Part shown: positions 1-64,000 of the stretch, in pieces | Layout: the number at the start of each line of letters is the position of its first letter | How positions within the stretch are numbered: position 1 is the stretch's first letter | Assembly (NCBI GenBank): GCA_902627615.1 | Contig: CACOJW010000001.1 | Location: 4,907-68,906 of the forward strand | Origin: an uncultured marine group III euryarchaeote | Lineage (GTDB): Archaea; Thermoplasmatota; Poseidoniia; MGIII; CG-Epi1 | DNA length: 64,000 nucleotides | Reading direction: 5' to 3' | Notes under the pieces: model-generated | What the model saw: the letters and a program-made list of their open reading frames with translations, nothing else | Databases searched by the model: none | What the model was told of the DNA's origin: nothing | Translations under genes and position numbers: made by a program

Positions 1-2
1 TT

Positions 3-770
3 TTTCTTTTGACGTTTGCATATAGTGGGAATTGGCCTCCGATGGTAGTTATAGAATCAGGTTCAATGGAGCATGATAACAATCCACTTTATTCAGAGCC
101 AAGGTATAGCCATATTGGAACAATTGATACTGGAGATTTAGTCGTCGTTAAGAAAGCGAAAAAGTCAGACATAGTAACCTACCTTGAAGGTAAGAAAACA
201 GATTATAAGAAATATGGAGATTACGGAGACGTCATTGTTTATTACAAAAATGGCATTGAAACATATGAAGGTCAACCAGTAACTCCAGTTATTCACAGGG
301 CAATGGCCTGGGTAGAAGTTGTAGACAAAGAGAATGAAACCTATTATATTCCTGAAATAGATACAACATTTCAAGGCAAGATACAGTTGGCAGAAATAGG
401 TTTAGGAGGAGGTGCTAGTATTCAAAATATACAAAACTCAGGATACATTACTAAAGGTGATTCAACAGGCAATCCTCATCCCGATCAATTGACACATTAC
501 GATATTATGGGCGCACCAGTACAGCCAGTAGATCCCGATTGGGTAGTGGGAATGGCAAAAGGTGAATTACCTTGGTTTGGTCTGATTAAATTGCGAGTAA
601 CTCAACCAGACAATTATTACGAAGCCCCCCCTCAATGCAGAACCATGTTATGGGCATCTATGTTTATTGTTCTAGCAGGGCCAGTCCTAGCAGGACAATT
701 ATGGGATAATTATCAATCTCGTAATAATGCTAGTTCAACATCCAAATCAGGCAAGAACAGGAAAGAGTAA
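3..770 (+). CDS. Signal peptidase I, archaeal/ER (S26B, Sec11-like) type; 5' end cut by window edge
   Basis: The frame is open from nt 3, with no stop upstream of the TTG at 9, so the gene begins outside the window. It has the ordered S26 boxes SGSMEH (Ser box), GDLVVV, PVIHRA (His box of the Ser/His type) and TKGDSTGNPHPD. A C-terminal hydrophobic segment is present (MLWASMFIVLAGPVLAG). Confidence 0.8.
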   Translation, partial: FLLTFAYSGNWPPMVVIESGSMEHDNNPLYSEPRYSHIGTIDTGDLVVVKKAKKSDIVTYLEGKKTDYKKYGDYGDVIVYYKNGIETYEGQPVTPVIHRAMAWVEVVDKENETYYIPEIDTTFQGKIQLAEIGLGGGASIQNIQNSGYITKGDSTGNPHPDQLTHYDIMGAPVQPVDPDWVVGMAKGELPWFGLIKLRVTQPDNYYEAPPQCRTMLWASMFIVLAGPVLAGQLWDNYQSRNNASSTSKSGKNRKE

Positions 771-804
771 GCATTAATTACAGCATAATTAAACATAATT
801 AGCC

Positions 805-2331
805 ATGAGTCAAACTCCAGCAGCAGCTAAACGCGGAATTCCTTCCAAAACAGATTTTAAAGAATGGTATCCTTTTATCGTTGAAGCTGCTGAATTAGTT
901 GATAAAAGATATCCAATCAAAGGGATGGATGTATGGAGGCCTTATGGTTGGAAAGCAATGCGTTTGATAGATCATTTGACTCACAGTGAAATGGAGAGGA
1001 CAGACCACGACGAGGTTAATTTCCCGTTATTAATCCCTGAAGATTTGTTGGACAAAGAGAATAGATTGGTATCTTTACTGAAAGCAGCTAGGGAGCAAGG
1101 CGTAGATCCTTCTGAACTTAGAATGGAAGAGGATGTAACAGGTTTTGCAAAGGAAGTGTACTGGATAAGGCACGCTGGCGAAACTAAGTTGGATAAGCCT
1201 ATGTTTCTGAGGCCCACAAGTGAAACTGCAATGTACACTATGTTTCCTCTATGGATAAGATCACATGCAGATTTACCTCTTAAAACGTATCAAATAGTTA
1301 ACACTTTTAGATATGAGACAAAACAAACTCGTTCTTTCATAAGAGTAAGGGAAATACATTTCTTTGAAGCACATACAGCCCATGTTGATGAAGCCGATGC
1401 TACGAAGCAAATAGAAGAAGACTTAGGAATTGTTCAGAATTTAATGAATGAATTAAAATTACCAGTTTTAGTTACTAAGAGGCCAGTATGGGACACTTTT
1501 CCAGGAGCTTGGTATACTATTGGAATAGATGTAATAATGCCAGATGGGCGCACTTTACAAGTTGCATCTTGTCATCACTATAGAGATCAATGGGCAAAAG
1601 CCTTTGATGTAACTTACGAATCAGAATCAGGTGAACAAAAATTCGTACACCAAACAACATATGGTATGTCTGAAAGATTGCTGGGTGCTGTTGTTGCAAC
1701 TCATGGTGATGATCAAGGCCTGATTATGCCTCCCAGTGTAGCGCCAATTCAAGTAGTTGTGATTCCGATAATGGCTAAAGAATCTTCAGAAAATATAATA
1801 TTGGAAGCTGAAAAATTAGTTTCCAAGTTAAAGGAATCGGGAATTAGGGTTAGAATTGATGTAAGAGACATCCGCCCAGGTCAGAAATATTATGATTGGG
1901 AAATTAAAGGAGTGCCTCTAAGAATTGAATTAGGCCCGCGAGATTTAGCCAATGATTCATTTATGTGCGCTAGAAGAACTGGCGGCAAAGAGAGTCACCC
2001 TCTATCTAATCTTGTTAGTATAGTAAAAGACGAGTTAAATTCGATAGGTGAAAAGATGGATGAAAGAAGTAAAAAGCACTTCAGTTCTTGCATCAAAGTA
2101 TTGCCAACTTTCACAGTTGAAAATAATAACTTAGTATTTGATGAGTCAATTGAATCTAGTCATGTTTATGAAATGGCATTTGAAGGGAATGATGCAGAAG
2201 CACAAATAATTGAAGAAAGTACGGGTTTAGTTTTCTTAGGCAATTCAACAAGTAAATATTCTAAACCCAAAACTTGTGTTATGTCAGGTAAACCAACACA
2301 TAACAGAGTATACTTGGCAAAAACATATTAA
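805..2331 (+). CDS. proS: Prolyl-tRNA synthetase, archaeal/eukaryal type
   Basis: 508 aa. It has class II aaRS motifs (FLRPTSETAMY, FRYETKQTRSFIRVREIHFFEAHTAH). The C-terminal extension ends in ...AKTY, and a terminal Tyr is typical of this ProRS type. Confidence 0.9.
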   Translation: MSQTPAAAKRGIPSKTDFKEWYPFIVEAAELVDKRYPIKGMDVWRPYGWKAMRLIDHLTHSEMERTDHDEVNFPLLIPEDLLDKENRLVSLLKAAREQGVDPSELRMEEDVTGFAKEVYWIRHAGETKLDKPMFLRPTSETAMYTMFPLWIRSHADLPLKTYQIVNTFRYETKQTRSFIRVREIHFFEAHTAHVDEADATKQIEEDLGIVQNLMNELKLPVLVTKRPVWDTFPGAWYTIGIDVIMPDGRTLQVASCHHYRDQWAKAFDVTYESESGEQKFVHQTTYGMSERLLGAVVATHGDDQGLIMPPSVAPIQVVVIPIMAKESSENIILEAEKLVSKLKESGIRVRIDVRDIRPGQKYYDWEIKGVPLRIELGPRDLANDSFMCARRTGGKESHPLSNLVSIVKDELNSIGEKMDERSKKHFSSCIKVLPTFTVENNNLVFDESIESSHVYEMAFEGNDAEAQIIEESTGLVFLGNSTSKYSKPKTCVMSGKPTHNRVYLAKTY

Positions 2332-2400
2332 GTTTAAATTTATCTGAATCAGAGGATATAGGTACTAAGTTACACAATATAGTAAAAATACAACATTAGT

Positions 2401-2437
2401 TTTTATATACTGTCGGTCCGATGTTATAGTCCGACAG
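2401..2437 (+). promoter_or_regulatory. AT box plus perfect inverted repeat upstream of pilin gene 1
   Basis: TTTTATATA (2401-2409) is followed directly by CTGTCGG-N14-CCGACAG (2410-2437, 7 bp perfect). A second AT box GATATATC (2448-2455) lies ~26-30 nt before the ATG. GAGGA (2469-2473) lies 7 nt before the ATG. Confidence 0.35.
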
Positions 2438-2480
2438 ATTATCTTTTGATATATCTTGTCAGAAAAAAGAGGACGCAACC

Positions 2481-3056
2481 ATGGAACACAGAATAGTAAA
2501 GAACGACGATGGTGTATCTCCCGTTATTGCGGTCATTTTAATGGTCGCAATTACTGTGGTCTTGGCAGCTGTGCTGTACGTTTGGGCAGCCAGTTTCTTA
2601 GAGCAAGGAGAATCCGCACCTATAGCAACATTCTTCGTAGAAGAAAGCAGCAGTGGAGTATACCACGTAGAAGTGATTAAGGTCAGCAAGCAAGAAGATT
2701 TAGCTGGGTTCAGCTACTTTTTGAAAGATGACACTGGATCAACGTTTGTAGGCGGTAACGGCTTTGGCGAAATCGCTATGCAAATAGTTGGCGGTGAAGA
2801 ACACGGAATCGACACTAGTTACACTGGTGACGACGATCAATTAAAGAGCAGAGCAACCAATGTCAGTGATGACGATGGCTCTGAATACCCCGTTCACTTC
2901 TCAGACAACGACAGAGATAACAAGTTGTCAGCAGGAGACCAATTCATGGTCTACGGAATGGGTAACTCAGCAAACGGACCAGCAGCAGATAACTGGAAAT
3001 TAGATATTCAGTTTGACGCAAGTGGCGATATTATCGGCACTGCAAAGCTACTCTAA
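2481..3056 (+). CDS. Archaeal type IV pilin-like protein (class III signal peptide)
   Basis: 191 aa. The N-terminus KNDDGVSPVIAVILMVAITVVLAAVLYVWA has a short charged leader, a G/A-V-S-P-V-I processing region and a hydrophobic helix. It is paralogous to 55460..55954 and 56033..56536, sharing the N-terminus and a C-terminal F(D/E)xxGD(I/T)IG motif. Confidence 0.8.
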   Translation: MEHRIVKNDDGVSPVIAVILMVAITVVLAAVLYVWAASFLEQGESAPIATFFVEESSSGVYHVEVIKVSKQEDLAGFSYFLKDDTGSTFVGGNGFGEIAMQIVGGEEHGIDTSYTGDDDQLKSRATNVSDDDGSEYPVHFSDNDRDNKLSAGDQFMVYGMGNSANGPAADNWKLDIQFDASGDIIGTAKLL

Positions 3057-3085
3057 GGTTAGTTAGCTGAAATAACGTTAGGTAG

Positions 3086-3138
3086 GGGGAGGCACAGCTC
3101 CCCTGCCTTTCTGTTGTGCAAAGCTGTGTGATTTTTTT
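3086..3138 (+). terminator. Hairpin(s) plus T7 run downstream of pilin gene 1
   Basis: Stem A is GGGGAG (3086-3091) with CTCCCC (3098-3103). Stem B is CACAGCT (3093-3099) with AGCTGTG (3122-3128), followed by TGA and T7 (3132-3138). The stems share nt 3098-3099, so they are mutually exclusive. Confidence 0.45.
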
Positions 3139-3199
3139 CTGTTTAGCGAAGCTTTTATCTTATATCTGAATAATATCATTTAGGAGCTATTGTATATTA

Positions 3200-4303
3200 A
3201 TGAAGAAAATCAGTTTGATTTTGCTTACTTTTCTTTTAATTTTTGGAGCTTCGGGATCATATGGTTATTTTGTATACATTCATGAAGATGACGGCTCTAG
3301 TTCTGGAGAAATTGTAGTTCAAGAAGAATTAGTAGAGGAAGAGCAATCCGAAACTTCTGGGAATCAAACTGCAAGTAATGAAACAGAAAAACCCGGAGGG
3401 GAAGATTTACCTTTTGAAACATTTGGAATTTATAATTGTATAGATCATGATTCAGAACAAAGGTGTTGGCAGGTACATATTCCAGATGATTTAGACACGA
3501 GTATCTCGGTTCCTTTGATAGTAGATATTCACGGCTATTCTTCCAATTCAACTAATCATAGAGCATTATCAGATTTTGACTCAATTGCAGATGAATTTGG
3601 GGCAATTGTACTATATCCTGATGGACTTACAAGCCAAAACCCTTGGGATACAGATGCACATCAGGGTTGGAATGCAGGATGGTGTTGTGGTAGGCCAGCA
3701 AGTGAAAATGTTGATGATGTAGGATTCATAGAAGAAATAGTTAGTATTTCTTTAGAAATTTATAATATTGATTCAGATAGAATATATGCCTCCGGGTGGT
3801 CTAATGGTTGTGCCATGGCACAAAGGATGGCTATGGAATCAAGCCATATCTTTGCAGCAGTAGGTTGTATGTCCTTTTATCTTCTTATGATGCCAAATAA
3901 TAGTTATAATCCAATACCTGTGATGGAAGTACACGGATTTTTAGACCAAGTAGTATTGTATGAATCATCAGTTCTAAGTGTACCAACAAATCCAGAAGCA
4001 TGGACAGATCCAGAAGCCGTACAAACAGGAGCCATAGAGAATTTGTACGAGTGGGCTAGTTTGAATGGCTGTACGGGTGTAACGCCAGACTACAATGACT
4101 TACAGCCGCTTTATTCAATTCAAGGTTTTTCAAGTTGTGAGAATGATTCCCAAGTTCGTCTTATGACAATATATGCAGCTCAGCACAATCCCTATGCTAA
4201 GGACGTGGGAGGAGAAGGTCCTGGAGCGTTATTGCCAGGAACTCAAGGACTAGTTCAAAGTAGCTATATTGTCTGGGATTTTATCAGTCAGTTTTCTAAA
4301 TAA
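3200..4303 (+). CDS. Secreted esterase, LpqC/poly(3-hydroxybutyrate) depolymerase-like (COG3509-type)
   Basis: 367 aa with a signal peptide (MKKISLILLTFLLIFGASGS). It has the family motifs PLIVDIHG, YPDG, WNAGWCCG and VDDVGF, and the nucleophile elbow GWSNGCAM. Confidence 0.7.
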   Translation: MKKISLILLTFLLIFGASGSYGYFVYIHEDDGSSSGEIVVQEELVEEEQSETSGNQTASNETEKPGGEDLPFETFGIYNCIDHDSEQRCWQVHIPDDLDTSISVPLIVDIHGYSSNSTNHRALSDFDSIADEFGAIVLYPDGLTSQNPWDTDAHQGWNAGWCCGRPASENVDDVGFIEEIVSISLEIYNIDSDRIYASGWSNGCAMAQRMAMESSHIFAAVGCMSFYLLMMPNNSYNPIPVMEVHGFLDQVVLYESSVLSVPTNPEAWTDPEAVQTGAIENLYEWASLNGCTGVTPDYNDLQPLYSIQGFSSCENDSQVRLMTIYAAQHNPYAKDVGGEGPGALLPGTQGLVQSSYIVWDFISQFSK

Positions 4304-4342
4304 TATTTATTTTAACCTATCTACGATTAATTCTTTTAGAGG

Positions 4343-7300
4343 TTAACGTCTAGACCGATAGCTAATATAAACAAATCCAGCAACCAATACTCCAACAGCT
4401 AGTGCAATTACAGTAAATGAATTATTTTCTTCTTCATCAGTTTCACTTATTGAAAAAGTAGTAGAAGCTTTGTTATTTTCGGTGTTTTGTTCAGTTATAG
4501 CGTTTCCAGGATCTATATGAGCTTTGATAGCGTGAGTACCTCTTGTAGCATTCCATGTCGCACTTACTGTAACTTCACTGTTATTTCCGTCAAATTCTGC
4601 TGTAACCATTTTTATTGGCTCATCGTTAGCATAGAAAACTACTGGGACATAGTGTGCACCAGAATAGTTAACTAAATTTGTTACAGTAGCACTGATAGTT
4701 ACTTCAGTGCCCACAGTAGGGTAATCAGGCGTCCATACGAAATCTCCAGTTTCGATAGTAAAATCAGGCTCAGGCTGTTCAATCGGGTCTACAGTTACTG
4801 CAAATTCACGCCTTAAATCATCAATATCATTATCTTCATAGTCACTCCAAAATATTTCTACAAAGAAGGTTTCCCAAACACCAGGAACTACATTTTCATT
4901 AGGTGTAATTCTCAATTCAACTTCCTTTGTTTCATTTTCTTTCATGCTCAGCTTATTAGGAGTAAATTCGGCACTCCAGCCTTCAGGTATTTCATCTATT
5001 CCTGTTTCAAAAACGACATCTAAAAATCCTAGTGATGTAACGTTAAATGTGAATGTTGCAGTTTGACTTACAGGAATTTCGAATTCATTTGAATCGAGTG
5101 AGACTTCTATTCCTCTCATTAATTGTTTACTGATAGTTTCAATTTGATCAATACCATCAATTTCGTCAGTGATGTTAATGGTTTTATCTAATACAAATGC
5201 GTAATCACTAGTTTCAGATAAATCCTCATAGTTTCCAGAAAATTGGTAGATTCCCGAAGGGACTAGCATGTTTATTTGCCCATTATCGTTTTCCATAGTA
5301 AATGTGAAATTATCTCCACTAATTTCCACATTTCCAAAATTAATATTTTCATTATTATCGGAGTCTTGGTAAGTTACTGTATAATCGATTCCACGAACTA
5401 ATGAAGGACTCAATTCTTGAGCACTTTCTAATTCGAGTGAGCTTATTGACACGTAACTTGTTCCTGAAGTCGTATAGAACCAAGTTTTGTAGACTCCAGC
5501 ATCTAAATAAATTTCATATTTTCCTTCAGAATCTGCAACGGCAGTTCCTTTAATTTCAGTACCGTCAATGTTCCAAATATCTACTTTAGAATCAGACAAT
5601 ATTTCATTCGAATCGGCTATACCATCAAAGTTACGATCGTAGAAGATTGTACCAGAAACTCTAATTTCCCAGTCAGCTTGACGTTTGAAAGTTTGTTGGT
5701 CTCTACCAGCTTTAACGTATATGTTCTGTGAATTTAATTTGAACTGGTCATCACCGTCGTTCAAAGTAGTATCCATTGATATTTCATAGGTTTTAGGGAC
5801 CATTTCAGCAAAGATAATTTGGCCGTTTTCGTCAGTATAGTTGGCAAAAGTTTCTCCAGTTACAGCTTCGAAAATTACCAATCCATTTTCTAAGGGCACA
5901 CTATTTCCAGTTGCATTAATGTAAGTAATTTCCAAAGTTACATTAACTGTCTTTGGAATTAATACAATCTCGTTGTAATAATCTGTATTTCCATCAATTG
6001 TTAGAGTGTTTGTGAAATCTTGATAACCTTCTTCTTTTACTATAACATCATAAATTCCATTTGGAAGATCAACTCTTCCGTATTCTCCCACTCCAAAGAG
6101 CCCTTCATCAGCTTCCGAATTTTCTATGAATACAACTCCTGTGTCTTGTGAAATAAATTGAATTTGCACAGATCTATCGGTTATAACATTATTATCAGCT
6201 TGCGAACGAACGTCTCCTCTTACAAACCCTTCATCTTTTAGTTCAAGATTTTGCACAGCTGGTGCATTTAGATTTAGTATTGATCCATGACTGTAATGCT
6301 TACTTGTAAATCCATCCTGGAAGGTAACGTAGTAGTCACCAGGTAATAGGAAGCCATTGTAACCTGCAAATGTAGTAGATTCAAGGACAGTTACGTTGTT
6401 AAAATCATCTACTGGTGTGAATACTACCATTCCTGTTACAGCTTCATCTAATAATTTAGTTTCACCAGAAACTTGATATCTAAGTTCTGCAGAAACGTCC
6501 CCCATATCGAAATCAGGAGCTCCTATAGGAATGCTCATTTGCCCATGGACCAAATATCGGGTACCACTGTCCTCAAGGCTAAAAGTATACATATATTGTT
6601 CAGGAGGCAATTCCACATTATCGAAATATCCTTCACTATCGGTCGTGAAATTTAGATGGTAAAGTGGATTGTTAATTGGTGTAAATGATAAATTTGCGTT
6701 AATTATTGGATTACCATCGTAAACAAATCTTCCATCAACGCTGGCAGGGATTCTTTTAGCAAGTATTATGATTTCCTCAGTTTTTTGCAAATTTATTTTT
6801 TCAGTTTCCTCTTTGTCTTCTTCAGGACCATAATAAATTGTTTGTAATTCATAACCAAATTTGTTTAGGTCTACTTGGTATTCTCCGTCAGGTAAACTTA
6901 TCTTAGAGATAGGGTCAGTTGCCCATACGTTTAGATCACCTTCAGTAGTAGATAGGTCGATAGTTCCCTCTAGTGTAACAGTTTCTCCCATATGTTCCTC
7001 ATAAAGGATCATCCAGGCGTCATGACCTATACTTGCGGCTAAATCAACATTTTCTAAATTACCATTTATTGTGCCAAGACCTCGGAGCGCAACAAGATTT
7101 TGCTCTGCATTAGCGAGGGCGTGTGAGTAAACATCGTAATCACCTTCAGGAATAATAATTTCATAATTTCCTCCGAAAGTACTTGTCACTGAAGCAACAC
7201 CACTATCTGAAATAAATCGAATCATTTTTCCATCGTATGTGTTTTCTCCAGAATCAGGGTTAAACTTCTTATCTCCATCTAAGTCTTCAAACAATGTACC

Positions 7301-10300
7301 GGTTATAGTATATCCAGGACCCATTGCAGCATCAATTATTCCCGAATGAGTTTGACTGTCTATTCTGTCAAGATAAGCCAAAGTAGTTTGCTCTGTTTGG
7401 TGAACGGTGTAAATGTCATAGGTTCCTTCAGGTACTACTGTTGCGAAATATCCTTCTTCAGTTGTAAAGATGTTGTCGCTGAATTGCTCATTAACATTTC
7501 TTACGGTAATTTGCTCATTAGATATAGGATTATTATTATGAGACAGTACTCCTTCTATTCTAAATCCATCCATTAAAGTTGCGTTAAAGCTTCTGGACTG
7601 ACCTTTTGCAAGTTCGATTTCTTTGGTATTATTAGTCCATCCCGTATAAATGTCGTCAGATTCAAATCTTAAGGTATAATTGCCAGGTAACAGATTGTTA
7701 AAACAGAAAGAGATTGAATCATCTACTGAATCACCAGTACATTGAGACGCGTAATAGTATGTATTCAAAAACGTCTTTTCTACAGTACTTTTGTTGGTTT
7801 CATCGTAAAGTGAGACGGTAACAAGTTGTGAATCAAGTTCACCTGCAAAGATTTTACCCCAAACTATACCCGGTTCTAAGGCCCCTTTTACAGTAACATC
7901 TTGGTTAGCTTGTAAGGCAGCAGTCCCAGTATACGAAGCCAATTCTACAGTATGGCCATCCATTTCAGCAGTAATTTCGTATTCACCAGGTGCTAAATTT
8001 GTAAATTCATAATTCCCATTAGAATCTGTAGTTACAGTTCTGGAAACGTCAGAACGTATGTTTAGAGCAGTAACAGGTACTAATGGTATAGTATCATCAT
8101 CAGAGTCAAATGTTTCGTCTTTATTATTATCCCAGAAGAGTCTACCAGCTATAGAGGATGGCTCAACTTCTAAATCTATATTTATCCGATCTGTAGTTTG
8201 CCTCATTGCCTGTTCTTCAGAAATAATTACATTTTCTTTTCTAACTAAAATATTGTTAGATGATTTAAATATTTTTTCAATATCGGCTTCAGGAGTTCCC
8301 ATTGAAACAGCTAAGGTTAGATTTCCAGCAGGTGCCAGCACACTATACTCTCCATTTTTATCGGTAGTAGCTCTTCCGTGAGGAACTCTGTATTCATCAA
8401 GAACAGTTACATTTGCATTGACTATAGGATCACCGTCAGGCGTAGCTACAGTTCCATAGATTGTAGCCCCATCGTAATATTTTAATATTCTAAGTCCAGA
8501 ATTGTATTGAACTAACTTAAAGTGTGTTAAATTCCAGCCAGGTAAAGGAGGAAGTGATTGGTCTTGTCCAAGTACGCCAGCTATACTCGGTATTCCATCT
8601 TCTATCGGTCTGTCTACATCAATTGCAGACCATCCAATAAATGATCTGAAGAACATAGAATTTAGGAATTTATCTTTGTAAACTAATTCCTGAGATGTGA
8701 CTTGAACATCAGGATTATCTTCTAAAACTTCAATAGCTTCATCAAATGGAAGAGTTTGTCCGTTAGAAAGAGCGGCTTGAACTTCCACGAAATTTCCAAT
8801 GTCATAATCAGCTAGAGTAACGGGCGCATATAGGATACCAGTATTTCCGGCAGAATAAGGCATCAAGCGCGTGTCTGCAGCATAGTAGCGAATTGAATTT
8901 CCAGTTATTTGTTCAACTTCCCACATAAGATCTGCAACATCGTTTTTCTCAATAGTCATTAAGATAGGTTTTCCTGCTCGAATTGCAGCATTTTTAGGAT
9001 GGACGTCTTGGTTACTTCCATCAGCTTTCTTTGGTATGTAATCATCAGGGTTGGAAATTATATTTTCTAGTTTAGTAACGTTTTCTTCAGATAGGTAAAT
9101 GAGTAATTTGGTTCTTATTTCATTATCAAAACTTTCAGATTTACGATCAACTTCAGGTTCTATCAATCTATAAAGTAAAAGAGTCATTGCCTCATGTTCA
9201 GATTGAGATGCAATGAAATTACCAGCGATTTGGTATCCAAACTGGAAGTTATCGGCTACTGTAGGATGTTCACCAATATCAATTGCCCAGAAACCGTAAT
9301 CCCACCATGAGATGAAACCAGGTCTTTTCTCAGGTTCCAAATTTGTATCTTGTTCAGCTAACCATTCTAATCCTTCAATCCAATAATCAGAAGGGAAAGA
9401 AGGCCCAGTATTACCCATATACCATAGTTGGTTAGGATTTTCAATGGCATACATTCCTTCAGTACCATCAGGATATTTAGTTTGATTATTACGTTCATCC
9501 CAATCATATTCTTCAGGCCTTAGGAAATCATAACTTAAAAATTCAAAGATATCAGAATCGTGGTTTTTCTTATCTTCATATGGTACGCCTGCATCATATC
9601 CATAAAATGTATTAGGGAGGAAAATAAATAAGCCAACAAAAAGAGCAATTAATGGTCTTTTCATGTCAAAGCCTTGTCTTAGTCCTCTAATTCTATCGCG
9701 GAAACGATATTGATCTTCACTTTGAGCATCCATGTGCCCAACAACCATAACCAATAGCAGAAGGATTAAAGTTGAAATTAATCCAATTGCAATACTTACT
9801 GTAAAGAATAATATTACACCAGCAAAAATTGAAGCTAATGAGAGCCAATAGAACAGTCCCCCTCTTTTACCCCAGAATGCTTTCCAAGTGGTAATAATTG
9901 CAGGGAAATCGGCCCTTTGAATCAACAACCAAGTCATCCATCCACTAATTAGAGATACAACAGGAGTTGCGTTGAAAATAAAACGAATAGCAGATTGAGC
10001 CATATATATGGAAACAAGAGCCCAAGTCATAACAAACAAATAATCTTTCTTCCATATACTTTGATTGAATAGCTGATAAGCCATCCAAATCACACCGAAG
10101 ATTGCTAACCATATTGAAACAGGTCCAAAAGCAAAGACGAAATCAGCAAATTCAGGAGGCTGGGCCTCAGCAATGGTATTGAATAATTTTGTCCTAACGA
10201 AATATCCTTGACCACTGAAAAGTAAGAATCCGAGATCTTTGAAAACATATGTTAGCAATAAGTAAAGAATTGCAGCAATACCGGTTGACACTCCAATGAC

Positions 10301-11416
10301 TAACAGCCAAGGCAAGTCTCGAGTGGTAACCATAACTAATGACATTAGGACATATCCTAGTAAAATATAGGCGGGAGCTTCCCACCAGGTGTCAACAAAT
10401 CCCATCGTATTATAGTAAGGATATGAAATAATAACGGGCATTGAAAGCGTAACTAATCCTAAAGCTGCAGTTGCCAAGCTATCTACTCTACGGAATGCGT
10501 TTACTAGCATTTGCAATCCTAGATAAATGGCAATGATACCCATGATATATGGGAAACCTTTCCAACTCATGGAAATCATGGTAATAGTCATACCAGCTAA
10601 ACCGGCGTAACCCAGGGCCAATTTTTCCGAATTGACAAATTGACTTATCCCTTTCTTTATTTCATCGCCGTTTCTCCAATCCAAGACCCACTTCTTATCG
10701 TTCGCAACAGTCAAAGCCCTCATGAAGAAGAAATAAGCAGTTGTTCCGAATAATATGATGTAAGAGTCGTGGTCAGCTAGCGCCAAACTAGAATGCCCAA
10801 CGTGTTGTGAGTTTACACCTATGAAAAAAGCGCCAATTATTCCTGCTTCTTTACCAAATTGAGCTCTCCCTATTGCATAAACTGGGAAAATAATCAATGC
10901 ACCATATATTGCTGGTAAAACTTGCATAGACCACCAAACTGATTCTTCGGTATCTCCTCCGAAGAAGGGAGAGAGTGCTAATCCAATAATCGCAATAGAC
11001 CAATCGAATAGAGGCGGCCTGTTGTTGTTGGCCCCATATGGATAGTTAAGCATTGGATCTCTTTCGAGGTGCTCTCCATTTTCGGCAACGTAGTCAACAA
11101 CATGCTTGTGATAGTAAGGGTCACTACCTCCTGTAAGTTGAAAACCGTCTTCAGTTGCAGGTTCTAGAGTCCATGCAGTTCTAATGTAAAGTGAAAAAAG
11201 GAAAATTGCAAGTAAAATAAAAACAGTTGTCCAGTCTACTTTCTCGACTTTACGCGGCATAACTTCACTTTGTTCAGAGGTAGCTCTACCTGAAGCTGAA
11301 GAGAAGCGAGGGCGATAGCGATTTTTTGACTTGGAGTCACGTCTGCGACGTGTTTGTCTTGCCATTGATGTTGTGTCCTTTCGGTGTCCTCTAACAGAAG
11401 ACGGACTGGGCGCCAC
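4343..11416 (-). CDS. aglB: Oligosaccharyltransferase AglB/STT3 fused to a ~1400-aa extracellular beta-sandwich repeat array with a C-terminal TM anchor
   Basis: 2357 aa. The multi-TM N-terminal half carries GSDPYYH in the first loop and the hallmark WWDYGFW (encoded at 9293-9307). From about nt 8470 downward there are many carboxypeptidase-regulatory-like/PEGA-like repeats (e.g. GTVATPDGDPIVNANVTVLDE...TDKNGEYS). A CARDB-like domain follows (TVGTEVTISATVTNL...DPGNAITEQNTENN), then a terminal TM plus RSRR. The track start at 11416 is a GTG. The ATG at 11365 (MARQTRRRR) is a more likely start. Confidence 0.85.
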   Translation of the reverse strand: MAPSPSSVRGHRKDTTSMARQTRRRRDSKSKNRYRPRFSSASGRATSEQSEVMPRKVEKVDWTTVFILLAIFLFSLYIRTAWTLEPATEDGFQLTGGSDPYYHKHVVDYVAENGEHLERDPMLNYPYGANNNRPPLFDWSIAIIGLALSPFFGGDTEESVWWSMQVLPAIYGALIIFPVYAIGRAQFGKEAGIIGAFFIGVNSQHVGHSSLALADHDSYIILFGTTAYFFFMRALTVANDKKWVLDWRNGDEIKKGISQFVNSEKLALGYAGLAGMTITMISMSWKGFPYIMGIIAIYLGLQMLVNAFRRVDSLATAALGLVTLSMPVIISYPYYNTMGFVDTWWEAPAYILLGYVLMSLVMVTTRDLPWLLVIGVSTGIAAILYLLLTYVFKDLGFLLFSGQGYFVRTKLFNTIAEAQPPEFADFVFAFGPVSIWLAIFGVIWMAYQLFNQSIWKKDYLFVMTWALVSIYMAQSAIRFIFNATPVVSLISGWMTWLLIQRADFPAIITTWKAFWGKRGGLFYWLSLASIFAGVILFFTVSIAIGLISTLILLLLVMVVGHMDAQSEDQYRFRDRIRGLRQGFDMKRPLIALFVGLFIFLPNTFYGYDAGVPYEDKKNHDSDIFEFLSYDFLRPEEYDWDERNNQTKYPDGTEGMYAIENPNQLWYMGNTGPSFPSDYWIEGLEWLAEQDTNLEPEKRPGFISWWDYGFWAIDIGEHPTVADNFQFGYQIAGNFIASQSEHEAMTLLLYRLIEPEVDRKSESFDNEIRTKLLIYLSEENVTKLENIISNPDDYIPKKADGSNQDVHPKNAAIRAGKPILMTIEKNDVADLMWEVEQITGNSIRYYAADTRLMPYSAGNTGILYAPVTLADYDIGNFVEVQAALSNGQTLPFDEAIEVLEDNPDVQVTSQELVYKDKFLNSMFFRSFIGWSAIDVDRPIEDGIPSIAGVLGQDQSLPPLPGWNLTHFKLVQYNSGLRILKYYDGATIYGTVATPDGDPIVNANVTVLDEYRVPHGRATTDKNGEYSVLAPAGNLTLAVSMGTPEADIEKIFKSSNNILVRKENVIISEEQAMRQTTDRINIDLEVEPSSIAGRLFWDNNKDETFDSDDDTIPLVPVTALNIRSDVSRTVTTDSNGNYEFTNLAPGEYEITAEMDGHTVELASYTGTAALQANQDVTVKGALEPGIVWGKIFAGELDSQLVTVSLYDETNKSTVEKTFLNTYYYASQCTGDSVDDSISFCFNNLLPGNYTLRFESDDIYTGWTNNTKEIELAKGQSRSFNATLMDGFRIEGVLSHNNNPISNEQITVRNVNEQFSDNIFTTEEGYFATVVPEGTYDIYTVHQTEQTTLAYLDRIDSQTHSGIIDAAMGPGYTITGTLFEDLDGDKKFNPDSGENTYDGKMIRFISDSGVASVTSTFGGNYEIIIPEGDYDVYSHALANAEQNLVALRGLGTINGNLENVDLAASIGHDAWMILYEEHMGETVTLEGTIDLSTTEGDLNVWATDPISKISLPDGEYQVDLNKFGYELQTIYYGPEEDKEETEKINLQKTEEIIILAKRIPASVDGRFVYDGNPIINANLSFTPINNPLYHLNFTTDSEGYFDNVELPPEQYMYTFSLEDSGTRYLVHGQMSIPIGAPDFDMGDVSAELRYQVSGETKLLDEAVTGMVVFTPVDDFNNVTVLESTTFAGYNGFLLPGDYYVTFQDGFTSKHYSHGSILNLNAPAVQNLELKDEGFVRGDVRSQADNNVITDRSVQIQFISQDTGVVFIENSEADEGLFGVGEYGRVDLPNGIYDVIVKEEGYQDFTNTLTIDGNTDYYNEIVLIPKTVNVTLEITYINATGNSVPLENGLVIFEAVTGETFANYTDENGQIIFAEMVPKTYEISMDTTLNDGDDQFKLNSQNIYVKAGRDQQTFKRQADWEIRVSGTIFYDRNFDGIADSNEILSDSKVDIWNIDGTEIKGTAVADSEGKYEIYLDAGVYKTWFYTTSGTSYVSISSLELESAQELSPSLVRGIDYTVTYQDSDNNENINFGNVEISGDNFTFTMENDNGQINMLVPSGIYQFSGNYEDLSETSDYAFVLDKTINITDEIDGIDQIETISKQLMRGIEVSLDSNEFEIPVSQTATFTFNVTSLGFLDVVFETGIDEIPEGWSAEFTPNKLSMKENETKEVELRITPNENVVPGVWETFFVEIFWSDYEDNDIDDLRREFAVTVDPIEQPEPDFTIETGDFVWTPDYPTVGTEVTISATVTNLVNYSGAHYVPVVFYANDEPIKMVTAEFDGNNSEVTVSATWNATRGTHAIKAHIDPGNAITEQNTENNKASTTFSISETDEEENNSFTVIALAVGVLVAGFVYISYRSRR

Positions 11417-11451
11417 TCGGATGGTTATATAAGGTCTACTCTAAAATTAAA

Positions 11452-12741
11452 TTAAACAGAGGGTAGGAGCTTACCGGTACACTCGCCAAAACCAATTCTG
11501 TAATTATCTCCTTGACACCAACCTTTTAGCATCACAGTATCGCCATCTTCAAGAGCTAGTCTTTCTTCACCGTTTGAAAGTTTCAAAGGTTCACTCCATC
11601 CCCAAGTTAGTTCAAGCATAGATCCTCTACTATTTTTCTCAGGACCCGATATGGTTCCACTAGCCAACATATCTCCAGTTCGGAGATTACAACCTGTTGT
11701 TGTATGGTGTACAATTTGTTGATTCATATCCCAGTATAGATAATTGTAATTACTAGATGAAATTAATTCAAAATTATCCATTTTTTCAGATTTAAGGTGA
11801 ATTTCCAAGTTAATATCAAAAGTGCTATCTCGGCTATTCTGCAGATATTCAAGAGGCTTCGGTTCTTGCTTGGGTCCTTTACATCTAAATGGCTCCAACG
11901 CTTCTAGTGTGATTATCCAAGGAGAAATAGTAGTAGCTAGATTTTTGGCTAAAAACGGCCCCAATGGTTGATATTCCCAAGCCTGAATATCTCTAGCAGA
12001 CCAATCATTTACAAGGGCCATACCAAAAATATATTCTTCCGCGTTTTCTATAGAAATACGTTCTCCCAAACTATTTCCAGTACCTATGAATAGTCCCATT
12101 TCAAGTTCAAAATCCATTCTTTTACTATCTCCAAATGAAGGATTTTCTGCACTAGGCAGTTTAGTTTGACCTTTCGGCCTGATAACATCTCCTCCATCAA
12201 GAATTACTGAAGACGCTCGACCATGATATGCAATAGGTAAGTGAAGCCAATTAGGCATCAATGCATTTTCAGGCCCCCTGAATATTGTACCTACGTTTGA
12301 AGCATGTTCTTTTGATGAATAAAAGTCAGTGTAATCTCCTATATCAATAGGAAATTCCATTACAGCTTTTTCCATTGGAATTAAAACTAATTCTCTCAAT
12401 TCTTTATTATCTCTTAGTTTTTCAATGTCTTTATTTAGAAGATGACTAATTACATTTCTAGTATCTTTCCAGGCTTTTCTTCCCAAAGACATGAATGCAT
12501 TTAATGTAGGTTCATGGAAAACTTCAGTTCCTTCTACTTCGGTATTTTGAAAATATCCCGCTTCGTCTAAGTATGCTAAATCTAAGATATAATCTCCAAT
12601 TGCAGTAGCTACGTGTAGATCACCACCACCCTTTGGTGAATAGACTCCAAAGGGGATATTTTGGATTGGAAAATCTGAGTTTTCATCAACTTCAATCCAT
12701 GATTTTAGATTTGAATCGTGTGTTTTGTCCATTATGTCCAT
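11452..12741 (-). CDS. fahA: Fumarylacetoacetase (FAH), long form with N-terminal FAH domain
   Basis: 429 aa. The N-terminal domain (SWIEVDENSDFPIQNIPFGVY) and the C-terminal FAH fold are present. It is the last gene of the hppD-hmgA-X-fahA string and overlaps the upstream gene by 10 nt. Confidence 0.85.
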   Translation of the reverse strand: MDIMDKTHDSNLKSWIEVDENSDFPIQNIPFGVYSPKGGGDLHVATAIGDYILDLAYLDEAGYFQNTEVEGTEVFHEPTLNAFMSLGRKAWKDTRNVISHLLNKDIEKLRDNKELRELVLIPMEKAVMEFPIDIGDYTDFYSSKEHASNVGTIFRGPENALMPNWLHLPIAYHGRASSVILDGGDVIRPKGQTKLPSAENPSFGDSKRMDFELEMGLFIGTGNSLGERISIENAEEYIFGMALVNDWSARDIQAWEYQPLGPFLAKNLATTISPWIITLEALEPFRCKGPKQEPKPLEYLQNSRDSTFDINLEIHLKSEKMDNFELISSSNYNYLYWDMNQQIVHHTTTGCNLRTGDMLASGTISGPEKNSRGSMLELTWGWSEPLKLSNGEERLALEDGDTVMLKGWCQGDNYRIGFGECTGKLLPSV

Positions 12742-13739
12742 CCTAGTTTTGATAAGTCATCTATAGGCTCTTGAAAAGAGCAACTGCCGTATGAAATCAT
12801 ACCTTTTTCACGTACGACTTTAATTTTTTTAGTTTCAATTTCAAATTCAGTATCTCTGTCATCCCTTACTTTCCAAATTAGGGAATCGTTAGTAAAATTA
12901 AAATTTTCAGCATTTTGATCATCAATCATATGAGATAATAGAATAAACATTCGATATTTTTCTTGTGAGTTTTTTGGTTTTGGGAAGGTTGTTGCAAAAA
13001 TGCCTGCCCCAAAAGTATTGATGAATCCATGCATATACTCATCGTATTCTTCTGCAAAATGACGTATTGGATGATGTAACCCAGCAGTAAATTTCATTGG
13101 TACCTCCGCAATTACACATGTTTGTATCATGGCAGCAATCTGTTCAACTGTAGGAAATGCTTCCTTTACCACACCTCCACATCTTAATTTTATTCCTGCA
13201 TTTTTTATTTTAGATATTATTTGGACAGTAGGTATGATTTCATGATCCCAAGAACTTTCGTCCACTTCTGTTGAGTAGTTCATATCGATGTAAGGTAGCT
13301 GCGTAAATTCATGGTAATGTGTTAAATTAGAATCATTAAGTAGCGTAGCAGCCTTTACCATAGTCTTTTTGGATGGAGAATTGGAGGGCATTTTACATTC
13401 AATAACATCAATTTCAATCTTTTCTTTATGTTTCTTTCTATAATCATTAATATTGTTAATGTTTTTATTAATATTTTTTAAATACTCGTCGTCGTTATTT
13501 CCACCACCACCTAAGACTGACAGCCTCAGAGGCCCTATATCTTCGAAAAGAGGTAGAAATTGATCTAAATTTTCTAATTTTGAAGTATGAATTATAAAAC
13601 GGCTTAACATTTTAGAATTAGCACTCTTTAATTGTAAGATATATTCATCAATTGCTTCATTTAGAGGTAGTTCAGCAGGCGGGAAGAGGCCAGCATAATC
13701 TATCAGGCCTTCCATGAAAGCTCGAAGACTTTCTTTCAT
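12732..13739 (-). CDS. Conserved-looking hypothetical protein embedded in the homogentisate operon
   Basis: 335 aa with no TM segment or signal peptide. Notable motifs are LIDYAGLFPPAELP, KLRCGG and KFTAGLHHPIRH. It starts 5 nt after the hmgA stop and overlaps fahA by 10 nt. I cannot assign a family. Confidence 0.6.
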   Translation of the reverse strand: MKESLRAFMEGLIDYAGLFPPAELPLNEAIDEYILQLKSANSKMLSRFIIHTSKLENLDQFLPLFEDIGPLRLSVLGGGGNNDDEYLKNINKNINNINDYRKKHKEKIEIDVIECKMPSNSPSKKTMVKAATLLNDSNLTHYHEFTQLPYIDMNYSTEVDESSWDHEIIPTVQIISKIKNAGIKLRCGGVVKEAFPTVEQIAAMIQTCVIAEVPMKFTAGLHHPIRHFAEEYDEYMHGFINTFGAGIFATTFPKPKNSQEKYRMFILLSHMIDDQNAENFNFTNDSLIWKVRDDRDTEFEIETKKIKVVREKGMISYGSCSFQEPIDDLSKLGWT

Positions 13740-13744
13740 TGATT

Positions 13745-14929
13745 TTATTCGCCTAATGCTTCCTTGTATCCTTCACCATCAAGCCAAGATTTTGAATAAT
13801 TAGGGTCTTCAACATTGATTGCATATTTAGCTACTTTGAGAGGATAATGAGTATCAACCATGACTGCCAATTCGTCAGTCCATTTAGCACCTATTGAGGC
13901 TTCATATTTCCCAGGATGTGGGCCATGGGTTAATCCATCAGGATGTAGTGTCATGGATCCAAATTCAACACCTTTTCTTGACATGAATTCTTTCGAATCG
14001 TAATAGATAACCTCATCGGACATTATGTTAGCGTGATTGTAGGGTGCAGGTATTGCGTTTTTATCAAAATCGAAAGGTCTTGGGCAAAATGAGCAGACCA
14101 CAAATCGATCACTTGCAAATGTTTGGTGGACAGGCGGAGGTTCGTGAATTCTACCTACTATAGGCTCAAAATCATGAATGCTGAAAGCAAATGGGTAGTA
14201 ATATCCGTCCCATCCAACAACATCACATGGATGATGTCCTAGAGTAACTTCAGTAAATCTATTGCGTTGTTTTACGATAATTTTGAACTCCCCTTTTTCA
14301 TCATGTGGTACTAATTCATCAGGCCCTCTAAAATCGCGCTCAGAATATGGACTTCTTTCGATTATTTGACCATATTCATTTCGATATCTTTTAGGAGTTC
14401 TTACTTCACCAGGCGATTCTACAATTAGAAGAGAATGTTCTTCATCATTCATTATATATCGGTGTAAAATTCCTCTCGGAATAACTAGGTAATCTCCAGC
14501 ATTATACTTCATGTTTCCAAAAGCGGTTTCTAAAGTTCCACTTCCTTGACTGACGTATATTATCTCATCACCTTGTGCATTACGATAGTAATAATCATCA
14601 TTTTTGTCAGGATAACTCATCATCATCACAACATCATTGTTGAATAAGAAAGGTTTTCGATCCATAATTGCGCTTCCGCCTTTCTCTGCTCTATTGGTGT
14701 AAAAATGCCTCATCCTCAGACTTTTGTCATCATCTTCTTCGAGAGTAAAATGTCCGATTTCTTTAGTCGATAAAACTTCAGTTGGAGGGTAAATATGGTA
14801 AAGAAGTGATGAAGGCCCTACAAATCCCTTATTCCCCTTCAGTTCTTCATGGTAAATATTTCCATTATCATCTCTAAAAACGGTGTGTCTTTTCTTAGCT
14901 ACTTTTCCTAATTTATGATATCTGTGCAT
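13745..14929 (-). CDS. hmgA: Homogentisate 1,2-dioxygenase (short cupin form)
   Basis: 394 aa with HGD-like motifs (HEPPPVHQTF, MTLHPDGLTHGPHPG). Its ATG shares nt 14929 with the hppD stop (TAATG). Confidence 0.8.
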   Translation of the reverse strand: MHRYHKLGKVAKKRHTVFRDDNGNIYHEELKGNKGFVGPSSLLYHIYPPTEVLSTKEIGHFTLEEDDDKSLRMRHFYTNRAEKGGSAIMDRKPFLFNNDVVMMMSYPDKNDDYYYRNAQGDEIIYVSQGSGTLETAFGNMKYNAGDYLVIPRGILHRYIMNDEEHSLLIVESPGEVRTPKRYRNEYGQIIERSPYSERDFRGPDELVPHDEKGEFKIIVKQRNRFTEVTLGHHPCDVVGWDGYYYPFAFSIHDFEPIVGRIHEPPPVHQTFASDRFVVCSFCPRPFDFDKNAIPAPYNHANIMSDEVIYYDSKEFMSRKGVEFGSMTLHPDGLTHGPHPGKYEASIGAKWTDELAVMVDTHYPLKVAKYAINVEDPNYSKSWLDGEGYKEALGE

Positions 14930-16017
14930 TACAGGTTACCTCTTTCGGCTTGATGCCTTTCAATTGCTTCGAACAATGCTTTAAAGTTTCCAACTCCAAA
15001 GCCTTTCGATCCTTTTCTTTGTATAACTTCATAGAATACAGTAGGCCTGTCCTCTACGGGTTTAGTGAATAATTGTAATAGATATCCTTCATCATCTCGG
15101 TCAACTAAGATTTTTAATTTGCGGAGAACTTCAATATCTTCATCAATAACACCTACTCGCTCAGTTAAATCTTCATAGTAAGTGTCAGGAACTTCTAAAA
15201 ATTCAACACCATTTTCTTTTAGTTTCCCAATAGTTTTTATGATATCACTTGTTAAAAGTGCAAGATGCTGTACACCAGCCCCCTCATAAAATTCTAAGTA
15301 TTCATCGATTTGCGATTTTCTTTTACCCTCTGCAGGTTCATTAATCGGAAATTTGATTCTTCCATTATCACTTTCCATCACTTTTGACATGAGTGCAGAA
15401 TATTCAGTAGAAATATCATCATCGCTAAATTCTTGTATTTGTGAAAAGCCCATAGTATCAGCATAGAAGTTGACCCAATATTCCATTTTACCTAATTCCA
15501 CATTTCCGACAATGTGGTCTATGAATTTTAGCCCCACATTATTCCCTTCAATTTTACTTTCTACAAATCCAGGCAGAAAAGGTCCATTGTAATCGTCATA
15601 TGATATGAAAGAATGTACAGTTTCTCCGTAGGTAAATATTGAAGCTCTTGTTACACTACCATTTTCATCACTAACAGTTTCAGGCTCCATAGCACTCTTG
15701 GCTCCACGGGCTACACAGGCTTCGTAGCATGCTTTTGCGTCATCCACATGAAATGCAATATCCTTTACACCATCGCCATGCTTTCGAATATGCTCAGCTA
15801 ATTCATTATTTCCATTCAGCGGAGTAGAGAAGACCATTCTGATTCTACCTTGTCCTAAAACATAGCTAGCCTTTTCCCTGTCTCCAGTTTCCAAACCAGA
15901 ATAAGCAACTTGATCATATCCAAATGCCTTTCTGTAATAGTAGGCAGCCTGCTTTGCATTACCCACATAAAACTCAACGTGATGTACGGCTTTAAGTGGA
16001 ACTGGATCTTCACTCAT
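14929..16017 (-). CDS. hppD: 4-hydroxyphenylpyruvate dioxygenase
   Basis: 362 aa. It has two VOC modules, the N-terminal [16 protein letters not shown] and the characteristic C-terminus [21 protein letters not shown]. Confidence 0.9.
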
Positions 16018-16031
16018 TGATTATTTCACTT

Positions 16032-16049
16032 TTAGGAATTATGATTCCT
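16032..16049 (-). promoter_or_regulatory. Palindrome at the predicted start site of the homogentisate operon
   Basis: TAGGAAT-TATG-ATTCCTA has 7-bp arms. A TATA-like TTATAT on the minus strand (plus coordinates 16063-16068) lies ~26 nt upstream of the palindrome centre. The hppD ATG is at 16017. Confidence 0.3.
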
Positions 16050-16094
16050 ATTAAGTCCGGAGATATAAGATGATATGCATTATTAAAGCCTCGT

Positions 16095-18167
16095 TTAAGC
16101 ACTATTTTGATAATAACTATACCAATCATAATTGTAGTTAAAATCAGAGGCAGGATCATTTGATTCTAATAATAGTTCCCAGTCCCCTATCATTTCACCT
16201 TCATTTGTTTCGAAAATAAGCTCTTGAGTTTCGCCGTCGTTCAAGAGTAAGTCTTGTTCGAACACAGTTCCAGAAGGGCTATTGATTGTGACAGTAATGT
16301 CAGATTGTACAAAAGGTAGCCCACTGTTTCCAATTATGTTGATGTAAATGCTTACATTTTCAATATATGGATTAATTGTTGCAGGAACAGTCTCGTCAGC
16401 ACCTCCATTTACGCTACTCTCGCCTTCAACAAAGCTGTTGACACGTACTTGTTCAAATGCTACACTTTGTCTTTCCTCTGCATCTTTAGCAGTTAATACA
16501 ACAAAGTATAGTCCACCATCAGCCCAAGAATGATTCACCGTTTCTCCACTTGTTGTAGTTCCGTCTCCGAAGTCCCATTCATATGTTACAAAATTACCGT
16601 TAGATGTGGATGCATCGAATATAAATTCCTCGCCATTCCACCCACTTGTTCCACTTGCCTCTATATTGGCATCTAATATTACAGGGTCAACACCAACAAT
16701 TCTTGGCCCAATAAGTTGCCAAACAACTAAGAAAACAACTGTAAAGGCTAGAACTGCGACTAAATTATCTACAATTTCTTCTTTCCTTTGTTCGGTTAGA
16801 CCGGTTTTGACTTTGTCAAGTACTCCGGTAATTCCATCTGCAAAAATAAAACCACCATCAAGAGGAACAGAAGGTAAAGCGTTTGTTAATCCTACCATTA
16901 AGTTAAGCCAAAATATCCAATAGAATGAATTGGCAAGAATCCAAAAGAGATTATCTGGTATGATTCCAACAGCTCCACTGGGCTCAAAAATTGAAGTAAA
17001 ATGGTCAGGAAACGGTTGTAATTTAGCAAAAGGTAATGAGATGTACAGTAAGACATTTTCAGTAGGATTTGCTAAGTTATTAGTTACAAATTCGGGGTTT
17101 TCGGCAGCAACGCCCATGAATCCTTTTCCAGACATCCAAGGTTCATATAAATCAGGATAATACTTCAGATAATAACTTCCTTTATCAGATAAAGTTACAG
17201 CATAAGTTTCAGGAACTCCTGCATTCATAACCGAGACGTTGACCGTTTCTCCTGTATATGTGTCATTCATTATACGCTGCCAGTCATCGCTATTTTCTAC
17301 AGGTTCTTCGTTGATAGATGTTAGAAGCATCCATGGTTCTAAACCCGCTTCAGCGCCACCATAGTCAGTACTTACACTGTATAGTAATAATCCGTCTTCA
17401 GCAGGTGCCAGCGAGGCAACCATTACAGAGGAAAAGAGGAACGAAAAAATAAGTGCAATGACCATATTACTTCCGGGTCCGGCAGCATAGAGCCTCATTC
17501 TCTCCCATTTTTTCATAGCTTTCATTTCTTCTTCATCAGGTTCAACAAACGCCCCTACGGGAAAAATGAAAAGTAAAAGTCCTAAAGCTTTAACTTTAAC
17601 GTTGGCAACGCGGCTCAAAATTCCGTGACTAAATTCATGAATAACCATTGCGATGACGAGCGCTAAAATTCCATACCACAGAGGAATTACAGGATTTACT
17701 CCAGGTAATCCAATCATCATTTTAGGAGATACTGCAGAAGTTTTGGGAATCTGCCAAGCAAGAGTTGCTTGCCAAAGTAATAGTGAAAACATAAGAATCA
17801 TAATTACAAAAACGGTAACTACCCAAACATCACCCACTCTTCTCCAAAATGGCTTATTTTGAGATATCTTTTCTATGAAATCTTTCCCCCAGTCAGTTCT
17901 CCACATGAGAAAAGAACGTCCCCAAACTAGATCCATATTATATTTCGCTAAATATCCTTCATTGTCAGCCCATCTAACAGCAGTTACCCAAGCAGCGACG
18001 AATAGAGCAAAAGAATACCATCCGAGGTAAAGACAGAATAATAAGAAAAATATTAATTTAATGTGTCTACGGACATGAACTTCAGCAGGCATACCTGTTA
18101 ATTCAGGTAATATTTCTACTTCTTCTTCGATGGCTTCCCCTTCGGTTTCTTCTTTTTTCGTTGTCAT
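16095..18167 (-). CDS. Site-2 protease family (M50) membrane metalloprotease with PDZ-like insert and C-terminal PKD domain
   Basis: 690 aa with HEFSHG in a TM helix and multiple TMs. A PDZ-like segment is present (LTSINEEPVENSDDWQ...). After the last TM there is a PKD domain (YEWDFGDGTTTSGETVNHSW...VVLTAKD) and a further beta-rich region. Confidence 0.8.
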   Translation of the reverse strand: MTTKKEETEGEAIEEEVEILPELTGMPAEVHVRRHIKLIFFLLFCLYLGWYSFALFVAAWVTAVRWADNEGYLAKYNMDLVWGRSFLMWRTDWGKDFIEKISQNKPFWRRVGDVWVVTVFVIMILMFSLLLWQATLAWQIPKTSAVSPKMMIGLPGVNPVIPLWYGILALVIAMVIHEFSHGILSRVANVKVKALGLLLFIFPVGAFVEPDEEEMKAMKKWERMRLYAAGPGSNMVIALIFSFLFSSVMVASLAPAEDGLLLYSVSTDYGGAEAGLEPWMLLTSINEEPVENSDDWQRIMNDTYTGETVNVSVMNAGVPETYAVTLSDKGSYYLKYYPDLYEPWMSGKGFMGVAAENPEFVTNNLANPTENVLLYISLPFAKLQPFPDHFTSIFEPSGAVGIIPDNLFWILANSFYWIFWLNLMVGLTNALPSVPLDGGFIFADGITGVLDKVKTGLTEQRKEEIVDNLVAVLAFTVVFLVVWQLIGPRIVGVDPVILDANIEASGTSGWNGEEFIFDASTSNGNFVTYEWDFGDGTTTSGETVNHSWADGGLYFVVLTAKDAEERQSVAFEQVRVNSFVEGESSVNGGADETVPATINPYIENVSIYINIIGNSGLPFVQSDITVTINSPSGTVFEQDLLLNDGETQELIFETNEGEMIGDWELLLESNDPASDFNYNYDWYSYYQNSA

Positions 18168-18227
18168 ACGGTCCTATCTACATTGGATTCCACGCGGGCC
18201 TTTATTTAACCTCCATTATGGAGCCCA

Positions 18228-18908
18228 ATGGCCAAGAAAAAAGGTAAACGCGAAGAAATCTTCACGTTTCCTGAATTTAATAGAGATGAATATAGGACTA
18301 AGGAAATCCGAGATTCCAAGGTTACACTGTTCTCTGTATTTTATGCCTTAGTAGTGGCAGTAGTCTGTTATTCGCTAGTAAGAATGGCAGGAATAGGTGG
18401 TTGGGTAACTATTATTGGATTTATCGCACCTTTTGGTTTAACTAGAGTTCTTCCTTTAATTTTTGATACAAGTGAGTTTGAGCGAAAGAACTGGATTGGC
18501 CCAATGTTCATGTCTTTCATGGCTTGGTTAGGATTCATGATATTACTCTCCAACCCTCCATTCAATGATATTGCTAAACCTAAATTTCAAGGTGTTGATA
18601 TGTATGTTGAAATGGATGGTAAATGGAATGAAACAATGGAAATAGGTGAAGATACTCCTTTTGTTTTAGTGGTATCCGTAAAAGATAATTGGGAAGTAGA
18701 AACTGTAACTATTACCTCTGGTGCAGCAGGCCTTAATTCACAATCTATGCCCAAACTAGAACAGAATAATGAGTATAATATAACTGGAAATAGTTGGCAT
18801 TATCATGAATTTGATGGTTTGAAAAGTGGATCCTATTCGTTTACAATAAATGCAGCAGATTCTGAAGGTAATTCGAATTCAAAGAGAATAAGTATAACGA
18901 TTGGTTAG
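18228..18908 (+). CDS. Hypothetical membrane protein (3 TM) with extracellular Ig-like C-terminal domain
   Basis: 226 aa with three hydrophobic helices followed by a beta-rich domain. It has no recognisable catalytic motif. Confidence 0.5.
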   Translation: MAKKKGKREEIFTFPEFNRDEYRTKEIRDSKVTLFSVFYALVVAVVCYSLVRMAGIGGWVTIIGFIAPFGLTRVLPLIFDTSEFERKNWIGPMFMSFMAWLGFMILLSNPPFNDIAKPKFQGVDMYVEMDGKWNETMEIGEDTPFVLVVSVKDNWEVETVTITSGAAGLNSQSMPKLEQNNEYNITGNSWHYHEFDGLKSGSYSFTINAADSEGNSNSKRISITIG

Positions 18909-21466
18909 AGTAACTTCTGCTGGATTTCATGTAATTTTTCTAAGGCTTGAAGTGGCGTTAGGTTCATTAAATCCATTTTTTTAATTTCAGATACAACTGG
19001 ATTTTCTTTAGTTTCACTTCTAGCACCAAAATTAGCACCAAAAACAGATTGGACTGGGCCCGTTTTAGAAACTTCAATTGTAGATCCTTCCTCTAAATTA
19101 TTCAGAACCTTTCTAGCTCTTACTAATACTTCCTCAGGAACTCCAGCCATTTTTGCTACATGTATACCAAATGAAGCATCTGTAGGTCCTTCAGCAACTC
19201 TATGAAGTAGTTTCAATTCATGACCATCTTCTTTTGCTTGCATGTGGCAATTCACAGAGCGATCCAATATTTTTGCCACATCAGTTAATTGATGGTAATG
19301 AGTTGCAAACAAAGTTTTCACACCCTTACCGGCATGCAATTCTTCCGATACAGCCCATGCCAGCGCTAATCCATCAAAAGTTGATGTTCCTCTTCCTATT
19401 TCATCCAATAGTACTAGGCTGTTAGGAGTTGCATTCCGTAAAATGTTTGCTAATTCCAACATTTCCACCATGAATGTAGAGTGACCATGTACTAAATCGT
19501 CATGAGCTCCTACACGAGTGAATACTCTGTCTACCATACCCAATCTAGCCGAAGATGCTGGAACAAAGCAACCAGCTTGTGCCATTACGCTAATTAGTGC
19601 GGTTTGGCGCATATAGGTAGATTTACCACCCATATTAGGCCCCGTCAAGATCATAAGTTGCCTTTGTTTGTTATCTAACTGTAAATTATTAGGAATATAT
19701 TGACCTTCTCTAAGAACTTCAATAACAGGATGTCTTCCATCAGAAATGGACAAGGTTCCATCATCAGACATTTCAGGTCTAACATAGTTATTGATTTGGC
19801 TAACTTCAGCAAGAGAGCCAATAGCATCAATTCTAGAAACAGCCATCGTTGTAGCTTGCAATGAGCCTAAAAATTCTAAAATCCACTCTCTCAATTCTTT
19901 GAATAGTTCAGTTTCAAGAGCTTGGGAACGCTCGTCAGCTCTTAGAATAGAGGTTTCTTTTTCTTTTAATTCAGGAGTAATATATCGGTCACCAGCAGCT
20001 ACAGTTTGTTTACGATGATAATTTTCAGGTACTTTTTTTGCATATGCTTTTGGAACTTCAATGTAATAACCAAAAACACGATTGTATCCAATCTTTAATT
20101 TTGGAATTCCAGTTTTTTCTTTTTCTTCATTTTCTAATGAAGCAACCCATTCTCTTCCACTGGTAGCTTTTGACCTTAAGTCATCTAATTCTTTTGAGTA
20201 TCCTTTCTTGAAAATTCCACCGTCTCTCAGAACGGCAGGTGGATCTTCTACGATAGCTTCTTCTAGTTTTTTAGAAACTTGCTTGTGTACATCGATTGAT
20301 TTGACAAGTTTTTTCATTAATTTTGATTTCAAAGGTTCTTCACTTAGAAATTGCTTGAGATCTTTTACTGTATTTAGACTAGATTTTAAACTATCCAAAT
20401 CTCTAGGTGAAATAGATCCGTGTCCTAGTCGAGATAGTAATCTTTCAACATCTTGGAAACCTTTCAAAATATCTCTAATTTCTCTGCGACTAAGAGTATT
20501 GTCAAATAATTCTTGAACGGCATCATGTCTTTCGTTTATTCGTTCCAAATCGTATAGTGGCCGTAGTAACCAATCTTTCATTCTACGGGAACCTCCTGCC
20601 GTTGAACTTTTGTTCAGAACTGCAAACAAGGTATCTTTGGATGAGTCACTAATAGTACGTACAATTTCTAAATTTCTTAGAGTTACAGCATCCAATGTCA
20701 TTGTTTTAGCCTTAACCATTAAGGATGGAGGCCTTAGATGCGGTAAGTCACTGAATTGAGTCTCTATTGCATAAGAAAGAATTGCACCAGCAGCAGTTAC
20801 GGCCATTGGGTATGTATTCAATTCTTCAACACTTCCAAATCTTCCTTCTAATGCTTTTTTGGAAACGGGATACATCCATGAATCTGCCTTGCATGGTGTA
20901 ATATTTACACCTAAAGCTTTCATCCAGTTTTCAACGTCTACATTACCTTCAGGAACAATAACCTCAGCAGGCGCGTATCTCATCATTTCAGATTCCAAAG
21001 ATTCTCTGTCTTTGAATTGGGCTGTAGCGAATTCACCCGTTGAAATGTCCATTATCGCCAATCCAATTCCATCATCGGTCTCATTTATGGATGCTAAGAA
21101 ATTGTTAGAATTACTTAGCATAGTTCCTTCAACAACAGTTCCAGGACTTACGATTCTAGTAACTCCTCTTCTTACAATTCCTTTTGAGCTCTTCGGATCT
21201 TCAAGTTGCTCGCAAATTGCAACCCTATGCCCTTTTTTGATTAATTTTCCAAGATAGCCGTCAAGAGCATGGTAGGGTATTCCAGCTAATGGGATGGGCT
21301 TGTCGGAATTTTTGTCTCTAGCAGTTAAGGTGATATCAAGATCCTTAGCAGCTATTATCGCATCATCTCCAAAAGTTTCGTAGAAATCTCCCATTCTAAA
21401 TAATAAAATGGAATCTGGATTTTCACGTTTTATGGCGTGGTACTGACGCATCATTGGACTAGACAA
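18905..21466 (-). CDS. mutS: DNA mismatch repair protein MutS (bacterial MutS1 type)
   Basis: 853 aa. It has the N-terminal mismatch-binding region (MMRQYHAIK...GDFYETFGDDA), the Walker A motif GPNMGGKSTYMRQ and the STF motif DEIGRGTSTFDG. Confidence 0.95.
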   Translation of the reverse strand: MSSPMMRQYHAIKRENPDSILLFRMGDFYETFGDDAIIAAKDLDITLTARDKNSDKPIPLAGIPYHALDGYLGKLIKKGHRVAICEQLEDPKSSKGIVRRGVTRIVSPGTVVEGTMLSNSNNFLASINETDDGIGLAIMDISTGEFATAQFKDRESLESEMMRYAPAEVIVPEGNVDVENWMKALGVNITPCKADSWMYPVSKKALEGRFGSVEELNTYPMAVTAAGAILSYAIETQFSDLPHLRPPSLMVKAKTMTLDAVTLRNLEIVRTISDSSKDTLFAVLNKSSTAGGSRRMKDWLLRPLYDLERINERHDAVQELFDNTLSRREIRDILKGFQDVERLLSRLGHGSISPRDLDSLKSSLNTVKDLKQFLSEEPLKSKLMKKLVKSIDVHKQVSKKLEEAIVEDPPAVLRDGGIFKKGYSKELDDLRSKATSGREWVASLENEEKEKTGIPKLKIGYNRVFGYYIEVPKAYAKKVPENYHRKQTVAAGDRYITPELKEKETSILRADERSQALETELFKELREWILEFLGSLQATTMAVSRIDAIGSLAEVSQINNYVRPEMSDDGTLSISDGRHPVIEVLREGQYIPNNLQLDNKQRQLMILTGPNMGGKSTYMRQTALISVMAQAGCFVPASSARLGMVDRVFTRVGAHDDLVHGHSTFMVEMLELANILRNATPNSLVLLDEIGRGTSTFDGLALAWAVSEELHAGKGVKTLFATHYHQLTDVAKILDRSVNCHMQAKEDGHELKLLHRVAEGPTDASFGIHVAKMAGVPEEVLVRARKVLNNLEEGSTIEVSKTGPVQSVFGANFGARSETKENPVVSEIKKMDLMNLTPLQALEKLHEIQQKLL

Positions 21467-21544
21467 GAATTAGGGAGTAACAGGTCAGTTTTAGTTGTTG
21501 TGCCCTATTATTTAGGATTAATTTAATACAGCAGTCAATAGTAC

Positions 21545-23581
21545 TTGAATATCATGGGAGATAATCCGAAGCATACTAATTCTTTGATTAATTCTACAAG
21601 TCCTTATCTGTTGCAACATGCACACAATCCTGTGGATTGGTATGAGTGGTCTAAAGAGGCACTTGATGAGGCAAAGAAGCGCGATCTTCCAATATTGTTA
21701 AGCATAGGATATTCAGCGTGTCATTGGTGTCATGTTATGGAAAAAGAATCATTTGAAAACGAAGATACTGCTAAAATAATGAATAAGAATTTTGTTAATA
21801 TCAAGGTTGACAGAGAAGAAAGGCCAGATTTAGACGAAGTTTACATGTCAGCAACACAATTGATGAACAAAGGACAAGGAGGTTGGCCAATGACAGTTTT
21901 TTTGGCTCCAAATCTTAAGCCTTTTTTCGCAGGAACTTATTTTCCACCTCAAGATGCTTATGGTAGACCGGGTTTTCCTACGCTTCTTACTAGACTTTCA
22001 GAGGTATGGTCTAGCAACAAAGATCAATTACTTTTACAAGCAGATTCTATAGTACAACATTTGAATTCAGTTCAGGTTCAAAGTGTAACTATAGAAACAA
22101 ATGTTAATCAAAAAGCAATAAGGCACTGGAATTCTAATTTTGATAGAACCTGGGGTGGATTTGGCCCAGCACCTAAATTTCCGAACAGTGGAGCTATTTT
22201 GCATCTCCTAAATGATTATCATAGTAATGGTTCGGAAGAGTCGTTAACTTCAGCAGTGAAAACATTAGATTCGATGTACAGAGGAGGAATCTATGATCAC
22301 ATAGGTGGCGGATTTGCTCGATATTCAGTTGATGAGAAATGGTTAGTTCCTCATTTTGAAAAAATGTTGTATGATAACGGACAGCTAATGGAAGCTTATT
22401 TGGCTGGATATCAAATAACTAAGAAAGAAGAATACTTGGAGGTAATTTCTCAAATATTTGAGTGGTTAAACGATGAGATGATTGATCCTGAAGGAGGCTT
22501 TTATTCTTCTATGGATGCCGATTCAGAGGGAGTTGAAGGTAAATATTACGTTTGGAAACGCTCAGAAATTGAAGATATACTAGGTAAAGAAGATGCAGAT
22601 GTTTTTGCTCAATATTTTGATATAACAGAAGAAGGAAATTGGGAGGGCAATTCAATTCCTAGAATAATAATGAAGAAATCTTCCTTGTCCAATTTCTTAA
22701 AAATTCCTAAAGATGATATGAATGAGTCTTTATCCAATTCAAGAATTAAGGTAAAACAACATCGCGCTTCACGGATTCCTCCAGGAACAGATGATAAAGT
22801 TATAGTATCTTGGAATGGCTTGATGATTAGTTCTCTTGCTAAAGCTTCATCTGTACTTGGTAAGAAAGAATATTTTAATGCAGCAGATAAAGCAGTAAAT
22901 TTCATAATTCAAAAGATGTCGAAAGAAGATGGCACCTTGAATAGAATTTATAGGAAGAATGTTGCTCACATAGATGCTTTTGCAGAGGATTATTCGTATT
23001 TTGGCAATTCGCTTATTGATATGTATGAGGCTAGTTTTGATCCCAAATATTTAGAATTATCTAAAAAATATGCAGATATTTTGGTTGAAAAATTTTATGC
23101 AGATGGCCAATTCAAACAATCTCTGTCAAAAAATATTGTGATTAATAGTGGTAATAGTATGGATAATGCTACACCTTCTTACAACTTCATGTGCAGCTTA
23201 TTGCTGATTCGGCTTCATCATTATTATGGTAATAAAAAATATCGGGAAATAGTCGAATCATCTATGGATAAAGCAGGTAATTACATCAATCAATATCCTC
23301 ATGCTCATTCAACAGCACTTTTTGTACAAAATTATCTATCACCCGGTCCAAAAGAAATAGTATTAGCTGCAGAAACTAATGAAGATGTATTGATGGACAT
23401 TGTGAAACAAGCATACCTGCCTTGTAAGATTTTAGCTAGTACTACAACAGGCGTGAATCTTCCAATATTGGAAGGAAAGAAAATGTTGAACGGAAAATCT
23501 GCGATTTACATATGTAAAAACTATGCGTGCAGGGAACCAATAACTAGCGAATCAATATTGAGAGATTCTTTGGCACTATGA
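21545..23581 (+). CDS. Thioredoxin-domain protein of the DUF255/YyaL family
   Basis: 678 aa with [17 protein letters not shown] and [14 protein letters not shown], followed by an alpha/alpha-toroid-like C-terminal region. The track start is a TTG. The ATG at 21554 is the likely start. Confidence 0.8.
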
Positions 23582-23630
23582 ATAGGCACTAGAAATTAGG
23601 CTTTATATATGGTCAGTCTGAGAATAGATT

Positions 23631-24161
23631 ATGATTAAAGCATTAAACACCAAGTTGCTACTGACCGTTATGTTAGGCATTAGCTTTTTGAGTATGCAAA
23701 CAACATCTATAGCAGTAGAGTCGAATCCACATACAGATGATGTAGTGATTATTACGGTAGACAGTACGAATCTTCAGTTTTCACCCTCCGAAGTTACAAT
23801 TAACGAGGGTCAAACTGTTAGATTTTTCTGGAGCGGAGAATTTCTAGAGCACAATGCAGTATCTCCGTTAGGAATCTTTAGTACAGGTAATCCTCAAACA
23901 GAAATAGACTATGCGTTTACTTTTGATAAAGGGACGAATAACACATATGATTTCATCTGTGAACCCCACGAATTGGTTAACATGGTGGGAACTATTACAG
24001 TTAATCCAGCCGTAGAGGAAGAACAGGTAACAACTACAAACGAGACAATGGAAGCTGAGCAAGGAGATCTTCCTCAGTCATCTAATTCTCTGAATGGATT
24101 TCTGTTTATCCCAGCAATAGGATTAGTATTATTCGTTTCAAGATATTTTAGGAAAGCTTAG
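23631..24161 (+). CDS. Membrane-anchored type-1 blue copper protein (plastocyanin/halocyanin-like)
   Basis: 176 aa with a signal peptide. The Cu ligands are EHNAV and CEPHELVNM (Cys, His, Met). The C-terminal tail LNGFLFIPAIGLVLFVSRYFRKA resembles a PGF-CTERM variant. Confidence 0.8.
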   Translation: MIKALNTKLLLTVMLGISFLSMQTTSIAVESNPHTDDVVIITVDSTNLQFSPSEVTINEGQTVRFFWSGEFLEHNAVSPLGIFSTGNPQTEIDYAFTFDKGTNNTYDFICEPHELVNMVGTITVNPAVEEEQVTTTNETMEAEQGDLPQSSNSLNGFLFIPAIGLVLFVSRYFRKA

Positions 24162-24188
24162 GTCTGTAGCTCAAAAATTGTCGTGTAG

Positions 24189-25214
24189 TTACTTCTTAAC
24201 TAGAGGAGCTACTTTGTTGCCGAGTAAACCAATCGCGTTCATCAATTGTTGATGTGTTAGGCCAGCTACGTCTAGTTGAAAGCTAAATCGAGATAAGCCA
24301 CCTAGTGCTTCGCTGTGTCTTATCACTTTCTCAGCTACTTCTTCTACGTTACCTATCACGAGAGCTCCCGTTGGGCCAATTTGTGATTCAAAATGTTCTC
24401 GGGTAACAGGTGGCCAACCTCTCTCCCTACCAATTTTAGTAAATGATTCTGCATAGCCTGGGAAGAAGTCTTCTACCGCTTGTTCTCTTGTTTCAGCAAC
24501 ATATCCTAAAGCATGTACTCCTACTTTCAATTTCTCAGGGTCGTGGCCAGCTTTGATACCTGCATTTTTGTATAATTCAACTAGTGGAGCAAATCGATGC
24601 GTTTCACCGCCTATAATGGCAATCATTAGTGGCAATCCAAGAATCCCTGCTCTGATAAATGATTCAGGAGTACCTCCAACACCTACCCAGATTGGTAATG
24701 GATTTTGTATAGGTCTTGGATAAATCGCTTGATTAACTAAGTCAGGCCTATATTTACCTGACCAATTGACTATTTCGTTATCTCTAATTTTTAGCAATAA
24801 TTCAAGCTTTTCTGCATATAATCCATTATAGTCTTCCATTCTAAGGCCAAAAAGAGGGTATGCTTCAGTGAATGAACCTCGACCTGCCACGATCTCAGCT
24901 CTTCCATTCGATACTAAGTCCAATGTAGCAAAGTTCTGGAAAACCCTAACTGGATCTGCAGCGCTTAGTACTGTAACGGAACTGGTTAGTTTGATATTTT
25001 TAGTTCTTGCAGCTGCAGCCGACAATGTGATGTGGGCGGCTGAGTCCAAGTATTCCTTTCGGTGGTGCTCTCCGATTCCTACTTCATCAATTCCAACTTT
25101 ATCTGCATACTCTATGCGATCTAAAAGTTCATTTATTGCTTGATTGCCCGGTATTTGTTTACCGTTTTCATCCTTAAAATTTGCCGATGCAAAAGTATGT
25201 ATTCCAATTTCCAT
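24189..25214 (-). CDS. LLM-class (luciferase-like) flavin-dependent oxidoreductase
   Basis: 341 aa. The N-terminal pattern is typical of LLM proteins (MEIGIHTF...VGIDEVGIGEHH...LTSSVTVLSAADPVRVFQNFATLD). Confidence 0.75.
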   Translation of the reverse strand: MEIGIHTFASANFKDENGKQIPGNQAINELLDRIEYADKVGIDEVGIGEHHRKEYLDSAAHITLSAAAARTKNIKLTSSVTVLSAADPVRVFQNFATLDLVSNGRAEIVAGRGSFTEAYPLFGLRMEDYNGLYAEKLELLLKIRDNEIVNWSGKYRPDLVNQAIYPRPIQNPLPIWVGVGGTPESFIRAGILGLPLMIAIIGGETHRFAPLVELYKNAGIKAGHDPEKLKVGVHALGYVAETREQAVEDFFPGYAESFTKIGRERGWPPVTREHFESQIGPTGALVIGNVEEVAEKVIRHSEALGGLSRFSFQLDVAGLTHQQLMNAIGLLGNKVAPLVKK

Positions 25215-25221
25215 TTTAAAT

Positions 25222-25725
25222 TCAATCGTCTCTTTTGATTACGAGCCCTATAATCCCAATTTCAGATAACTTAGTAACTAATCCGAGTATATCATATTCT
25301 CCATTTTTTGTTAAGTCAGGATGCAAATATATGTAAAAAATTATAATTGCAAAAGTATAAGCAGCAAGTAAATATCTAAAGTTGGTCTTATTTTCTTCAA
25401 TTAAGGGTAGCTTTAGTATGTATAAAAAACAACCAAATCCCAAGAACCCGACAGCTCCAAGTAATAGCTTTAGATCCTCAGTTCCGAGAATTGCATGCAC
25501 AATTGTTGTGAAAACGATTAGTGAAGAAATCAGCCGTTCCTGATTACTCAATTCATGCCCACTTATTTTAGCTATGAAGAAGTATGTGATAATAGAAGAG
25601 ACCAAACTAATTCCTATGATAGTTTCATCCGGTAGAATCTCTTTGTGACCTCCACCATCAGCAGATGCATTTCCAAAACTAAATAGGATAATTAGCAAAA
25701 ATACCAACGTGGTAATTTTTTTCAT
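25222..25725 (-). CDS. Hypothetical membrane protein
   Basis: 167 aa with a signal peptide and ~4 TMs. It starts 1 nt downstream of tatC. Confidence 0.5.
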   Translation of the reverse strand: MKKITTLVFLLIILFSFGNASADGGGHKEILPDETIIGISLVSSIITYFFIAKISGHELSNQERLISSLIVFTTIVHAILGTEDLKLLLGAVGFLGFGCFLYILKLPLIEENKTNFRYLLAAYTFAIIIFYIYLHPDLTKNGEYDILGLVTKLSEIGIIGLVIKRDD

Positions 25726-25726
25726 A

Positions 25727-26431
25727 TCAGCTCACTTTACCTATGATTATTGAAAGTTCGTACAGAATTATCAGCGGTATCGCAAGTAAAAATTGAGATA
25801 TTACATCTGGCGGAGTTATCATTGCAGCCATAATGAAGAAAACAACAACTAAATGACTTCGGTATTCAGCCAGTTTGTCAGTTGTAGTTAATTCAAGCTT
25901 TAGCATCATTACTACAATTAGCGGTAATTGGAAGGTAATTCCCAATGAAAAAGTTAGTAAGAAAACAAAATGGTAGAAAGCACTAAGGCTGTATGTAGTT
26001 TGTAGTCCTGCATCAGCAGCATCATTTTGGAAGTATTCTAAGACTGTCGGTAATACTAGCTCTAGCGAATAGGTAACACCTAATAGGAACAAGACTAAAG
26101 AAATAATAAAAGTCGCAAGTAATTTTCCAATACCTAAATTAGGAATTAGCGAGCGAGATCTTAGAATTTGCCAAGTTTGAATTACAGTGATTATAAAAAT
26201 TAAAGAAATTGCAGAGTAGCCAGCAATCCTTAATTTAAGAAGAAAGAATTCGGCAGGCGCAAGATAGATTAGGGCAGCATCCTTCGGAAGAAGTTTTTCT
26301 GCAATCCAATCAATTATTTCAGGTGAAAAATTAAAAACAATTCCAAATACAGTGAAAGCGAGTACCAAATAAAACCATATTTTCCCCTTCAAATTGTCAA
26401 CGATATCATCGTACGCAGGTTTTTTGGCCAC
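25727..26431 (-). CDS. tatC: Twin-arginine translocase subunit TatC
   Basis: 234 aa with 6 TMs. It has TatC signatures (LAPAEFFLLKLRIA; FQLPLIVVMMLKL; AAMITPPDVISQ...ILYELSI). It is divergent from a tatA gene. Confidence 0.8.
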   Translation of the reverse strand: MAKKPAYDDIVDNLKGKIWFYLVLAFTVFGIVFNFSPEIIDWIAEKLLPKDAALIYLAPAEFFLLKLRIAGYSAISLIFIITVIQTWQILRSRSLIPNLGIGKLLATFIISLVLFLLGVTYSLELVLPTVLEYFQNDAADAGLQTTYSLSAFYHFVFLLTFSLGITFQLPLIVVMMLKLELTTTDKLAEYRSHLVVVFFIMAAMITPPDVISQFLLAIPLIILYELSIIIGKVS

Positions 26432-26502
26432 AATTGTTCATCAGACAGGGGTTTTTGTTGTTCGCCCATAAGGTTAATTTACCTCACTATTGATAGTAAA
26501 TC

Positions 26503-26676
26503 ATGATTGGTACCACCGAGGCATTGATTATTGGAGGAATTGTCGTTCTTCTTTTCGGAGCTAAAAAGCTACCAGAACTGGCTAAAAGTATGGGTCAATC
26601 AAAAGCCGCTTTCAATGAGGGTCTGAAGGAAGGGCCGTCCTTAGAAGAAGATGAGGACAAGGATGACACCGACTGA
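26503..26676 (+). CDS. tatA: Twin-arginine translocase subunit TatA/E (57 aa; absent from the supplied ORF track)
   Basis: My own translation is MIGTTEALIIGGIVVLLFGAKKLPELAKSMGQSKAAFNEGLKEGPSLEEDEDKDDTD*. It has the canonical TatA TM, the hinge FGxxKLPE, an amphipathic helix and an acidic tail. It overlaps the next ORF in another frame. Confidence 0.85.
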   Translation: MIGTTEALIIGGIVVLLFGAKKLPELAKSMGQSKAAFNEGLKEGPSLEEDEDKDDTD

Positions 26677-27907
26677 AAAATATTACAGAATTATAATTGG
26701 ATTGATACGAGAGAATCTTCTATTATTTTTTATTTCTATAGCTTTAGCTTTATACATAGATTACAAAGATTTTTTCGGGAAAAATTCATTAGAGATATAT
26801 TATGTCGGAGTTACATTTGTAATTTTATTTGGTATTCTCGTAACTATACAAAAATATCGTAACCCCTTGCAATATTCACCCAGATTTGTTCTGTTTGTTA
26901 AAGATAGGAATGATTCCATGATTAAGATGAAACCATTTTTGGATCCTTGGGTGATTAAATTAGGACTAGTAAATCCCAAAGAATTAGTTAATGTAAGATA
27001 CAGTATGTATCCGGATTTAGATCTTGGCTTAGATTTAGATCCTAATTCTGGAGTTATTACTGGCTACCCCATGGAAGTTGGGAATCATGCATCAGAAATA
27101 AAGATGAGATTCTTAGGAGGTTCTTATTCAACAAAAGTTAGAGTAGAAGTAGTAGATACGCTTAAGGAAAAAATGATTCACCAGAGAGATGAATTTGCGC
27201 CACCTAGAACTGTTGCACAGCTATTGTTACGTGAGGAAGATTTACTAAAAAGAGAACAAGATTTAGACTATGACATGTCTAAGAGGCAAGAAGCCTTGGA
27301 AGAAGAATACAAGTCTAAGGAACTGAGTTTGCAAGAATTAATAGAAATTGAGAAAGGAAACTTTACAAAGCAATTAGCAGAAATTAAGAAAGCATATGAG
27401 GAAAAACTCAATCAAAAAGATTCTAAAATATCTAGTATCAATAAAGAAATGGATACTAAGCTAAAGCAGCTTGAGGATGAAAGTAATCAGAAGATAGATA
27501 AGTTAGAAGCTGAAATGATACAGGCTTTACAGGATAAAGAGAGAGAATTTGTAGAATTTGAAAAGGAATCTAAACAAAGATTAGAAGAAAAAGAAAAAGA
27601 ATTAGAAAGTAAATATAGTGAAGAAAAAACTATAGACGATTCTGCTGAAAATGAAGACATTGGTGAAGGGGCAACTGTAGACAAAGGGCCGGAGGAAGTA
27701 AAAGTAGAGTCTTCAGAAGAAGAAAATGTCGAGAATTATGAAGAAAGTGTAGACAAAGACGTTAATTCAGAAGAATCTGCTGAAGAGGAGGAATACGATT
27801 ACGTTTCTATGACAAAAGCAGAACTTGTTGTATTAGCAAAGAAGCGGGGCTTGGCAGTTTCTGGAACCAAGAAAAAATTAATATCTAGGTTAGAAAGCCG
27901 CGATTAG
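26651..27907 (+). CDS. 2-TM membrane protein with Ig-like (He_PIG-type) motif, long coiled coil, acidic region and C-terminal SAP/Rho_N-like domain
   Basis: 418 aa. Two TMs are flanked by basic residues, which predicts a cytoplasmic tail. The tail has LDLDPNSGVITGYPMEVGNH, a K/E-rich coiled coil and the C-terminal MTKAELVVLAKKRGLAVSGTKKKLISRLES (27809-27904). The start may be the ATG at 26663. Confidence 0.65.
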   Translation: MRTRMTPTEKYYRIIIGLIRENLLLFFISIALALYIDYKDFFGKNSLEIYYVGVTFVILFGILVTIQKYRNPLQYSPRFVLFVKDRNDSMIKMKPFLDPWVIKLGLVNPKELVNVRYSMYPDLDLGLDLDPNSGVITGYPMEVGNHASEIKMRFLGGSYSTKVRVEVVDTLKEKMIHQRDEFAPPRTVAQLLLREEDLLKREQDLDYDMSKRQEALEEEYKSKELSLQELIEIEKGNFTKQLAEIKKAYEEKLNQKDSKISSINKEMDTKLKQLEDESNQKIDKLEAEMIQALQDKEREFVEFEKESKQRLEEKEKELESKYSEEKTIDDSAENEDIGEGATVDKGPEEVKVESSEEENVENYEESVDKDVNSEESAEEEEYDYVSMTKAELVVLAKKRGLAVSGTKKKLISRLESRD

Positions 27908-27940
27908 CATTTTATAGACACTTTCGGTCCCGAAAAAGTT

Positions 27941-30900
27941 ATGTTTTCTAAACGCATAATTTCAATGCTAGTCGTATTGAGTTTCATATCTCAATCGCTT
28001 GTCGTAGTAGACACAGATTCCTACTCATCAGTAGTCGTTGAAGACTCCTCAATTTTAGAAGAATTGTCTGAGCAAGATGGGGCTAGAGGTGGTAATGGAA
28101 TAGAATTAGTTTGGGATAATTCTGTTGGTTTTTCTCATCCAGATTCTATAGCTTCAATGGGAGATTACTTGCTTTATCATGATGTGATGGCAGGGTGTGA
28201 TAACGAGAACACAGGTTGTGGGACTGAACTTTTCCGCTCAGATGGAACGGCAGAGGGGACTGGTCCGGTCAAAGATATCTGGCCTGGTGAAACTAGCAGC
28301 GGATTAGGCGGAATAACCAATGTTAACGGTGTAGCTTATTTCCGTGCAGAAGATGGAACCAACGGAGATGAATTATGGAGATCTGACGGCACAGAAAATG
28401 GGACTTATATGGTCAAGGATATCTGGCCTGGTGATAACTCTAGCGATCCAGGTTATTTCACGAAACTGGGAAATGAGGTTTTATTCGTAGCTGATGATGG
28501 CGTTCATGGTAGAGAATTATGGAAAAGTGACGGCACTGCAGAAGGTACTGTTCTCGTCAAAGACATTGACGTCAATGATGAAGGTTATGACATAGAAGGT
28601 CAGTTTACACATCATCAGGATCTTCTTGGTGAATCAAGTACTCTCTTTAAACATGGAAATATTATCTATTTTAAAGGAGATAATGGTACTTCAGGCCATG
28701 AGTTGTGGAGAAGTGATGGAACTACTGATGGAACATATCTTGTCAAGGAAATTAGAGCAGGCGACATTGGAGGGATTCAAGGGCATTTTGAATCCTTTGG
28801 CGACCATTTTTATTTTCCAGCAAATGATAACACCGGCAAAGGTACTGAGCTGTGGAGAAGTGATGGTACAGAAGAAGGCACTGTTTTATTTAAAGAAATA
28901 TATTCAGGTTGGCGAAGCAGTCTCAGTTCACCCGGGAGGTTTCTAGCAGTAGGAGACACTCTTTTCTTCCATGCAGCAGATGGAACTGAGGAAGGGCAAT
29001 ATGATTACAATTTATGGAAAACTGACGGTACGGAAGAAGGTACCGTTAAAGTCAGCGATTCTGTAATAGTTGATAATAGCCATTTTCCAGCAGCAGTTGG
29101 CGATATTCTCTACTTTATGTCATCCAATAAAATGGAGAATGGTACTGAGTTGTGGAGGAGTGACGGAACCCAAAATGGAACTTTTATGATTAAGGATCTT
29201 AGGGATGGTGGTAGTCCACACAGTGGCTGCTGTGGATCTTACCCTAGGCTTGTGCCTACTGGAGACACTCTCTATTTTGAAGGTTGGAATATTACAGCTC
29301 ACGCATGGGAACTTTATCAGTCAGATGGAACTCCAGAGGGCACTTTCCAAGTAGAAGACTCGAATAACGTTTTAAGGAATAATCCCCTTACTAGCGATTT
29401 TACGTACATGGGTAATTCTTTATTCTTTAGAGGATACTGTGAATATCCTCAATGCTCAAGTTATTCGCTTTTCAAAATAGGAAATATAACTCCATTAAGT
29501 ACTCCAGGTTCAAAACCATCTTACTCAGTATACGAAAATGAAGCTATAGAACCTATTACTTTCGACTATTTAGAAGCTTACAGAGAAGATGCAGCCTACA
29601 AAGGTTCAGGAAACACTTCTGTAATTACACCATACCCTTTCACATCATCTGAGGATCATGTTGTAGTTAATGATATTCTCTTCTTTAGAGCAACCACTGA
29701 TGAGTATGGTGATGCATTGTGGAAAACTGATGGTACTGCGGAGGGAGTAGAATTAGTCAAAGACATAAATCCAGGTTCCTACGCCGAGATACACCACGGC
29801 CTTACAAGATTCAAGGATTCAATATTGTTTAGTGCCAATGACGGTACGCACGGAGAAGAATTATGGATTAGTGACGGAACTGAAAATGGTACCTTTATGC
29901 TTAAGGATATGGATGAGGGTGGCGAAGACAGTGACAGTGACCCTTGGGGTTTCTTAGATGCAGGTGACGTTGCTTACTTTTCAAGTTCTGATGATTCTGA
30001 GGATAGAGAACTTTGGAAGACAGATGGAACTACCAATGGAACAGTTCGAGTTAAGGACATTGTTTCAGATGGAAGTTCTTACCCAAATAGGCTAACTTTG
30101 TTTGGAGATGAGGTCTTTTTTACAGTTGGTGATCAAGTAAATTCGAATCAACTATGGAAAACAGATGGAACTGAGGAAGGGACAATACGAGTATCAGGTG
30201 TAGGCAGCGTAACAGAATTAATTGTAATGGGAGATACCTTGTATTTCACCGGATCAGGTACATCGTGTGGAGGTAGAGAATTATGGAAAACAGATGGTAC
30301 AAGTGATGGAACTGTTTGTGTTAAGGACATTAGGCCAGGCAGTACCTCCAGTGATCTAGATACATTTACTGTAGCCGGAGGTACTTTGTTCTTTAGAGCT
30401 AACGATGGAACTCACGGAAATGAATTATGGAAAAGTGATGGTACAGAAGATGGCACAGTTTTAGTTAAGGATATTTGCTCAGTACCAGGTTCTGTATCCA
30501 ATCGAATAGCAAGTCTTGGTAACATAGTTTATTTCGGAGCAAATGATGGCAGTATTGGAGATGAATTATGGAGGAGTGATGGAACTGAAGACGGAACTTA
30601 TCTCGTTAAAGACATTTATCCTGGTTATGGATCTAGTAATCCACAACAAATGACTCCAATTGGAGATCGTTTATTTTTCACAGCAGATGACGGTGAAACA
30701 GGCGACGAGGTCTGGATAAGTGATGGAACTGAATCTGGCACAGTACTGGTAGCCAATGTCAATCAAAATGAGTATAACTCAAACCCCGTAGAGTATGTGA
30801 AGCTCGGCAATCTCATTGTTTTTGCAGCGCATCTAGGCACTCTGCGTCTCGTATCTTACGATCCTACAGATATTTTGTATCATTCAAATGAAGGTATGCA

Positions 30901-33900
30901 TTGGTCCATTTCACCTAGTTTACCAGAAGGTTTGAGCTTAGACTCAAACACGGGAAAAATCACTGGAATTCCAACAGAGGTAATTGATTGGACAGATTAT
31001 ACAGTAACTCTTACAGCTTCAAATCCTGAAACAGGTTCTTACTTTTACAACGGAGACGGATCAACGAGTCTTCTGAAAGATATAAGGCCAGGAGACTGGG
31101 GCTCAAATGCTCCATTATTTCCTGTAGTTATGAACGGTATTGCCTATTTCGGAGCTAGCGATGGAACCAACGGGCAGGAATTGTGGAGAACAGATGGTAC
31201 CGAAGATGGAACCTACATGGTTAAGGATATTTATTCTGGCTCTAGTGCAGGATTTAGGAGCGATTTCAACACTAGGATGATTGCTTTTAATGATAATGTA
31301 TTTTTTTGGGGAAACAATGGAACTACAGGCGTTGAATTGTGGAAAACTGATGGTACAGCAGAAGGTACCGTTTTGGTTAAAGAGTTAACCGAAGGTTCAG
31401 GAGATACGTATGCTAGTGGAACTTTTACTATATTTAATGACGAATTATTTTTCATAGCCAAATCACCAGATTTCAATAAATACGAGATATGGAAAACAGA
31501 CGGAACTGAGGAAGGTACAGTTCAACTAACTGATATTCATGAAAACGATGGTGGCGTAATGGGCCCTCTTGTTGAAGTAAATGGCAAACTTTACTTTTCA
31601 GCTGGGGATCGTAACGAATATGGCTCTGAATTGTGGGTAACTGATGGTACCGAAAGCGGTACTGAAATGGTTGTTAACTTAAATGATAACGTTTCAAATA
31701 ATGGCAACTCGATGGTTTCTCGCTTATTTGGAGATGGAGATTTAATTTACTTTGCAGCAGATCCTGTTGGAAATTCGGATGGAAATGGTTATGAACCTTG
31801 GGTATATGATACAACAGCCCCAGTATCCTCGACTAATCCTCAGATGCTCATGGATGTTTATACTGGTCAAAATAATGGAGTTTCGGGCACACATTCTCCG
31901 GGCTTTACCAAAGCAGGTGATTCAGTTATTTTCTTTGCCCAGCAAAATGGATTTAGTAATCTTGACTTGTTTGTTACCGATGGAACTCCAGATGGTACGT
32001 CTTTAATTGTTGACTTTGAAACCGGTATTGATCCTGGTATCTTTAAAGGAAGTATAACTTTTAACGGTGAAGCTTACTTTGCAGCCGACATTCCCGCACC
32101 TAATGAATACAATTGTCCAAGTGACGCCCTCTGGAAGACAGATGGGACTGCCGATGGAACTGTAGTCGTTGCAAGCTGTATTTCTACAGACGGCAGTAGT
32201 ACTCAGTTCATTGAAACTTCGAATCAACTTTGGAGTGTTGTAGGCGACACACTCTTTTTCAGGGCTAAAGAATACCTTGAAGCTCCTGGTGATCCTTACA
32301 GCGTATTGTGGCGAACAGATGGAATACCAAACGGTTCAGGGACTTATCCGGTGGACTTAAGTTATTCAAATGAAAGATGTCAGCTAATGATAGATAACAA
32401 CAATCTTTTTGTGCTTAACAACAAAATTTACACAGGACAGAGAGAGATGTGTTCTACAAGTACAGATAATGATTACTATAACGGTACAGAGATTCGAGTT
32501 TACGATCCTACGAATATAACGTTCGGAACGCCTCTAGAATATACTTTTGATTTCAAATTGCAAGTTTTAGAACAATTATTCCCAATATTCCCAAGTGAGG
32601 ACAGTGCTGATCTTGCCATAGATGAGCCTATGGTGAACATCACCTTCCAGTATGATTTGAAGTCTGCAGGTACATTGGTTAACCAAAATATTGCGTTAGC
32701 TGCTCGCTCAACCTGTGCAATAGTAGAGAATGGAACAGTCGCCTGTTGGGGACATGGTGTTAGCAATACTCTAGGGAACGGCGTAGCTGCAAATTCTGGT
32801 ACTCCAATTTTAACGGCATCTATGCCAGATAATCGGTCTGTTGTAGCAATAGATGCAGGCATGCTCCATGGATGTGCTCTCTTAGATAATGGCTCAGTCG
32901 CTTGTTGGGGTGGCGATAATGATTATGGTGAAATGGGTGATGGAGATACAGCAGTGCATACAGTACCCGAACTTACTAACATAATAGGAACGGAACTTTA
33001 CGCGACCTCAATCTCAGTAGCTTATACTGGCGCCTGTGTAATACTTGATAACGGTTCAGTTTCTTGTTGGGGAGATAATCGATGGGGTCAAATCGGAGAT
33101 AATACCACAATAAATCGGTTCTCACCTACTCAAACTTTCCCGTTTGCAGATGGTAAAAAAGCAGTGAAGATTACATCAGGTCATAGACATCATTGTGCAC
33201 TGCTTGATGATGGAACAGTCTCATGTTGGGGTTGGAATGCTGAAGGACAACTTGGAGACAACACGACTAATTCATCGTATGTGCCTATACCTACCCACCC
33301 GCTTGGCGGGCCAGCTATTGCTATTTCCAGTAATCAAGACCATACCTGTGCAGTTCTTGAAAATGGTTCAGTAGTATGTTGGGGTAGGAATGATCACGGA
33401 CAAGTTGGAATTGGATCTAGCAACCCAGATAAGGTTCTCGTTCCTACGGCGATTAATTCCGATATCTTAGATGGCAAATCAGCTATTGCTGTATCTACTG
33501 GTGATGACCATACTTGTGCAATACTTGATGATAATTCGGTAAAGTGTTGGGGAAGAAATAATGCAAAACAGCTTGGTAATGGTGGTGATTTTGGTGGTGA
33601 TAAGGCCAAAATTGCTATTGAGAGTAACGGCGATCACACTTGCGTTCTGATAGAGGATGGTTCAATTTACTGTTGGGGCCGAAATAGTCACGGTCAAATC
33701 GGTGATGGAGAGGGTCCGTGTGGTTCTAGTGACAGTTGTAGTAGCGCACCAGTACAAGTTGATACATCGTATTCTTTCTTAACAGAGGATAATTCATTGA
33801 TGAACAGTATCGTTAATGTCACCGGTGCAACCTGTTCAATTTCACCAGACTTGCCTGATGGCTTGACTATCGCTCAAGGCACGTGTACTATCAGCGGAAC

Positions 33901-36900
33901 TCCCCTCGAGGAAATACCAAGTACAACATATGTAGTAAGTGCTGAAATTGATGGCAATACTTACACTACCAGAGTTAGTCTTTCAACTTATTACCGAGAT
34001 TCTGATGGCGATGGCTATCCAGATTACTTAGATGATTTCCCAGATGATGATACTGAATGGTTAGATACAGATGGAGATGGAACTGGCAATAATGCAGATA
34101 CAGATGATGATGGTGATGGTTTAACCGATGTTCAGGAACAAAATTCAGACCCAGCTACAGAACCATTAGATCCAGATACAGATGATGATGGCTACTGTGA
34201 TGGTCCCGTTTCAGTCACTATCGATGATGTTCTCATATGTGAAGCAGGCCCAGATGCTTTCCCGACAAATCCAGATGAGTGGAATGATAACGATGGGGAT
34301 GGGATCGGAGACAATGAAGATCCTGATGATGATAATGACCAGATTAGTGATGTTGATGAACTAGCATCCGATCCAGCTTCAGATCCATTAGATGGCTGTT
34401 CTCCTGATCAGAATTCAACTGCTTGTGATATAGATAATGATGGATTACCAAAGGGTGAAGAAATCGTAATAGGTACTAACGTAACCAATCCAGATACAGA
34501 TGGCGATGGATATTGTGATGGCCCTCTAACTGTAATTGGAGTTTGTATCGGAGGAGATGATTTCCCACTAGATGCTGGAGCCCACAAAGATACAGACGGC
34601 GATGGCATGCCAGACAATCTAACAGGTCCTTCAACCTCTGAACCAGCACTTGTAGAAGATCCAGATGACGATAATGATGGTCTTACTGATATTCAAGAAG
34701 ATGCAAATGGTAATGGAACGTTTGATGCAGGCGAAACTAATTCATTAGATCCAGATACGGATGACGATGGTTACTGTGACGGTCCCGTTTCAGTTACAAT
34801 TAACGGTGTTTTCATTTGTGAGGCAGGCCCTGATGCTTTCCCATTAGATCCTTCTGAATGGTTAGATACAGATGGAGATGAAATTGGCAATAATGAAGAT
34901 CCAGATGACGATGGTGACGGTTTGAATGATACATTAGAAGATGTAAATGGAAATGGAATTGTTGACGCAGGTGACACTGATCCTTTGAAGGTAGATACAG
35001 ATGGAGATGGCTTCTGTGATGGGCCAGTAACTATTGTAGATGTCTGTGAAGCAATCGATGCTTTCCCAACAGACGAAACAGAATGGTTCGATACAGATGG
35101 CGACGGCATTGGTGATAATTCAGATCCAGATGTTGATGGAGATGGAGTTGATAATGAGCAAGATGATTTCCCAGATGACGCTTCAGCAAGTAAAGATACA
35201 GACGGCGACGGAATGCCCGACACAATTACAGGCAATTCAACATCAGATCCAGCTCTAGTAGAAGACCTTGATGATGATAATGATGGTTTAACAGATATTG
35301 AAGAAGATACAAACGGTAATGGAACAGCTGACGCTGGTGAAACAGATTCATTGAATCCTGATACAGATGGTGATGGTTATTGTGATGGGCCAGTAACTAT
35401 CGTAGATGTTTGTGTTGCAGTCGATGCTTTCCCATTAGATTCTAGTGAATGGTTAGACACTGACGGAGATGGAATTGGTAATGAAGCAGATCCTGATGAT
35501 GATGGCGACGGTTTGAACGATACCGAAGAAATTGCACTTGGTTCAAGTCCGCTACTCAAGGATACAGATGACGATGGCATTCCAGATAATTGGGATCCTA
35601 GCCCAGTTGATCCAGATGGTGACTATGATGGCGACGGAATTCTTGATAGAGATGAATATAATCCAAATTCAACTACAGGTAACCCAGCAGATTCAGATGG
35701 TGACGGTGTAAATGATATGCTTCAAGGAGTTGCATCTACTAACACCTCTTCGTCAGATGAAAGAAACTGGACTGAATTGTGCTGTTGGGCATTGTTATTA
35801 CTCTTACTTCTTTTGATTCCATTATTGAAGAGGCAATACGACAACTCATTGGTATACGATCCTAATCATATAGAATATACTATCAATGATGACGATGCTA
35901 AAATCCGAATGGTTCCTTCATTACATGAATACACAAAGAATTACAGAAGTTACATGAAGTATGAGGATCTAAGAAGAGTTACTTATGGAATATCAGGAAA
36001 TTTAGTAGAAGGTTTAGATATAGATTCAAAGACGGGAGTAATTTCAGGACATCCAAAGAAAGTTGGATTGTATACGTATGAAGTAATTATGAAGCATTCT
36101 GATGGAAAATTCAAAGGTGAAGTTTCGATTAACGTCATAGATAAGAGCGAAGAAAAACCAGAGGAAGAAGAATCAGAATCTGCAGCAATAGTTAACCCTG
36201 AACCCGAGAATACAAAATCCAAGCCTAAATTTGTTGGAGGGACAGGAACTGAGATGGATCCGTTTGTTCTATCTCCAGCTAAAGGCCTCGAACCAGGTGA
36301 AGAAATTTTATCTAAACAAGTTTTGACAATATCTGGATTAAATTCTGGTGGAGTGGTTAATGCTAAAGATTTGAATTCAAAGGACAATGGCAAGAGGTTC
36401 TCTGTAGTGTCTGAAATTGATGACTTAGGCAGTCAAACTTCATTGGTCGCAGATGAAGATGGTAAAATTAAGTTCAGAGTGAATTTCAAAGACGATGAGC
36501 CTAGTACCGATGGTGCAGATTATGAAGCATTAATGAAGTTAGGAACGGCCTCGGTCTACGTTACATGGGCTGTAGAAGTTCTAAAGGAGGAATCCGAACC
36601 AGAACCTGAACCGGAACCAGAACCTGAGCCAGAGCCCGAACCAGAACCGGAACCTGAGCCTAAACTCGTAGTTACTGAACAAGAGGCTAAGAAGCAGGAA
36701 GAAATCGAAAGAGTCAAAGCTAGAGCTGAAACAATTGATTTCAAGGTAATCGGTGCTGCGACTCAAAGTACGTTGGCTAACGAAGTTGAGGCAGGCGCAT
36801 CAGAAGTTGAACTAGCTGATGCTTCAGAGTTTGAAAATGGAGGTACTGCAACTATTACTGATGCTGACGGAAGTGAGACATTTACTTGGAAAGGTAAAGA

Positions 36901-37474
36901 CAATAACCAGTTAACGGGCGTTTCAGGAATTACTAGGACATTTGTTGCAGCGTCAATAGTTGTATCAAAAGATGACCTGCAGGTAATCAAGGGAATAGGT
37001 CCTTTCATCGAAGAAAAGTTGAATGCCTTAGGAATCTATACTTACAGGCAAATAGCCAATATGACGCCAGAATTGGAAGATCAAGTCAATGAGGCTATTG
37101 AATTTTTCCCAGGCCGAGTTAAGAGAGACCAATGGGTCGCTCAAGCCAAGATATTGATTGGTGAAGATGCAGAGATTGATGAAAAGGCCCTCAAGAAAGC
37201 TGAAGACTTAGACAGAGTAGCAGCTAAGGCTGAAGGTATTGATTTTGGAGTTCTTGGTATTGCTAGCGCTTCTGACAAAGACAATCTGCAAGAGATTAAG
37301 GGAATAGGTCCTTTCATCGAAGAAAAGCTCAACGCGTTAGGTATCTTCAAGTTCTCACAAATTGCTAAGATGACTTCTGAGATTGAAGAAGAGGTAAATG
37401 TTGCAATTGAGTTCTTCCCAGGAAGAGTCAAGCGCGACGAATGGGTTAAACAGGCAGCTGAATTAGCCAAGTAA
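27941..37474 (+). CDS. Giant (3177 aa) mosaic surface protein: ELWxxDGT repeats, RCC1 propeller, thrombospondin type-3 repeats, TM, cytoplasmic tail with (EP)11 and two H3TH (COG3743-like) domains
   Basis: It has a signal peptide and about 23 copies (my count) of (E/D)LW(R/K)(S/T)DGTxxGTxxVKDIxPG. Seven RCC1 blades (CWGxNxxGQxGDG) lie at ~32690-33720. DxDGDG/DTDDDGYCDGP calcium-binding repeats lie at ~33990-35720. The TM is ELCCWALLLLLLLLIPLL (35774-35830), followed by KRQ. The tail has a He_PIG-like motif, (EP)11 and two copies of IKGIGPFIEEKLNALGI...FPGRVKRDxWVxQA. Confidence 0.85.
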   Translation: MFSKRIISMLVVLSFISQSLVVVDTDSYSSVVVEDSSILEELSEQDGARGGNGIELVWDNSVGFSHPDSIASMGDYLLYHDVMAGCDNENTGCGTELFRSDGTAEGTGPVKDIWPGETSSGLGGITNVNGVAYFRAEDGTNGDELWRSDGTENGTYMVKDIWPGDNSSDPGYFTKLGNEVLFVADDGVHGRELWKSDGTAEGTVLVKDIDVNDEGYDIEGQFTHHQDLLGESSTLFKHGNIIYFKGDNGTSGHELWRSDGTTDGTYLVKEIRAGDIGGIQGHFESFGDHFYFPANDNTGKGTELWRSDGTEEGTVLFKEIYSGWRSSLSSPGRFLAVGDTLFFHAADGTEEGQYDYNLWKTDGTEEGTVKVSDSVIVDNSHFPAAVGDILYFMSSNKMENGTELWRSDGTQNGTFMIKDLRDGGSPHSGCCGSYPRLVPTGDTLYFEGWNITAHAWELYQSDGTPEGTFQVEDSNNVLRNNPLTSDFTYMGNSLFFRGYCEYPQCSSYSLFKIGNITPLSTPGSKPSYSVYENEAIEPITFDYLEAYREDAAYKGSGNTSVITPYPFTSSEDHVVVNDILFFRATTDEYGDALWKTDGTAEGVELVKDINPGSYAEIHHGLTRFKDSILFSANDGTHGEELWISDGTENGTFMLKDMDEGGEDSDSDPWGFLDAGDVAYFSSSDDSEDRELWKTDGTTNGTVRVKDIVSDGSSYPNRLTLFGDEVFFTVGDQVNSNQLWKTDGTEEGTIRVSGVGSVTELIVMGDTLYFTGSGTSCGGRELWKTDGTSDGTVCVKDIRPGSTSSDLDTFTVAGGTLFFRANDGTHGNELWKSDGTEDGTVLVKDICSVPGSVSNRIASLGNIVYFGANDGSIGDELWRSDGTEDGTYLVKDIYPGYGSSNPQQMTPIGDRLFFTADDGETGDEVWISDGTESGTVLVANVNQNEYNSNPVEYVKLGNLIVFAAHLGTLRLVSYDPTDILYHSNEGMHWSISPSLPEGLSLDSNTGKITGIPTEVIDWTDYTVTLTASNPETGSYFYNGDGSTSLLKDIRPGDWGSNAPLFPVVMNGIAYFGASDGTNGQELWRTDGTEDGTYMVKDIYSGSSAGFRSDFNTRMIAFNDNVFFWGNNGTTGVELWKTDGTAEGTVLVKELTEGSGDTYASGTFTIFNDELFFIAKSPDFNKYEIWKTDGTEEGTVQLTDIHENDGGVMGPLVEVNGKLYFSAGDRNEYGSELWVTDGTESGTEMVVNLNDNVSNNGNSMVSRLFGDGDLIYFAADPVGNSDGNGYEPWVYDTTAPVSSTNPQMLMDVYTGQNNGVSGTHSPGFTKAGDSVIFFAQQNGFSNLDLFVTDGTPDGTSLIVDFETGIDPGIFKGSITFNGEAYFAADIPAPNEYNCPSDALWKTDGTADGTVVVASCISTDGSSTQFIETSNQLWSVVGDTLFFRAKEYLEAPGDPYSVLWRTDGIPNGSGTYPVDLSYSNERCQLMIDNNNLFVLNNKIYTGQREMCSTSTDNDYYNGTEIRVYDPTNITFGTPLEYTFDFKLQVLEQLFPIFPSEDSADLAIDEPMVNITFQYDLKSAGTLVNQNIALAARSTCAIVENGTVACWGHGVSNTLGNGVAANSGTPILTASMPDNRSVVAIDAGMLHGCALLDNGSVACWGGDNDYGEMGDGDTAVHTVPELTNIIGTELYATSISVAYTGACVILDNGSVSCWGDNRWGQIGDNTTINRFSPTQTFPFADGKKAVKITSGHRHHCALLDDGTVSCWGWNAEGQLGDNTTNSSYVPIPTHPLGGPAIAISSNQDHTCAVLENGSVVCWGRNDHGQVGIGSSNPDKVLVPTAINSDILDGKSAIAVSTGDDHTCAILDDNSVKCWGRNNAKQLGNGGDFGGDKAKIAIESNGDHTCVLIEDGSIYCWGRNSHGQIGDGEGPCGSSDSCSSAPVQVDTSYSFLTEDNSLMNSIVNVTGATCSISPDLPDGLTIAQGTCTISGTPLEEIPSTTYVVSAEIDGNTYTTRVSLSTYYRDSDGDGYPDYLDDFPDDDTEWLDTDGDGTGNNADTDDDGDGLTDVQEQNSDPATEPLDPDTDDDGYCDGPVSVTIDDVLICEAGPDAFPTNPDEWNDNDGDGIGDNEDPDDDNDQISDVDELASDPASDPLDGCSPDQNSTACDIDNDGLPKGEEIVIGTNVTNPDTDGDGYCDGPLTVIGVCIGGDDFPLDAGAHKDTDGDGMPDNLTGPSTSEPALVEDPDDDNDGLTDIQEDANGNGTFDAGETNSLDPDTDDDGYCDGPVSVTINGVFICEAGPDAFPLDPSEWLDTDGDEIGNNEDPDDDGDGLNDTLEDVNGNGIVDAGDTDPLKVDTDGDGFCDGPVTIVDVCEAIDAFPTDETEWFDTDGDGIGDNSDPDVDGDGVDNEQDDFPDDASASKDTDGDGMPDTITGNSTSDPALVEDLDDDNDGLTDIEEDTNGNGTADAGETDSLNPDTDGDGYCDGPVTIVDVCVAVDAFPLDSSEWLDTDGDGIGNEADPDDDGDGLNDTEEIALGSSPLLKDTDDDGIPDNWDPSPVDPDGDYDGDGILDRDEYNPNSTTGNPADSDGDGVNDMLQGVASTNTSSSDERNWTELCCWALLLLLLLLIPLLKRQYDNSLVYDPNHIEYTINDDDAKIRMVPSLHEYTKNYRSYMKYEDLRRVTYGISGNLVEGLDIDSKTGVISGHPKKVGLYTYEVIMKHSDGKFKGEVSINVIDKSEEKPEEEESESAAIVNPEPENTKSKPKFVGGTGTEMDPFVLSPAKGLEPGEEILSKQVLTISGLNSGGVVNAKDLNSKDNGKRFSVVSEIDDLGSQTSLVADEDGKIKFRVNFKDDEPSTDGADYEALMKLGTASVYVTWAVEVLKEESEPEPEPEPEPEPEPEPEPEPEPKLVVTEQEAKKQEEIERVKARAETIDFKVIGAATQSTLANEVEAGASEVELADASEFENGGTATITDADGSETFTWKGKDNNQLTGVSGITRTFVAASIVVSKDDLQVIKGIGPFIEEKLNALGIYTYRQIANMTPELEDQVNEAIEFFPGRVKRDQWVAQAKILIGEDAEIDEKALKKAEDLDRVAAKAEGIDFGVLGIASASDKDNLQEIKGIGPFIEEKLNALGIFKFSQIAKMTSEIEEEVNVAIEFFPGRVKRDEWVKQAAELAK
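28220..32340 (+). repeat. Coding tandem array of ELWxxDGT beta-propeller-type repeats
   Basis: The W(R/K)(S/T)DGT(x)2GT motif recurs every ~45-60 codons. The array is interrupted once by an Ig-like motif (SPSLPEGLSLDSNTGKITGIPT). Confidence 0.8.
33990..35720 (+). repeat. Coding array of thrombospondin type-3-like Ca-binding repeats with a recurring DGYCDGP...C...DAFP module (5 copies)
   Basis: DTD(G/D)DG(Y/F)CDGP(V/L)(S/T)V...DAFP(L/T)D...W.DTDGDGIG(D/N)N.DPDDDGDG recurs. Two ~190-codon super-repeats are visible (about 34170 and 34750). Confidence 0.8.
36596..36661 (+). repeat. (GAR CCN)11 hexanucleotide repeat encoding (Glu-Pro)11
   Basis: It reads gaacca gaacct gaaccg ... gagcct, 11 units by my count. 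It lies inside the cytoplasmic tail of the giant protein. Confidence 0.95.
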
Positions 37475-37941
37475 TGACAAATTACTGGTTAATGAAAAGT
37501 GAGCCACATGTTTACTCGTTTGATGAGTTAATCAAAGACGGTAGCACTTATTGGGACGGAGTCCGTAATTATCAAGCTAGAAATTTCATGCGAGATAAGA
37601 TGCGAATAGGGGATTTAGTTCTGTATTATCATTCCAATACTAAACCGCCTCATATTGCTGGTGTTGCAAGGATTTGCAAGGAATCTTATCCAGACTTTAC
37701 GCAGTTTGATAAGAAATCTAAGTACTATGACCCTAAAGCCACAGAAGAAGTCCCTAGATGGTTTCTTGTTGATATGGAGCCTGTAACCAAGTTTGATGAA
37801 ATTATATCCTTAGATCAATTGAAAGAAAATGATGCTTTAGAAGGAATGCTTGTCATTAAGCGAGGTCAGAGATTATCCGTACAACCAGTTGAAAAGCATC
37901 ATTTTGATGAAGTTTGTAGCATGGCGAATGCAAAATTATAA
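37474..37941 (+). CDS. EVE (PUA-like, DUF55/THYN1-like) domain protein
   Basis: 155 aa. NYWLMKSEPHVYSFDELIKDG...WDGVRNYQARNFMRDKMRIGDLVLYYHSN is the typical EVE N-terminus. Its ATG overlaps the TAA of the giant gene by 1 nt (TAATG). A T6 run follows the stop. Confidence 0.85.
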   Translation: MTNYWLMKSEPHVYSFDELIKDGSTYWDGVRNYQARNFMRDKMRIGDLVLYYHSNTKPPHIAGVARICKESYPDFTQFDKKSKYYDPKATEEVPRWFLVDMEPVTKFDEIISLDQLKENDALEGMLVIKRGQRLSVQPVEKHHFDEVCSMANAKL

Positions 37942-38010
37942 TTTTTTACAAAAAATAGTTAAAAAATAGCGCGAAAAACAGCGTTTTCGCTCATCATATT
38001 TAAGTGTATC

Positions 38011-38027
38011 CGAAAGGCTCTATATAC
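38011..38027 (+). promoter_or_regulatory. Candidate archaeal promoter (purine-rich BRE-like stretch + TATATA) for the downstream ncRNA
   Basis: CGAAAGGCTC-TATATA (TATA at 38021-38026). The expected start ~25 nt downstream (about 38048-38052) falls just before the first structured element. Confidence 0.4.
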
Positions 38028-38047
38028 CCCCCTAGTCTGTTGTAAGT

Positions 38048-38455
38048 TCCCGATGTTTGGGAAACATGACCTTCGGGTTATGAAGCCAACAAACAAAGGG
38101 AAAGCATAGAAGGAAACAACTTAGGAAACTAAGGGGAAACGATCTTTGAATGCAAGAAGGAAACAACCAGGACACTGGGGGAAACAATCGAGCGGGATAA
38201 GAAGGAAACAACTTAGATCATAAGGGGAAACAATCTAAGCACGCAAGCCAGGAAACGAGTTGGATGCAACGGGAAACAAAACTTGTACGCCGGAAAAGGA
38301 ACATGACCTTCGGGTCATGAACCAATTCCACCCCCGGGCAGAGGGATGTCATCCAACGCAAGAAGGTCGACGGAACTCTGCCCACTTTATTTTGGGCGGA
38401 TGTTAGTCTGATACACTCTATTTATGTGGAACGGGTGTTTTGTTCCTATTTTTTG
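38048..38455 (+). ncRNA. Candidate novel structured ncRNA with a GGAAAC-motif array (ends approximate)
   Basis: No ORF >=60 aa occurs on either strand in 37942-38541. The locus is G- and purine-rich against AT-rich flanks. Twin hairpins with C(UUCG)G tetraloops lie at 38065-38082 and 38302-38319. Four modules of GGAAAC-RA-[4-5 bp hairpin]-GGGAAAC have covarying stems. An 8-bp stem pairs 38336-38343 with 38376-38383. A U-rich tract lies at 38386-38393, and a hairpin plus T6 at 38428-38454. Confidence 0.55.
38108..38292 (+). repeat. Four degenerate ~46-nt tandem units inside the ncRNA candidate
   Basis: Units start at 38108, 38155, 38200 and ~38246. Units 1-3 begin with AGAAGGAAACAAC. Each unit contains GGAAAC, a hairpin and GGGAAAC. 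Confidence 0.8.
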
Positions 38456-38541
38456 TCTTATTAAGAATAGAGCTCAGTCTTTCTGTTAGTTCACCTTTTA
38501 TGGCCTCAACCATGGGCGTTTTACGATTCATTTTACAGTAC

Positions 38542-38751
38542 CTATGTTCTAGCTGCGATCTTAATGGAAGGCTTGTGTTCTGAAGCTTCTAGCTCCTTAC
38601 TTTCCATACGTTCCTTTATACTCAAACATCGCTTGCAAGTAACATCGCTCATTTTGATAAATTTCATTCTTCGAAATTCTTGAACGGTGGCACTGTGCCC
38701 ACACATAGTCATCCCTTCTTCTGCCAATGAAGGCAGATGTCTTCTCCTCAT
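38542..38751 (-). CDS. Small hypothetical protein, possible Cys/His metal-binding (69 aa or shorter)
   Basis: It contains MCGH...CKRC. An AT box at plus coordinates 38771-38780 lies ~25 nt upstream, which would make the transcript leaderless. I recognise no homology, so it could be spurious. Confidence 0.3.
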   Translation of the reverse strand: MRRRHLPSLAEEGMTMCGHSATVQEFRRMKFIKMSDVTCKRCLSIKERMESKELEASEHKPSIKIAART

Positions 38752-38792
38752 AATGCTTTTTCATCTTTCTAATATAAAAGGAGTATGTTATG

Positions 38793-38810
38793 GTGCCTAA
38801 GCTTAGGCAC
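38793..38810 (+). promoter_or_regulatory. Perfect 18-nt palindrome just downstream of a (bidirectional) TATA box
   Basis: GTGCCTAAGCTTAGGCAC equals its own reverse complement. AATATAAAA lies at ~38770-38779, so the palindrome covers the expected start site of the flavodoxin gene transcript. Confidence 0.4.
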
Positions 38811-38868
38811 TATCTCAAACCCTTTAAATGCAATAAACCCCACTCTAATAGCACTTAGAGGTAGTAGC

Positions 38869-39663
38869 ATGGCGGACACAGATATTGCCACATTTGCATC
38901 AGAAGGAAATCGGGATTTACACATCCTATTCGGTTCTCAAAGTGGTAACTCAGAAGGGCTTGCAGAGAAATGGCAAAAGGAAGCTCCACGCTATGGTTTG
39001 AATCCAACTGTTCACGACATGGATGGTTTTGATATTAAATCTATGAGTGAAATGACCAGAGTCATGATTGTTTGCTCTACTTGGGGTGAAGGGGAAATGC
39101 CCGATAATGCTGAAGAACTATATCAGGAAGCATTAGATGCTGGCAGTATACTTTCAAAAACTAATTTCTCAATATGTGCACTTGGAGATACGGGATACGA
39201 TTTATTCTGTCAATCCGGAAAAGATTGGGATAAAACATTGCAAGACATGGGTGGTTCCAGAATTTACGATCGTGTAGACTGCGATGTAGATTATGAAATG
39301 CCTGCAGAAGAATGGATGAAAGGAGTAATGCCAAAGCTGGCTTGCGTCGGTGACGACGGTGTTTTCGTTTCGGATCTTGAAGAAAAGATGGTTGCTTATG
39401 CTTCTGGAGTGGAAATTGATGAACCTGAAGAAGAGGTAGTGAGTGGAGTACCGCAGGCTGGAGTGATGATGATGCCTCAAGCTATGACTCCTCTTGAAAA
39501 GCCACGTCCACACCATTATACTGGCTACAAACAGAACTCATATTGTGTTAAATGTGGAAAGTATTGCTTTCATTGGCACGGTTCTTCACCGAACAATCCA
39601 AATCTTTATCCTAACTATGAGTGTAAAGAATGTGGATACATAAGGAAAATTAAGATAGCTTGA
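38869..39663 (+). CDS. Flavodoxin (FMN) domain protein with C-terminal Cys4 zinc-ribbon
   Basis: The start is set at the ATG at 38869, which has GAGGT 6 nt upstream. The track extension to 38785 lacks support. HILFGSQSGNSEGLAE is the CysJ-type FMN-binding domain. The C-terminus is CVKCGKYC...CKECGY. The first 190 aa are near-identical to 58382..59368. Confidence 0.8.
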   Translation: MADTDIATFASEGNRDLHILFGSQSGNSEGLAEKWQKEAPRYGLNPTVHDMDGFDIKSMSEMTRVMIVCSTWGEGEMPDNAEELYQEALDAGSILSKTNFSICALGDTGYDLFCQSGKDWDKTLQDMGGSRIYDRVDCDVDYEMPAEEWMKGVMPKLACVGDDGVFVSDLEEKMVAYASGVEIDEPEEEVVSGVPQAGVMMMPQAMTPLEKPRPHHYTGYKQNSYCVKCGKYCFHWHGSSPNNPNLYPNYECKECGYIRKIKIA

Positions 39664-40610
39664 TTGATAAACAATACATACAAGAAAGAAAAGAATTCTT
39701 TTATGTGTTTTTTGCGATAAGTACCATATTTGTAATTTATGCATTATTGTATATTTTGAATGGCTGGGAATGGACTGGTACGAGTCCTAGTGGTTACTGT
39801 GAAAGAGTCAGAGAAACTTGGATTCGTGAACCTACGAATACGGTTTCAAATTTAGCATTTGTATTTGTTGGAATGTATATTCTTTGGCAAGCGCAATATG
39901 ATCCAGTTGAAGGTAAACCTTCACTTTCCACAAGAAGTTGGTTCCTCATCCTATACGGAATTTCATGTGTCGCCGTTGGTATGGGCAGTTTTGCTATGCA
40001 CGGTTTCAATACTGGATGGGGGGGTTGGCTAGATGTCACAGGAATGATGATGTACATTTCAATGCCCGTTTTCTATAATTTTTCAAGATTCCTTAGATGG
40101 TCCGAAGAAGAATTTGTTACTTATTACTTAGGAGCAAACTTCGTTTTTGCAATCCTATTATGGCAATACAGTCTTCTTACTTTCCTGTGGGGTGCACTAA
40201 TTGGTATTTGGTTATCTCAGGAGTTAGCACTGAAATACCAGAAGCAGCCTCATGTAATTTTTCTAGTTCCTACTTCGATAATTATGTTTTTGTATCTTTA
40301 CACTTCGCCAAACAAGACACCAATAGATTTTTTCATAGATGAGATTGAAGGAGTTTTAGTTTGGGCAGCTCTAGCTTATTTCTTGTATAGTATTGAAGAT
40401 ATTAAATTGGAAAGAACTCACACGCCTTATTTCTGGGCAGGCTTTGCAGCTTATGCTTTAGCTACTATAATTTGGCAGCCAAGTAAAACAGACGGCGTTC
40501 TATGTGACCCTGATTCAATTGCTCAAGGTCATGCATTATGGCACTTACTTGGGGCAGTTTCAATGTGGTGTTTTTACAAATATTTTAGAACAGAAATTGA
40601 TAGTTATTGA
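39660..40610 (+). CDS. Alkaline ceramidase/PAQR-like 7-TM putative hydrolase
   Basis: 316 aa with ~7 TMs. YCERVRETWIREPTNTVSNLAFV matches the YCE...EPxNTxSN signature. His motifs are present (FAMHGF, HALWHLLG). The TTG start overlaps the upstream stop (TTGA). Confidence 0.6.
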   Translation: MIDKQYIQERKEFFYVFFAISTIFVIYALLYILNGWEWTGTSPSGYCERVRETWIREPTNTVSNLAFVFVGMYILWQAQYDPVEGKPSLSTRSWFLILYGISCVAVGMGSFAMHGFNTGWGGWLDVTGMMMYISMPVFYNFSRFLRWSEEEFVTYYLGANFVFAILLWQYSLLTFLWGALIGIWLSQELALKYQKQPHVIFLVPTSIIMFLYLYTSPNKTPIDFFIDEIEGVLVWAALAYFLYSIEDIKLERTHTPYFWAGFAAYALATIIWQPSKTDGVLCDPDSIAQGHALWHLLGAVSMWCFYKYFRTEIDSY

Positions 40611-43282
40611 CTTTCGTAAGTGATAACCCACATACGTAACTTAATTTCAGGCAAGTAACCATCAGCATCAGTTACGCTTGGATCATATTCCTCGCCTTGG
40701 TATAATCCTCTGTAGCTTAGTCGGTTTTCTCCGATACTTGATTCATCAGTAATATCTATTCGGTTATATTCAACATCTTGCCCTGGGCACCATCCAGCCC
40801 TTCCATAGACCCAGGTTCCATATTGGTTGGCTGAAACACCCTCATGCACTCTGTTGTAGCAACCGTAAGGTGTTCCGCCATTAGGATGTTCTAGTAGATC
40901 TAAGGTGTTTCCATTAATTGTAAACTCGTGTTGATGGTTACAGAATTCGGCACAATTTTCATCAGTACTACTGTGCCCGTGTCCAGTAAAAAATGTAACA
41001 ATCTCAACTTTTTCAGTATTATCAGTGACATTGTAGCTAAATGGATTTTCACTTCCAAATATGTTGTTATAGTCTAAGTTAAATTTTCTTGTTGCGCCAT
41101 GAAGATATTCGGCACCTACTGGAGTATATTCTTTATTTTCATTCCAGAAAAATAATTTGATTGTTAATCCGTAAGCATTTGGTTGCCAATAATTAAATTC
41201 ATTAATATTTTCATTTTTTAGTACACCTAACATCGGCGTTACATCGGAAATATATCGTCCCTCACGATTGTATGCAGTGATATATCTTCCTACTTCTGCT
41301 TTCCATACTCTATTCCATTTACCTTTACAAGAAGGGGAACTGTCTTCTCCTCCGTCGTCCCATCTATGTCCAGCATTTTCACAAAGCTCTTGAGAGGTAA
41401 ATTCAGGAAGAATTTGATTTATGCAATCGTTGTAAAGGCTAAATTCTATCAATGAGCATTCAGATTCGTATGCATTTAGGTATCCAATAAAGTCCCATTC
41501 ATTACAACCTTTATGGTCTGCACACGCCTCATAAGTATAAATTGCAAATGAGTCGAAATCTTCCATATTTTCAGGTAATTCTACATTCCGAATATTTGTG
41601 CCGCCACCCCAGCCACCACCATGCGTGTAGCTATCTCCTGCATTCCATTCAAGTAATGTTACAGATTCTCCTTTTATACAATTTTTAGGCATATATTGTC
41701 GTTCATGGCACGGGATGCTGGAATGGTATTCCATAGCAGCTAGTTCTCTTTCAAGGCCGAATTCAAAATTAAGATAGGTTGGTTCATTTGCGATGAAGTG
41801 GAATCTGTACCAACTAAAATTTTGATTAAAATTTAAATCCCAAAAGCTTCCTACTTCTTGCCATCTTTGTAATTGGTCTATGCAAAACCAAGCAGGCGAT
41901 TCTTTTGCAATAATAAAGTCTGCAATACTTCCTTCTAAGAAGTTTGCATCCATTGCAATGTAATGGACTCTGTTAGACCAATGTTCTCGGTCTTCTTCAT
42001 TCATGGCAGTCAGTGCAGCATTTACTCGGCCGGACATGTAGGAAACGTCCCCCATCCAGCCCCCATCGCGATATGATCCAAAAAAGTAATGAACATTGTC
42101 TGGAGACTTTTCAAACATTAAGCTTAATTCAGTCGCTTGTCCAACTGGATTAGCAGAATTCCAAGTTATTACACTATCGGGATTGGTAGGATTGTATATG
42201 ACGAAAACATAAGTATCTTTCCCGCTCCATTCTTGTTTAAATTTCCAATCATTTGTGAAATTTAAATTTTCATCAATTGGCTCAGGTATTGTGAAGTCTC
42301 CCGAAGTACCCATGTAATTAGTTGCGTAAGGCCCTCCATTCCAAGGAATAGGTTTTTCAAAGTAAGAACAGCCTTGTTCATCTACTTCTTCTCCATAAAG
42401 GAAAGGCCCATCTGAGCACTCATCATTGTCACCACATAAACCATCTCCATCAGAATCGCCAGTACTATCATCTCCCCAGCACAGGTCCACGGAATCGGGA
42501 ATACCATCACCATCAGAGTCTCTTTGTGATGCTGAACAGCCTTCATCATTTGCAATTTCGTTTAGTGGAGTTTCTTCACACGAATCACTTCTGTCATTAA
42601 TTCCGTCGTTATCATCATCCTTGTCTTCACTGTCATCTTTGCAACCGTCCATGTCCCAATCATAATTTTGGTTTCCAGCTTCCCAATCTGCAGCACCTCT
42701 GGGGCATAAATCAACAGTATTATTCATCCCATCATTATCGATATCATCATCAACTCCGTCAGGAATTCCGTCGCGATCGTAGTCGAGAGGTCTTGATGAG
42801 GGGCTATTTGGATTAGTTCCAAGTAATAATTCAATGGTATTATTGTATCCGTCTCCATCAATGTCATCGTCTTCGATTAACGAAGTATTACAGTTTTCTT
42901 TGATTGAGTCAGGCTTTCCATCATCATCCATATCATTTGTTGCACATTCATCATTTGGGAAATCATCTGAATTATCTCCAGTTCCATCATCATCAGAATC
43001 TTTCCATTCGTTTGGATTGTTAGGAAACTTATCAATGTTATCATTGTAACCATCTCCATCCGAATCATCATTCTGATTCTGGCTTCCATCATTCACATTA
43101 TTGTTGTTTTCGCCATCATCTTGGTAGTAGTCATTATTGTAATCATCATTGTCATTATAGACGATTTCATCATTAGTTTCTTCTAAGCACCCGCTGCTAG
43201 CTAAAATAGAACTCAAAAATAGAAATGCCATGATTATTGGCGTGATTTTACTTGAGCTCATGTATTTTCTATAATATACCAA
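40604..43282 (-). CDS. Secreted thrombospondin-type-3-repeat protein with PNGase F-like (peptide-N-glycanase) domains
   Basis: 892 aa with a signal peptide ending ...LASSGC (lipobox-like); the likely start is the Met at 43261. The N-terminal region has DxDxDG repeats. The C-terminal part aligns by eye to Flavobacterium PNGase F: CNEWDF (vs CDEWDR), GHGHSSTDENCAEFCNHQHEFTINGN (vs GWGH...GCAEWCFRTHTIAINN) and GTWVYGRAGWCPGQDV...RIDI (vs GNWAPDRAGWCPGMAV...RIDV). Confidence 0.7.
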   Translation of the reverse strand: MVYYRKYMSSSKITPIIMAFLFLSSILASSGCLEETNDEIVYNDNDDYNNDYYQDDGENNNNVNDGSQNQNDDSDGDGYNDNIDKFPNNPNEWKDSDDDGTGDNSDDFPNDECATNDMDDDGKPDSIKENCNTSLIEDDDIDGDGYNNTIELLLGTNPNSPSSRPLDYDRDGIPDGVDDDIDNDGMNNTVDLCPRGAADWEAGNQNYDWDMDGCKDDSEDKDDDNDGINDRSDSCEETPLNEIANDEGCSASQRDSDGDGIPDSVDLCWGDDSTGDSDGDGLCGDNDECSDGPFLYGEEVDEQGCSYFEKPIPWNGGPYATNYMGTSGDFTIPEPIDENLNFTNDWKFKQEWSGKDTYVFVIYNPTNPDSVITWNSANPVGQATELSLMFEKSPDNVHYFFGSYRDGGWMGDVSYMSGRVNAALTAMNEEDREHWSNRVHYIAMDANFLEGSIADFIIAKESPAWFCIDQLQRWQEVGSFWDLNFNQNFSWYRFHFIANEPTYLNFEFGLERELAAMEYHSSIPCHERQYMPKNCIKGESVTLLEWNAGDSYTHGGGWGGGTNIRNVELPENMEDFDSFAIYTYEACADHKGCNEWDFIGYLNAYESECSLIEFSLYNDCINQILPEFTSQELCENAGHRWDDGGEDSSPSCKGKWNRVWKAEVGRYITAYNREGRYISDVTPMLGVLKNENINEFNYWQPNAYGLTIKLFFWNENKEYTPVGAEYLHGATRKFNLDYNNIFGSENPFSYNVTDNTEKVEIVTFFTGHGHSSTDENCAEFCNHQHEFTINGNTLDLLEHPNGGTPYGCYNRVHEGVSANQYGTWVYGRAGWCPGQDVEYNRIDITDESSIGENRLSYRGLYQGEEYDPSVTDADGYLPEIKLRMWVITYESQ

Positions 43283-43330
43283 GAAATAAACTTTCGTGTC
43301 ATCAAATCACATATTTAGTGGCTTTTACTT

Positions 43331-43741
43331 ATGCACTCGATGTCAGTTCAAACAGCAAGAAAAGTAGCACTTGCTTATTGGGGATTTTCTAGTAAAGCTA
43401 GTGCTAGAGCTAAATCAGGAATAGACATAGATATAATCAAAGGAAATGGAGAATCAGATATAGAATCCGCAACTGGGCCTGAACAGAGATTTGCAGCAAT
43501 AGTTGAAAAATCTTGGGAAGATTATACTGGGCAGATAGGTGGTTACGGTAGAATTCCTTTTGAGACGTTGGTAGATTTGGCTACGAAGGCAAAATCTAAC
43601 AATGATATTGTAAGTAAATCCAGTATGGATGAAGTTGAAAAATGGGTTAAGCCACTTATCAACAGTAATTCAAATTACTTTATAGCAAAAACAACATATA
43701 AAAATCATGACATGAAAATCTTGATTAATACAAAGCGTTGA
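43331..43741 (+). CDS. Hypothetical protein
   Basis: 136 aa with no recognisable motifs. Confidence 0.45.
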   Translation: MHSMSVQTARKVALAYWGFSSKASARAKSGIDIDIIKGNGESDIESATGPEQRFAAIVEKSWEDYTGQIGGYGRIPFETLVDLATKAKSNNDIVSKSSMDEVEKWVKPLINSNSNYFIAKTTYKNHDMKILINTKR

Positions 43742-43779
43742 TTACAAACTTTATTAATTGACAGGCTAATTCCTATTTA

Positions 43780-44319
43780 ATGAAAATATACACCCGTAAT
43801 GGAGATGAGGGAGAAACTGGTCTTCTCTATGGTGACAAAGTTTCCAAAGCCTCAACATTACCAGAAGCTTATGGTACGGTTGATGAAGCTCAGGCAATCC
43901 TTGGTTTAGTTAGAACAGAATGTGAAAAAGGCAGCGATTTAGAGGAGAAAATAATTCATATTGAAAGAGATTTGTATGTTTTAATGGCTGAATTAGCTAC
44001 AGATCCTTCTAAACATGATAAATTAGTGTCAGGCAAAACAAAGGTAAACAAAGAAATGATTGATTTTTTAGAGAAATTCATCGATGAAATTTCAGCTAAA
44101 TTTGAGCTTCCAAAAGAATTTGTCATTCCCGGACAAAATAGAATATCTGCATTAATTGATGTCGCAAGAACCGTTGTAAGGCGAGCAGAACGCCGTACAA
44201 TTTCTTGTAATGTTTCAGATACATTAACAGTTCCTTATCTGAATAGGCTTTCAGATCTTCTTTGGGCTATGGCAAGATGGCAGGAAGGAGAATCAATTAC
44301 TTCACGTTCAGTAAAATGA
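43780..44319 (+). CDS. ATP:cob(I)alamin adenosyltransferase, PduO/MMAB type
   Basis: 179 aa. MKIYTRNGDEGETGLLYGDKVSK...GTVDEAQAILG is the typical PduO-type N-terminus. Confidence 0.85.
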   Translation: MKIYTRNGDEGETGLLYGDKVSKASTLPEAYGTVDEAQAILGLVRTECEKGSDLEEKIIHIERDLYVLMAELATDPSKHDKLVSGKTKVNKEMIDFLEKFIDEISAKFELPKEFVIPGQNRISALIDVARTVVRRAERRTISCNVSDTLTVPYLNRLSDLLWAMARWQEGESITSRSVK

Positions 44320-44984
44320 AAATTCCAGACCATCTAAGCAAACCCCTTTTGGAGCAATTAGCAGACCAAGCAGATTCAGAGGATTTTCTTGTTATGCGAG
44401 GAACTGCCTTGGGTTATGGCTTATTGAATAATACAGAAAAACGTAATGAATTCATTCAGAAATTTATTGATACAGATATACCTGATTTATCAGGGAATGA
44501 AATGGCCCGTGAATTACAAGCACGTGCAGTGGGGATGTTAGTTTTAGATCAAAAAGCAGATGATTTATTAGACCAAGCAAAAGATTTATTCGAGACAGAA
44601 TTAGAGAAAGCGCTTCCAGATTTGCCAGAAGATATTGCAATAGATGTAGCTACTGAGCCTTTGAAGATAGCAAGACAATCACGTAGCGGTTTGATGGAAA
44701 ATGCTTTTTTGAGTGAGGAATGGAAAACATGTGTAAATGAAGCTGAGCATGGAAGATTAATAATTCCAGATTACTTATTGTATCAGCCTCATAGGGATGG
44801 TTATCCAATAGAATTTGTTGCTAAAGGAATGGATAATGGCAATATGGATTTGGTAACAAAAGGCGTAGAAATGCAGGAAGAATTTTTGCAATATGTTATA
44901 GAGGTTGGTTATCTCAAACCTTGGGAAGAAGCATACTTTGTTTCTTACGCAATATCTATAATTTCTAGAGACTTACTCAAATAA
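44316..44984 (+). CDS. Hypothetical protein, translationally coupled to the adenosyltransferase
   Basis: The start is set at the ATG in the ATGA overlap with the upstream stop (MKIPDHLSKPL...). The track start at 44262 would overlap the upstream gene by 58 nt. I recognise no family. Confidence 0.5.
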   Translation: MKIPDHLSKPLLEQLADQADSEDFLVMRGTALGYGLLNNTEKRNEFIQKFIDTDIPDLSGNEMARELQARAVGMLVLDQKADDLLDQAKDLFETELEKALPDLPEDIAIDVATEPLKIARQSRSGLMENAFLSEEWKTCVNEAEHGRLIIPDYLLYQPHRDGYPIEFVAKGMDNGNMDLVTKGVEMQEEFLQYVIEVGYLKPWEEAYFVSYAISIISRDLLK

Positions 44985-45031
44985 CGCAGTTATAAATAGC
45001 GTTCAGTTCATAAATAGTTGAGGACTAAATA

Positions 45032-48000
45032 ATGTATATTATTAACTCAAAAGTTGGCAAGCAGGTCCTAGCATGGGCCTTGGTATTCACTTTGGTTCTA
45101 AGTACCATCCCTTCAGCTATTGGTGACGAGGACGACGATGAATACTTTTACTCTATTGAAGAAACATTGAGTGATGAAGATGGAGATGGTAGCGACGATA
45201 CAATAACTATCGGGTATGATTCTGATACTTCATGTGACTGTTGGATAAATATCACAGTTATAATCGACATTTATGACGTTAACTTCATAGAATCTATTAA
45301 TGAAACTTATGCAATATACAATGGTTATGGAGACTATGAGGATCAATCCTGGGATCCAGAATACAATGGTACGTTCGATTTTTATGTATCAATGTATGAT
45401 GAGTGGGGTAATTTTGAAGATAGTTGGAATGTCACTGATATAGAATTAAGAAAGATGTCAGGCTCTCCTGATGAAACTATTAATGTGGGTAATTTTGTTT
45501 ATGATAACGATGATGATGATCTTCCTAATGATATGGAATTTAGAGCAGCCATAAAGGATGAACCAATAGAGGGCGTTGAATTTAATGTAGAATTCTTTAA
45601 TGGTTTAGTTTGGACATATTATACTAATGGAACAACTGATGGTGACGGTTTTTTCATGGTATTTAATGCTACAGATGGAGAGTATCGTTATGATGCCGAA
45701 TTTGATGGTGAGGAATTAGAAGATGAAACCATTTCTTACACAGAAGTAGATGTCGCGAATAATTTAAGTCATGATATTATCCTTCTTGATTTAGATGATG
45801 CTGATGACTATGATGACATTGGAGCCATTCTTTTCGAGGATGGAGACACAGTTGATAATGGATATGTAGAAATATTTGACGATTCAGGAGATTTGTTTGA
45901 TTCAGGATACACAGATACAGATTATTATGGGTACACCATTTACGCCCTTAATGATGTTGAAAAAGGTAATTATACCTATGACTTTTATCGTCAGGAAAAT
46001 GGGGAATTACTACAGAGTGGATGGCTACATTCCTATGGTAGCACCCACACTAATCATGATGAGTGGTTTGAGGATTGGGAATATGCAACTAATGACACTA
46101 ATGGAGATGGTGAAGCTAATAGTATTGTAGTAAAATATGATCCTAACACTGAATGTAATTGTACGATTGAAATAGAAGTTGATTTCTCAGTTTACAACAA
46201 TGATACAGGTTCGTATGCTGATAGTGACTATTACTACCATGAAATAAATGGCACACAGGTAGATTCTTTTGAAACAGATGAATGGTCACCAAGTAAAAAT
46301 GGAAATTACACTTTTGAATTCTACCTCTACGATGATTCTTATAATTATGAGGACGAATTTAATTTTACAGTTTATCTGGAGTGTGACCAAGGTTCAAACA
46401 ACACATGTGATAACAACGAGTGGTTTGAAGATTGGGATTATGATACCGAGAGTACAGATAGCGATAATTTAGATGATACAATAAATATAGATTACAACCC
46501 GGACACAGACTGTGACTGTGAAGTGGGAGTCTATGTTTATATGGAAGTTTACGAGAATGTTTCAAGAAATTGGTTAGATTCTGAGAGCAGATATCATGTA
46601 ATTAATGGTACTGATGAAGAATATTTCTTTTACTCATGGACTTCATCCAATAGTACTTCCTACGATTTCTATGTTTACATGTATGATGAAAATTGGAATT
46701 TTGAAGATCAATTCCTGATTTCTAATATTTATCTATATCAAAAGAGTGGAGCAGGTGGACCTGGTGATGATGATGAATATTTTGACTGGATTGACGCATA
46801 TACTTATGATGAAGACAACGATGGATACAACGATACAGTTGAATTAGATTACGATCCAGATACAACATGTGAATGTAATGTGACTGTAACTTTCTTTGTC
46901 GATGCTTATGATAATGAGACTGGAGCTTGGGTAAACGGTACTGAAGAAGAGTATACCATCTATCATGATGATAATGATTACTGGTATAAATCTTGGTCAC
47001 CTGAATATAACGGAACCTTTGATTTCTATGTCGAACTTTACGATGAGGATGGGAATCTGGAAGATGAGCGGGAATATCTTGGAATTGAACTTCATACTCG
47101 AACAAGCGGCGGCGGCGGAGGTTCTGAAGACGAAGATGAGTGGTTCTGGGGTATAGATTGGGATGTTGACCAAAATACAATCGAGATAGGTTATGATCCA
47201 GATACAACATGTGATTGTACTGTAGACATAATCGTTTACATCGACGTTTATCTAAATTCAACAGGCGAGTATTTGGATTATGTTTATGCTAACCACACCA
47301 TAAATAATGGATATAGTGATTGGTTCACACAAGATTGGACTTCTTGGAATGATGATTATTATGATTTCCATGTTTACATGTATGACGAGGAATATAATTT
47401 TGAAGACGAATTTTGGATATATGATGAATACTTAGGCTCTGACGGTAGCGGAGGTAATGGAAGTGACGATGGCAACGGCATTGGGCATCTCGCATCAATC
47501 GAGGATTGGGAGGAGGATGGCTTTGTCAATGATTTCATCGGTGGAGTTCTTGAAGATGATGCGCTCAAAGAAGATGCATATTTTGAAATTTATGACGCGA
47601 ATGGTAATCTAGTTGATAGTGGCAATCCAAATTATGTAATTCCTGGTTATGGTGCACTATTTATCTCTTATAATCTAAGCGAAGCAGAGTATACTCATTA
47701 TGTTTTCTATGAAGAGAATGATGTTATGCTTCAGGCAGGAAATTTCTATTCTTACGGTGATACTACCTCTCAATTCGAGGTTATTAACGTTGAAAACGCA
47801 GTATTTGATGATGATGAATATTCAGTATACGATGATGTAGCATTCAATGCCCACCAAGGTGATTTCGACGAAGGCGTCGAGGGAGTTGAAATTGTAGTTT
47901 ATGTATGGAATGATGAAGAAGAAATGTGGTATGATCATGCCTATTTAGAAACTAACGAGACAGGTGAAGCATGGCTCTACAATGAAGAATGTGGTCAATA

Positions 48001-49276
48001 TGAATGGGAAGTTTATACTGATGGAATAGATGAAAGTGGATTCTATGAAGTTACGGCAGGATGTGATAGCGACGATAATACTAACGATGAAGACCATGAT
48101 GAATGGTTCAATTCTTGGGATTATCACGTATATGCTCCTGATTCAGTTGAAATTTTCTATGATCCAGATACAACTAACATGAACGGAGAAAATGTCACCG
48201 TTTACATGGACATATACAATGGAAGCGGATACTATGTTGGTTCTTATTCTCGAGAAGGAATGATTTATGGAAATGAATCTGATAATTGGACAGAGTTTTT
48301 CACTGCAGATTACAGCGACGAATATGATTTTGAGCTGTACATATATGACGCAGATAATAATTTTGAAGACTATGTTTCGATTCTAGGTGTCTACTTGGAA
48401 GTAAATTCAGCACCCGAAATTTATGGAATTAATACCCAAGAATTATCAGAGGGCCAGATATTCACGTTCGAGGCAGATGTTTACGATGAAGAAGGTGATG
48501 AACTCGAATATATGTGGGACATGGGTGACGGTAGTGAGTATGGCACTGAGTCGCCTCGCCATGTTTACCAAGATGATGGTCAATACGAAATTGCTCTCAG
48601 AGTCTTTGATGGTAATCAGGAAACAGAAGCATTTTTCGATGTAAATGTCATAAATTTAGCTCCAACATTAGAGATATCTTACGATGACTTCGGTCAAGAA
48701 GGCCAAATATTGTCCTTTACATCTCAATCAAGTGATGTATCTGAAGACACAGTAGAAGTGACTTGGTCTTTCCCAGACGGAACGCAGGCTGAGGGTAATT
48801 TTGCACAATATATGTTTGTTGATGATGGAGATTTTATAATTGGAGTTACAGCTGAAGATGAAGATGGCGGCAAGACCTCAGAAACTGTCATAGTAACTAT
48901 CGAGAATGTAGCACCAACTTTTACAGAATTCCAAATGCCAAGTGGTGGTCAAGAAGGTGAAACTTTAGATTTCAAAGTTGGCGCCACAGATCCTGGAGAA
49001 GACACAATTGTCTTTAACATCGATTTCGGTGACGGTACTACACCGTTGATAACTCAAGACGGCGGTAACATTTCACACAGATTTGCAGAAGGTGATACTT
49101 TTACAGTAGTTGTTTGTGCTAAAGATGAAGACGGCGGTGAAAATTGCAGACAACATATTATTCCAGTTTCATTACTTGAGCAGCTCGAAGATGAAGGATT
49201 ATTGCCTGGTTTCAACCTCTTACTGGCAATTTCAGCTCTTGGAGTTGTAGGAATTTTAAGACGTAGAACACACTAA
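45032..49276 (+). CDS. Giant acidic secreted protein: six copies of an unassigned ~105-115-aa module, beta-sandwich inserts, PKD domains, PGF-CTERM
   Basis: 1414 aa with a signal peptide. The repeated module is DEWF.DW.Y...I.(I/V).YDPDT.C.C.V...(V/I)D.Y......Y.I......W.P..NGT(Y/F)DFY(V/L).(M/L)YD(E/D)..N.ED. Three PKD-like domains follow (WDMGDGSEYG, WSFPDGTQAEG, IDFGDGTTP). The end is LPGFNLLLAISALGVVGILRRRTH (49205-49273). Confidence 0.85.
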   Translation: MYIINSKVGKQVLAWALVFTLVLSTIPSAIGDEDDDEYFYSIEETLSDEDGDGSDDTITIGYDSDTSCDCWINITVIIDIYDVNFIESINETYAIYNGYGDYEDQSWDPEYNGTFDFYVSMYDEWGNFEDSWNVTDIELRKMSGSPDETINVGNFVYDNDDDDLPNDMEFRAAIKDEPIEGVEFNVEFFNGLVWTYYTNGTTDGDGFFMVFNATDGEYRYDAEFDGEELEDETISYTEVDVANNLSHDIILLDLDDADDYDDIGAILFEDGDTVDNGYVEIFDDSGDLFDSGYTDTDYYGYTIYALNDVEKGNYTYDFYRQENGELLQSGWLHSYGSTHTNHDEWFEDWEYATNDTNGDGEANSIVVKYDPNTECNCTIEIEVDFSVYNNDTGSYADSDYYYHEINGTQVDSFETDEWSPSKNGNYTFEFYLYDDSYNYEDEFNFTVYLECDQGSNNTCDNNEWFEDWDYDTESTDSDNLDDTINIDYNPDTDCDCEVGVYVYMEVYENVSRNWLDSESRYHVINGTDEEYFFYSWTSSNSTSYDFYVYMYDENWNFEDQFLISNIYLYQKSGAGGPGDDDEYFDWIDAYTYDEDNDGYNDTVELDYDPDTTCECNVTVTFFVDAYDNETGAWVNGTEEEYTIYHDDNDYWYKSWSPEYNGTFDFYVELYDEDGNLEDEREYLGIELHTRTSGGGGGSEDEDEWFWGIDWDVDQNTIEIGYDPDTTCDCTVDIIVYIDVYLNSTGEYLDYVYANHTINNGYSDWFTQDWTSWNDDYYDFHVYMYDEEYNFEDEFWIYDEYLGSDGSGGNGSDDGNGIGHLASIEDWEEDGFVNDFIGGVLEDDALKEDAYFEIYDANGNLVDSGNPNYVIPGYGALFISYNLSEAEYTHYVFYEENDVMLQAGNFYSYGDTTSQFEVINVENAVFDDDEYSVYDDVAFNAHQGDFDEGVEGVEIVVYVWNDEEEMWYDHAYLETNETGEAWLYNEECGQYEWEVYTDGIDESGFYEVTAGCDSDDNTNDEDHDEWFNSWDYHVYAPDSVEIFYDPDTTNMNGENVTVYMDIYNGSGYYVGSYSREGMIYGNESDNWTEFFTADYSDEYDFELYIYDADNNFEDYVSILGVYLEVNSAPEIYGINTQELSEGQIFTFEADVYDEEGDELEYMWDMGDGSEYGTESPRHVYQDDGQYEIALRVFDGNQETEAFFDVNVINLAPTLEISYDDFGQEGQILSFTSQSSDVSEDTVEVTWSFPDGTQAEGNFAQYMFVDDGDFIIGVTAEDEDGGKTSETVIVTIENVAPTFTEFQMPSGGQEGETLDFKVGATDPGEDTIVFNIDFGDGTTPLITQDGGNISHRFAEGDTFTVVVCAKDEDGGENCRQHIIPVSLLEQLEDEGLLPGFNLLLAISALGVVGILRRRTH

Positions 49277-49298
49277 GTAGTTTAATGCCATATGGAGA

Positions 49299-49961
49299 AT
49301 GGGAATCATGATTCCCAGACTTTCTACTAATTGTGAAGGAGTTGACAAACTACTTGCAGGAGGGTTTGAACAAGGAACTGTTTCTCTTGTCTATGGAGAA
49401 GCAGGTACTGGGAAAACGAGTATGGCCCTGCAATTATCTCGTGAAGCTATCAAATCCTATCCAGACCACGTTGTATTATTTGTAGATACAGAAGGTTTAT
49501 CAGTTGAAAGAATGACTCAGATTTTCGGGGAAAATGATGCTTCAAAATTATTAATGATTAGACCTTCAAGTCTAAGCGATCTTCACCAGACATTAACTAA
49601 AAAATTAGAACAACATGATAAAATTTCTTTGGTTGTAGTAGATACAATCAACGCATATGTTCGTCTATCATACATGAAAAATAAGCAACTATCCTCACGC
49701 CAATTTTTGGAAATGACATCAATACTTCAACCCTTAGCAGAGAAAGGAGATTACCCAGTAATGATTACAGCTCAGGTCTATGAGAAAGATGGAGAAATAG
49801 GTCCTTATTTTGGAAAATCATTAATGCATTTATCCAAGACAATAATACATTTGGAAAAGAAAAAAACTCCTAGTTTGCGTAATATCCGTCTTAAAAAACA
49901 TAGATCACTTCCTGAAGAGTCAGTGGAAGCCTTTACCTTAACTAATAATGGTATAGAGTAA
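49299..49961 (+). CDS. radB: RadB-like RecA-superfamily ATPase
   Basis: 220 aa with GGFEQGTVSLVYGEAGTGKTSMALQLS (Walker A) and VVVDT (Walker B). The size and lack of an N-terminal HhH domain fit RadB rather than RadA. Confidence 0.7.
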   Translation: MGIMIPRLSTNCEGVDKLLAGGFEQGTVSLVYGEAGTGKTSMALQLSREAIKSYPDHVVLFVDTEGLSVERMTQIFGENDASKLLMIRPSSLSDLHQTLTKKLEQHDKISLVVVDTINAYVRLSYMKNKQLSSRQFLEMTSILQPLAEKGDYPVMITAQVYEKDGEIGPYFGKSLMHLSKTIIHLEKKKTPSLRNIRLKKHRSLPEESVEAFTLTNNGIE

Positions 49962-49998
49962 GCTCAACTCTTTAATTGTCCCGTCATTCCCCATTTCT

Positions 49999-51492
49999 AT
50001 GTCCGATTATGATGACTTCATAGGCAGAGTAAAGGAGCTGAATTTACTTGGTAGTTTGACAGGCCTTATGGGCTGGGACCAAGAAACAATGATGCCTCCT
50101 AAAGGCGGAAAACTCCGTTCAGAAATGATGGCTTTTCTTTCTAAACAATCCCATTCTAGAGTTACAGATCCAGAAATGGGAAGATTACTTGATTCATTGG
50201 AATCTCAAAATCTCGACGCTGAGCAATCAGCAAATGTTAGAGAAATAAGAAGAGGATATGAGAAAGCTACCAAGCTTCCTGAAGAATTAGTTGAAGAGAA
50301 AGCACGTCATAAATCACAAGCACTTCAGGTTTGGCAAGAAGCAAGATCTGAAGATAATTTTGAAAAATTTAAGCCATATCTTGAAAAAACTGTTGAACTA
50401 ACGTGTAAAACTGCAGAATATTATGGATATGAGGATAACATCTATGATGCTTTGTTAGATATTTATGAGCCAGGAATGACAGTATCTCAATTAGACCCTC
50501 TATTTGCAGGACTAAGAGAAGCTATTGTACCATTGGTAAAAGCCGTAGGCGAGAGCCCAAATCAACCCGACACTAGTTTTCTTGATATTGGTAAATTTTC
50601 TGAAGAAAAGCAAAGAGAATTTTCTTTAAAGGTTGCAGAAAGTATAGGATTTGATTTTGACGCCGGAAGAATGGATACTTCAACGCATCCTTTTTGTTCT
50701 GGAGCAGGACCTAATGATGTTAGATTTACAACACGTTATGATGAAGAGTTTCCTTTTGGTTGTCTGTATGGAGTAATGCATGAAACTGGCCATGGAACAT
50801 ATGAACAAGGATTACTGCAAGAGCATGAAGGAACACCAATGGGGCAGGCAGTATCGCTAGGTGTCCATGAATCCCAGTCCAGAATGTGGGAAAATATGGT
50901 TGGCCGTAGTCATGAATTTTGGCAATATTATATTAATGAATTCAAATCGTGTTTCGATCACTTACCTTCTGATTTGGATGTAAATACTTTGCATAGGGCA
51001 GTCAATACAGTACAACCATCGCTAATACGTGTAGAATCAGATGAAGCCACTTACAATCTTCACATAATGGTTAGATATGAAATTGAGAAACAATTGGTTA
51101 ATGGAAATATCAAAGTAGGAGATTTACCAGAATTTTGGAATAGCAAGATGGAAGAATACTTAGGGGTAACTCCACCTAATGATACTAAGGGCGTTTTGCA
51201 AGATATTCATTGGTCTATGGGTGCTATTGGTTATTTCCCAACCTATACTCTCGGAAATCTTTACGCCGCTCAGCTCTACGCAGCAGCTTTAGCAGATGAT
51301 TCAAGTATCCCTGATAAAATAGCAAAAGGTGAGTTTAGAGTATTATTAGATTGGATGCGAAGTCATATTCATGTGCATGGCTCGAAATTACTTCCTGCAG
51401 ATTTGATGACTCAGGCTACAGGTAAAGAGCCTAGCAGTGAAGATTTTGTAAATTATTTACAAACAAAGTATACAAAAATTTACAATCTATAA
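49999..51492 (+). CDS. Carboxypeptidase M32 (Taq-type metallocarboxypeptidase)
   Basis: 497 aa with HETGHGTYEQG (HExxH), HESQSRMWEN and the DIHWS motif. Confidence 0.9.
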   Translation: MSDYDDFIGRVKELNLLGSLTGLMGWDQETMMPPKGGKLRSEMMAFLSKQSHSRVTDPEMGRLLDSLESQNLDAEQSANVREIRRGYEKATKLPEELVEEKARHKSQALQVWQEARSEDNFEKFKPYLEKTVELTCKTAEYYGYEDNIYDALLDIYEPGMTVSQLDPLFAGLREAIVPLVKAVGESPNQPDTSFLDIGKFSEEKQREFSLKVAESIGFDFDAGRMDTSTHPFCSGAGPNDVRFTTRYDEEFPFGCLYGVMHETGHGTYEQGLLQEHEGTPMGQAVSLGVHESQSRMWENMVGRSHEFWQYYINEFKSCFDHLPSDLDVNTLHRAVNTVQPSLIRVESDEATYNLHIMVRYEIEKQLVNGNIKVGDLPEFWNSKMEEYLGVTPPNDTKGVLQDIHWSMGAIGYFPTYTLGNLYAAQLYAAALADDSSIPDKIAKGEFRVLLDWMRSHIHVHGSKLLPADLMTQATGKEPSSEDFVNYLQTKYTKIYNL

Positions 51493-51494
51493 AT

Positions 51495-51570
51495 TGGTAG
51501 CCCCCCTCGGATTCGAACCGAGGTCTCAGGCTCCAAAGGCCTGAATGATGGACCGCTACACTAGGGGGCT
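51495..51570 (-). tRNA. tRNA-Gln (anticodon UUG) with genomically encoded CCA
   Basis: The minus-strand sequence is AGCCCCCTAGTGTAGCGGTCCATCATTCAGGCCTTTGGAGCCTGAGACCTCGGTTCGAATCCGAGGGGGGCTACCA (76 nt). It has a 7-bp acceptor stem, a T arm CTCGG/TTCGAAT/CCGAG, an anticodon stem CAGGC/GCCTG and the loop CT-TTG-GA. Confidence 0.9.
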
Positions 51571-51639
51571 CCGTTTGTCCAAAGAATGGTGTCTTTAGGA
51601 TTGTTCCCTTGGTAAACAACAATTAATAAAGGTCCCCCA

Positions 51640-51912
51640 ATGTCTGAAACAGATATGACTGCAGCAGACAGGTTTATGAAGAAAATAAGTGATTATTACA
51701 ATGACTTAGGTTATCCTGTCGTCTGGGAAGATGTAGGCTCAGAAAGACAGCTGGAAATCCAGTTCAAATCAGAATCAGGTTACTTTGTTACAGCTACACT
51801 TCTTGCAGAAGGTAATGATGTAATCGTTAAAGATGAATGGGGCAGAGCTCAAAAAATAAAAGCTACAAAAGGCAATCTTGAAATGATTAAAAGTTGGTCA
51901 GAAGAACGCTAA
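51640..51912 (+). CDS. Hypothetical protein
   Basis: 90 aa. Its 3' end overlaps the convergent gpmA-like gene by 4 nt. Confidence 0.45.
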   Translation: MSETDMTAADRFMKKISDYYNDLGYPVVWEDVGSERQLEIQFKSESGYFVTATLLAEGNDVIVKDEWGRAQKIKATKGNLEMIKSWSEER

Positions 51913-52556
51913 TCAGGCAATCTACTCATACTTTTACTTCCGGGCCTAGAAATTATCTCTAAATTTGTAACATTTTCATTTTCAAAACTAAATACCCAGG
52001 GTTCACACCACCCAATTTCAGTTTTTAGTATTTGTTCAGAATTATAATTCTGTAAATGCATAACAATGGCTCTTATGCTATTCCCATGAGCTCCAACTAT
52101 AATTGTTTTTCCTTCTAAAATATGAGGCATTATTTCATTTTTCAAGTAAGGAATTACTCTATCAGCAGTATCTTTCAAAGATTCACCACCTGGTGGAGGC
52201 GTATCAAAGCTTCTTCTCCAAATATGGACTTGCTCTTTACCAAATTTCTCGGCAGCCTCAGTTTTATTTTGGCCAATCAAGTCTCCATAATCTCTTTCAT
52301 TCAGAGCTAGATTTTTAATAATTGAAATATTGTTTTGTTCAAGTCCTTTTAGGATAATATCTAACGTTTCTTGGGCCCTAATTAGATCCGAAGTAAAGGC
52401 TATATCAAATTTATAAGATTTTAATAATTTAACGGCTTGTTTAGCTTCATTTCTACCTTGTTGATTTAGATCTACATTTTTCCATCCAGTAAATCTATTT
52501 TGATCATTGTAGACTGAAAGCCCGTGTCTCACCAAAACAAGTTTTCCTTTTGACAT
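51909..52556 (-). CDS. gpmA: Histidine phosphatase family protein, 2,3-bisphosphoglycerate-dependent phosphoglycerate mutase-like
   Basis: 215 aa with LVLVRHGLSVYNDQNRFTGW (RHG catalytic motif), a downstream RAQET and the AHGNSIR motif. Confidence 0.8.
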   Translation of the reverse strand: MSKGKLVLVRHGLSVYNDQNRFTGWKNVDLNQQGRNEAKQAVKLLKSYKFDIAFTSDLIRAQETLDIILKGLEQNNISIIKNLALNERDYGDLIGQNKTEAAEKFGKEQVHIWRRSFDTPPPGGESLKDTADRVIPYLKNEIMPHILEGKTIIVGAHGNSIRAIVMHLQNYNSEQILKTEIGWCEPWVFSFENENVTNLEIISRPGSKSMSRLPD

Positions 52557-52558
52557 AA

Positions 52559-53539
52559 TTAGTTGAAGCTTTCGATGGCAACTTCTCCATATTTAGGTAA
52601 TGGTCTCGCATTTATTCTTAATTTCTTCTCAATTTGCTTAGCCAATTCTTTGGTAGAACCGTGTACCGTATAGACCTGTTTTGGGTTGCATTCTTCTACA
52701 AATTTCATTGTATCTGAAAAATCTGCATGATCGCTTATTGGAAATCCTGCGTCAACGCCTCGCAAAGCCCATTTTGCGAATGCACACCATCCAGAAACCC
52801 TTGCTACTTTAGCACCTTGTTTTCTCATATTTTGTACTGCAGCATTGGGTTTTTTTCCATTAGTTGCGCTAGTAGATGTAACTAATAGTCCAGGTTTTTC
52901 TTTTTCGTCCAGATCTTCATATCTAATATATTCTAGAGGAACGCCATATTTTTTGTAAATATCACTTACAGCACCTACTTCGTTAGATACAGTTGGAGTT
53001 GTTCCTGCTAAATTTGCAGTTGCAATAACTTCTTGGGCTTTTCCTAGAGAGTAAGCACCAATTATACCTCCGTCATTAGAAGAGGTTGTGCTAATCCACG
53101 CTTGTAAATCTTCTAAAACTTGGTTCCTATCAGGTAAAGTTTGATTAGGTTTTCCATAAGTAGATTCTACAATCAAGGTATCACATTCTTGAGGTTCAGC
53201 TCTTCCTGATGTCACAGTTCCGTAGGGATTGTAATCTCCTGTATAGAGGAGTCCGTTACATTCAATCATTGCAGAACCAACTACGTGGCCTGCAGAAACA
53301 AATTCAAGTTCAAAATCATTTATTTTGAATCTTTCATGGTAATTATGCGTTGTTGCCTTTTTTGCTCCAGTTCTTACTTTCATAACATCAGCCGTTGGAT
53401 TTGTCATATGCGTATTCGGCCTTAAATGATCAGAATGAGCGTGAGTTACAGCACCATCAGGTCTGCTGTTCGCAGGATCAAGATAAATTGCACGTTTGCC
53501 TTCTTTTAAACAAATTCCTCTGTGATTGAAAACTTCCAA
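52559..53539 (-). CDS. Metallo-beta-lactamase fold, short beta-CASP-like nuclease
   Basis: 326 aa with THAHSDHL (HxHxDH), ESTYG, SDHAD and a C-terminal VHG. The TTG start directly abuts the upstream stop. Confidence 0.7.
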   Translation of the reverse strand: MEVFNHRGICLKEGKRAIYLDPANSRPDGAVTHAHSDHLRPNTHMTNPTADVMKVRTGAKKATTHNYHERFKINDFELEFVSAGHVVGSAMIECNGLLYTGDYNPYGTVTSGRAEPQECDTLIVESTYGKPNQTLPDRNQVLEDLQAWISTTSSNDGGIIGAYSLGKAQEVIATANLAGTTPTVSNEVGAVSDIYKKYGVPLEYIRYEDLDEKEKPGLLVTSTSATNGKKPNAAVQNMRKQGAKVARVSGWCAFAKWALRGVDAGFPISDHADFSDTMKFVEECNPKQVYTVHGSTKELAKQIEKKLRINARPLPKYGEVAIESFN

Positions 53540-54064
53540 CTACTTACCACCTTTTAAGCTGAAAGAGTATCTAGATGGCTCTCTCCACCGGTGCCCAGTT
53601 AGATAACTACACAAATTACACTTGAATCCGATTGCAACTTTTCCACCATACAATGTAGCATTGTGAACTTTCTTTAGAGGTGATGTACAAACGGGACAGG
53701 GTTGTCCAGGAGAGGCAAATTCACCTCTGTGATGGTGATGTCCACTTTGGTCTTCACCAGGACGTATTCTTCTCCATCTTTTTACAACCGGATCATATCC
53801 AAGGCCTTGTTTTTTGAAATCTGATTCGTCAGCTTCAGGTGCAGCTCCAACGGATCTCGTTCTAATGTTGACTTTTACTTTTTTTGATAATATAGCTATA
53901 ATTCGCATTCTTTCTGCAGATAGTTTATATGCAGAATCTTCATCCTTTAATTTTTCTAAAACCTTACTGTGCATTTTGGTTTGTGTATCTACAGAGCCTC
54001 TTTCTTTCAGAACACCTACTACAGCTTCAACAATTGTCTTTTTAGTAGGTTTTCGGTAGTCCAT
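53540..54064 (-). CDS. Hypothetical protein with basic linker, His4 run and C-terminal zinc ribbon
   Basis: 174 aa with an N-terminal helical domain, SGHHHHRG, and CPVC...CNLC. Confidence 0.5.
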   Translation of the reverse strand: MDYRKPTKKTIVEAVVGVLKERGSVDTQTKMHSKVLEKLKDEDSAYKLSAERMRIIAILSKKVKVNIRTRSVGAAPEADESDFKKQGLGYDPVVKRWRRIRPGEDQSGHHHHRGEFASPGQPCPVCTSPLKKVHNATLYGGKVAIGFKCNLCSYLTGHRWREPSRYSFSLKGGK

Positions 54065-54158
54065 AAAGTCCTAGTGAGCGTATATGTTAAAGGCTGTCGG
54101 AGCTGATAGTAATTTTTATTAGCCCATTACAACAGTAAGTATACAACCGGAGGTTGCT

Positions 54159-54830
54159 ATGTCACTTGAAGATGTGGATGAATTATTTTATTTGCTTGAA
54201 AATCCGACACGGCGTCGAATTCTTCAGTTATTGTCTGTAGAAAGACTATATCCTCTTAAGATGCACAAACAATTATCTAAAGATATGGATGTGACTCAAC
54301 AAGCAATAGTTAAGCATCTTAAGATTTTAGAAGAACATGGAATTGTACAATCAAGAGATGAACCTAGTGACAGAGGTCCTAATCGAAGAGTTTATCACGC
54401 CTCAAAAGAGATTTCACTCCATATTGACGTAGGTCCATCAACTTACAAGCAAAAGGCTGAAACTGATTTTGATCTCAAAAATCTTTCAGAACAACACAAG
54501 CATGTTTTGGATGCAATAGAAGAGTCCAGAAGTATGGATTCAAAGGCTAGAATGGATTTACTTTCTCGTGTTTCTGAAGATCTACGTAAATCTGTAGATG
54601 ATGTTGAAAATGAAAGACGCAGCTTAATAGCTCTCATGGGAGAATTAAACAGGGAAATTACCTCGACAGCTCAAATGGCAGAGTGTAGCTATCAGGAAAG
54701 AAGATTATTACATCATATACTTCACAACAAAGACTACACTATAGAAGGTGCAGCAGTTGCTTTAGGACTTCGTGAAGCTGAGGTTAGACTAATACTTGAA
54801 AGTTTACAAAATAGGGGTCTGACAAGGTAA
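54159..54830 (+). CDS. ArsR-family winged-helix transcriptional regulator with coiled-coil C-terminal extension
   Basis: 223 aa with LENPTRRRILQLL...VTQQAIVKHLKILEEHGIV. GGAGGT lies 6-8 nt upstream of the ATG. Confidence 0.75.
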   Translation: MSLEDVDELFYLLENPTRRRILQLLSVERLYPLKMHKQLSKDMDVTQQAIVKHLKILEEHGIVQSRDEPSDRGPNRRVYHASKEISLHIDVGPSTYKQKAETDFDLKNLSEQHKHVLDAIEESRSMDSKARMDLLSRVSEDLRKSVDDVENERRSLIALMGELNREITSTAQMAECSYQERRLLHHILHNKDYTIEGAAVALGLREAEVRLILESLQNRGLTR

Positions 54831-54876
54831 TTGCATATTCTTTATATAGAATAGTAAAATCTTATCATACATTACC

Positions 54877-55404
54877 ATGAATTCACTGATGAAAGGTCTG
54901 GTTTTGATATTTGCACTTTGTTTACTTCTACCATCATCTAAGGCAGAAGATAGCGTTTATCGCGTAGATGGATTACCAGAAAATCTTTACTACGAAACTG
55001 CTAAAGTGTATAAAATAGATTTAGCAGCGAATGAATATTCTGAAATTTCTTCAGTTAATATAACAATTACTAACGGAACTCTAAGTCCATCAGAGGACAT
55101 TACTCCAGATATACACGACTTAATTTTAGAGGCCAGTAATTCTGGTTGGACATTTTATTGGCAAGCACCTTCTGAAACATTTTCATTGGGGGAAGGTGAA
55201 TCTGAATTAGCTATCATATTCAACCAAGACGATGGCTCTATTTGGGCTTCTTTTGATGCCGTTCTGAGACCTCCAGAGATTGTTGCACACAGTGAACCAT
55301 CAGTCCCTCAATGGGCATTGTCATTGGCTTGGGGAGGTGTTAGCATTACAGTTCTCTTAACGATTATAGGTGCATTTGTACTTCGTAGAGATCGCTTAAC
55401 GTAA
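54877..55404 (+). CDS. Hypothetical exported protein with C-terminal TM anchor
   Basis: 175 aa with a signal peptide and a terminal TM plus RRDR. It lies immediately upstream of the pilin pair. Confidence 0.5.
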   Translation: MNSLMKGLVLIFALCLLLPSSKAEDSVYRVDGLPENLYYETAKVYKIDLAANEYSEISSVNITITNGTLSPSEDITPDIHDLILEASNSGWTFYWQAPSETFSLGEGESELAIIFNQDDGSIWASFDAVLRPPEIVAHSEPSVPQWALSLAWGGVSITVLLTIIGAFVLRRDRLT

Positions 55405-55415
55405 GGTATATATGC
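55399..55415 (+). promoter_or_regulatory. Pilin promoter, copy 1 (ACGTAAGGTATATATGC)
   Basis: The 17-mer is identical to 55970-55986. The TATA lies ~50 nt before the ATG at 55460. A leader hairpin GAC-UUAG-GUC and GAGGA (55448-55452) follow. Confidence 0.55.
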
Positions 55416-55459
55416 TATCTCAGAAATAACTTTTCAGACTTAGGTCAGAGGATTGACAT

Positions 55460-55954
55460 ATGAAACGTAGATTTGTAAACGATGAAAAAGCCGTATCTCC
55501 AGTTATTGCAGTTATTTTGATGGTAGCTATTACTGTCGTCATGGCCGCTGTATTGTATGCTTGGGTATCCGGATGGGGCCTACAACCAAAGAACTCGCCA
55601 ACAGGTAGTATGATGGCAAGCAACGACGGCACCACTTGGGATGTACAAATAATTAAAATGAATCCTCAAGCTTCGATTAATTCGGTGCACTGGTATTTGA
55701 TGGACATCCAAGGCTTAACTAAGGCTGAGGGTGTAGTTACGGATATTTATGGTTACAAAAATGGTGAAGGTAAGTCAGTAATTTATATTGATAATGATTA
55801 TAATGCCAAAGTAAGTCCAGGAGATGTTTTTAGATTCTACGCAGGAGAAGGTGATAGTTTAGCAGATACTTCATCAATAGATGATTTTTCATTCCGTTTG
55901 AAATTTGATCCAACTGGCGACACAATTGGTTACGACGTAGATTTTAGTAGTTAA
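55460..55954 (+). CDS. Archaeal type IV pilin-like protein (class III signal peptide), paralog 2
   Basis: 164 aa. The N-terminus is MKRRFVNDEKAVSPVIAVILMVAITVVMAAVLYAWVSG. Confidence 0.8.
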   Translation: MKRRFVNDEKAVSPVIAVILMVAITVVMAAVLYAWVSGWGLQPKNSPTGSMMASNDGTTWDVQIIKMNPQASINSVHWYLMDIQGLTKAEGVVTDIYGYKNGEGKSVIYIDNDYNAKVSPGDVFRFYAGEGDSLADTSSIDDFSFRLKFDPTGDTIGYDVDFSS

Positions 55955-55969
55955 ATAATCTAAAATTTG

Positions 55970-55999
55970 ACGTAAGGTATATATGCACTGCTAGCAGTG
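55970..55999 (+). promoter_or_regulatory. Pilin promoter, copy 2, plus 14-nt perfect palindrome
   Basis: ACGTAAGGTATATATGC (55970-55986) overlaps CACTGCTAGCAGTG (55986-55999), which is its own reverse complement. A leader hairpin CUGAC-UUCG-GUCAG (56008-56021) runs into GAGGA (56021-56025). Confidence 0.55.
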
Positions 56000-56032
56000 T
56001 CTTAGTTCTGACTTCGGTCAGAGGACACAACA

Positions 56033-56536
56033 ATGAAACGAAGAATAGTAAACGATGAGCAGGCAGTTTCACCTGTAATTGCTGTCATTTTGATGGTAGC
56101 TATTACAGTCGTTCTGGCTGCAGTATTGTACGTTTGGGCTAGCAGTTTCCTTGGTGGTACAACCAAGAACGCACCAACCGGCAGTATGATAGCAAGCAGC
56201 GACGGTCAAGGCGACTGGACAATCCAGATTGTTAAGATCAATCCGCAGGTTTCCGTAAACTCTGTACACTGGTATTTACTAGATACACAGGGTAACACTA
56301 AGACTGATGCTCTAGTCTCTGATGTCTACGGCTATTACGAAGGACAAGGTAAAGCAGTAGTATTCATTGACAACGACTTCAATGGAAAGTTGAGCCCAGG
56401 TGACAAATTTGAAGTTCACCCAGCTGAACCCGATTCGGATTTAGCAGCAGTTAGTGATGTAACTGACTACCAATTCCGTTTGAAGTTCGAGCCTAACGGT
56501 GACACAATCGGTTACGATATAGCTCTATCACCATAG
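56033..56536 (+). CDS. Archaeal type IV pilin-like protein (class III signal peptide), paralog 3
   Basis: 167 aa. The N-terminus is MKRRIVNDEQAVSPVIAVILMVAITVVLAAVLYVWASS. Confidence 0.8.
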   Translation: MKRRIVNDEQAVSPVIAVILMVAITVVLAAVLYVWASSFLGGTTKNAPTGSMIASSDGQGDWTIQIVKINPQVSVNSVHWYLLDTQGNTKTDALVSDVYGYYEGQGKAVVFIDNDFNGKLSPGDKFEVHPAEPDSDLAAVSDVTDYQFRLKFEPNGDTIGYDIALSP

Positions 56537-56558
56537 AGTTAGTCATCGAGAATAGAGT

Positions 56559-56622
56559 GGGGACTTTCGAGTCCCCTCTCGAATGTAATCGGGGGTTTCA
56601 GCCCCCAATTACCCATTTTTTT
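56559..56622. terminator. Tandem GC hairpins plus T-runs between convergent genes
   Basis: The first hairpin is GGGGACT-UUCG-AGTCCCC (56559-56576). The second is GGGGG-N6-CCCCC (56591-56606). T7 (56616-56622) and T5 follow. The element lies between pilin 3 (+) and cca (-). Confidence 0.6.
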
Positions 56623-56628
56623 AAATTT

Positions 56629-57804
56629 TTAATCTAACCAGGGCATTCTCTGTACTGGTTGGGCACCTTCAAGCAAACCAGGATGTACTCTTGCATTAGG
56701 AATTAATTCTAGTATTACTTCATCGATTTTTGAATGTCTGGGAGGTCTTCCAATTTCTAATCTTTTACTGCTCAAGGTGGCATCAGGGTACTTTTTCAGA
56801 AAATCCAAAGCACCATCTTCCCAAGGTGGAGGGCCTTTGTGTGACACGATATCAGGTAACTCTACGGTAGCAGTTTCAAATACTAAAAAACAATTATTTC
56901 CTAAGTTTGCATTCCAAGCAATCGGTTCAAAGTCGGCTATTGCCTTGTTAATTTTTCTCCCTTGTCTTTGTAACCAAGGAAGTACAGTTTCTTCATTACC
57001 TCCTGGATGAGGAAGAGTTACAGTAGTAACAACTCCTTTAGATTTCCTAATCTTATTCTTTGGAAAGAAAAAATCAAGCGTAGGATTATTTAGAAATCCT
57101 TTTGCAGCTAGTATTGCAGTTCCCAAACCCTTCAAGGTGACTCCAGCAGAAACATTACGTCTTTCATCTACTGGATCTTTAATCATCATTACAGCTTTCG
57201 GTGCATTTTTTACGTCTTCTATAACAATAGGAGGTTTCCAAAGGGAAATTTTCCGGACTAAGTTTTCAAAATTTTCATACTTTATAATTAATATCTCTAC
57301 CAAGTATCCGGAAAATCCTCCAATTGCTGCATTAGCTCCGTATGCTCCTGCACCCTTTAGGAATTGCTTTGCTAACCTTACTTCATCCTCTTTTCCTGCA
57401 ATATTTTCAGCGACCCATTTCGTATGAAATGGAGTTCTATCAACTGCAGAAATTGATTTTGATGAGTCTTTGATAGCATAGCACGGTACTAAATCTATGC
57501 CAATACCTTCAATTTCGCCTCTAAGATAAGGATGCTGAGCATATAATTCTTTACCGTCAGTTAAAATTTCCCGAGCTACTTTTAGTCCTTCACTTTTCAA
57601 ATCCGTATCTTCGTCAAACCTAATAAATAAGTCAATATCAGCACCCTTAAGATTTGTTCCCTTAGCTATGGATCCAACAATTAGCGAATCTAAATTCTGT
57701 TTAGTTATTTCATTTTTTAGATTATTGTAAATCTTATTTATTTTTGTGGTTTCATTCTCATCGGGACGTATTCTTTCTAAAACCTCATCAAACAGTGTCT
57801 TCAC
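56629..57804 (-). CDS. cca: CCA-adding enzyme (archaeal class I tRNA nucleotidyltransferase)
   Basis: 391 aa with IVGSIAKGTNLKGADIDLFIRF (the class I polymerase-beta-type GS...DxD motif). The overall archaeal Cca layout is present. Confidence 0.85.
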   Translation of the reverse strand: MKTLFDEVLERIRPDENETTKINKIYNNLKNEITKQNLDSLIVGSIAKGTNLKGADIDLFIRFDEDTDLKSEGLKVAREILTDGKELYAQHPYLRGEIEGIGIDLVPCYAIKDSSKSISAVDRTPFHTKWVAENIAGKEDEVRLAKQFLKGAGAYGANAAIGGFSGYLVEILIIKYENFENLVRKISLWKPPIVIEDVKNAPKAVMMIKDPVDERRNVSAGVTLKGLGTAILAAKGFLNNPTLDFFFPKNKIRKSKGVVTTVTLPHPGGNEETVLPWLQRQGRKINKAIADFEPIAWNANLGNNCFLVFETATVELPDIVSHKGPPPWEDGALDFLKKYPDATLSSKRLEIGRPPRHSKIDEVILELIPNARVHPGLLEGAQPVQRMPWLD

Positions 57805-58373
57805 TCTTCCTCCTCAGGAAGTTTATTATTTTCCAAATCATCATTTCCCTTATCTTTTTCGTTATCCTCAGAATCTTTATTGTCTTTTTCAAACTTGCCT
57901 CTACGCCATGCCTTTATTCTTTCTTTTTCAGCTCGTTTTCTTAAGGTTTCAATATCATCCTTGATAGGTAAAAATATAGGTATAATAAATATAATTAGAC
58001 CAAATATAAATGCTACTAATCCCCAAATTAAATACTCAGGTTGATATGTTATAGTTTCAATAAAAATACTAATTAGTATCATGGAAATAATGGTAGAAGT
58101 CCAAATAATTTTGCGATAACTTTTTTCACTAAAGTAATACTTGTCCCCTTCGTCAGGAATTTCCACTGAAAAGTCTGCATCAGGTATTGTAATTTCATCA
58201 TTTTTGGTAATGGGCCTTTCTAGTTTTATTTTTCTAAGATATAGATGAGCAAATATTCCTCCAAACAAGAATGCTACCTGCCCGTATCCAGGGTCTCCCG
58301 CTGCAGTTGCAGCCCATATTGCGTATGCAACACAGAGCCATATTGCTACAATAATAGAATTATATAAATCCAT
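57801..58373 (-). CDS. Hypothetical 4-TM membrane protein with K/E/D-rich tail
   Basis: 190 aa. It lies 8 nt downstream of the flavodoxin-ferredoxin gene and overlaps cca by 4 nt. Confidence 0.5.
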   Translation of the reverse strand: MDLYNSIIVAIWLCVAYAIWAATAAGDPGYGQVAFLFGGIFAHLYLRKIKLERPITKNDEITIPDADFSVEIPDEGDKYYFSEKSYRKIIWTSTIISMILISIFIETITYQPEYLIWGLVAFIFGLIIFIIPIFLPIKDDIETLRKRAEKERIKAWRRGKFEKDNKDSEDNEKDKGNDDLENNKLPEEEE

Positions 58374-58381
58374 CTAAAAAT

Positions 58382-59368
58382 CTAGACTTTGCTTTCCATA
58401 GTTATTGCTTCCACAGGGCAAGCAAAAGCGCACAATGTACAACCAACACAAGTATCATCAAGGATGAGAGCTTTTTTCGATTCAAATTGTGAAGTTCTCG
58501 CATTTAAGTCCCAAGAAATCATATCTATTGATGCAAAATTACAATAATAAACGCATTGAGTGCATCCTATACATTTTTCGTTATCTACTAAAGCAATGTA
58601 ATCTCTTCCCTGGGGTAATGATTTCAAGGTTACCTTTCTTAGTTCCTTAAACATCTCTTTTGCTTTTTCAATACCTGTTGTTGGTAGTTCATCTTCTGCC
58701 AACACTCCTTTGACTCGCTTTAACCACTTATTAGGTTTTTTGAAAAAGAGTGGAACTGTAGCCATGGCTTGGTAAGCGGTAGTTCCTCCAACAGCTTCAA
58801 CTTCTTCTTCAGGCTCATCAATTTCCACTCCAGAAGCGTAAGCAACCATTTTTTCTTCAAGCTCAGGAACAAAATTTCCGTCATCCCCGACGCAAGCTAG
58901 CTTTGGCATTACTCCATTCATCCACTCTTCTGCAGGCATTTCGTAATCTACATCACAGTCTACGCGATCATAAATTCGGGCACCGCCCATATCTTGCAAA
59001 GTTTTGTCCCAATCTTTTCCGGATTGACAGAATAGATCGTATCCTGTATCTCCAAGAGAGCAAACTGAGAAATTAGTTTTTGAAAGTATACTGCCAGCAT
59101 CTAATGCCTCTTGATATAGTTCTTCAGCATTATCAGGCATTTCTCCTTCTCCCCAAGTAGAGCAAACAATCATCACACGCGTCATTTCGCTCATGGATTT
59201 AATATCAAATCCATCCATGTCATGAACAGTTGGATTCAAACCATAGCGTGGAGCTTCCTTTTGCCATTTCTCTGCAAGCCCTTCTGAGTTACCACTTTGG
59301 GAACCGAATAAGATGTGTAAATCCCGATTTCCTTCAGTTGCGAATTTAGTAATGTCAGTATCAGACAT
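58382..59368 (-). CDS. Flavodoxin (FMN) domain fused to a 2x[4Fe-4S] ferredoxin domain
   Basis: 328 aa. The N-terminal 190 aa are near-identical to 38869..39438. The C-terminus has CIGCTQCVYYC and CVGCTLCAFACP. Confidence 0.8.
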   Translation of the reverse strand: MSDTDITKFATEGNRDLHILFGSQSGNSEGLAEKWQKEAPRYGLNPTVHDMDGFDIKSMSEMTRVMIVCSTWGEGEMPDNAEELYQEALDAGSILSKTNFSVCSLGDTGYDLFCQSGKDWDKTLQDMGGARIYDRVDCDVDYEMPAEEWMNGVMPKLACVGDDGNFVPELEEKMVAYASGVEIDEPEEEVEAVGGTTAYQAMATVPLFFKKPNKWLKRVKGVLAEDELPTTGIEKAKEMFKELRKVTLKSLPQGRDYIALVDNEKCIGCTQCVYYCNFASIDMISWDLNARTSQFESKKALILDDTCVGCTLCAFACPVEAITMESKV

Positions 59369-60258
59369 TAATTTTCACCTTCTAAACATGCAACAAGAAA
59401 TTGCATCAAATCCATCATTTCATAGTCGTGATGATGGCCGTCTTCAGGATTCATTCGTTCTTCATTTAACATACATTGCATGTGCATGTAGCATTTTGGA
59501 CAGCCTCCAAGCATCAAATCAATACCTGCATCAGTTCCTTGGTCGAGTCTTTTTCTACGTACTGCTTTAGTTGCATCATTACAATACATCATAGATGATA
59601 CGCCACAACATAATGCACGTTCTTTGTTATTTTCTAATTCGACCATGGTAGCGCCGTCTACAAGTTGTATTAAATCTCTAGGAGCCTCATACTCGCCCAT
59701 CATTCTTCCTAGACGGCACGGATCGTGATAGGCAACGGTTACATTTTCAGGAGCTTTGAATTTTAATCCTCTACCTTGCAAGGTTTGGGTGATGTGTTCA
59801 ACCTTAATTCCTAGCTTTCCAGGAAGATCATAATCTACTGCAAAAGTTCGATAGCATTCAGCACATGAACAGGTTAAAATTTTTATTCCAGACTCTTTTA
59901 ATCTTCGCATATTATGTTCTTTTAGGGCATCAAATACTTCTAATTGGCCTTGCCATAATTGATCGTGGCCTGAACATTTGAACATGTTCATATCCAATAT
60001 TAATGGATCAATATTTGCATAATTTAACAATTTTATTGAGGCGGCTGCAATTGAAGCATGGTCAGCATCGCCTTTGTTCAAGTGAGTAAATTTAACTTCA
60101 ACATCCATAAAATCTACGCATCCTGGAAAATAGCCATATTCGTGAGGCCTTTCTGGTTTCCAGGAGCTTTCATCTTTATTCATGGCGTCTTCTACAATCA
60201 GTCTCTCAAATAGTGGATGTGGAATAGTTCTAGCATATGGCTTGGTTCTACTACTCAT
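59368..60258 (-). CDS. Two-CCG-domain Fe-S protein (HdrB / GlcF C-terminal / SdhE-like)
   Basis: 296 aa. CCG-type domain 1 is degenerate (YFPGC...KCSGH...LTCSCAECY). Domain 2 is YHDPCRLGR...ALCCGVSS...GGCPKCY. Confidence 0.7.
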   Translation of the reverse strand: MSSRTKPYARTIPHPLFERLIVEDAMNKDESSWKPERPHEYGYFPGCVDFMDVEVKFTHLNKGDADHASIAAASIKLLNYANIDPLILDMNMFKCSGHDQLWQGQLEVFDALKEHNMRRLKESGIKILTCSCAECYRTFAVDYDLPGKLGIKVEHITQTLQGRGLKFKAPENVTVAYHDPCRLGRMMGEYEAPRDLIQLVDGATMVELENNKERALCCGVSSMMYCNDATKAVRRKRLDQGTDAGIDLMLGGCPKCYMHMQCMLNEERMNPEDGHHHDYEMMDLMQFLVACLEGEN

Positions 60259-61372
60259 GATTCAACACCGCCTTTGGAGACTCGCCACCAATAATGTTTG
60301 GAATTGTCGTATCGGAATCTGAGCTTGCACCCATAGTAAAGAGTGCTCTTTGTTCTAAGACATAATCGATGTACTCTATATTTTGAGGGCAAACGGCAGT
60401 ACACATTCCACATGTTATACATGACCACATTGCAGTTCCGTCATGTTCATTTTGGAATGTATTGTAAATAATATTTAATTCGTGCTCACCTTCCATATCT
60501 CTTACGGGGCAAATGTCATCACATAGACCACATTGATAGCAACGATTCAATTTGAATTCATATATTCTTTGCATTCTTCTGTCAGTTATTCCATTGACAT
60601 ACAGATCAAACCTCTCTTCATCAGTAAGTGGCTTTGCACCTTCAGACCTTCTTCTATCTAAAAATACGTAAGTCATTATTGCAAGAACAATAGGTCCCCA
60701 TACTGTTAGTACCATCAGAATATCTGTAGTTACTTGAGGGTAATACAGTGCAATGTTAGCATTAATAGAGAATATAGATAGCATGACAATCATTACAATT
60801 CCGTAAACTCCTATCGCAGCTCTTACAGGATCTTCGACAGGTCTTCTCTCATGCCCGCGGTTTACGACATCTCCATACTGAGGATCAATTAGTGCACCAA
60901 TTGCCCTATCGATAAAGGGAACTGCAATTACAAGATTTACTATTAAACCTTGAACCAAAGTTCCCCAAACTTTAGCAGACATCAAGAATAGCTCGATATC
61001 TTCTAATCCTAAGAATGGAAGCATAGATAGAGGTATAGTCATTTTGATATCCCATGCTACTTTTAAGCATCCAAAAGCCCACAATAGATACCAATCAGGT
61101 AATGGCGGAGGATAAGCAGTTCCAGCAGTTGGATCTGCAGCAGAATGTAACGGTGGCGGTACAAAAGCCGTTAGGTAAAACAAAAGTGCCATGATATATA
61201 GGGTAAAGACTCCGTCCCGTGTTACTTCGTGTGGGTAAAGCGGTTCTCCTTTAATCATATCAGCTTCGAGAACTGAGTGATCTTCTCTATTTTCCAGCTT
61301 ATTTATTGTATCAAGGTCTAATTGCTCTTCTTGATGCTCATAAATCATTTCTGTTAAGTCGTCTTCACTCAT
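60251..61372 (-). CDS. Fusion of the cytochrome b C-terminal part (subunit IV-like, 4 TM) to a cytoplasmic 2x[4Fe-4S] (HdrC-like) domain
   Basis: 373 aa. AADP...PPLPDWYLLWAF corresponds to the PEWY motif of the Qo site. Four TMs are followed by CYQCGLCDDICP and CITCGMCTAVCP. Confidence 0.75.
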   Translation of the reverse strand: MSEDDLTEMIYEHQEEQLDLDTINKLENREDHSVLEADMIKGEPLYPHEVTRDGVFTLYIMALLFYLTAFVPPPLHSAADPTAGTAYPPPLPDWYLLWAFGCLKVAWDIKMTIPLSMLPFLGLEDIELFLMSAKVWGTLVQGLIVNLVIAVPFIDRAIGALIDPQYGDVVNRGHERRPVEDPVRAAIGVYGIVMIVMLSIFSINANIALYYPQVTTDILMVLTVWGPIVLAIMTYVFLDRRRSEGAKPLTDEERFDLYVNGITDRRMQRIYEFKLNRCYQCGLCDDICPVRDMEGEHELNIIYNTFQNEHDGTAMWSCITCGMCTAVCPQNIEYIDYVLEQRALFTMGASSDSDTTIPNIIGGESPKAVLNHE

Positions 61373-62337
61373 CAGTGCGGTTCAGCCTCCCCTTGTATCC
61401 ATACAATAGCCATATGAATTATCATAAGTACAGTTCCTACTAGAGGAAGCACAAAAATATGAAGCCAATACATTCTTGTTACAGTATCTCCAGTAATTTG
61501 GGTCCCTCCAAATACAATAGCTGCAATCGGTGGCCCCATGGCTGGAATTGAGGTAGCCATTTCAAGTCCGATAGATGCTGCAGCGAATCCAAGCTCATCC
61601 CAAGGCAGAATATATCCTGTGAAACCGAAAAATATGGTAACCATGAGTAATATAACTCCTAGAATCCAGTTAACTTCACGAGGATTTCTGTATGCTCCAA
61701 CAAAGTAAACTCTCATCATATGTAGAAATACTGCAGCTACCATGAAATGCGCAGCCCAGTGGTGAATTGCGCGAATAATATAACCAAATGATACTTGAGT
61801 CATTATTAGCTCCATAGATCTGTAGGCTCCTGAGGAAGCTTTACCGGTCTCAGGGTCAGTAATAAATTCACCATCAGGTACATAATAAAATCCTAAATAT
61901 ATTCCAGTAATTACTAGAATTATGTATGAAAAGAAAGAAAGTCCTCCCAGTGAGTAGAATGGATACCAATACCATACAGCTTTTACATTGTACCTTTCAG
62001 TATGGGATTGAGGCATCGTTCTTCCTGTTGCAGGGAGTAAAGTGTAAACAACTGAATAGTATTCTCTCTTAACTAATGAAACATATCGGTGTAGTGCAAA
62101 TCTTTCGTCTACCCACTTCCACGCTTCAAACATTATTCCAGGAAGTAGACCTGTGAAATACAAGTATCCTACTCCTAGTGCACCACCGAGTAAAGATAAA
62201 AATATCAGTGGGAAAGTATATTTGCGCATTAACTCTTCTATTAACGGAGTTTCAGCATTAGCAGGCAATGCGAAGAAGGTTAAACACCCTATTATAATCA
62301 TTAGTATTTTGTTAATTTTCATTTTAGCCCTGCCCAC
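61372..62337 (-). CDS. Cytochrome b, N-terminal (b6-like) half
   Basis: 321 aa. IHHWAAHFMVAAVFLHMMRVYFVGAY gives H-x13-H, and HIFVLPLVGTVLMIIH gives the b6-type H-x14-H. The GYILPWDELGFAA motif is present. Confidence 0.9.
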   Translation of the reverse strand: MGRAKMKINKILMIIIGCLTFFALPANAETPLIEELMRKYTFPLIFLSLLGGALGVGYLYFTGLLPGIMFEAWKWVDERFALHRYVSLVKREYYSVVYTLLPATGRTMPQSHTERYNVKAVWYWYPFYSLGGLSFFSYIILVITGIYLGFYYVPDGEFITDPETGKASSGAYRSMELIMTQVSFGYIIRAIHHWAAHFMVAAVFLHMMRVYFVGAYRNPREVNWILGVILLMVTIFFGFTGYILPWDELGFAAASIGLEMATSIPAMGPPIAAIVFGGTQITGDTVTRMYWLHIFVLPLVGTVLMIIHMAIVWIQGEAEPH

Positions 62338-63013
62338 AATATTTTAGCCAATCAATTTCAGTAGTTAATCCTATCAGTTCACCGTTTTCTTCAGCAACAG
62401 GAACTACAGGTAAGCCATAGGGCGCGGGCCCTTCCAATAATTCAGCAGCCATGACTTCTCTTCCCTGCTCGTCTATATTTTGTATTATAGATATAGGGTC
62501 AAATAGTGATAAATGGCAAGGACAAAGGAACATATTCTCATAGTCTTTCCCACTTATGGCACTAGTTCCAGCTTCAGTATACACAGGTTTACAACATAGA
62601 TGCGGGCATTTGTAAGTATGATATGCCATCAAAATAGAACTTCCATCTCCAACACTTACTCCTAATCCTTCCATTCCCGGTTCAGCAGGTACTCTTGCAA
62701 GAGCTAATTGAATTTCGCAGGCCCCCAATTCTTCCTCTAAATTTTCGGGACCCCAATTAACGATTGCGACGTCCCACACATTCTCGAAATCAGCAACAGT
62801 GGCAACGTCGTTTCCTTTATTTTCGTACCACTTTCCAGCTTCAGCTTTGAATGTAAGCGTATCATGCGCATCATCTTTATTGCACCTAGTAATTGGAGGT
62901 GGCAGTAAGGTTTTCAGAGCAGGAACAGCAAGAGCCCCAGTCATACCGGCACCAGCTAATCCAATAGCTCCTTGTAAGAAGCCTCTTCGAGTAATTTCCA
63001 TATTACCTCTCAA
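62324..63013 (-). CDS. Rieske [2Fe-2S] protein with twin-arginine signal
   Basis: 229 aa with TRRGFLQGAIGLAGAG (Tat signal). The cluster boxes are CPHLCC and CPCHLSLF. The likely start is the ATG at 63001. Confidence 0.85.
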   Translation of the reverse strand: MRGNMEITRRGFLQGAIGLAGAGMTGALAVPALKTLLPPPITRCNKDDAHDTLTFKAEAGKWYENKGNDVATVADFENVWDVAIVNWGPENLEEELGACEIQLALARVPAEPGMEGLGVSVGDGSSILMAYHTYKCPHLCCKPVYTEAGTSAISGKDYENMFLCPCHLSLFDPISIIQNIDEQGREVMAAELLEGPAPYGLPVVPVAEENGELIGLTTEIDWLKYCGQG

Positions 63014-63296
63014 GTTTTGTAATAACTTTCCTCCTTCGTTTTTTTGCTTCTAAGATATCTGGCATGAAAGAGCGCCTGTAGAAATCAATCATAAGTCCTA
63101 AAACCAGAAATGCCATAGCTAGAACAAATGAAAGAAACTGCTGATCCCATCCTTCTAATATGCCATATATGAATAGAGAATCATACATAATTTCAAGAAC
63201 TAAAAAAATAAGTATTATTGCGAATACTTCTATTTGTTCTTTACCAGGGATATTTCGTAGCTGTTTCCCGAGTTCTTCATCCCTGTATGTACCCAT
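63003..63296 (-). CDS. Small 2-TM membrane protein in the Rieske/cyt b operon
   Basis: 97 aa with two hydrophobic helices and a basic tail. It overlaps the Rieske ORF by 11 nt. Confidence 0.5.
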   Translation of the reverse strand: MGTYRDEELGKQLRNIPGKEQIEVFAIILIFLVLEIMYDSLFIYGILEGWDQQFLSFVLAMAFLVLGLMIDFYRRSFMPDILEAKKRRRKVITKLER

Positions 63297-63354
63297 AAGT
63301 TTCTGAGCATCTTCTGCAGTTAGTTCCCCTTTGGAAACTTTTTCTAGGATTTCA

Positions 63355-64000
63355 TTAACCTCGGTAATTTGAACTCCCTCCTCGTATTACTATGTAAGAA
63401 ATAAAAACAGATAAGAAAACTACAGCTATAGCAATTAATGCAATCCAATATTGCATTATTGACACTCCCATTTCATGTATTGAGCTTTCGTGTGTTGTAG
63501 CTTGTGGGGTGCCTAAAGATACAGCGGTTAAGTATCCCCATTGGTCTCCATTAGTTCCTTGCCCATTAACTGCATTAAAATAGATTATGAAAACAGCATC
63601 TCCTGCCCCTTCGGTAGGTGCAGCCCATTGGAAAGTCCAATTTCGAACGTCGTTACTATTATCATTATGCGAAATGTAAGCACCTTCGCCACCTACCCAA
63701 TAATTTTCATCAGTGATAAATGCACCTTCTGTAACTTCAGCTAGAAAACCACCATACCTTACTGCATCTTCTACCATAATAACAGTCGAATCATATATAA
63801 CTAAGGTAATATTATAAGTTTCCTCAGGCACATATGAATTTGGTATTCCTTCCAAGCTATACATTCCTTCATTCAACTGTTCGTCCATGTGACAAGAGCA
63901 ACCGTTTGCAATGGAGTCTTCAGCCCATTCATCACCGCCACTGACCCCACCGTTAGGATATCCTTCAGCACTTTTACCAACTATGAGTGCTGTTACAATC
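63355..64000 (-). CDS. Exported Reeler/DOMON-like domain protein with C-terminal TM anchor; 5' end outside window
   Basis: The frame stays open upstream of the track Met (...IVTALIVGKSAEGYPNGGVSGGDEWAEDSIANGCSCHMDEQ...). The Reeler-like pattern is C..H near the start, GGFLAEV, SH...NWTFQWAAP..GAGDAVFIIYFNAVN. A terminal TM helix is present. Confidence 0.55.
   Translation of the reverse strand, partial: IVTALIVGKSAEGYPNGGVSGGDEWAEDSIANGCSCHMDEQLNEGMYSLEGIPNSYVPEETYNITLVIYDSTVIMVEDAVRYGGFLAEVTEGAFITDENYWVGGEGAYISHNDNSNDVRNWTFQWAAPTEGAGDAVFIIYFNAVNGQGTNGDQWGYLTAVSLGTPQATTHESSIHEMGVSIMQYWIALIAIAVVFLSVFISYIVIRGGSSNYRG

Follow-up and report, generated by a model that had tools for sequence, protein, structure and literature searches.

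The homogentisate route is the main aerobic breakdown pathway for tyrosine and phenylalanine. To our knowledge, its isomerase has been known solely as a glutathione-dependent GST (MaiA/HmgC/GSTZ1; zeta class, EC 5.2.1.2), and because no other isomerase is known, annotations of Gram-positive bacteria, many environmental phyla, and archaea carry a gap at this step. MaiA chemistry relies on thiol addition at C2. The maleylpyruvate isomerases of Gram-positive bacteria (the mycothiol-dependent MDMPI of Corynebacterium and the L-cysteine-dependent BagL), which have a DinB fold, provide a precedent for replacing a GST without glutathione: they carry out an analogous reaction on a gentisate-pathway intermediate and require a free thiol and a metal. 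Maleate cis-trans isomerase, of the Asp/Glu racemase superfamily, is cofactor-independent and carries out the same type of reaction with one of its own cysteines as the nucleophile that attacks the maleyl group.

Here, we analyzed a 64-kb window of Poseidoniia archaeon DNA in which hppD, hmgA, a gene of unnamed family (here called X), and fahA form a tightly packed minus-strand operon. The first gene, hppD (14929..16017, minus strand), encodes a 362-aa 4-hydroxyphenylpyruvate dioxygenase (HPPD) with two Glyoxalase domains (TIGR01263, 467 bits versus a cutoff of 277). Its stop shares base 14929 with the start of hmgA (13745..14929, minus strand), whose 394-aa product, homogentisate 1,2-dioxygenase, exceeds the Pfam gathering scores of HgmA_N (55.4 versus 20.2 bits) and HgmA_C (25.2 versus 21 bits) but reaches only 80 bits against the cutoff of 511 for NCBIfam TIGR01015, and is therefore of a divergent short subtype. 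The low TIGR01015 score is common to the HmgA proteins of Priestia and Rhodococcus, and X is found together with short-type HmgA in Priestia, Rhodococcus, Kovacikia, and 18 genome loci. The last gene, fahA (11452..12741, minus strand), encodes a long (eukaryote-like) fumarylacetoacetase (FAH) of 429 aa with FAA_hydrolase_N (PF09298) and FAA_hydrolase (PF01557) domains (TIGR01266, 597 bits versus a cutoff of 375). These profile matches agree with the identities that an earlier sequence-only reading had given to the three flanking genes, and the 335-aa gene that it had placed between hmgA and fahA is present at 12732..13739 (minus strand). The junctions, read directly, are also as that reading had them: 5 nt separate the TAA that ends hmgA from the ATG of X, and the X stop lies inside the fahA start (ATGGACATAATG), with a 10-nt overlap if the first fahA ATG is used (12732..12741, minus strand; ATGGACATAA) or a TAATG overlap if the second is used. 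The 3' end of X reads GGA TGG ACA TAA and the 5' end of fahA reads ATG GAC ATA ATG, a start/stop overlap that marks fahA as translationally coupled to X.

From its context, its AlphaFold2 model, and its invariant residues, X is a candidate glutathione-independent maleylacetoacetate isomerase. We consider it probable that X serves as the maleylacetoacetate cis-trans isomerase in a module of HPPD, short-type HmgA, X, and long-type FAH, and a nonhomologous replacement for the GST MaiA, although this function is inferred and no biochemical or genetic data bear on it. X would occupy the same pathway slot as MaiA with the same fahA/hmgA neighborhood logic, and the two probably share the overall reaction and the idea of thiol addition, rotation, and elimination. 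However, they have no sequence similarity, differ in length (~212 aa in MaiA versus 335 aa in X) and in fold (a thioredoxin-like plus a helical domain versus a TIM barrel), and have complementary phyletic ranges, and X probably works without glutathione. MDMPI and BagL likewise differ from X in fold, family, and substrate pathway, and the genomic linkage of X is to long-type FAH, not fumarylpyruvate hydrolase.

The label of a non-GST protein of unknown family, which the sequence-only reading had applied to X, is correct because neither the single sequence nor profiles found a significant match in Pfam, NCBIfam, or PDB sequences; the best hits were noise (CdhD, E 0.026; ribulose-phosphate epimerase, 0.04; glucanotransferase, 0.14). 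Domain and profile searches with 15 distant homologs were likewise without a match, and no GST or maiA model of Pfam or NCBIfam matched X at E≤1. The family is nevertheless large, with 4657 clusters at 50% identity and members in at least 596 species genomes, and has no name in Pfam, NCBIfam, RefSeq, JGI, or ENA. Source records call all homologs "hypothetical protein" save two odd names, "sigma-70" and "AbrB/MazE antitoxin", which are evident mis-annotations or merged gene calls. The nearest relatives of the window protein, up to 82% identical, bear Poseidoniia (MGII) names, and one genome locus is 67% identical. Full-text searches of the literature on glutathione-independent or missing maleylacetoacetate isomerases, Gram-positive homogentisate pathways, TIM-barrel isomerases, and MGII turned up no account of the family.

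Conservation of gene order ties X most closely to FAH. Among loci with enough flank around X to be informative (n=73), X lies directly upstream of a long-type FAH gene on the same strand in 66. The pairing spans ~15 bacterial phyla, among them Chloroflexota, Bacillota, Rhodothermales/Balneolales, Chlorobiota/Ignavibacteria, Verrucomicrobiota, Planctomycetota, Acidobacteriota, Eremiobacterota, Armatimonadota, and Nitrospirota, as well as MGII archaea, and is kept by homologs of only 20–24% identity in Rhodococcus, Streptomyces, and Pseudonocardia. In Rhodococcus, the family is represented by WP_159419503.1. Five orphan loci in which X has no adjacent FAH, together with the lack of hmgA or hppD within 8 kb of most X–FAH pairs, could be taken to mean that X has nothing to do with tyrosine catabolism and that its conserved position is a meaningless accident, but same-strand, often overlapping adjacency on this phyletic scale makes such a reading scarcely credible. 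Judged from gene order, conservation of the pair over ~15 phyla, even among homologs with as little as 20% identity, requires selection for co-expression. The adjacency couples X to FAH, but it does not specify the reaction of X.

Other pathway genes are less constant companions. HmgA occurs with X in 18 of 82 loci, whereas 66 of 73 have FAH immediately after X. No neighbors other than X and FAH are near-universal at these loci, and neighbor clustering found no further conserved partner besides FAH, HmgA, and HPPD. Cystathionine-gamma-synthase-like and glutamate dehydrogenase neighbors are lineage-specific. The order hmgA-X-fahA recurs in MGII, a Chloroflexi locus (L008), a Chthoniobacterales locus (L057), Rhodococcus, and Pseudonocardia, but pathway order is not universal, since Bacillota have hppD-X-fahA-...-hmgA. 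That the conserved unit is X–FAH and not HmgA–X leaves room for a different FAH-linked role, in which X would be a tautomerase that interconverts the keto and enol forms of maleyl- or fumarylacetoacetate, a Schiff-base-lysine enzyme processing acetoacetate (of decarboxylase or aldolase type), or a noncatalytic FAH subunit, with isomerization being spontaneous, performed by another protein, or bypassed. We regard these roles as unlikely: they leave an obligatory step unfilled in complete operons, acetoacetate decarboxylation would waste carbon in a catabolic module, and the invariant catalytic-type residues of X speak against a structural subunit.

Plasmid-borne operons favor the isomerase assignment. 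A Priestia megaterium plasmid carries hppD-X-fahA-aminotransferase-hmgA-permease beside an Lrp regulator, and X (WP_223269024.1) is the sole unnamed gene in this complete tyrosine-catabolism operon, so that every pathway step but the isomerase is named. X was found on 21 plasmid records, all Gram-positive but one cyanobacterium. In a 60-record spread sample drawn from 302 FAH-bearing plasmids, X was present on 4/4 Gram-positive plasmids with long FAH and on none of the ~46 proteobacterial FAH plasmids, in some of which maiA abuts fahA (hmgA-maiA-fahA in Yoonia; fahA|maiA in Sphingobium). In this sample, X and proteobacterial maiA systems are complementary, a pattern that also weighs against a role for X other than isomerization. 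The absence of a nearby GST-type alternative is consistent across loci: phmmer with Yoonia MaiA (E≤10) found no maiA-like GST, either across the 64-kb window or among X loci totaling ~1.1 Mb. The claim that X fills a glutathione-free isomerase slot, made earlier from position only, is strongly supported by X–fahA conservation, the Priestia operon, the lack of a maiA-like GST at X loci, and plasmid complementarity, but it remains an inference.

In two related Streptomyces plasmids, ~4 kb separate X-fahA from a DinB/MDMPI-type gene ("maleylpyruvate isomerase N-terminal domain") whose product could be the actual isomerase there, which would suit an alternative FAH-linked role for X. However, a gene of this type is absent from the window and from all other fetched loci, and we reject it as a recurring neighbor of X. 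X itself is not such an enzyme, as neither it nor five Gram-positive homologs contain an MDMPI_N/DinB Pfam domain, and a four-helix bundle is ruled out by the TIM barrel of the model.

The fold search suggested in the sequence-only reading returned a confident TIM barrel. The AlphaFold2 model of X (pLDDT 94.7, pTM 0.93) is a (beta/alpha)8 barrel, in which the thioredoxin-like fold and all-helical domain of MaiA are missing. Foldseek placed DERA at the top of PDB matches (probability 1.00, E about 4e-5), with TM scores of 0.41–0.50 normalized to the query and 0.52–0.64 to the target and identity of at most 14%; DERA and other class I aldolase barrels are thus the closest PDB structures. The model meets the TIM-barrel criterion of the class I aldolase DeoC/DERA family, but its resemblance to DERA-type aldolases is generic only. 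The DeoC/LacD Pfam model did not match X, and homology to DERA was rejected after alignment of the family profile with E. coli DERA by hhalign gave a probability of 0.4%, leaving an analogy of fold and mechanism. X is also ~85 residues longer than DERA, has a beta-hairpin insert at residues 280–302, and lacks a phosphate-sugar context. A DRE-TIM metallolyase or carboxyltransferase (HMGL-like) assignment is not supported either, with no Pfam match and fold TM scores of 0.28–0.40, below those of DERA. DRE-TIM enzymes build their metal site from a beta-1 Asp and a beta-7 His-x-His, whereas X has D14 and H222-H223, an HH instead of HxH.

Residues conserved across the family point to a possible active site. 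In an alignment of 263 family sequences, D14, E114, K184, R186, G188, K216, T218, G220, H222, and C320 are 100% conserved, with D14, E114, K184, R186, K216, H222, and C320 as the invariant polar set. The sequence-only reading had flagged conserved-looking Cys/His motifs, including KLRCGG; the motifs are real insofar as K184, R186, G188, K216, T218, G220, and H222 belong to this set, but C187, the KLRCGG cysteine, is only 77% conserved (Thr in 20%), H223 is 98% conserved, and the fully invariant cysteine is C320, within GSCSF. In the model, D14 lies on beta-1, E114 on beta-4 (108–116), K184 and R186 on beta-6 (181–186), K216 on beta-7 (215–218), H222 in the next loop, and C320 on beta-8. The catalytic residues of DERA are D102, K167, and K201, and the acid on beta-4 and lysines on beta-6 and beta-7 of X follow the same strand order. 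We infer clustering of the invariant residues and a DERA-like triad from predicted strand positions only, without coordinates or a superposition. Since Schiff-base class I aldolases have the folds closest to that of X and the lysines on beta-6 and beta-7 are invariant, these features are also what a Schiff-base FAH-linked role would lead one to expect.

If X is the isomerase, it would receive 4-maleylacetoacetate from HmgA and pass 4-fumarylacetoacetate to FAH, with which it would be co-translated and may physically associate. The cationic residues R186, K184, K216, and H222 might bind the two carboxylates and polarize the C4 carbonyl, and the C320 thiolate, in place of the glutathione thiol, might add to the enone at C2; rotation about the C2–C3 bond and departure of the thiol would then yield the trans product. 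Maleate isomerase offers a mechanistic precedent for C320, although its fold and sequence are unrelated, its substrate is different, and it has two catalytic cysteines, whereas X has one invariant cysteine and two lysines. In a variant of this mechanism, K184 with K216 and E114 could act like the K167/K201/D102 triad of DERA, an iminium at the C4 ketone activating the alkene. According to the title of PDB entry 7p76, an engineered DERA performs iminium-activated Michael additions.

We know of no maleylacetoacetate or maleylpyruvate isomerase that does not use a free thiol, and X may instead be an isomerase that depends on a small-molecule thiol cofactor (bacillithiol, mycothiol, cysteine, or CoA) in the manner of the DinB-type enzymes; C320 would then be structural or cofactor-binding and would not act as the nucleophile. 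The genomic evidence fits this reading equally well as a thiol-independent one, and bacillithiol or mycothiol is abundant in X-bearing lineages (PMC6282198). Yet the invariant residue set is identical in lineages that use bacillithiol, in those that use mycothiol, in a cyanobacterium, and in MGII archaea. Specific recognition of such chemically distinct thiols by one family is difficult to envisage, though cysteine and CoA would be universal; furthermore, no thiol-binding fold or motif was recognized with Pfam, NCBIfam, or Foldseek. On this balance, we think a thiol requirement improbable, and the presence of a single family in organisms with different thiols speaks against reliance on any particular one.

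The absence of glutathione, offered as the rationale for a replacement in the sequence-only reading, holds in part. Genes for glutathione synthesis occur only in Proteobacteria, Cyanobacteria, and Eukarya, whereas the phyla that bear X rely on bacillithiol, mycothiol, or unknown thiols (PMC6282198). However, a cyanobacterium, of a glutathione-producing lineage, also carries the full module; the family is thus not confined to organisms lacking glutathione, and we reject an absolute rule that X occurs only where glutathione is absent.

A broader proposal, which we advance only tentatively and hold to be possible rather than expected, is that X founds a family of cofactor-independent TIM-barrel cis-trans isomerases. 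In these, an aldolase-like Lys/Lys/Glu site, acting by iminium formation or strong polarization of the carbonyl at C4 of the enone, would be combined with an invariant active-site cysteine, C320, in place of the glutathione thiol, and the family would supply the principal maleylacetoacetate isomerase of organisms other than Proteobacteria and eukaryotes. Hosts of such a family would include MGII archaea, Bacillota, Actinomycetota, Chloroflexota, Verrucomicrobiota, relatives of Bacteroidota, and others. If the isomerase assignment is true, the X family would close a decades-old hole in tyrosine catabolism and represent a new fold, and probably a new chemistry, for enzymatic cis-trans isomerization. 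Tyrosine catabolism could then be annotated correctly in soil phyla and in Poseidoniia, which are abundant ocean archaea, and metabolic models would improve. The function of X is directly testable, since the complete operon is plasmid-borne in Priestia megaterium strains that can be cultured.

In the archaeal window, a 77-nt AT-rich intergenic stretch lies 5' of hppD (16018..16094, minus strand; TTTAATAATGCATATCATCTTATAT...) and is likely, by inference only, the promoter region of the operon.

The 335-aa protein X (12732-13739, minus strand) is best explained as a non-homologous maleylacetoacetate isomerase, a reaction that is inferred here without biochemistry. Its ORF belongs to one unbroken minus-strand series with hppD (14929-16017, 362 aa; TIGR01263 467 bits, cutoff 277) and hmgA (13745-14929, 394 aa) before it and fahA (11452-12741, 429 aa) after it, the last encoding a long-type fumarylacetoacetase (FAH; TIGR01266 597 bits, cutoff 375). 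HmgA passes the Pfam HgmA_N and HgmA_C models, scores 80 bits on TIGR01015 (cutoff 511) and is, as judged from its sequence, a divergent short subtype of homogentisate dioxygenase. ORF reading and family scans of the three neighbors uphold the four-gene operon of the sequence-only reading together with its junctions: 5 nt separate the hmgA stop from the ATG of X, and the X stop overlaps the fahA start inside ATGGACATAATG. X also remains a protein of unknown family, as that reading held, with no significant match to Pfam, NCBIfam or PDB sequences in single-sequence or profile searches.

The closest relatives of X (matches up to 82% identity, and a genome locus 67% identical) are labelled Poseidoniia, Thermoplasmatota or Euryarchaeota, labels from which the analysis assigned the window to a Marine Group II (MGII) archaeon. 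The family is far larger: a word-indexed search returned 4138 relatives, and a profile search run exhaustively against 1.84 billion cluster representatives returned 4657 clusters at E ≤ 0.001 (1374 of them at E ≤ 1e-30), in which the entire MGII clade counted as one representative. Scanning one genome per species confirmed homologues in at least 596 genomes. Family members carry only "hypothetical protein" as source name and none has precomputed Pfam domains; Pfam and NCBIfam searches with 15 distant members, including Gram-positive ones, likewise found nothing. Two members bear misleading names, probably because gene calls were merged or annotations wrongly transferred: P0364 ("AbrB/MazE antitoxin") and P0268 (391 aa, JGI; "RNA polymerase sigma factor"), which has a genuine Sigma70_r4 match at residues 180-230, behind which residues 251-389 align to X 180-335.

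The isomerase reading draws first on a tight, ancient coupling of X to FAH and on the recurrent hmgA-X-fahA order. Genome context was sampled at 80 loci from species-representative genomes, chosen around X, and the HPPD, HmgA and FAH of the window served as queries against the ORFs. Of the 82 loci searched, 71 have a long-type FAH after X. Counting only the 73 genome loci with 600 nt or more of sequence downstream, a same-strand FAH comes immediately after X in 66 (a count corrected for FAH starts overlapping X) and 2 kb away in one more, which supports the position-based inference of the sequence-only reading, within an X-centered sample and without scanning whole genomes for maiA. Five loci (L011, L019, L061, L075 and L078) had X without FAH in the 3-8 kb examined downstream; L011, labelled Alcaligenaceae, is the sole proteobacterial match. 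The sampled loci belong to Chloroflexota, Bacillota, Rhodothermales/Balneolales, Chlorobiota/Ignavibacteria, Verrucomicrobiota, Planctomycetota, Acidobacteriota, Eremiobacterota, Armatimonadota, Nitrospirota, Calditrichota, Neomarinimicrobiota and others, and synteny of this breadth effectively rules out a chance association. When neighboring ORFs were clustered, only X (80 loci) and FAH (68) were near-universal, followed by short-type HmgA (18) and HPPD (13), and no GST-like cluster was present. X could instead be a partner subunit of FAH.

Further support for an isomerase comes from complete operons missing only this step, the lack of maiA nearby, and complementarity on plasmids. On plasmids of Priestia megaterium and P. 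aryabhattai, the gene order is hppD-X-fahA-hisC-like aminotransferase-hmgA-amino acid permease, next to an Lrp/AsnC regulator (in P. megaterium pBM-Cp-1-2, locus L083 4452-13411, the Lrp regulator comes first). This is a complete tyrosine catabolic set in which X is the sole unnamed gene and the isomerase the sole missing step, and it occurs on six Priestia plasmids. Priestia is a culturable Bacillota host, ideal for genetic testing of X. The arrangement persists even for homologues only 20-24% identical to X, found in Rhodococcus rhodochrous (HmgA-like cupin-X-fahA), Pseudonocardia (hmgA-X-fahA, the genes overlapping) and Streptomyces (an X-fahA pair). The X-linked HmgA is in every case of the divergent short type (384-400 aa, with TIGR01015 scores of 59-80 bits for a cutoff of 511), as in the window and at two further X loci, L083 10540-11694 and L085 4791-5993, whereas in Yoonia the hmgA beside maiA encodes the canonical 453-aa type. 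The short HmgA, X and the long FAH seem to form one travelling module.

A genuine MaiA sequence from the canonical Yoonia hmgA-maiA-fahA cluster found nothing at E ≤ 10 in the 64-kb window or any X locus. X was present on 21 of 302 FAH-matching plasmids (Streptomyces 8, Priestia 6, Rhodococcus 2, Pseudonocardia 2, and Nonomuraea, Tsukamurella and Kovacikia). In a 60-record sample spread across the entire FAH ranking, X was present on all four Gram-positive plasmids with long-type FAH and on none of the approximately 46 proteobacterial FAH plasmids, in some of which maiA abuts fahA; the other Gram-positive FAH matches were not fumarylacetoacetases but short "FAH family" proteins. On two related Streptomyces plasmids, a DinB/MDMPI gene named "maleylpyruvate isomerase N-terminal domain" (L086 985-1641; L087 1-510) lies approximately 4 kb upstream of X-fahA. 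It could be the actual isomerase there or one of many paralogs, but no such gene was found near X elsewhere in the fetched loci.

Glutathione synthesis genes are known from Proteobacteria, Cyanobacteria and Eukarya, bacillithiol from Firmicutes, Bacteroidetes, Chlorobi, Ignavibacteriae, Acidobacteria and Deinococcus-Thermus, and mycothiol from Actinobacteria (PMC6282198). Set against this distribution, X occurs mostly in organisms that do not make glutathione, across users of chemically different thiols. The family is not strictly tied to glutathione absence, however, since the cyanobacterium Kovacikia minuta, of a glutathione-producing lineage, carries the full module on a megaplasmid (L089 3006-8198), with an overlapping X-fahA pair and divergent hmgA and hppD. 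X could still be an isomerase that depends on a small thiol.

The isomerase reading also rests on an enzyme-like barrel in which Lys, Arg, His, Glu, Asp and Cys residues are invariant. The AlphaFold2 model of X (pLDDT 81 with a shallow alignment; pLDDT 94.7 and pTM 0.93 with 84 sequences of 32-81% identity) is a (beta/alpha)8 barrel, with predicted strands at 13-15, 45-51, 71-76, 108-116, 140-144, 181-186, 215-218 and 314-319 (beta-1 to beta-8) and an additional beta-hairpin region at 280-302. The fold search suggested by the sequence-only reading gave as best PDB matches only E. coli deoxyribose-phosphate aldolase (DERA) and engineered derivatives (E about 4e-5, TM 0.41-0.50 on the query, identity at most 14%), followed by carboxyltransferase (DRE-TIM) barrels and fructose-bisphosphate aldolases. 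Homology to DERA was rejected by profile comparison (probability 0.4%, with a DERA sequence not retrieved from a database), leaving X a TIM barrel without a close solved relative.

In an alignment of 263 family sequences from MGII to Actinomycetota, D14, P20, P21, E114, K184, R186, G188, P196, K216, T218, G220, H222, G238, G318 and C320 are invariant, and N241 and P325 each have one exception. The conserved Cys/His motifs of the sequence-only reading stand only in part: the Lys, Arg and first Gly of KLRCGG are invariant, whereas C187 is 77% conserved (Thr in 20%) and H223 98%. D14 lies just before beta-1, E114 on beta-4, K184 and R186 on beta-6, K216 on beta-7 with H222 in the loop that follows it, and C320 immediately behind beta-8, which would match the usual TIM-barrel active-site layout, inferred from secondary structure without coordinates.

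Maleylacetoacetate is a dianionic enone. In MaiA, glutathione thiolate adds to C2, and in maleate isomerase an enzyme cysteine does likewise. In X, the invariant C320 could attack C2 in place of glutathione thiolate, followed by C2-C3 rotation and elimination, with R186, K184, K216 and H222 potentially suited to carboxylate binding and C4 carbonyl polarization. Alternatively or additionally, the enone may be activated as an iminium, as suggested by E114, K184 and K216, which mirror the strand order of DERA D102/K167/K201; a proton-shuttle (dienol) mechanism cannot be excluded. X could also catalyze another FAH-linked step, either tautomerization or acetoacetate processing via a Schiff-base lysine.

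If X is the isomerase, a known hole in the pathway is filled by an analogous enzyme, and there is a real chance that it represents a new class of cis-trans isomerase. Both the reaction and its pathway were known before; the protein family, the fold for such chemistry and the probable, inferred mechanism were not. Full-text literature searches turned up neither this family nor any maleylacetoacetate isomerase that works without glutathione, and the tyrosine-catabolism candidates of a 2024 Streptomyces paper merely include a gene of the mycothiol-type maleylpyruvate isomerase family (PMC11012174).

Immediately downstream of the operon lies the gene for a 2357-aa protein (4343-11416, minus strand) whose N-terminus crosses the membrane several times. 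Its ortholog at locus L002 has STT3/AglB oligosaccharyltransferase domains and, after them, numerous CarboxypepD_reg, PEGA and CARDB repeats, an AglB fusion of unusual size. On the other side are an M50 site-2 protease with fused PKD domains (16095-18167, minus), MutS (18905-21466, minus) and a thioredoxin-like DUF255 protein with a glycoside-hydrolase-like (alpha/alpha)6 region (21545-23581, plus). Other MGII contigs have these last three flanking genes too, indicating a locus syntenic within the order. Farther along are three more giant, probably surface, proteins, of 3177 aa (27941-37474, plus; RCC1-like beta-propeller repeats and a He_PIG Ig domain), 1414 aa (45032-49276, plus; PKD repeats) and 892 aa (40604-43282, minus; PNGase F C-terminal domain).

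Follow-up and report, generated by a model that had tools for sequence, protein, structure and literature searches.

A role in attachment is generally ascribed to the giant surface proteins of archaea in Marine Groups II and III. Among the closest described systems is the phasin PhaH of Caulobacter crescentus, for which Salinas et al. (2023, Mol Microbiol 120:307) is reportedly the primary paper. In the review PMC13052382, the N-terminus of PhaH is described as binding PHB granules and a C-terminal helix-hairpin-helix (HhH) domain as binding DNA non-specifically, while deletion of phaH results in disorganised granules. Urf1, protein-O and protein-3h are described as alphaproteobacterial LH1-RC subunits (8yy9_O, 9wqv_a; PMC12079452, PMC13066640), and protein-O is reported to form a transmembrane (TM) hairpin with the module on its cytoplasmic tail (PMC12079452). 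The Urf1 module was not resolved in the structures as presented, and its function in Urf1/protein-O is called obscure or left open in the two structural papers (PMC12079452, PMC13066640). The same terminal module stands behind a low-complexity linker in alphaproteobacterial NuoE (PRK12373), S2 (PRK12311) and L21 (PRK12278). Heh1/Heh2 and MAN1 are inner-nuclear-membrane proteins with a soluble end carrying a HeH/SAP/LEM-type motif that contacts chromatin.

The window analysed here is a stretch of 64,000 nt from an uncultured marine group III euryarchaeote (assembly GCA_902627615.1, contig CACOJW010000001.1) and all coordinates are given in the window. Three open reading frames (ORFs) on the forward strand were found in the layout proposed by the first-pass annotation of the sequence:

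26651-27907, + strand: gene 1, ORF of 418 aa, small membrane protein with a C-terminal SAP domain
27941-37474, + strand: gene 2, ORF of 3,177 aa, giant surface protein
37474-37941, + strand: gene 3, ORF of 155 aa, EVE-domain protein

Gene 2 shares with PhaH, as reported, a homologous C-terminal HhH domain and a design in which a linker joins an anchored end to a module of the sequence-independent DNA-binding type at the other terminus. Unlike gene 2, PhaH anchors to PHB granules, has no membrane helix or ectodomain and carries a single module. The reported layout of Urf1/protein-O is that of gene 1, with a U-shaped TM hairpin, cytoplasmic ends, a long flexible linker and a C-terminal module, whereas gene 1 ends in SAP rather than HhH, includes an Ig-like domain along with a K/E spacer, and has a hairpin without sequence similarity to that of Urf1. 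NuoE, S2 and L21, as carriers of the module, are cytoplasmic and either soluble or peripheral, while gene 2 encodes a transmembrane surface giant. The likeness of gene 1 to Heh1/Heh2 and MAN1 lies in the SAP motif on the soluble end of a membrane protein, with no shown homology outside this motif and with the cell membrane here in place of the nuclear membrane.

Giants with one TM helix, a conserved beta-sandwich, a spacer and terminal HhH modules were also present in three Marine Group II genomes (G029, G033 and G039). These have in common with gene 2 an ectodomain, one TM helix, the beta-sandwich, a spacer and 1-3 terminal HhH modules, but gene 2 additionally carries a juxtamembrane Ig-like domain and an (EP)11 spacer, and a dedicated paralogue with a SAP tail is encoded immediately upstream of it. 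In the literature no description was found of a Marine Group III HhH-tailed giant or of a SAP-tailed paralogue, nothing was found on helix-hairpin-helix in Poseidoniales, and searches on giant proteins or cytoplasmic tails in Marine Group II/III gave no titles or abstracts that bear on the subject. What is new here is the occurrence in Marine Group III and the SAP-tailed paralogue.

Architecture of the giant surface protein and its small paralogue

Gene 2 comprises a long ectodomain, a late membrane helix and a tail of 548 aa:

27941-35770, + strand: ectodomain with a signal-peptide-like N-terminus, 22 ELWxxDGT repeats, an RCC1-like domain, He_PIG, and TSP3-type acidic repeats
35771-35827, + strand: single TM helix, aa 2611-2629, then KRQ
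35828-36160, + strand: tail domain 1, juxtamembrane Ig-like, aa 2630-2740 (He_PIG match, AF2 model)
36203-36595, + strand: tail domain 2, PapD/ASH-like beta-sandwich, aa 2755-2885 (conservation, structure comparison)
36596-36949, + strand: (EP)11 run (36596-36661) and acidic helical linker
36950-37168, + strand: HhH module 1, COG3743 type, aa 3004-3076 (profile matches, AF2 model)
37253-37471, + strand: HhH module 2, COG3743 type, aa 3105-3177, the extreme C-terminus of gene 2

The ELWxxDGT repeats matched TIGR04534 in 22 stretches with 922 bits against a cut-off of 65. Several features of gene 2 that had been read from the sequence were recovered, including the single TM helix followed by KRQ (by hydropathy), the (EP)11 linker, and a He_PIG-like motif in the tail, which corresponded to a marginal pass of PF05345 (25.7 bits against a cut-off of 24; fragment aa 51-103). 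The AF2 model of tail domain 1 (m7fa30fc3eabb) gave a VIA-align Z of 9.6 to the Rib domain 9avk_A (rmsd 3.3, 93 aligned). Tail domain 2 had 16 invariant columns across 23 sequences, with homologous stretches in the Marine Group II giants, and resembled the HYDIN PapD-like domain (Z 7.8) and the CEP192 ASH domain (Z 7.6) with middling scores. A match of the (EP)11/acidic linker to a TonB polyproline region was below threshold (30.1 bits against a cut-off of 33).

The two terminal modules had been recognised as a COG3743 FEN-1-like H3TH unit, of which the HhH part held and the nuclease name did not. Scanned alone, the module pair passed the Pfam cut-offs of Cdd1 (34.5 bits against 25.5) and HHH_5 (30.5 against 27). 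No PIN-like or 5'-3' exonuclease domain was matched, and a FEN-1-like nuclease was rejected as no nuclease family was among the Pfam and NCBIfam matches of gene 2 or its tail. The pair matched the C-terminal end of NuoE (PRK12373, E 5e-40, positions 322-393), the C-terminal ends of S2 (PRK12311) and L21 (PRK12278), and positions 166-231 of the 234 in the phasin PhaH profile NF045508 (2e-21, 77 bits). Identity with the whole of PhaH, N-terminal granule-binding part included, was rejected, since the score reached 77 or 48 bits over C-terminal profile positions where this equivalog family requires 250; among 14 control genomes NF045508 was above its cut-off solely in Caulobacter vibrioides. Matches to the PDB entries 8yy9_O and 9wqv_a were also obtained (E 2e-13 and 2.7e-13). 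The literature on COG3743, judged from listings, gave nothing on the function of the module.

The module is widespread, with 9,059 cluster representatives at E<=1e-3 and up to 26 matched stretches in other proteins. Homologues had 2 to 4 copies each with the last module at most 15 aa from the C-terminus in 119 of 120, and a TM-like segment was present in all 38 of those with at least 450 aa upstream. The canonical G-I-G hairpin was invariant in the alignment and the AF2 model (pLDDT 80.3) had four helices per module, where an (HhH)2-like fold would have five. The best VIA-align rows of this model were HhH domains (Z 5-7.1), including the PolQ HhH region (Z 7.1), the Rad51 N-terminal domain (6.2) and Pol X (5.8), which tentatively places the fold in the (HhH)2 class, although all Z values of the module were below the confidence level of 8 and so are middling. 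A Foldseek search of the two-module model against the PDB returned no match at E<=1e-3, probably because its dumbbell shape defeats a global comparison.

Copies 1 and 2 were 77% identical as protein and 74% identical as DNA over 170 nt, and they share the 30-nt identical stretch from which a recent duplication had been proposed. That age was overturned by the Marine Group II orthologues, in which each copy pairs with its positional counterpart. Copy 2 was 77-80% identical to the last module of the orthologues, while copy 1 was 78-85% identical to their penultimate module compared to 71% to its own copy 2, which indicates that the duplication is ancient.

Gene 1 is organised in a similar fashion around a different end module:

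26690-26848, + strand: TM hairpin, aa 14-32 and 48-66 (Kyte-Doolittle scan), both ends predicted intracellular
26849-27175, + strand: juxtamembrane Ig-like domain, paralogous to the Ig-like domain of the gene 2 tail
27185-27256, + strand: near-invariant motif (aa 179-202, by family alignment) C-terminal to the Ig-like domain
27257-27790, + strand: spacers, K/E-rich and proline-free (aa 203-330), then acidic E/P-rich (aa 331-380), by composition
27797-27895, + strand: SAP domain, aa 383-415 (PF02037)

The SAP domain claimed for gene 1 exceeded the Pfam gathering cut-off (PF02037, E 8.5e-9, 35.3 bits against 23.9), and the two membrane segments flanked by basic residues were likewise found as two hydrophobic helices with K/R counts of 4 in the N-terminus, 2 in the loop and 3 in the stretch after TM2. 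The gene 1 family included 355 proteins at E<=1e-3. Among the 120 members in the matches listed, 116 had a precomputed Pfam SAP and 108 had two TM segments by hydropathy scan. An alignment of 35 family members had invariant columns from R179 to E202, a motif that is possibly a docking site, and an acidic spacer of varying length.

The Ig-like domain of gene 1, assigned solely via hhalign to gene 2, placed gene 1 aa 44-174 against gene 2 aa 2608-2739 (97.9%, E 3.4e-13) and was also matched in a six-frame search (E 3.6e-13). By sequence, the second helix and Ig-like domain of gene 1 are a paralogue of the membrane-proximal part of gene 2, and gene 1 is without an ectodomain. The two proteins therefore present one scaffold with two different end modules of the DNA-binding type. 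A complex predicted between residues 1-215 of gene 1 and residues 2600-2745 of gene 2 scored 0.00, which is evidence neither way.

Conservation of the locus and the EVE gene

Homologues of the gene 2 tail were found in 19 of 24 congeners and in 8 of 14 Marine Group II genomes. Adjacency of gene 1 and gene 2 was kept in three of the four loci examined, the fourth being cut off inside gene 1. Gene 3 matched EVE over aa 3-150 (PF01878, E 1.9e-56, 190.5 bits against 23; profile positions 1-145 of 145), and its ATG overlaps the gene 2 stop by 1 nt, both as originally read. The EVE gene directly followed the tail in 7 of 8 EVE-bearing congeners, with the eighth at a contig start, and is probably co-transcribed with gene 2.

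In Marine Group II the EVE gene was present in all 14 genomes searched and beside a tail gene in none, while tail-bearing giants occurred without an adjacent EVE. In the five loci examined it followed an ORF of ~1,000 aa (an MMPL-type transporter in 3/3 scanned) and preceded an ORF of aminotransferase size (confirmed in 2/2 scanned). The first-pass annotation had grouped the three consecutive genes by their nucleic-acid-binding modules. The grouping stands for genes 1 and 2, and both the gene 1-gene 2 pair and the gene 2-EVE junction are maintained in the genus, but adjacency of EVE fails in Marine Group II and its differing context there speaks against EVE as a third member. EVE is thus probably a neighbour and not a component of the device.

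Three RNA contigs aligned with 0 mismatches at 35759-36183 in the gene 2 tail (depth 3.5-5.5), a partial cover that leaves other parts of the tail and most of EVE uncovered. Since RNA libraries can include DNA, this cover neither proves nor rules out expression or co-transcription of the gene 2 tail and EVE. Around gene 1, a sigma-70 promoter scan gave 6 sites compared to 5.7 expected and a terminator scan gave none, in an analysis unsuited to an archaeon.

Directly after EVE lies a candidate structured RNA that is conserved and is covered to very high depth in metatranscriptomes. This region had no Rfam match even at E<=1 and no DNA-search match in 16 genomes outside the genus, the latter a result that does not in itself show absence.

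Topology of the tails and the proposed tether

The cytoplasmic location that had been assigned to both tails is retained as most likely, as a predicted topology based on rules of thumb, namely hydropathy, the positive-inside rule and Cys/sequon content. A signal peptide followed by a single TM helix would place the gene 2 tail inside the cell, as would the concentration of Cys residues and N-x-S/T sequons in the ectodomain (43 and 35, respectively) and their near absence from the tail (0 and 1). Counted around the best 19-aa hydrophobic core, mean K/R in 52 gene 2 homologues was 0.27 in the 12 aa before the core and 1.71 after it, being higher after the TM helix in 46, equal in 6 and lower in none. 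The positive-inside rule also points to an intracellular tail for gene 1 at the family level (n=108), where K/R averaged 2.1 for the N-terminus and 3.1 for the stretch following TM2 but 0.58 for the loop. Similar designs in a cytoplasmic setting argue for the same location, including an acidic linker with SAP on eS1 and uL24, two ribosomal proteins, in a congener and a homologous HhH module on the cytoplasmic tail of protein-O.

Considering the observed gene structures, domain assignments, gene 1-gene 2 paralogy and conservation, we give a probability of roughly 45% to the reading that the tails of genes 1 and 2 form a nucleic-acid tether, probably to the nucleoid. Nucleoid tethers such as PhaH, PhaM and PhaF have one end attached to a cell structure while the other binds DNA non-specifically. 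The anchor end is present here by sequence as TM helices, and we infer from homology that the SAP and HhH tails may bind nucleic acid, DNA included, and act as a tether. Gene 2 would be a secreted giant held by one membrane helix, with its tail in the cytoplasm running from the Ig-like domain through the PapD/ASH-like beta-sandwich and the (EP)11 and acidic spacer to the two terminal HhH modules. Gene 1 would extend from its paralogous helix and Ig-like domain via K/E-rich and variable acidic spacers to SAP. Both tails could then serve as long and flexible anchors that bind nucleic acid irrespective of sequence, with chromosomal DNA as the most probable target. A surface fibre and its small paralogue would thereby be physically linked to the nucleoid, much as storage granules are fastened to DNA by PhaH in Caulobacter. 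The tether is favoured because the HhH module shares homology with the C-terminal part of PhaH, a reported DNA binder. The presence of the unrelated SAP and HhH on paralogous scaffolds fits selection for a binding function rather than for one domain, and tandem terminal HhH copies would suit avidity for a polymer.

Several findings count against a tether. Strongly acidic spacers before the modules could repel DNA, and the module is also carried by NuoE and ribosomal proteins, where a DNA tether would have no obvious purpose. In Rhodovulum sulfidophilum the part of Urf1 that bears the module is reportedly removed by cleavage. The HhH modules each carry a net negative charge (-4 and -3), and their conserved columns include 7 basic and 7 acidic of 71, an equality which decides nothing. 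Beside DNA-binding HhH domains, VIA-align lists many SAM domains (Z 4-5.3) as well as the protein-binding HhH of NusA AR1/AR2 (Z 6.0-6.2). This fold class and the acidity would suit end modules that are protein docking or self-association units like the NusA acidic repeats or SAM, which cluster the giants or dock them to a cytoplasmic partner, e.g. a cytoskeletal or division protein, with nucleic acid uninvolved; the conserved beta-sandwich and the gene 1 invariant motif also resemble protein-binding sites. We consider such docking unlikely given that PhaH, the sole tested homologue found reported, is described in PMC13052382 as binding DNA, that SAP, a different fold classed as a nucleic-acid binder, ends the paralogous scaffold, and that the canonical G-I-G hairpin is invariant. 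Binding of the tails to RNA or ribosomes, so that mRNA or ribosomes engaged in translation are kept at the membrane close to where the giant is exported, appears more unlikely still. It would agree with HhH as an add-on of bacterial S2 and L21, with SAP appended to eS1 and uL24 of a congener, and with the presumably long co-translational task of exporting a 3,177-aa protein, but a ribosome-binding module would be redundant on proteins already in the ribosome and PhaH is reported as a DNA binder (PMC13052382). The evidence here does not separate DNA from RNA as the target of the tails.

Inclusion of EVE, giving one nucleic-acid-directed device of three genes for a purpose such as modified-base sensing at the membrane, would account for the 1-nt overlap and for the EVE position after the tail in the congeners, but is improbable in view of the Marine Group II genomes, where EVE has other neighbours and the tailed giants lack it. 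Extracellular tails that bind DNA outside the cell like ComEA, a membrane-anchored HhH protein acting outside the cytoplasm, are very improbable. The ComEA match (TIGR01259) was weak, with E 0.076 and 13 bits against a cut-off of 152, and ComEA was rejected as an identity for the HhH tail on this score and on the topology evidence. The signal peptide with one TM helix, the Cys and sequon counts and the positive-inside rule place the tail inside, and modules of these kinds are also carried by NuoE, PhaH and ribosomal proteins and by protein-O at its cytoplasmic end. Slightly less remote is a tail acting as a latent signal, in which regulated proteolysis frees the cytoplasmic part to act on DNA. 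HhH and SAP are sequence-independent binders that would be poor at gene-specific control, and tandem terminal modules on long spacers resemble anchors. An M50 site-2-type protease gene is located 10 kb upstream (16095-18167) but is not adjacent to the gene 1-gene 2 pair. Cleavage of this kind has a reported precedent in Rhodovulum sulfidophilum Urf1, which is described as cut in the linker between a membrane part and a module-bearing part (PMC13066640).

Significance for Marine Group II and III

An extension of the tether to both groups, in which a two-part transmembrane linkage of HhH giant and SAP paralogue mechanically couples the extracellular giant fibre to the chromosome in planktonic Marine Group II/III archaea, is tentative and on balance doubtful. 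No such exterior-to-chromosome design was found in the literature for any prokaryotic surface protein. The SAP-tailed paralogue provides a natural control, since two different modules borne by a single scaffold would be expected to bind alike, and the idea is thereby directly testable with recombinant fragments. If true, a function would be suggested for a widespread orphan module on NuoE, ribosomal proteins and photosynthetic-complex subunits.

If the tails bind the nucleoid, the cell exterior would be directly linked to the chromosome. Such a linkage would parallel, in a prokaryote, the tethers between membrane and chromatin that eukaryotes have (LEM/HeH, LINC). Possible uses include holding the fibre in place in a cell without a wall, nucleoid positioning or segregation, and relaying mechanical signals from the particles to which the cell attaches.

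The three genes and their terminal modules

The three genes were arranged head to tail on a single strand as follows.
26651-27907, + strand: gene 1, open reading frame of 418 aa
27941-37474, + strand: gene 2, open reading frame of 3,177 aa
37474-37941, + strand: gene 3, open reading frame of 155 aa

The SAP domain ending gene 1 (Pfam, 35.3 bits against a cut-off of 23.9) and the full-length EVE domain of gene 3 (Pfam, E 1.9e-56) were both recovered as read in the first-pass annotation. Gene 2, whose nearest named homologue was from 'Marine Group III euryarchaeote', contained 22 ELWxxDGT repeats (922 bits) together with an RCC1-like domain, He_PIG and TSP3 repeats identified by Pfam. The window is archaeal DNA and also coded for an archaeal EMC6 and for an AglB/STT3 fusion (4343-11416, - strand; 2,357 aa), in which the oligosaccharyltransferase N-terminus is joined to CarboxypepD_reg, SdrD_B, PEGA and CARDB domains. 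An 892-aa protein with a peptide-N-glycosidase F C-terminal domain and a TSP3 repeat (40604-43282, - strand) was located near the glycoprotein-rich surface genes.

The two C-terminal modules of gene 2 were sub-threshold when the entire protein was scanned, and the pair scanned alone passed the cut-offs of Cdd1 (34.5 vs 25.5) and HHH_5 (30.5 vs 27). The modules also matched the C-terminal ends of the NCBIfam models for NuoE (E 5e-40), S2, L21 and the phasin PhaH, and the earlier recognition of a COG3743-type helix-hairpin-helix (HhH) module was therefore correct. The COG name 'FEN-1-like nuclease' is inapplicable since Pfam and NCBIfam scans of gene 2 and its tail found no nuclease domain beside the modules. 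The two copies were 77% identical in protein sequence and had one 30-nt identical run in common, from which a recent duplication had been proposed. Compared with the Marine Group II orthologues, copy 1 shared 78-85% identity with their penultimate module versus 71% with copy 2, while copy 2 shared 77-80% with their last module. The duplication is old despite the identical run.

An AlphaFold2 (AF2) model of the module pair (pLDDT 80.3) had four helices per module, and the best structural matches were HhH domains (PolQ, Z 7.1; Rad51 N-terminal domain, 6.2; Pol X, 5.8), all with Z below 8. Protein-binding folds also appeared, including NusA acidic repeats (Z 6.0-6.2) and SAM domains (4-5.3). In 119 of the 120 best database homologues of one module, the last module lay within 15 aa of the C-terminus; these proteins carried two to four copies, and a TM-like segment was present in all 38 that had at least 450 aa upstream. 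At E<=1e-3 the family numbered 9,059 cluster representatives, some of which had as many as 26 stretches matched. Three database proteins of 2,280-3,115 aa (P0254, P0255, P0256) carried very long tandem arrays, of 20-26 stretches. A soluble 335-aa protein on another contig of the same genome (C16; fetched stretch L002, 1495-2502, - strand) combined HEAT repeats, a very Lys-rich linker and one module of the same type, and module matches lay within open frames of 319-330 aa in at least seven congeners (genomes of the source genus).

A shared scaffold and its predicted topology

Profile-profile comparison aligned gene 1 aa 44-174, covering TM2 and the next domain, with gene 2 aa 2608-2739 (97.9% probability, E 3.4e-13), and the similarity was found in a six-frame search as well. 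The two genes are thus paralogous and share a single membrane-proximal scaffold, with SAP or HhH as alternative ends of a long spacer. The He_PIG motif proposed for the gene 2 tail was detected only marginally (25.7 vs a cut-off of 24), and the juxtamembrane domain was Ig-like in the AF2 model (mean pLDDT 67.9) with a Z of 9.6 to a Rib domain. The gene 1 family included 355 proteins at E<=1e-3, with a precomputed SAP in 116 of the 120 listed; its members retained a near-invariant motif (aa 179-202), and the acidic E/P spacer in front of the SAP varied in length. A second beta-sandwich in the gene 2 tail (aa ~2755-2885) was invariant at 16 columns in an alignment of 23 sequences that included some from Marine Group II, and had a PapD/ASH-type likeness at a middling Z of 7.6-7.8. 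It is followed by the repeat below.
36596-36661, + strand: (EP)11 run, 3' of the second beta-sandwich
RNA contigs over the GAGCCA repeat coding for this run reached a depth of 327 in one run with repeat-length variants and cross-mapping, and this depth should not be read as expression.

Topology was drawn from several indirect lines. The N-terminus of gene 2 resembled a signal peptide, and KRQ came directly after its one other hydrophobic helix (aa 2611-2629); the region preceding this helix contained 43 Cys and 35 N-x-S/T sequons versus no Cys and one sequon in the 548-aa tail. Across 52 homologues with the internal helix, mean K/R was 0.27 in the 12 residues before the core versus 1.71 after, with more after the core in 46, equal numbers in six and fewer in none. 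Gene 1 had two helices, and the mean K/R counts across 108 family members (N-terminus, 2.1; loop, 0.58; after TM2, 3.1) place both ends inside. An acidic linker and SAP ending like that of gene 1 occurred on the ribosomal proteins eS1 (S3Ae) and uL24 (L26e/L24P) of congener G003 (fetched stretches L032, 275-1096, and L035, 108-767). The gene 2-type module was found on NuoE, ribosomal proteins, PhaH and protein-O of Dinoroseobacter shibae, a TM-hairpin protein in which a disulfide at the cytoplasmic ends of the helices places the hairpin termini inside the cell (PMC12079452). Every line agreed with the cytoplasmic placement of both tails that had been suggested, and this is their most likely location.

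SAP matches were present in many congeners, including an S4e gene whose fetched stretch stops short of its end. Two further SAP proteins lacking membrane helices were encoded on contigs C3 and C4 of the source genome (L016, 649-1605; L017, 553-1692), one of 318 aa, low-complexity and Lys-rich with a C-terminal SAP, and the other of 379 aa with an N-terminal SAP and a DUF7121 region.

Gene order in relatives and a candidate RNA

Of the 24 congeners, 11 had an orthologue of gene 1 (E<1e-60), and a search of 16 other genomes found none. Homologues of the gene 2 tail were present in 19 of 24 congeners, neither of two sister-family genomes and 8 of 14 Marine Group II genomes. Absences are weak evidence because the relatives' genomes are fragmented, with contigs mostly breaking in the giant gene; the source genome is 66.7% complete. 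Four of the 11 gene 1 loci were examined, and the giant started ~33-36 nt after gene 1 in three (G012, G016, G009), the G023 stretch stopping inside gene 1. In G012 (contig 27; L020, 6381-8633 and up to 6475, - strand) the giant was divided into two overlapping open frames, the first of 750 aa and the second of at least 2,158 aa, pointing to a frameshift, misassembly or gene breakage.

The EVE gene was present in eight of 24 congeners, 2-6 nt after the tail in seven and at a contig start in the eighth. All 14 of the Marine Group II genomes searched had it too, but in every case at a distance from the tail genes or on a different contig. Within the genus, the arrangement thus held both for the gene 1-giant pair and for EVE after the tail, whereas in Marine Group II EVE stood apart. 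In five Marine Group II loci examined (L027-L031, from G029, G038, G035, G032 and G030), EVE lay directly after, or a few bases into, an open frame of 980-1,018 aa on the same strand. This was an MMPL/RND-type transporter in 3/3 scanned, and the frame after EVE was an aminotransferase in 2/2 scanned. The pairing of EVE with this upstream frame was conserved in all five loci. EVE is therefore widely retained in the class, its adjacency to the giant is a trait of this genus, and it is probably a co-transcribed neighbour of gene 2.

The sequence downstream of EVE included one further feature.
~37985-38470 (core 38081-38355), motifs on + strand: RNA candidate between EVE and a flavodoxin-like gene
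The 843 nt 3' of EVE contained no open frame of at least 70 aa, and Rfam returned nothing for it even at E<=1. Roughly 490 nt within this stretch were 75-96% identical across the eight EVE-bearing congeners, always just 3' of EVE, and the + strand had a recurring GGAAAC motif as well as a TATA-like box and an oligo-T run. The consensus fold of nine sequences had 97 pairs, with 97.1% of cells paired. Compensatory changes occurred at 20 pairs versus 10.6 +/- 1.9 in shuffles (0/500 as high) and 0-3 with partners slid, figures flattered by a structure derived from the alignment used for its scoring. Contigs of four metatranscriptome runs from three studies piled up at 38092-38299, where the summed depth, which includes related organisms and reveals neither strand nor ends, was ~1.0-1.2 million in two runs of one sample. 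The other two runs had ~29,000 and ~45,000 at 38092-38195, falling to ~4,900 and ~10,200 at 38196-38299, while the flanking genes had depths of 0-35. RNase P and SRP RNA were rejected as identities, both being encoded elsewhere in the genome. The region is regarded here as a candidate new Marine Group III RNA of high abundance, for which Tan1, an abundant 229-nt RNA of unknown function from Marine Group II (PMC5069720), is a precedent in the other group.

Possible roles of the tails

The one functional account found for the module comes from a review: in Caulobacter, PhaH is reported to bind PHB granules through its N-terminus and DNA, non-specifically, through its C-terminal HhH domain, and its loss to disorganise the granules (PMC13052382). 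The PhaH model scored above its cut-off in Caulobacter only among 14 control genomes, and its match in the source genome was confined to C-terminal positions; the HhH domain is homologous to the gene 2 modules while the remainder of PhaH is unmatched. This homology, the ending of paralogous scaffolds in two unrelated DNA-binding-type modules, the terminal and tandem placement on long spacers and the cytoplasmic location favour a reading in which the tails of genes 1 and 2 would provide a sequence-independent hold on nucleic acid, most likely the nucleoid, to which we give a probability of roughly 0.45. Counting against such an anchor are the net acidic modules (-4, -3) and acidic spacers, the presence of as many conserved acidic as conserved basic columns in the module, and a fold class that includes protein-binding members.

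The NusA acidic repeats and SAM domains among the structural matches would suit tails that dock or cluster proteins, a role that is rather unlikely overall, and binding to RNA or ribosomes is more doubtful again. A device of all three genes including EVE, as first imagined, is improbable given that the EVE-giant adjacency is limited to this genus and EVE lies apart from the tail genes in Marine Group II. That the tail acts as a released signal is quite improbable, though it would fit the alphaproteobacterial Urf1, whose module-bearing part is cleaved off (PMC13066640). An external receptor for DNA is the least credible, as all topology lines place the tails in the cytoplasm. The structural papers on protein-O (PMC12079452) and Urf1 (PMC13066640) leave the role of the module open.

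A literature search found no published account of COG3743-tailed or cytoplasmic-tailed giants in Poseidoniales or Marine Groups II and III. What is new is the occurrence of such a tail in Marine Group III, its additional Ig-like domain, and a paralogue with a SAP tail whose gene lies immediately upstream of the giant.

Follow-up and report, generated by a model that had tools for sequence, protein, structure and literature searches.

The largest stretch free of open reading frames in our window, a 64,000-nucleotide piece of DNA from an uncultured Marine Group III archaeon, is a real and previously uncatalogued non-coding RNA gene of about 350 bases. The locus is conserved as a gene, lies on the + strand and has a defined secondary structure, with extreme conservation of the repeated motif GGAAAC and symmetric lengths in its arms. 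We tentatively read it, at a little below an even chance, as an independently transcribed, clade-specific + strand non-coding RNA that acts as a multivalent protein-binding platform, either a sponge or a ribonucleoprotein.

Conservation and structure of the RNA

As had been predicted, the gap (37942-38541, 600 nt) is the biggest in the 64-kb window, the runner-up measuring 219 nt. GGAAAC occurs ten times on its + strand within 218 nt (38060-38277), against about 0.05 expected for that length on one strand (whole-window expectation 29.7 per 128 kb, both strands); with GGAAAG at 38098, this gives the 11 GGAAA(C/G) motifs that the original prediction had set as a minimum, and every element that it had located was found in its place. 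The locus contains families of direct repeats at a spacing of 45-47 nt, with units 63-82% alike, and Tandem Repeats Finder reports a period of 92 nt with 1.9 copies. Compared with shuffles, the fold of the + strand scored z = -3.79 and that of the - strand z = -2.86.

In marine metagenomes and MAGs of the Marine Group III CG-Epi clade, we found 41 distinct homologues with 69-100% identity to the window, which share its layout and keep every part of it (Table 1). Both the motifs and the hairpin pairing are maintained across these relatives. The homologues form just seven clusters at 92% identity, and the compensatory changes described below therefore represent few independent events.

Table 1. 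Features of the RNA gene and its flanks, in positions of the window.
Feature	Position	Strand	Remarks
Upstream conserved block TTTT(C/G)GCTCATCATATTTAAGTGTATC	37984-38010	+	invariant in all homologues bar one base
TATA-box-like TATATA	38021-38026	+	conserved; TAAATA in two homologues
Variable spacer after TATA box	38027-38043	+	17 nt
Probable 5' end and hairpin H0	38044-38065	+	UUCCC 38047-38051 / GGGAA 38059-38063
Hairpin H1	38065-38082	+	7-bp stem, loop UUCG or CUCG
Module M1	38112-38140	+	GGAAAC-AA-CUUAG-GAAA-CUAAG-G-GGAAAC
M2 arm	38143-38202	+	three stems; contains the originally predicted module 38159-38185
Module M3	38204-38231	+	GGAAAC-AA-CUUA-GAUCA-UAAG-G-GGAAAC; weakest hairpin
M4 arm	38243-38286	+	closing stem GCAAG/CUUGU; tip GUUG-GAUG-CAAC; module 38251-38277
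H6 domain	38292-38329	+	outer stem GGAA/UUCC, GG/CC, hairpin CAUGACC-UUCG-GGUCAUG
3' domain	38336-38383	+	8-bp stem GGGCAGAG/CUCUGCCC, 38336-38343 with 38376-38383
U-rich tract ACUUUAUUUU, then GGGC	38384-38397	+	nearly invariant
Downstream conserved block CTATTTAT(A/G)T(C/G)GAACGG	38418-38436	+	
Hairpin GGAAC...GUUCC and T6	38428-38454	+	from terminator scan; terminator-like in window strain only
Gene for 69-aa basic zinc micro-protein (MRRRH...CGH...CKRC)	38542-38751	-	convergent neighbour

Our curated structure has 64 pairs and is 96.9% paired across the homologues; 20 of the 64 pairs change on both sides, compared with 1-3 in slid controls, and none of 500 shuffles matched the observed compensatory value. 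G·U pairs occupy 295 of the 2556 paired cells, and the alifold energy is -83.8 kcal/mol for the + strand versus -47.7 kcal/mol for the - strand, which together fix the + strand. The locus thus shows the generic signature of a structured non-coding RNA, namely conserved pairing with compensatory changes on one strand, and the 20 compensatory pairs with the strand asymmetry in G·U and energy bear out the predicted structured + strand RNA gene in an archaeon. Between-species comparison also backs the claim that compensatory changes preserve the pairing whereas GGAAAC hardly varies: conservation in the RNA peaks in the GGAAAC columns (98.7% identity, 46 of 57 invariant), followed by paired columns (90.5%), other unpaired columns (89.5%) and the flanks (~50%). 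The predicted array of motifs with small hairpins is indeed present; however, the RNA is more than a mere string of sites, as conservation extends to its linkers and its 3' domain.

The first conserved block, upstream of the TATA box, occurs once in the window and probably functions as a promoter element or a site for a regulator. By analogy with archaeal promoters in general, transcription would start about 26 nt downstream of the TATA-box centre. Hairpin H0, with an invariant stem and a variable loop, is predicted by RNAalifold, its pairing being unproven because it shows no covariation. GGGAAAC (38059-38065) leads into the H1 hairpin CAUGACC-UUCG-GGUUAUG, which is preceded by GGAAA and followed by AAGCC, has compensatory changes in three of its seven pairs and is paired in 98.9% of cells. 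The 7-bp hairpin of H6 (38302-38319) is a second copy and paralogue of H1 (direct repeat D4); H6 carries compensatory pairs in both its outer stem and its hairpin, with 98.8-99.4% of cells paired. The twin C(UUCG)G hairpins originally described are conserved as hairpins but not in their loop, which may be UUCG, CUCG or UUAG.

Between these two hairpins lie the four modules. The 5-bp stem of M1 pairs in every cell (100%); one pair is compensatory, and there is an alternation of G·U, A-U and G-C. From the outside to its tip, the M2 arm consists of a UCUU/AAGA stem, a 4x4 loop (UGAA/GGAU), a UGC/GCG stem, a symmetric 13x13 loop with GGAAAC on both sides and the tip CCAG-GACA-CUGG, all three stems being 100% paired with one compensatory pair each. 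Pairing in M3 reaches 85.5% of cells; one cluster has a degenerate stem, and in another the stem is misaligned by a single column. The M4 arm, which in the window has a symmetric 11x11 loop with GGAAAC on both sides, shows compensatory changes in all four tip pairs, and its closing stem covaries (C-G to U-A in three sequences; cluster 1 has tandem G·A instead). Window and L137 differ in six of the first 412 columns, all of them in the M4 arm and structure-preserving.

The interior of the 3' domain comprises UGUC/GACG, CC/GG, a 2x2 A·A loop and a C-G-closed tetraloop that is GCAA here and GCGA or GUGA in relatives, in every case GNRA; pairing in the 8-bp stem is complete (100%), one of its pairs being compensatory and two alternating between U·G and C-G. 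For the U-rich tract that follows, a role in oligo-U termination of the archaeal type is possible. In addition, GCCAA (38085-38089) could be the partner of UUGGGC in a helix that closes the RNA; RNAalifold pairs CCAA with UUGG, with no covariation. Further downstream, the block at 38418-38436 is 94% identical across homologues, its own flanks being 50-71% identical. A coding origin for this block was rejected, as it lies outside the small open reading frame and the open segments across it lack a consistent start. The hairpin with T6 at 38428-38454 is present as predicted but is not conserved in other clusters.

The internal loops of the two long arms, whose outer stems covary, change length on both sides together. 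In M4, 30 sequences have an 11x11 loop and 11 a 12x12 loop, and the two sides are never unequal; of the 41 sequences, the 11 with an additional A carry it in both strands, the other 30 lack it in both, and none has it on one side alone. For the inner loop of M2, 34 sequences show 14x14 and four show 13x13, and the outer loop of this arm measures 4x4 throughout. Cluster 1, which contributes all three sequences with an unequal inner loop, breaks the M2 symmetry. The original prediction had taken GGAAAC for single-stranded spacers; given the length co-variation in M2 and M4, this is probably not so, and the GGAAAC strands of these arms probably form the two opposing sides of symmetric internal loops. 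The strands could be read in the register G-C, three A·A, C-G and two A·G stacked on the hairpin. Only one of the ten GGAAAC copies lies in a hairpin loop, that of M1 (G-GAAA-C). Readings as a k-turn, loop E or ATP aptamer were rejected by eye, since the motif lacks the tandem G·A arrangement or the asymmetric loop that they require.

Genomic neighbourhood and range

Upstream of the RNA lies a gene for an EVE-domain protein, with a T6 run after its stop codon. This T6 run, the RNA's own TATA box and conserved upstream block, and an extra open reading frame that separates the RNA from the EVE gene in some lineages indicate that the RNA is independent of its neighbours. The gene for the micro-protein adjoins the RNA in most clusters and is duplicated in some; it was not detected in cluster 1. 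Homologues of the micro-protein occur in the same clade only, Pfam, NCBIfam and PADLOC gave no match, a PDB profile search was empty, and its AlphaFold model (pLDDT 55.7) is too poor for a fold search. This arginine-rich zinc protein is a weak and speculative candidate for the RNA's partner, the neighbouring genes being conserved because the clade is narrow. A scan of five flanking proteins found no CsrA domain.

Among the matches listed, the RNA was found in one narrow clade only, the epipelagic Marine Group III (CG-Epi). A 19-mer of the upstream block retrieved 45 RNA loci among 80 metagenome matches, the remaining 35 being unrelated coding sequence. A module-pattern scan of species genomes, which under-samples the taxonomic range of the RNA, yielded at least four true homologues among the matches listed, and otherwise mostly simple repeats. 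No homologue was found in viral contigs, where one over-loose scan pattern gave chance matches only. In a synteny walk, the RNA was absent downstream of homologues of the EVE-domain protein at 63-68% identity; likewise, no GGAAAC cluster accompanied ceramidase homologues at 53-56% identity in the bathypelagic Marine Group III clade and other Poseidoniia, whose genomic context differs from that of the RNA locus. Between organisms with EVE-domain proteins about 85% identical, the RNA is 69% identical.

Proposed function and competing explanations

From its conservation, we infer that the locus is transcribed, and place the ends of a putative transcript at about 38045 and at or beyond 38397, possibly 38454, giving a length of about 350-410 nt. 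This RNA would fold into H0 and H1, the modules M1-M4, of which M2 and M4 sit on long arms, H6 and a GNRA-capped 3' stem domain. Each module would combine a short hairpin with two A·G mismatches, a C-G pair, an A·A bubble and a G-C pair, a non-canonical register in which two facing GGAAAC strands would provide three (or four) symmetric A·A oppositions. Each of these purine bubbles, nearly two-fold symmetric, would hold a single copy of an RNA-binding protein, probably in the form of a dimer, and the RNA would then either titrate the bound protein as a sponge or build a stable ribonucleoprotein.

The RNA combines modular internal duplication with motifs conserved above the stems, a pattern known for multi-site protein-binding RNAs. 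Further copies of the paired motif were found neither in the window nor in 280 kb of related contigs (the same small region repeatedly), so that no mRNA targets with the same site were seen there. A more specific claim, which we regard as doubtful, is that this is the first archaeal multivalent protein-titrating or scaffolding RNA, with a new type of recognition element, a two-fold-symmetric oligo-adenine bubble (G-AAA-C facing G-AAA-C) that stacks on a hairpin, recurs at least four times and could be bound by a dimeric protein or the micro-protein. We know of few structured regulatory RNAs in archaea and of no established protein-sponge RNA among them. The locus offers a clean sponge candidate that can be tested by alignment in abundant uncultured ocean archaea, and its unusual repeated element, with facing GGAAAC strands of co-varying length, is tractable in vitro without culture. 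Discovery of a partner would make post-transcriptional control in planktonic archaea accessible to study; should none turn up, the RNA would still be a new complex-fold family in the small archaeal catalogue.

The conservation of linkers, GNRA loops and a possible closing helix would be just as compatible with an RNA that folds by itself. Such an RNA would be self-contained and tertiary-folded (a large orphan structured RNA, ligand sensor, ribozyme or self-assembling particle) and would lack multivalent protein binding, its adenine bubbles and GNRA loops making A-minor contacts with G-C-rich stems. The complexity of the structure, with 64 supported pairs, favours this view, as do the CCCC tract, the GNRA loops of M1 (GAAA) and the 3' domain (GCAA, GCGA or GUGA), the possible 5'/3' closing helix and the high identity of the other unpaired columns. 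We nevertheless consider it unlikely: the architecture is repetitive and internally duplicated, with no unique core, and the narrow range and fast evolution relative to the EVE-domain protein are more typical of regulatory RNAs. A cis-acting sensor in particular would have no same-strand gene directly downstream before the terminator-like sequences at 38384-38393 and 38428-38454, the neighbour being convergent. Tandem units at 45-47 nt with invariant junction motifs, beside a small clade-specific protein gene, could instead suggest a precursor that is cleaved at its repeats to release hairpin units of ~46 nt, much like the repeat RNAs of type III toxin-antitoxin systems or clustered small guide RNAs. 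This is quite improbable, since the units are too dissimilar (63-82%), covarying stems span the unit borders (the outer stems of M2 and the closing stem of M4), C/D and H/ACA boxes are absent, Rfam is empty, and the neighbour is a convergent gene of 69 aa with no match in Pfam or PADLOC.

Still less probable is a base-pairing regulator, in which GGAAAC would pair with GUUUCC-containing RNAs or the 3' tail would act as cis-antisense to the micro-protein mRNA. Ten identical 6-mers and the conserved block between two convergent genes are in keeping with it, but length co-variation indicates that the motif strands probably face each other within the RNA, the rest of the window shows no notable enrichment of GUUUCC, and 6 nt are short for target selection. 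That the gene is a diverged relative of a described RNA seems very improbable. Tan1, an abundant structured non-coding RNA of sister planktonic archaea (PMC5069720), differs in length, and no Marine Group II genome appears among the pattern matches listed; as for a universal RNA missed by the models, Archaea_SRP and RNaseP_arch gave nothing at E<=10, nor anything in the homologue loci. Conserved AT-rich boxes on both flanks and an imperfect inverted repeat (38003-38013 with 38407-38417) would suit a DNA-level element with no functional transcript, such as an origin repeat array or a cluster of transcription-factor sites, or else a chance repeat. We find this scarcely credible, because compensatory changes and one-strand G·U alternations are the signature of selection on RNA pairing, and no orc1/cdc6 gene was found adjoining the locus. 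As a terminal inverted repeat around the gene, the same pair of sequences was rejected, being missing from the largest cluster.

Comparison with known RNA families

The description of the locus as an orphan RNA held up against Rfam 15, which gave only chance-level matches in the window (37900-38600; none at gathering score or E<=10 with permissive filters) and none at E<=1 in six homologue loci. Several specific assignments were also rejected: a CRISPR array, as the repeats are 63-82% alike and the 'spacers' are conserved across the 41 homologues; a ToxIN-like type III toxin-antitoxin locus, given the diverged repeats and a downstream gene on the opposite strand with no Pfam or PADLOC match; and a C/D or H/ACA guide cluster, as there is no Rfam match and RUGAUGA/CUGA and ACA box patterns are not visible. 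CsrB/RsmY/RsmZ was likewise without a covariance-model match in the window (E<=10) or the six homologue loci (E<=1).

Among planktonic marine Euryarchaeota, Tan1 (Thalassoarchaea ncRNA 1) of Marine Group II is an abundant structured non-coding RNA of 229 nt, of unknown function and absent from curated families (Hou et al. 2016, PMC5069720). By its published description, it is shorter than the ~350 nt found here. OLE, GOLLD, ROOL, raiA and the like are large orphan RNAs of bacteria or phages, discovered by comparative genomics, with unique, non-repetitive cores; the present RNA resembles them as a conserved, covarying intergenic structure without known function, but is repetitive in architecture and matches none of their models. 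ToxI and its relatives share tandem repeats of ~36-46 nt beside a small protein gene, whereas here the repeats are diverged (63-82%), long-range stems are present and the 69-aa neighbour is convergent.

Closer in organisation are CrcZ and CrcY, which titrate Hfq/Crc through A-rich motifs, and the eukaryotic NORAD, whose repeat units consist of two Pumilio sites and a hairpin. Like them, the RNA has several units, each with paired short motifs, purine- or A-rich, and a small hairpin; unlike them, its motif strands appear structured, there is no homology, and their partner families are, to our knowledge, not known in the Marine Group III lineage. The original prediction had likened the locus to CsrB/RsmY/RsmZ, with which it shares many GGA-motif copies among small hairpins over a few hundred nucleotides, a motif conserved above the stems, and motif pairs ~20 nt apart that would suit a dimeric binder. 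RNAs of the CsrB/RsmZ type display GGA in hairpin loops, however, and that part of the likeness failed, since only the M1 loop contains the motif. Here, in an archaeon, GGAAAC lies mostly in internal-loop strands that probably face each other, and the linkers and 3' domain are conserved along with it.

Homologues and covarying structure

All elements listed in the original prediction were located as described in the sequence from 37800 to 38700, within the longest interval of the window that lacks an ORF of at least 60 aa on either strand (600 nt, versus 219 nt for the next), and the purine skew ascribed to this region was evident, with the AT skew reaching 0.57. GGAAAC occurs 48 times on the two strands of the window, against 29.7 ± 4.9 expected, and ten copies lie on the + strand within 38060-38277, where the expectation is ~0.05. 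Tandem Repeats Finder reported a period of 92 nt (1.9 copies) at the RNA locus; repeat finding also gave a unit spacing of 45-47 nt and scored the twin hairpins, H1 (7 bp) and its paralogue H6, as a 22-nt direct repeat. No Rfam family matched the window at this locus or six homologue loci, a comparison called for at the outset; the sole match in the window at gathering score is a tRNA gene (59.7 bits).

Scanning species genomes with a DNA pattern built on the modules yielded at least four full-length homologues (L071, L032, L103 and L080) among the matches listed, most others being simple repeats, and through these four we found an invariant block just 5' of the TATA box. A 19-mer from this block, used for exact matching only, retrieved 80 metagenome stretches, 45 of them with the RNA and the remainder unrelated coding sequence. 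The resulting alignment (A2) holds 41 distinct sequences in seven clusters at 92% identity, 69-100% identical to the window; sampling favours close relatives, and independent lineages are few.

RNAalifold predicted 74 pairs, 18 with compensatory change. Scored on A2, our curated 64-pair, 12-helix structure had 96.9% of cells paired, versus 30.6-45.8% when partners were slid by 1-3 columns, and 20 pairs altered on both sides, versus 1-3 in the slid controls; none of 500 shuffles matched the observed value. The proposal that compensatory change maintains the stems thus holds between homologues. Among the best-supported helices are the tip of module M4 (4/4 pairs compensatory, ten sequence variants), H1, H6, the M2 tip with its two outer stems, the GGAU/AUCC stem enclosing H6, and the 8-bp 3' stem. 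The M4 closing stem GCAAG/CUUGU becomes GUAAG/CUUAU in three sequences, and in cluster 1 it is a helix with tandem G·A. M3 is weak (85.5% paired), its stem being degenerate in one cluster and misaligned by one column in another. Since G·U accounts for 295 of 2556 paired cells (11.5%), which the opposite strand would read as A·C mismatches, and the + strand has an alifold energy of -83.8 kcal/mol versus -47.7 for the - strand, the RNA is assigned to the + strand, as originally proposed. Folding against shuffles gave z = -3.79 for the + strand and -2.86 for the - strand.

GGAAAC motifs within the fold

Conservation in the RNA peaks at the GGAAAC columns (98.7% identity, 46 of 57 invariant), compared with 90.5% for paired columns, 89.5% for other unpaired columns and ~50% for the flank past column 415. 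M2 and M4, whose arms have closing stems, carry 5' and 3' strands of equal length between closing stem and tip, cluster-1 M2 excepted. Thirty sequences have an 11x11 M4 loop and 11 a 12x12 one, in which an extra A within the 5' GGAAAC provides the twelfth base and is mirrored by another within the 3' GGAAAC; this A is present on both sides in 11, on neither in 30 and on a single side in none. The M2 inner loop is 14x14 in 34 sequences, 13x13 in four and unequal only in the three cluster-1 sequences, while its outer loop is 4x4 throughout, with UGAA opposite GGAA or GGAU, which read antiparallel gives a U-A pair and tandem G·A. Farther out in the M2 arm, Watson-Crick pairs vary by cluster, with G-C and A-U in the window and four A-U in the largest cluster. 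This length symmetry suggests that each arm would share the same core, from the stem outward: two A·G, C-G, three (or four) A·A, and G-C. The motifs had been taken for single-stranded spacers, a view that the equal, co-varying strand lengths speak against; they appear structured.

The window and homologue L137 differ at six places in the first 412 alignment columns, all within the M4 arm (38248-38281) and all structure-preserving: an indel of A on both strands, a compensatory pair, and a single base each in the spacer and the loop. Their confinement to this arm suggests a recombination patch or rapid change.

Gene boundaries, neighbours and range

Features at and around the RNA locus
Feature	Position	Strand	Remark
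3177-aa ORF	27941-37474	+	directly 5' of EVE gene
EVE-domain protein gene	37474-37941	+	upstream of RNA
ORF-free interval	37942-38541		
Upstream block	37984-38010		27 nt
Inverted repeat, arm 1	38003-38013		AGTGTATCCGA
Inverted repeat, arm 2	38407-38417		TCTGATACACT
Conserved block	38418-38436		94% identity
Hairpin plus T6	38428-38454		this strain only
69-aa ORF (micro-protein)	38542-38751	-	downstream of RNA
Flavodoxin-domain protein			downstream of RNA
Ceramidase-family protein			downstream of RNA
892-aa protein	40604-43282	-	same synteny block as RNA in relatives
tRNA gene	51498-51570	-	

The TATATA box is conserved (TAAATA in two homologues) and followed by a variable 17-nt spacer, conservation starting again at AAGUUCCC (38044). 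Archaeal transcripts usually start ~26 nt from the centre of the TATA box, so the start is predicted at ~38045-38050. Alternatively, the TATA box would be TATTTAAG, within the upstream block, with a start at ~38027. This block, in which one base varies across all 41 homologues, is more conserved than the RNA and could be either a site for a regulator or the TATA element proper. A T6 run just after the EVE stop codon, together with an extra acidic ORF of ~95 aa (MPKVRFEIYSTERGKK...) between EVE and the RNA in some lineages, argues that the RNA is an independent gene. The window lacks this ORF; it occurs in L080, L167, L156, L176, L202, L206 and other loci, at ~366 to 55 nt on the 5' side of the 19-mer.

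On the 3' side of the 3' stem lies an almost invariant ACUUUA(A)UUUUGGGC, which could be an oligo-U termination site, and whose UUGGGC is a possible pairing partner for the invariant GCCAA that follows H1, both without covariation. The predicted terminal hairpin with T6 is present but does not extend to the homologues. The conserved block, which separates the RNA from the 3' end of the convergent small ORF, reads CTATTTATATCGAACGG in most relatives, is TATA-like on both strands and is non-coding. The imperfect 11-nt inverted repeat flanking the RNA gene is kept in several clusters and absent from the largest.

Identical EVE proteins are encoded on Tara and other marine contigs, one of 1.6 Mb, and across ten strains with such copies the intergenic region is almost unchanged, its few substitutions being structure-compatible (for example, C38071U turns C-G into U·G, and U38309C falls in a loop). 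The labels carried by related contigs are Marine Group III euryarchaeote CG-Epi1, CG-Epi3, Thermoplasmata or Methanobacteriota archaeon. EVE amino-acid identity among homologue loci is ~83-100%, and because all share one gene order (giant repeat protein, EVE, RNA, small ORF(s), flavodoxin, ceramidase), the sample represents a single narrow clade. The 3177-aa ORF, whose C-terminus is kept beside the RNA locus in relatives, carries many ELW(K/R)SDGT-type repeats, RCC1-like and thrombospondin-type aspartate-rich repeats, as well as a low-complexity PEPE run and, at the C-terminus, two IKGIGPFIEEKLNALGI repeats; the 892-aa protein combines thrombospondin-type repeats with a C-terminal peptide-N-glycosidase F domain. 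No GGAAAC cluster was found beside distant relatives of EVE (63-68% identity) or of the ceramidase (53-56%, CG-Bathy2 included), where neighbours differ, and the viral contigs scanned held no homologue. The family is young and fast-evolving; its true range may be wider, since metagenome retrieval needed an exact 19-mer and genome matches are a minimum of four.

Possible function and comparison with known RNAs

The modular, internally duplicated layout, the conservation of the motif above that of the stems, the near two-fold-symmetric motif pairs and the young, fast-evolving family point to a multivalent binding platform, in which, by analogy, each bubble could hold a dimeric protein. The predicted gene is described here from genome and metagenome sequence, with a modelled non-canonical pairing register and a hypothetical protein partner. 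The sole clade-specific neighbour is the micro-protein (65-77 aa across the clade), which has an invariant MRRRH N-terminus, a zinc-type CGH...CKRC motif and a basic composition (15 Lys/Arg versus 9 Asp/Glu). Arginine-rich peptides bind purine-rich internal loops. Two tandem copies are found in the largest cluster (in L071 at ~+497..+631 and +738..+920 from the oriented 19-mer), and none was detected in cluster 1, where it is possibly degenerate. Family and profile searches gave no matches, its predicted structure is unreliable, and its adjacency to the RNA carries little weight because the clade is so narrow.

A serious rival to the binding platform is an RNA that folds upon itself, a reading favoured by the conservation of linkers and GNRA loops and by a closing helix that may form. 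We consider it less likely that the transcript is processed into its repeat units, that it acts by base-pairing, or that the conserved element operates as DNA; kinship with Tan1, a 229-nt ncRNA with no assigned function that is abundant in Marine Group II archaea (PMC5069720), is likewise less likely. Tan1 was the sole comparable item in our literature search and was compared by description only.

Tested for their defining features, the locus did not qualify as a CsrB-type family, SRP RNA, RNase P RNA, CRISPR array, type III antitoxin RNA or guide RNA cluster. The CsrB/RsmZ-like architecture originally proposed stands as a resemblance in overall layout, shared with the bacterial CrcZ and the eukaryotic NORAD, and not as membership, the motifs being apparently structured. 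On sequence grounds, the description that fits the locus best is that of a new RNA family laid out like multi-site protein-binding RNAs, from which it differs in its host domain, in its motif and in motifs that are seemingly structured, not single-stranded.
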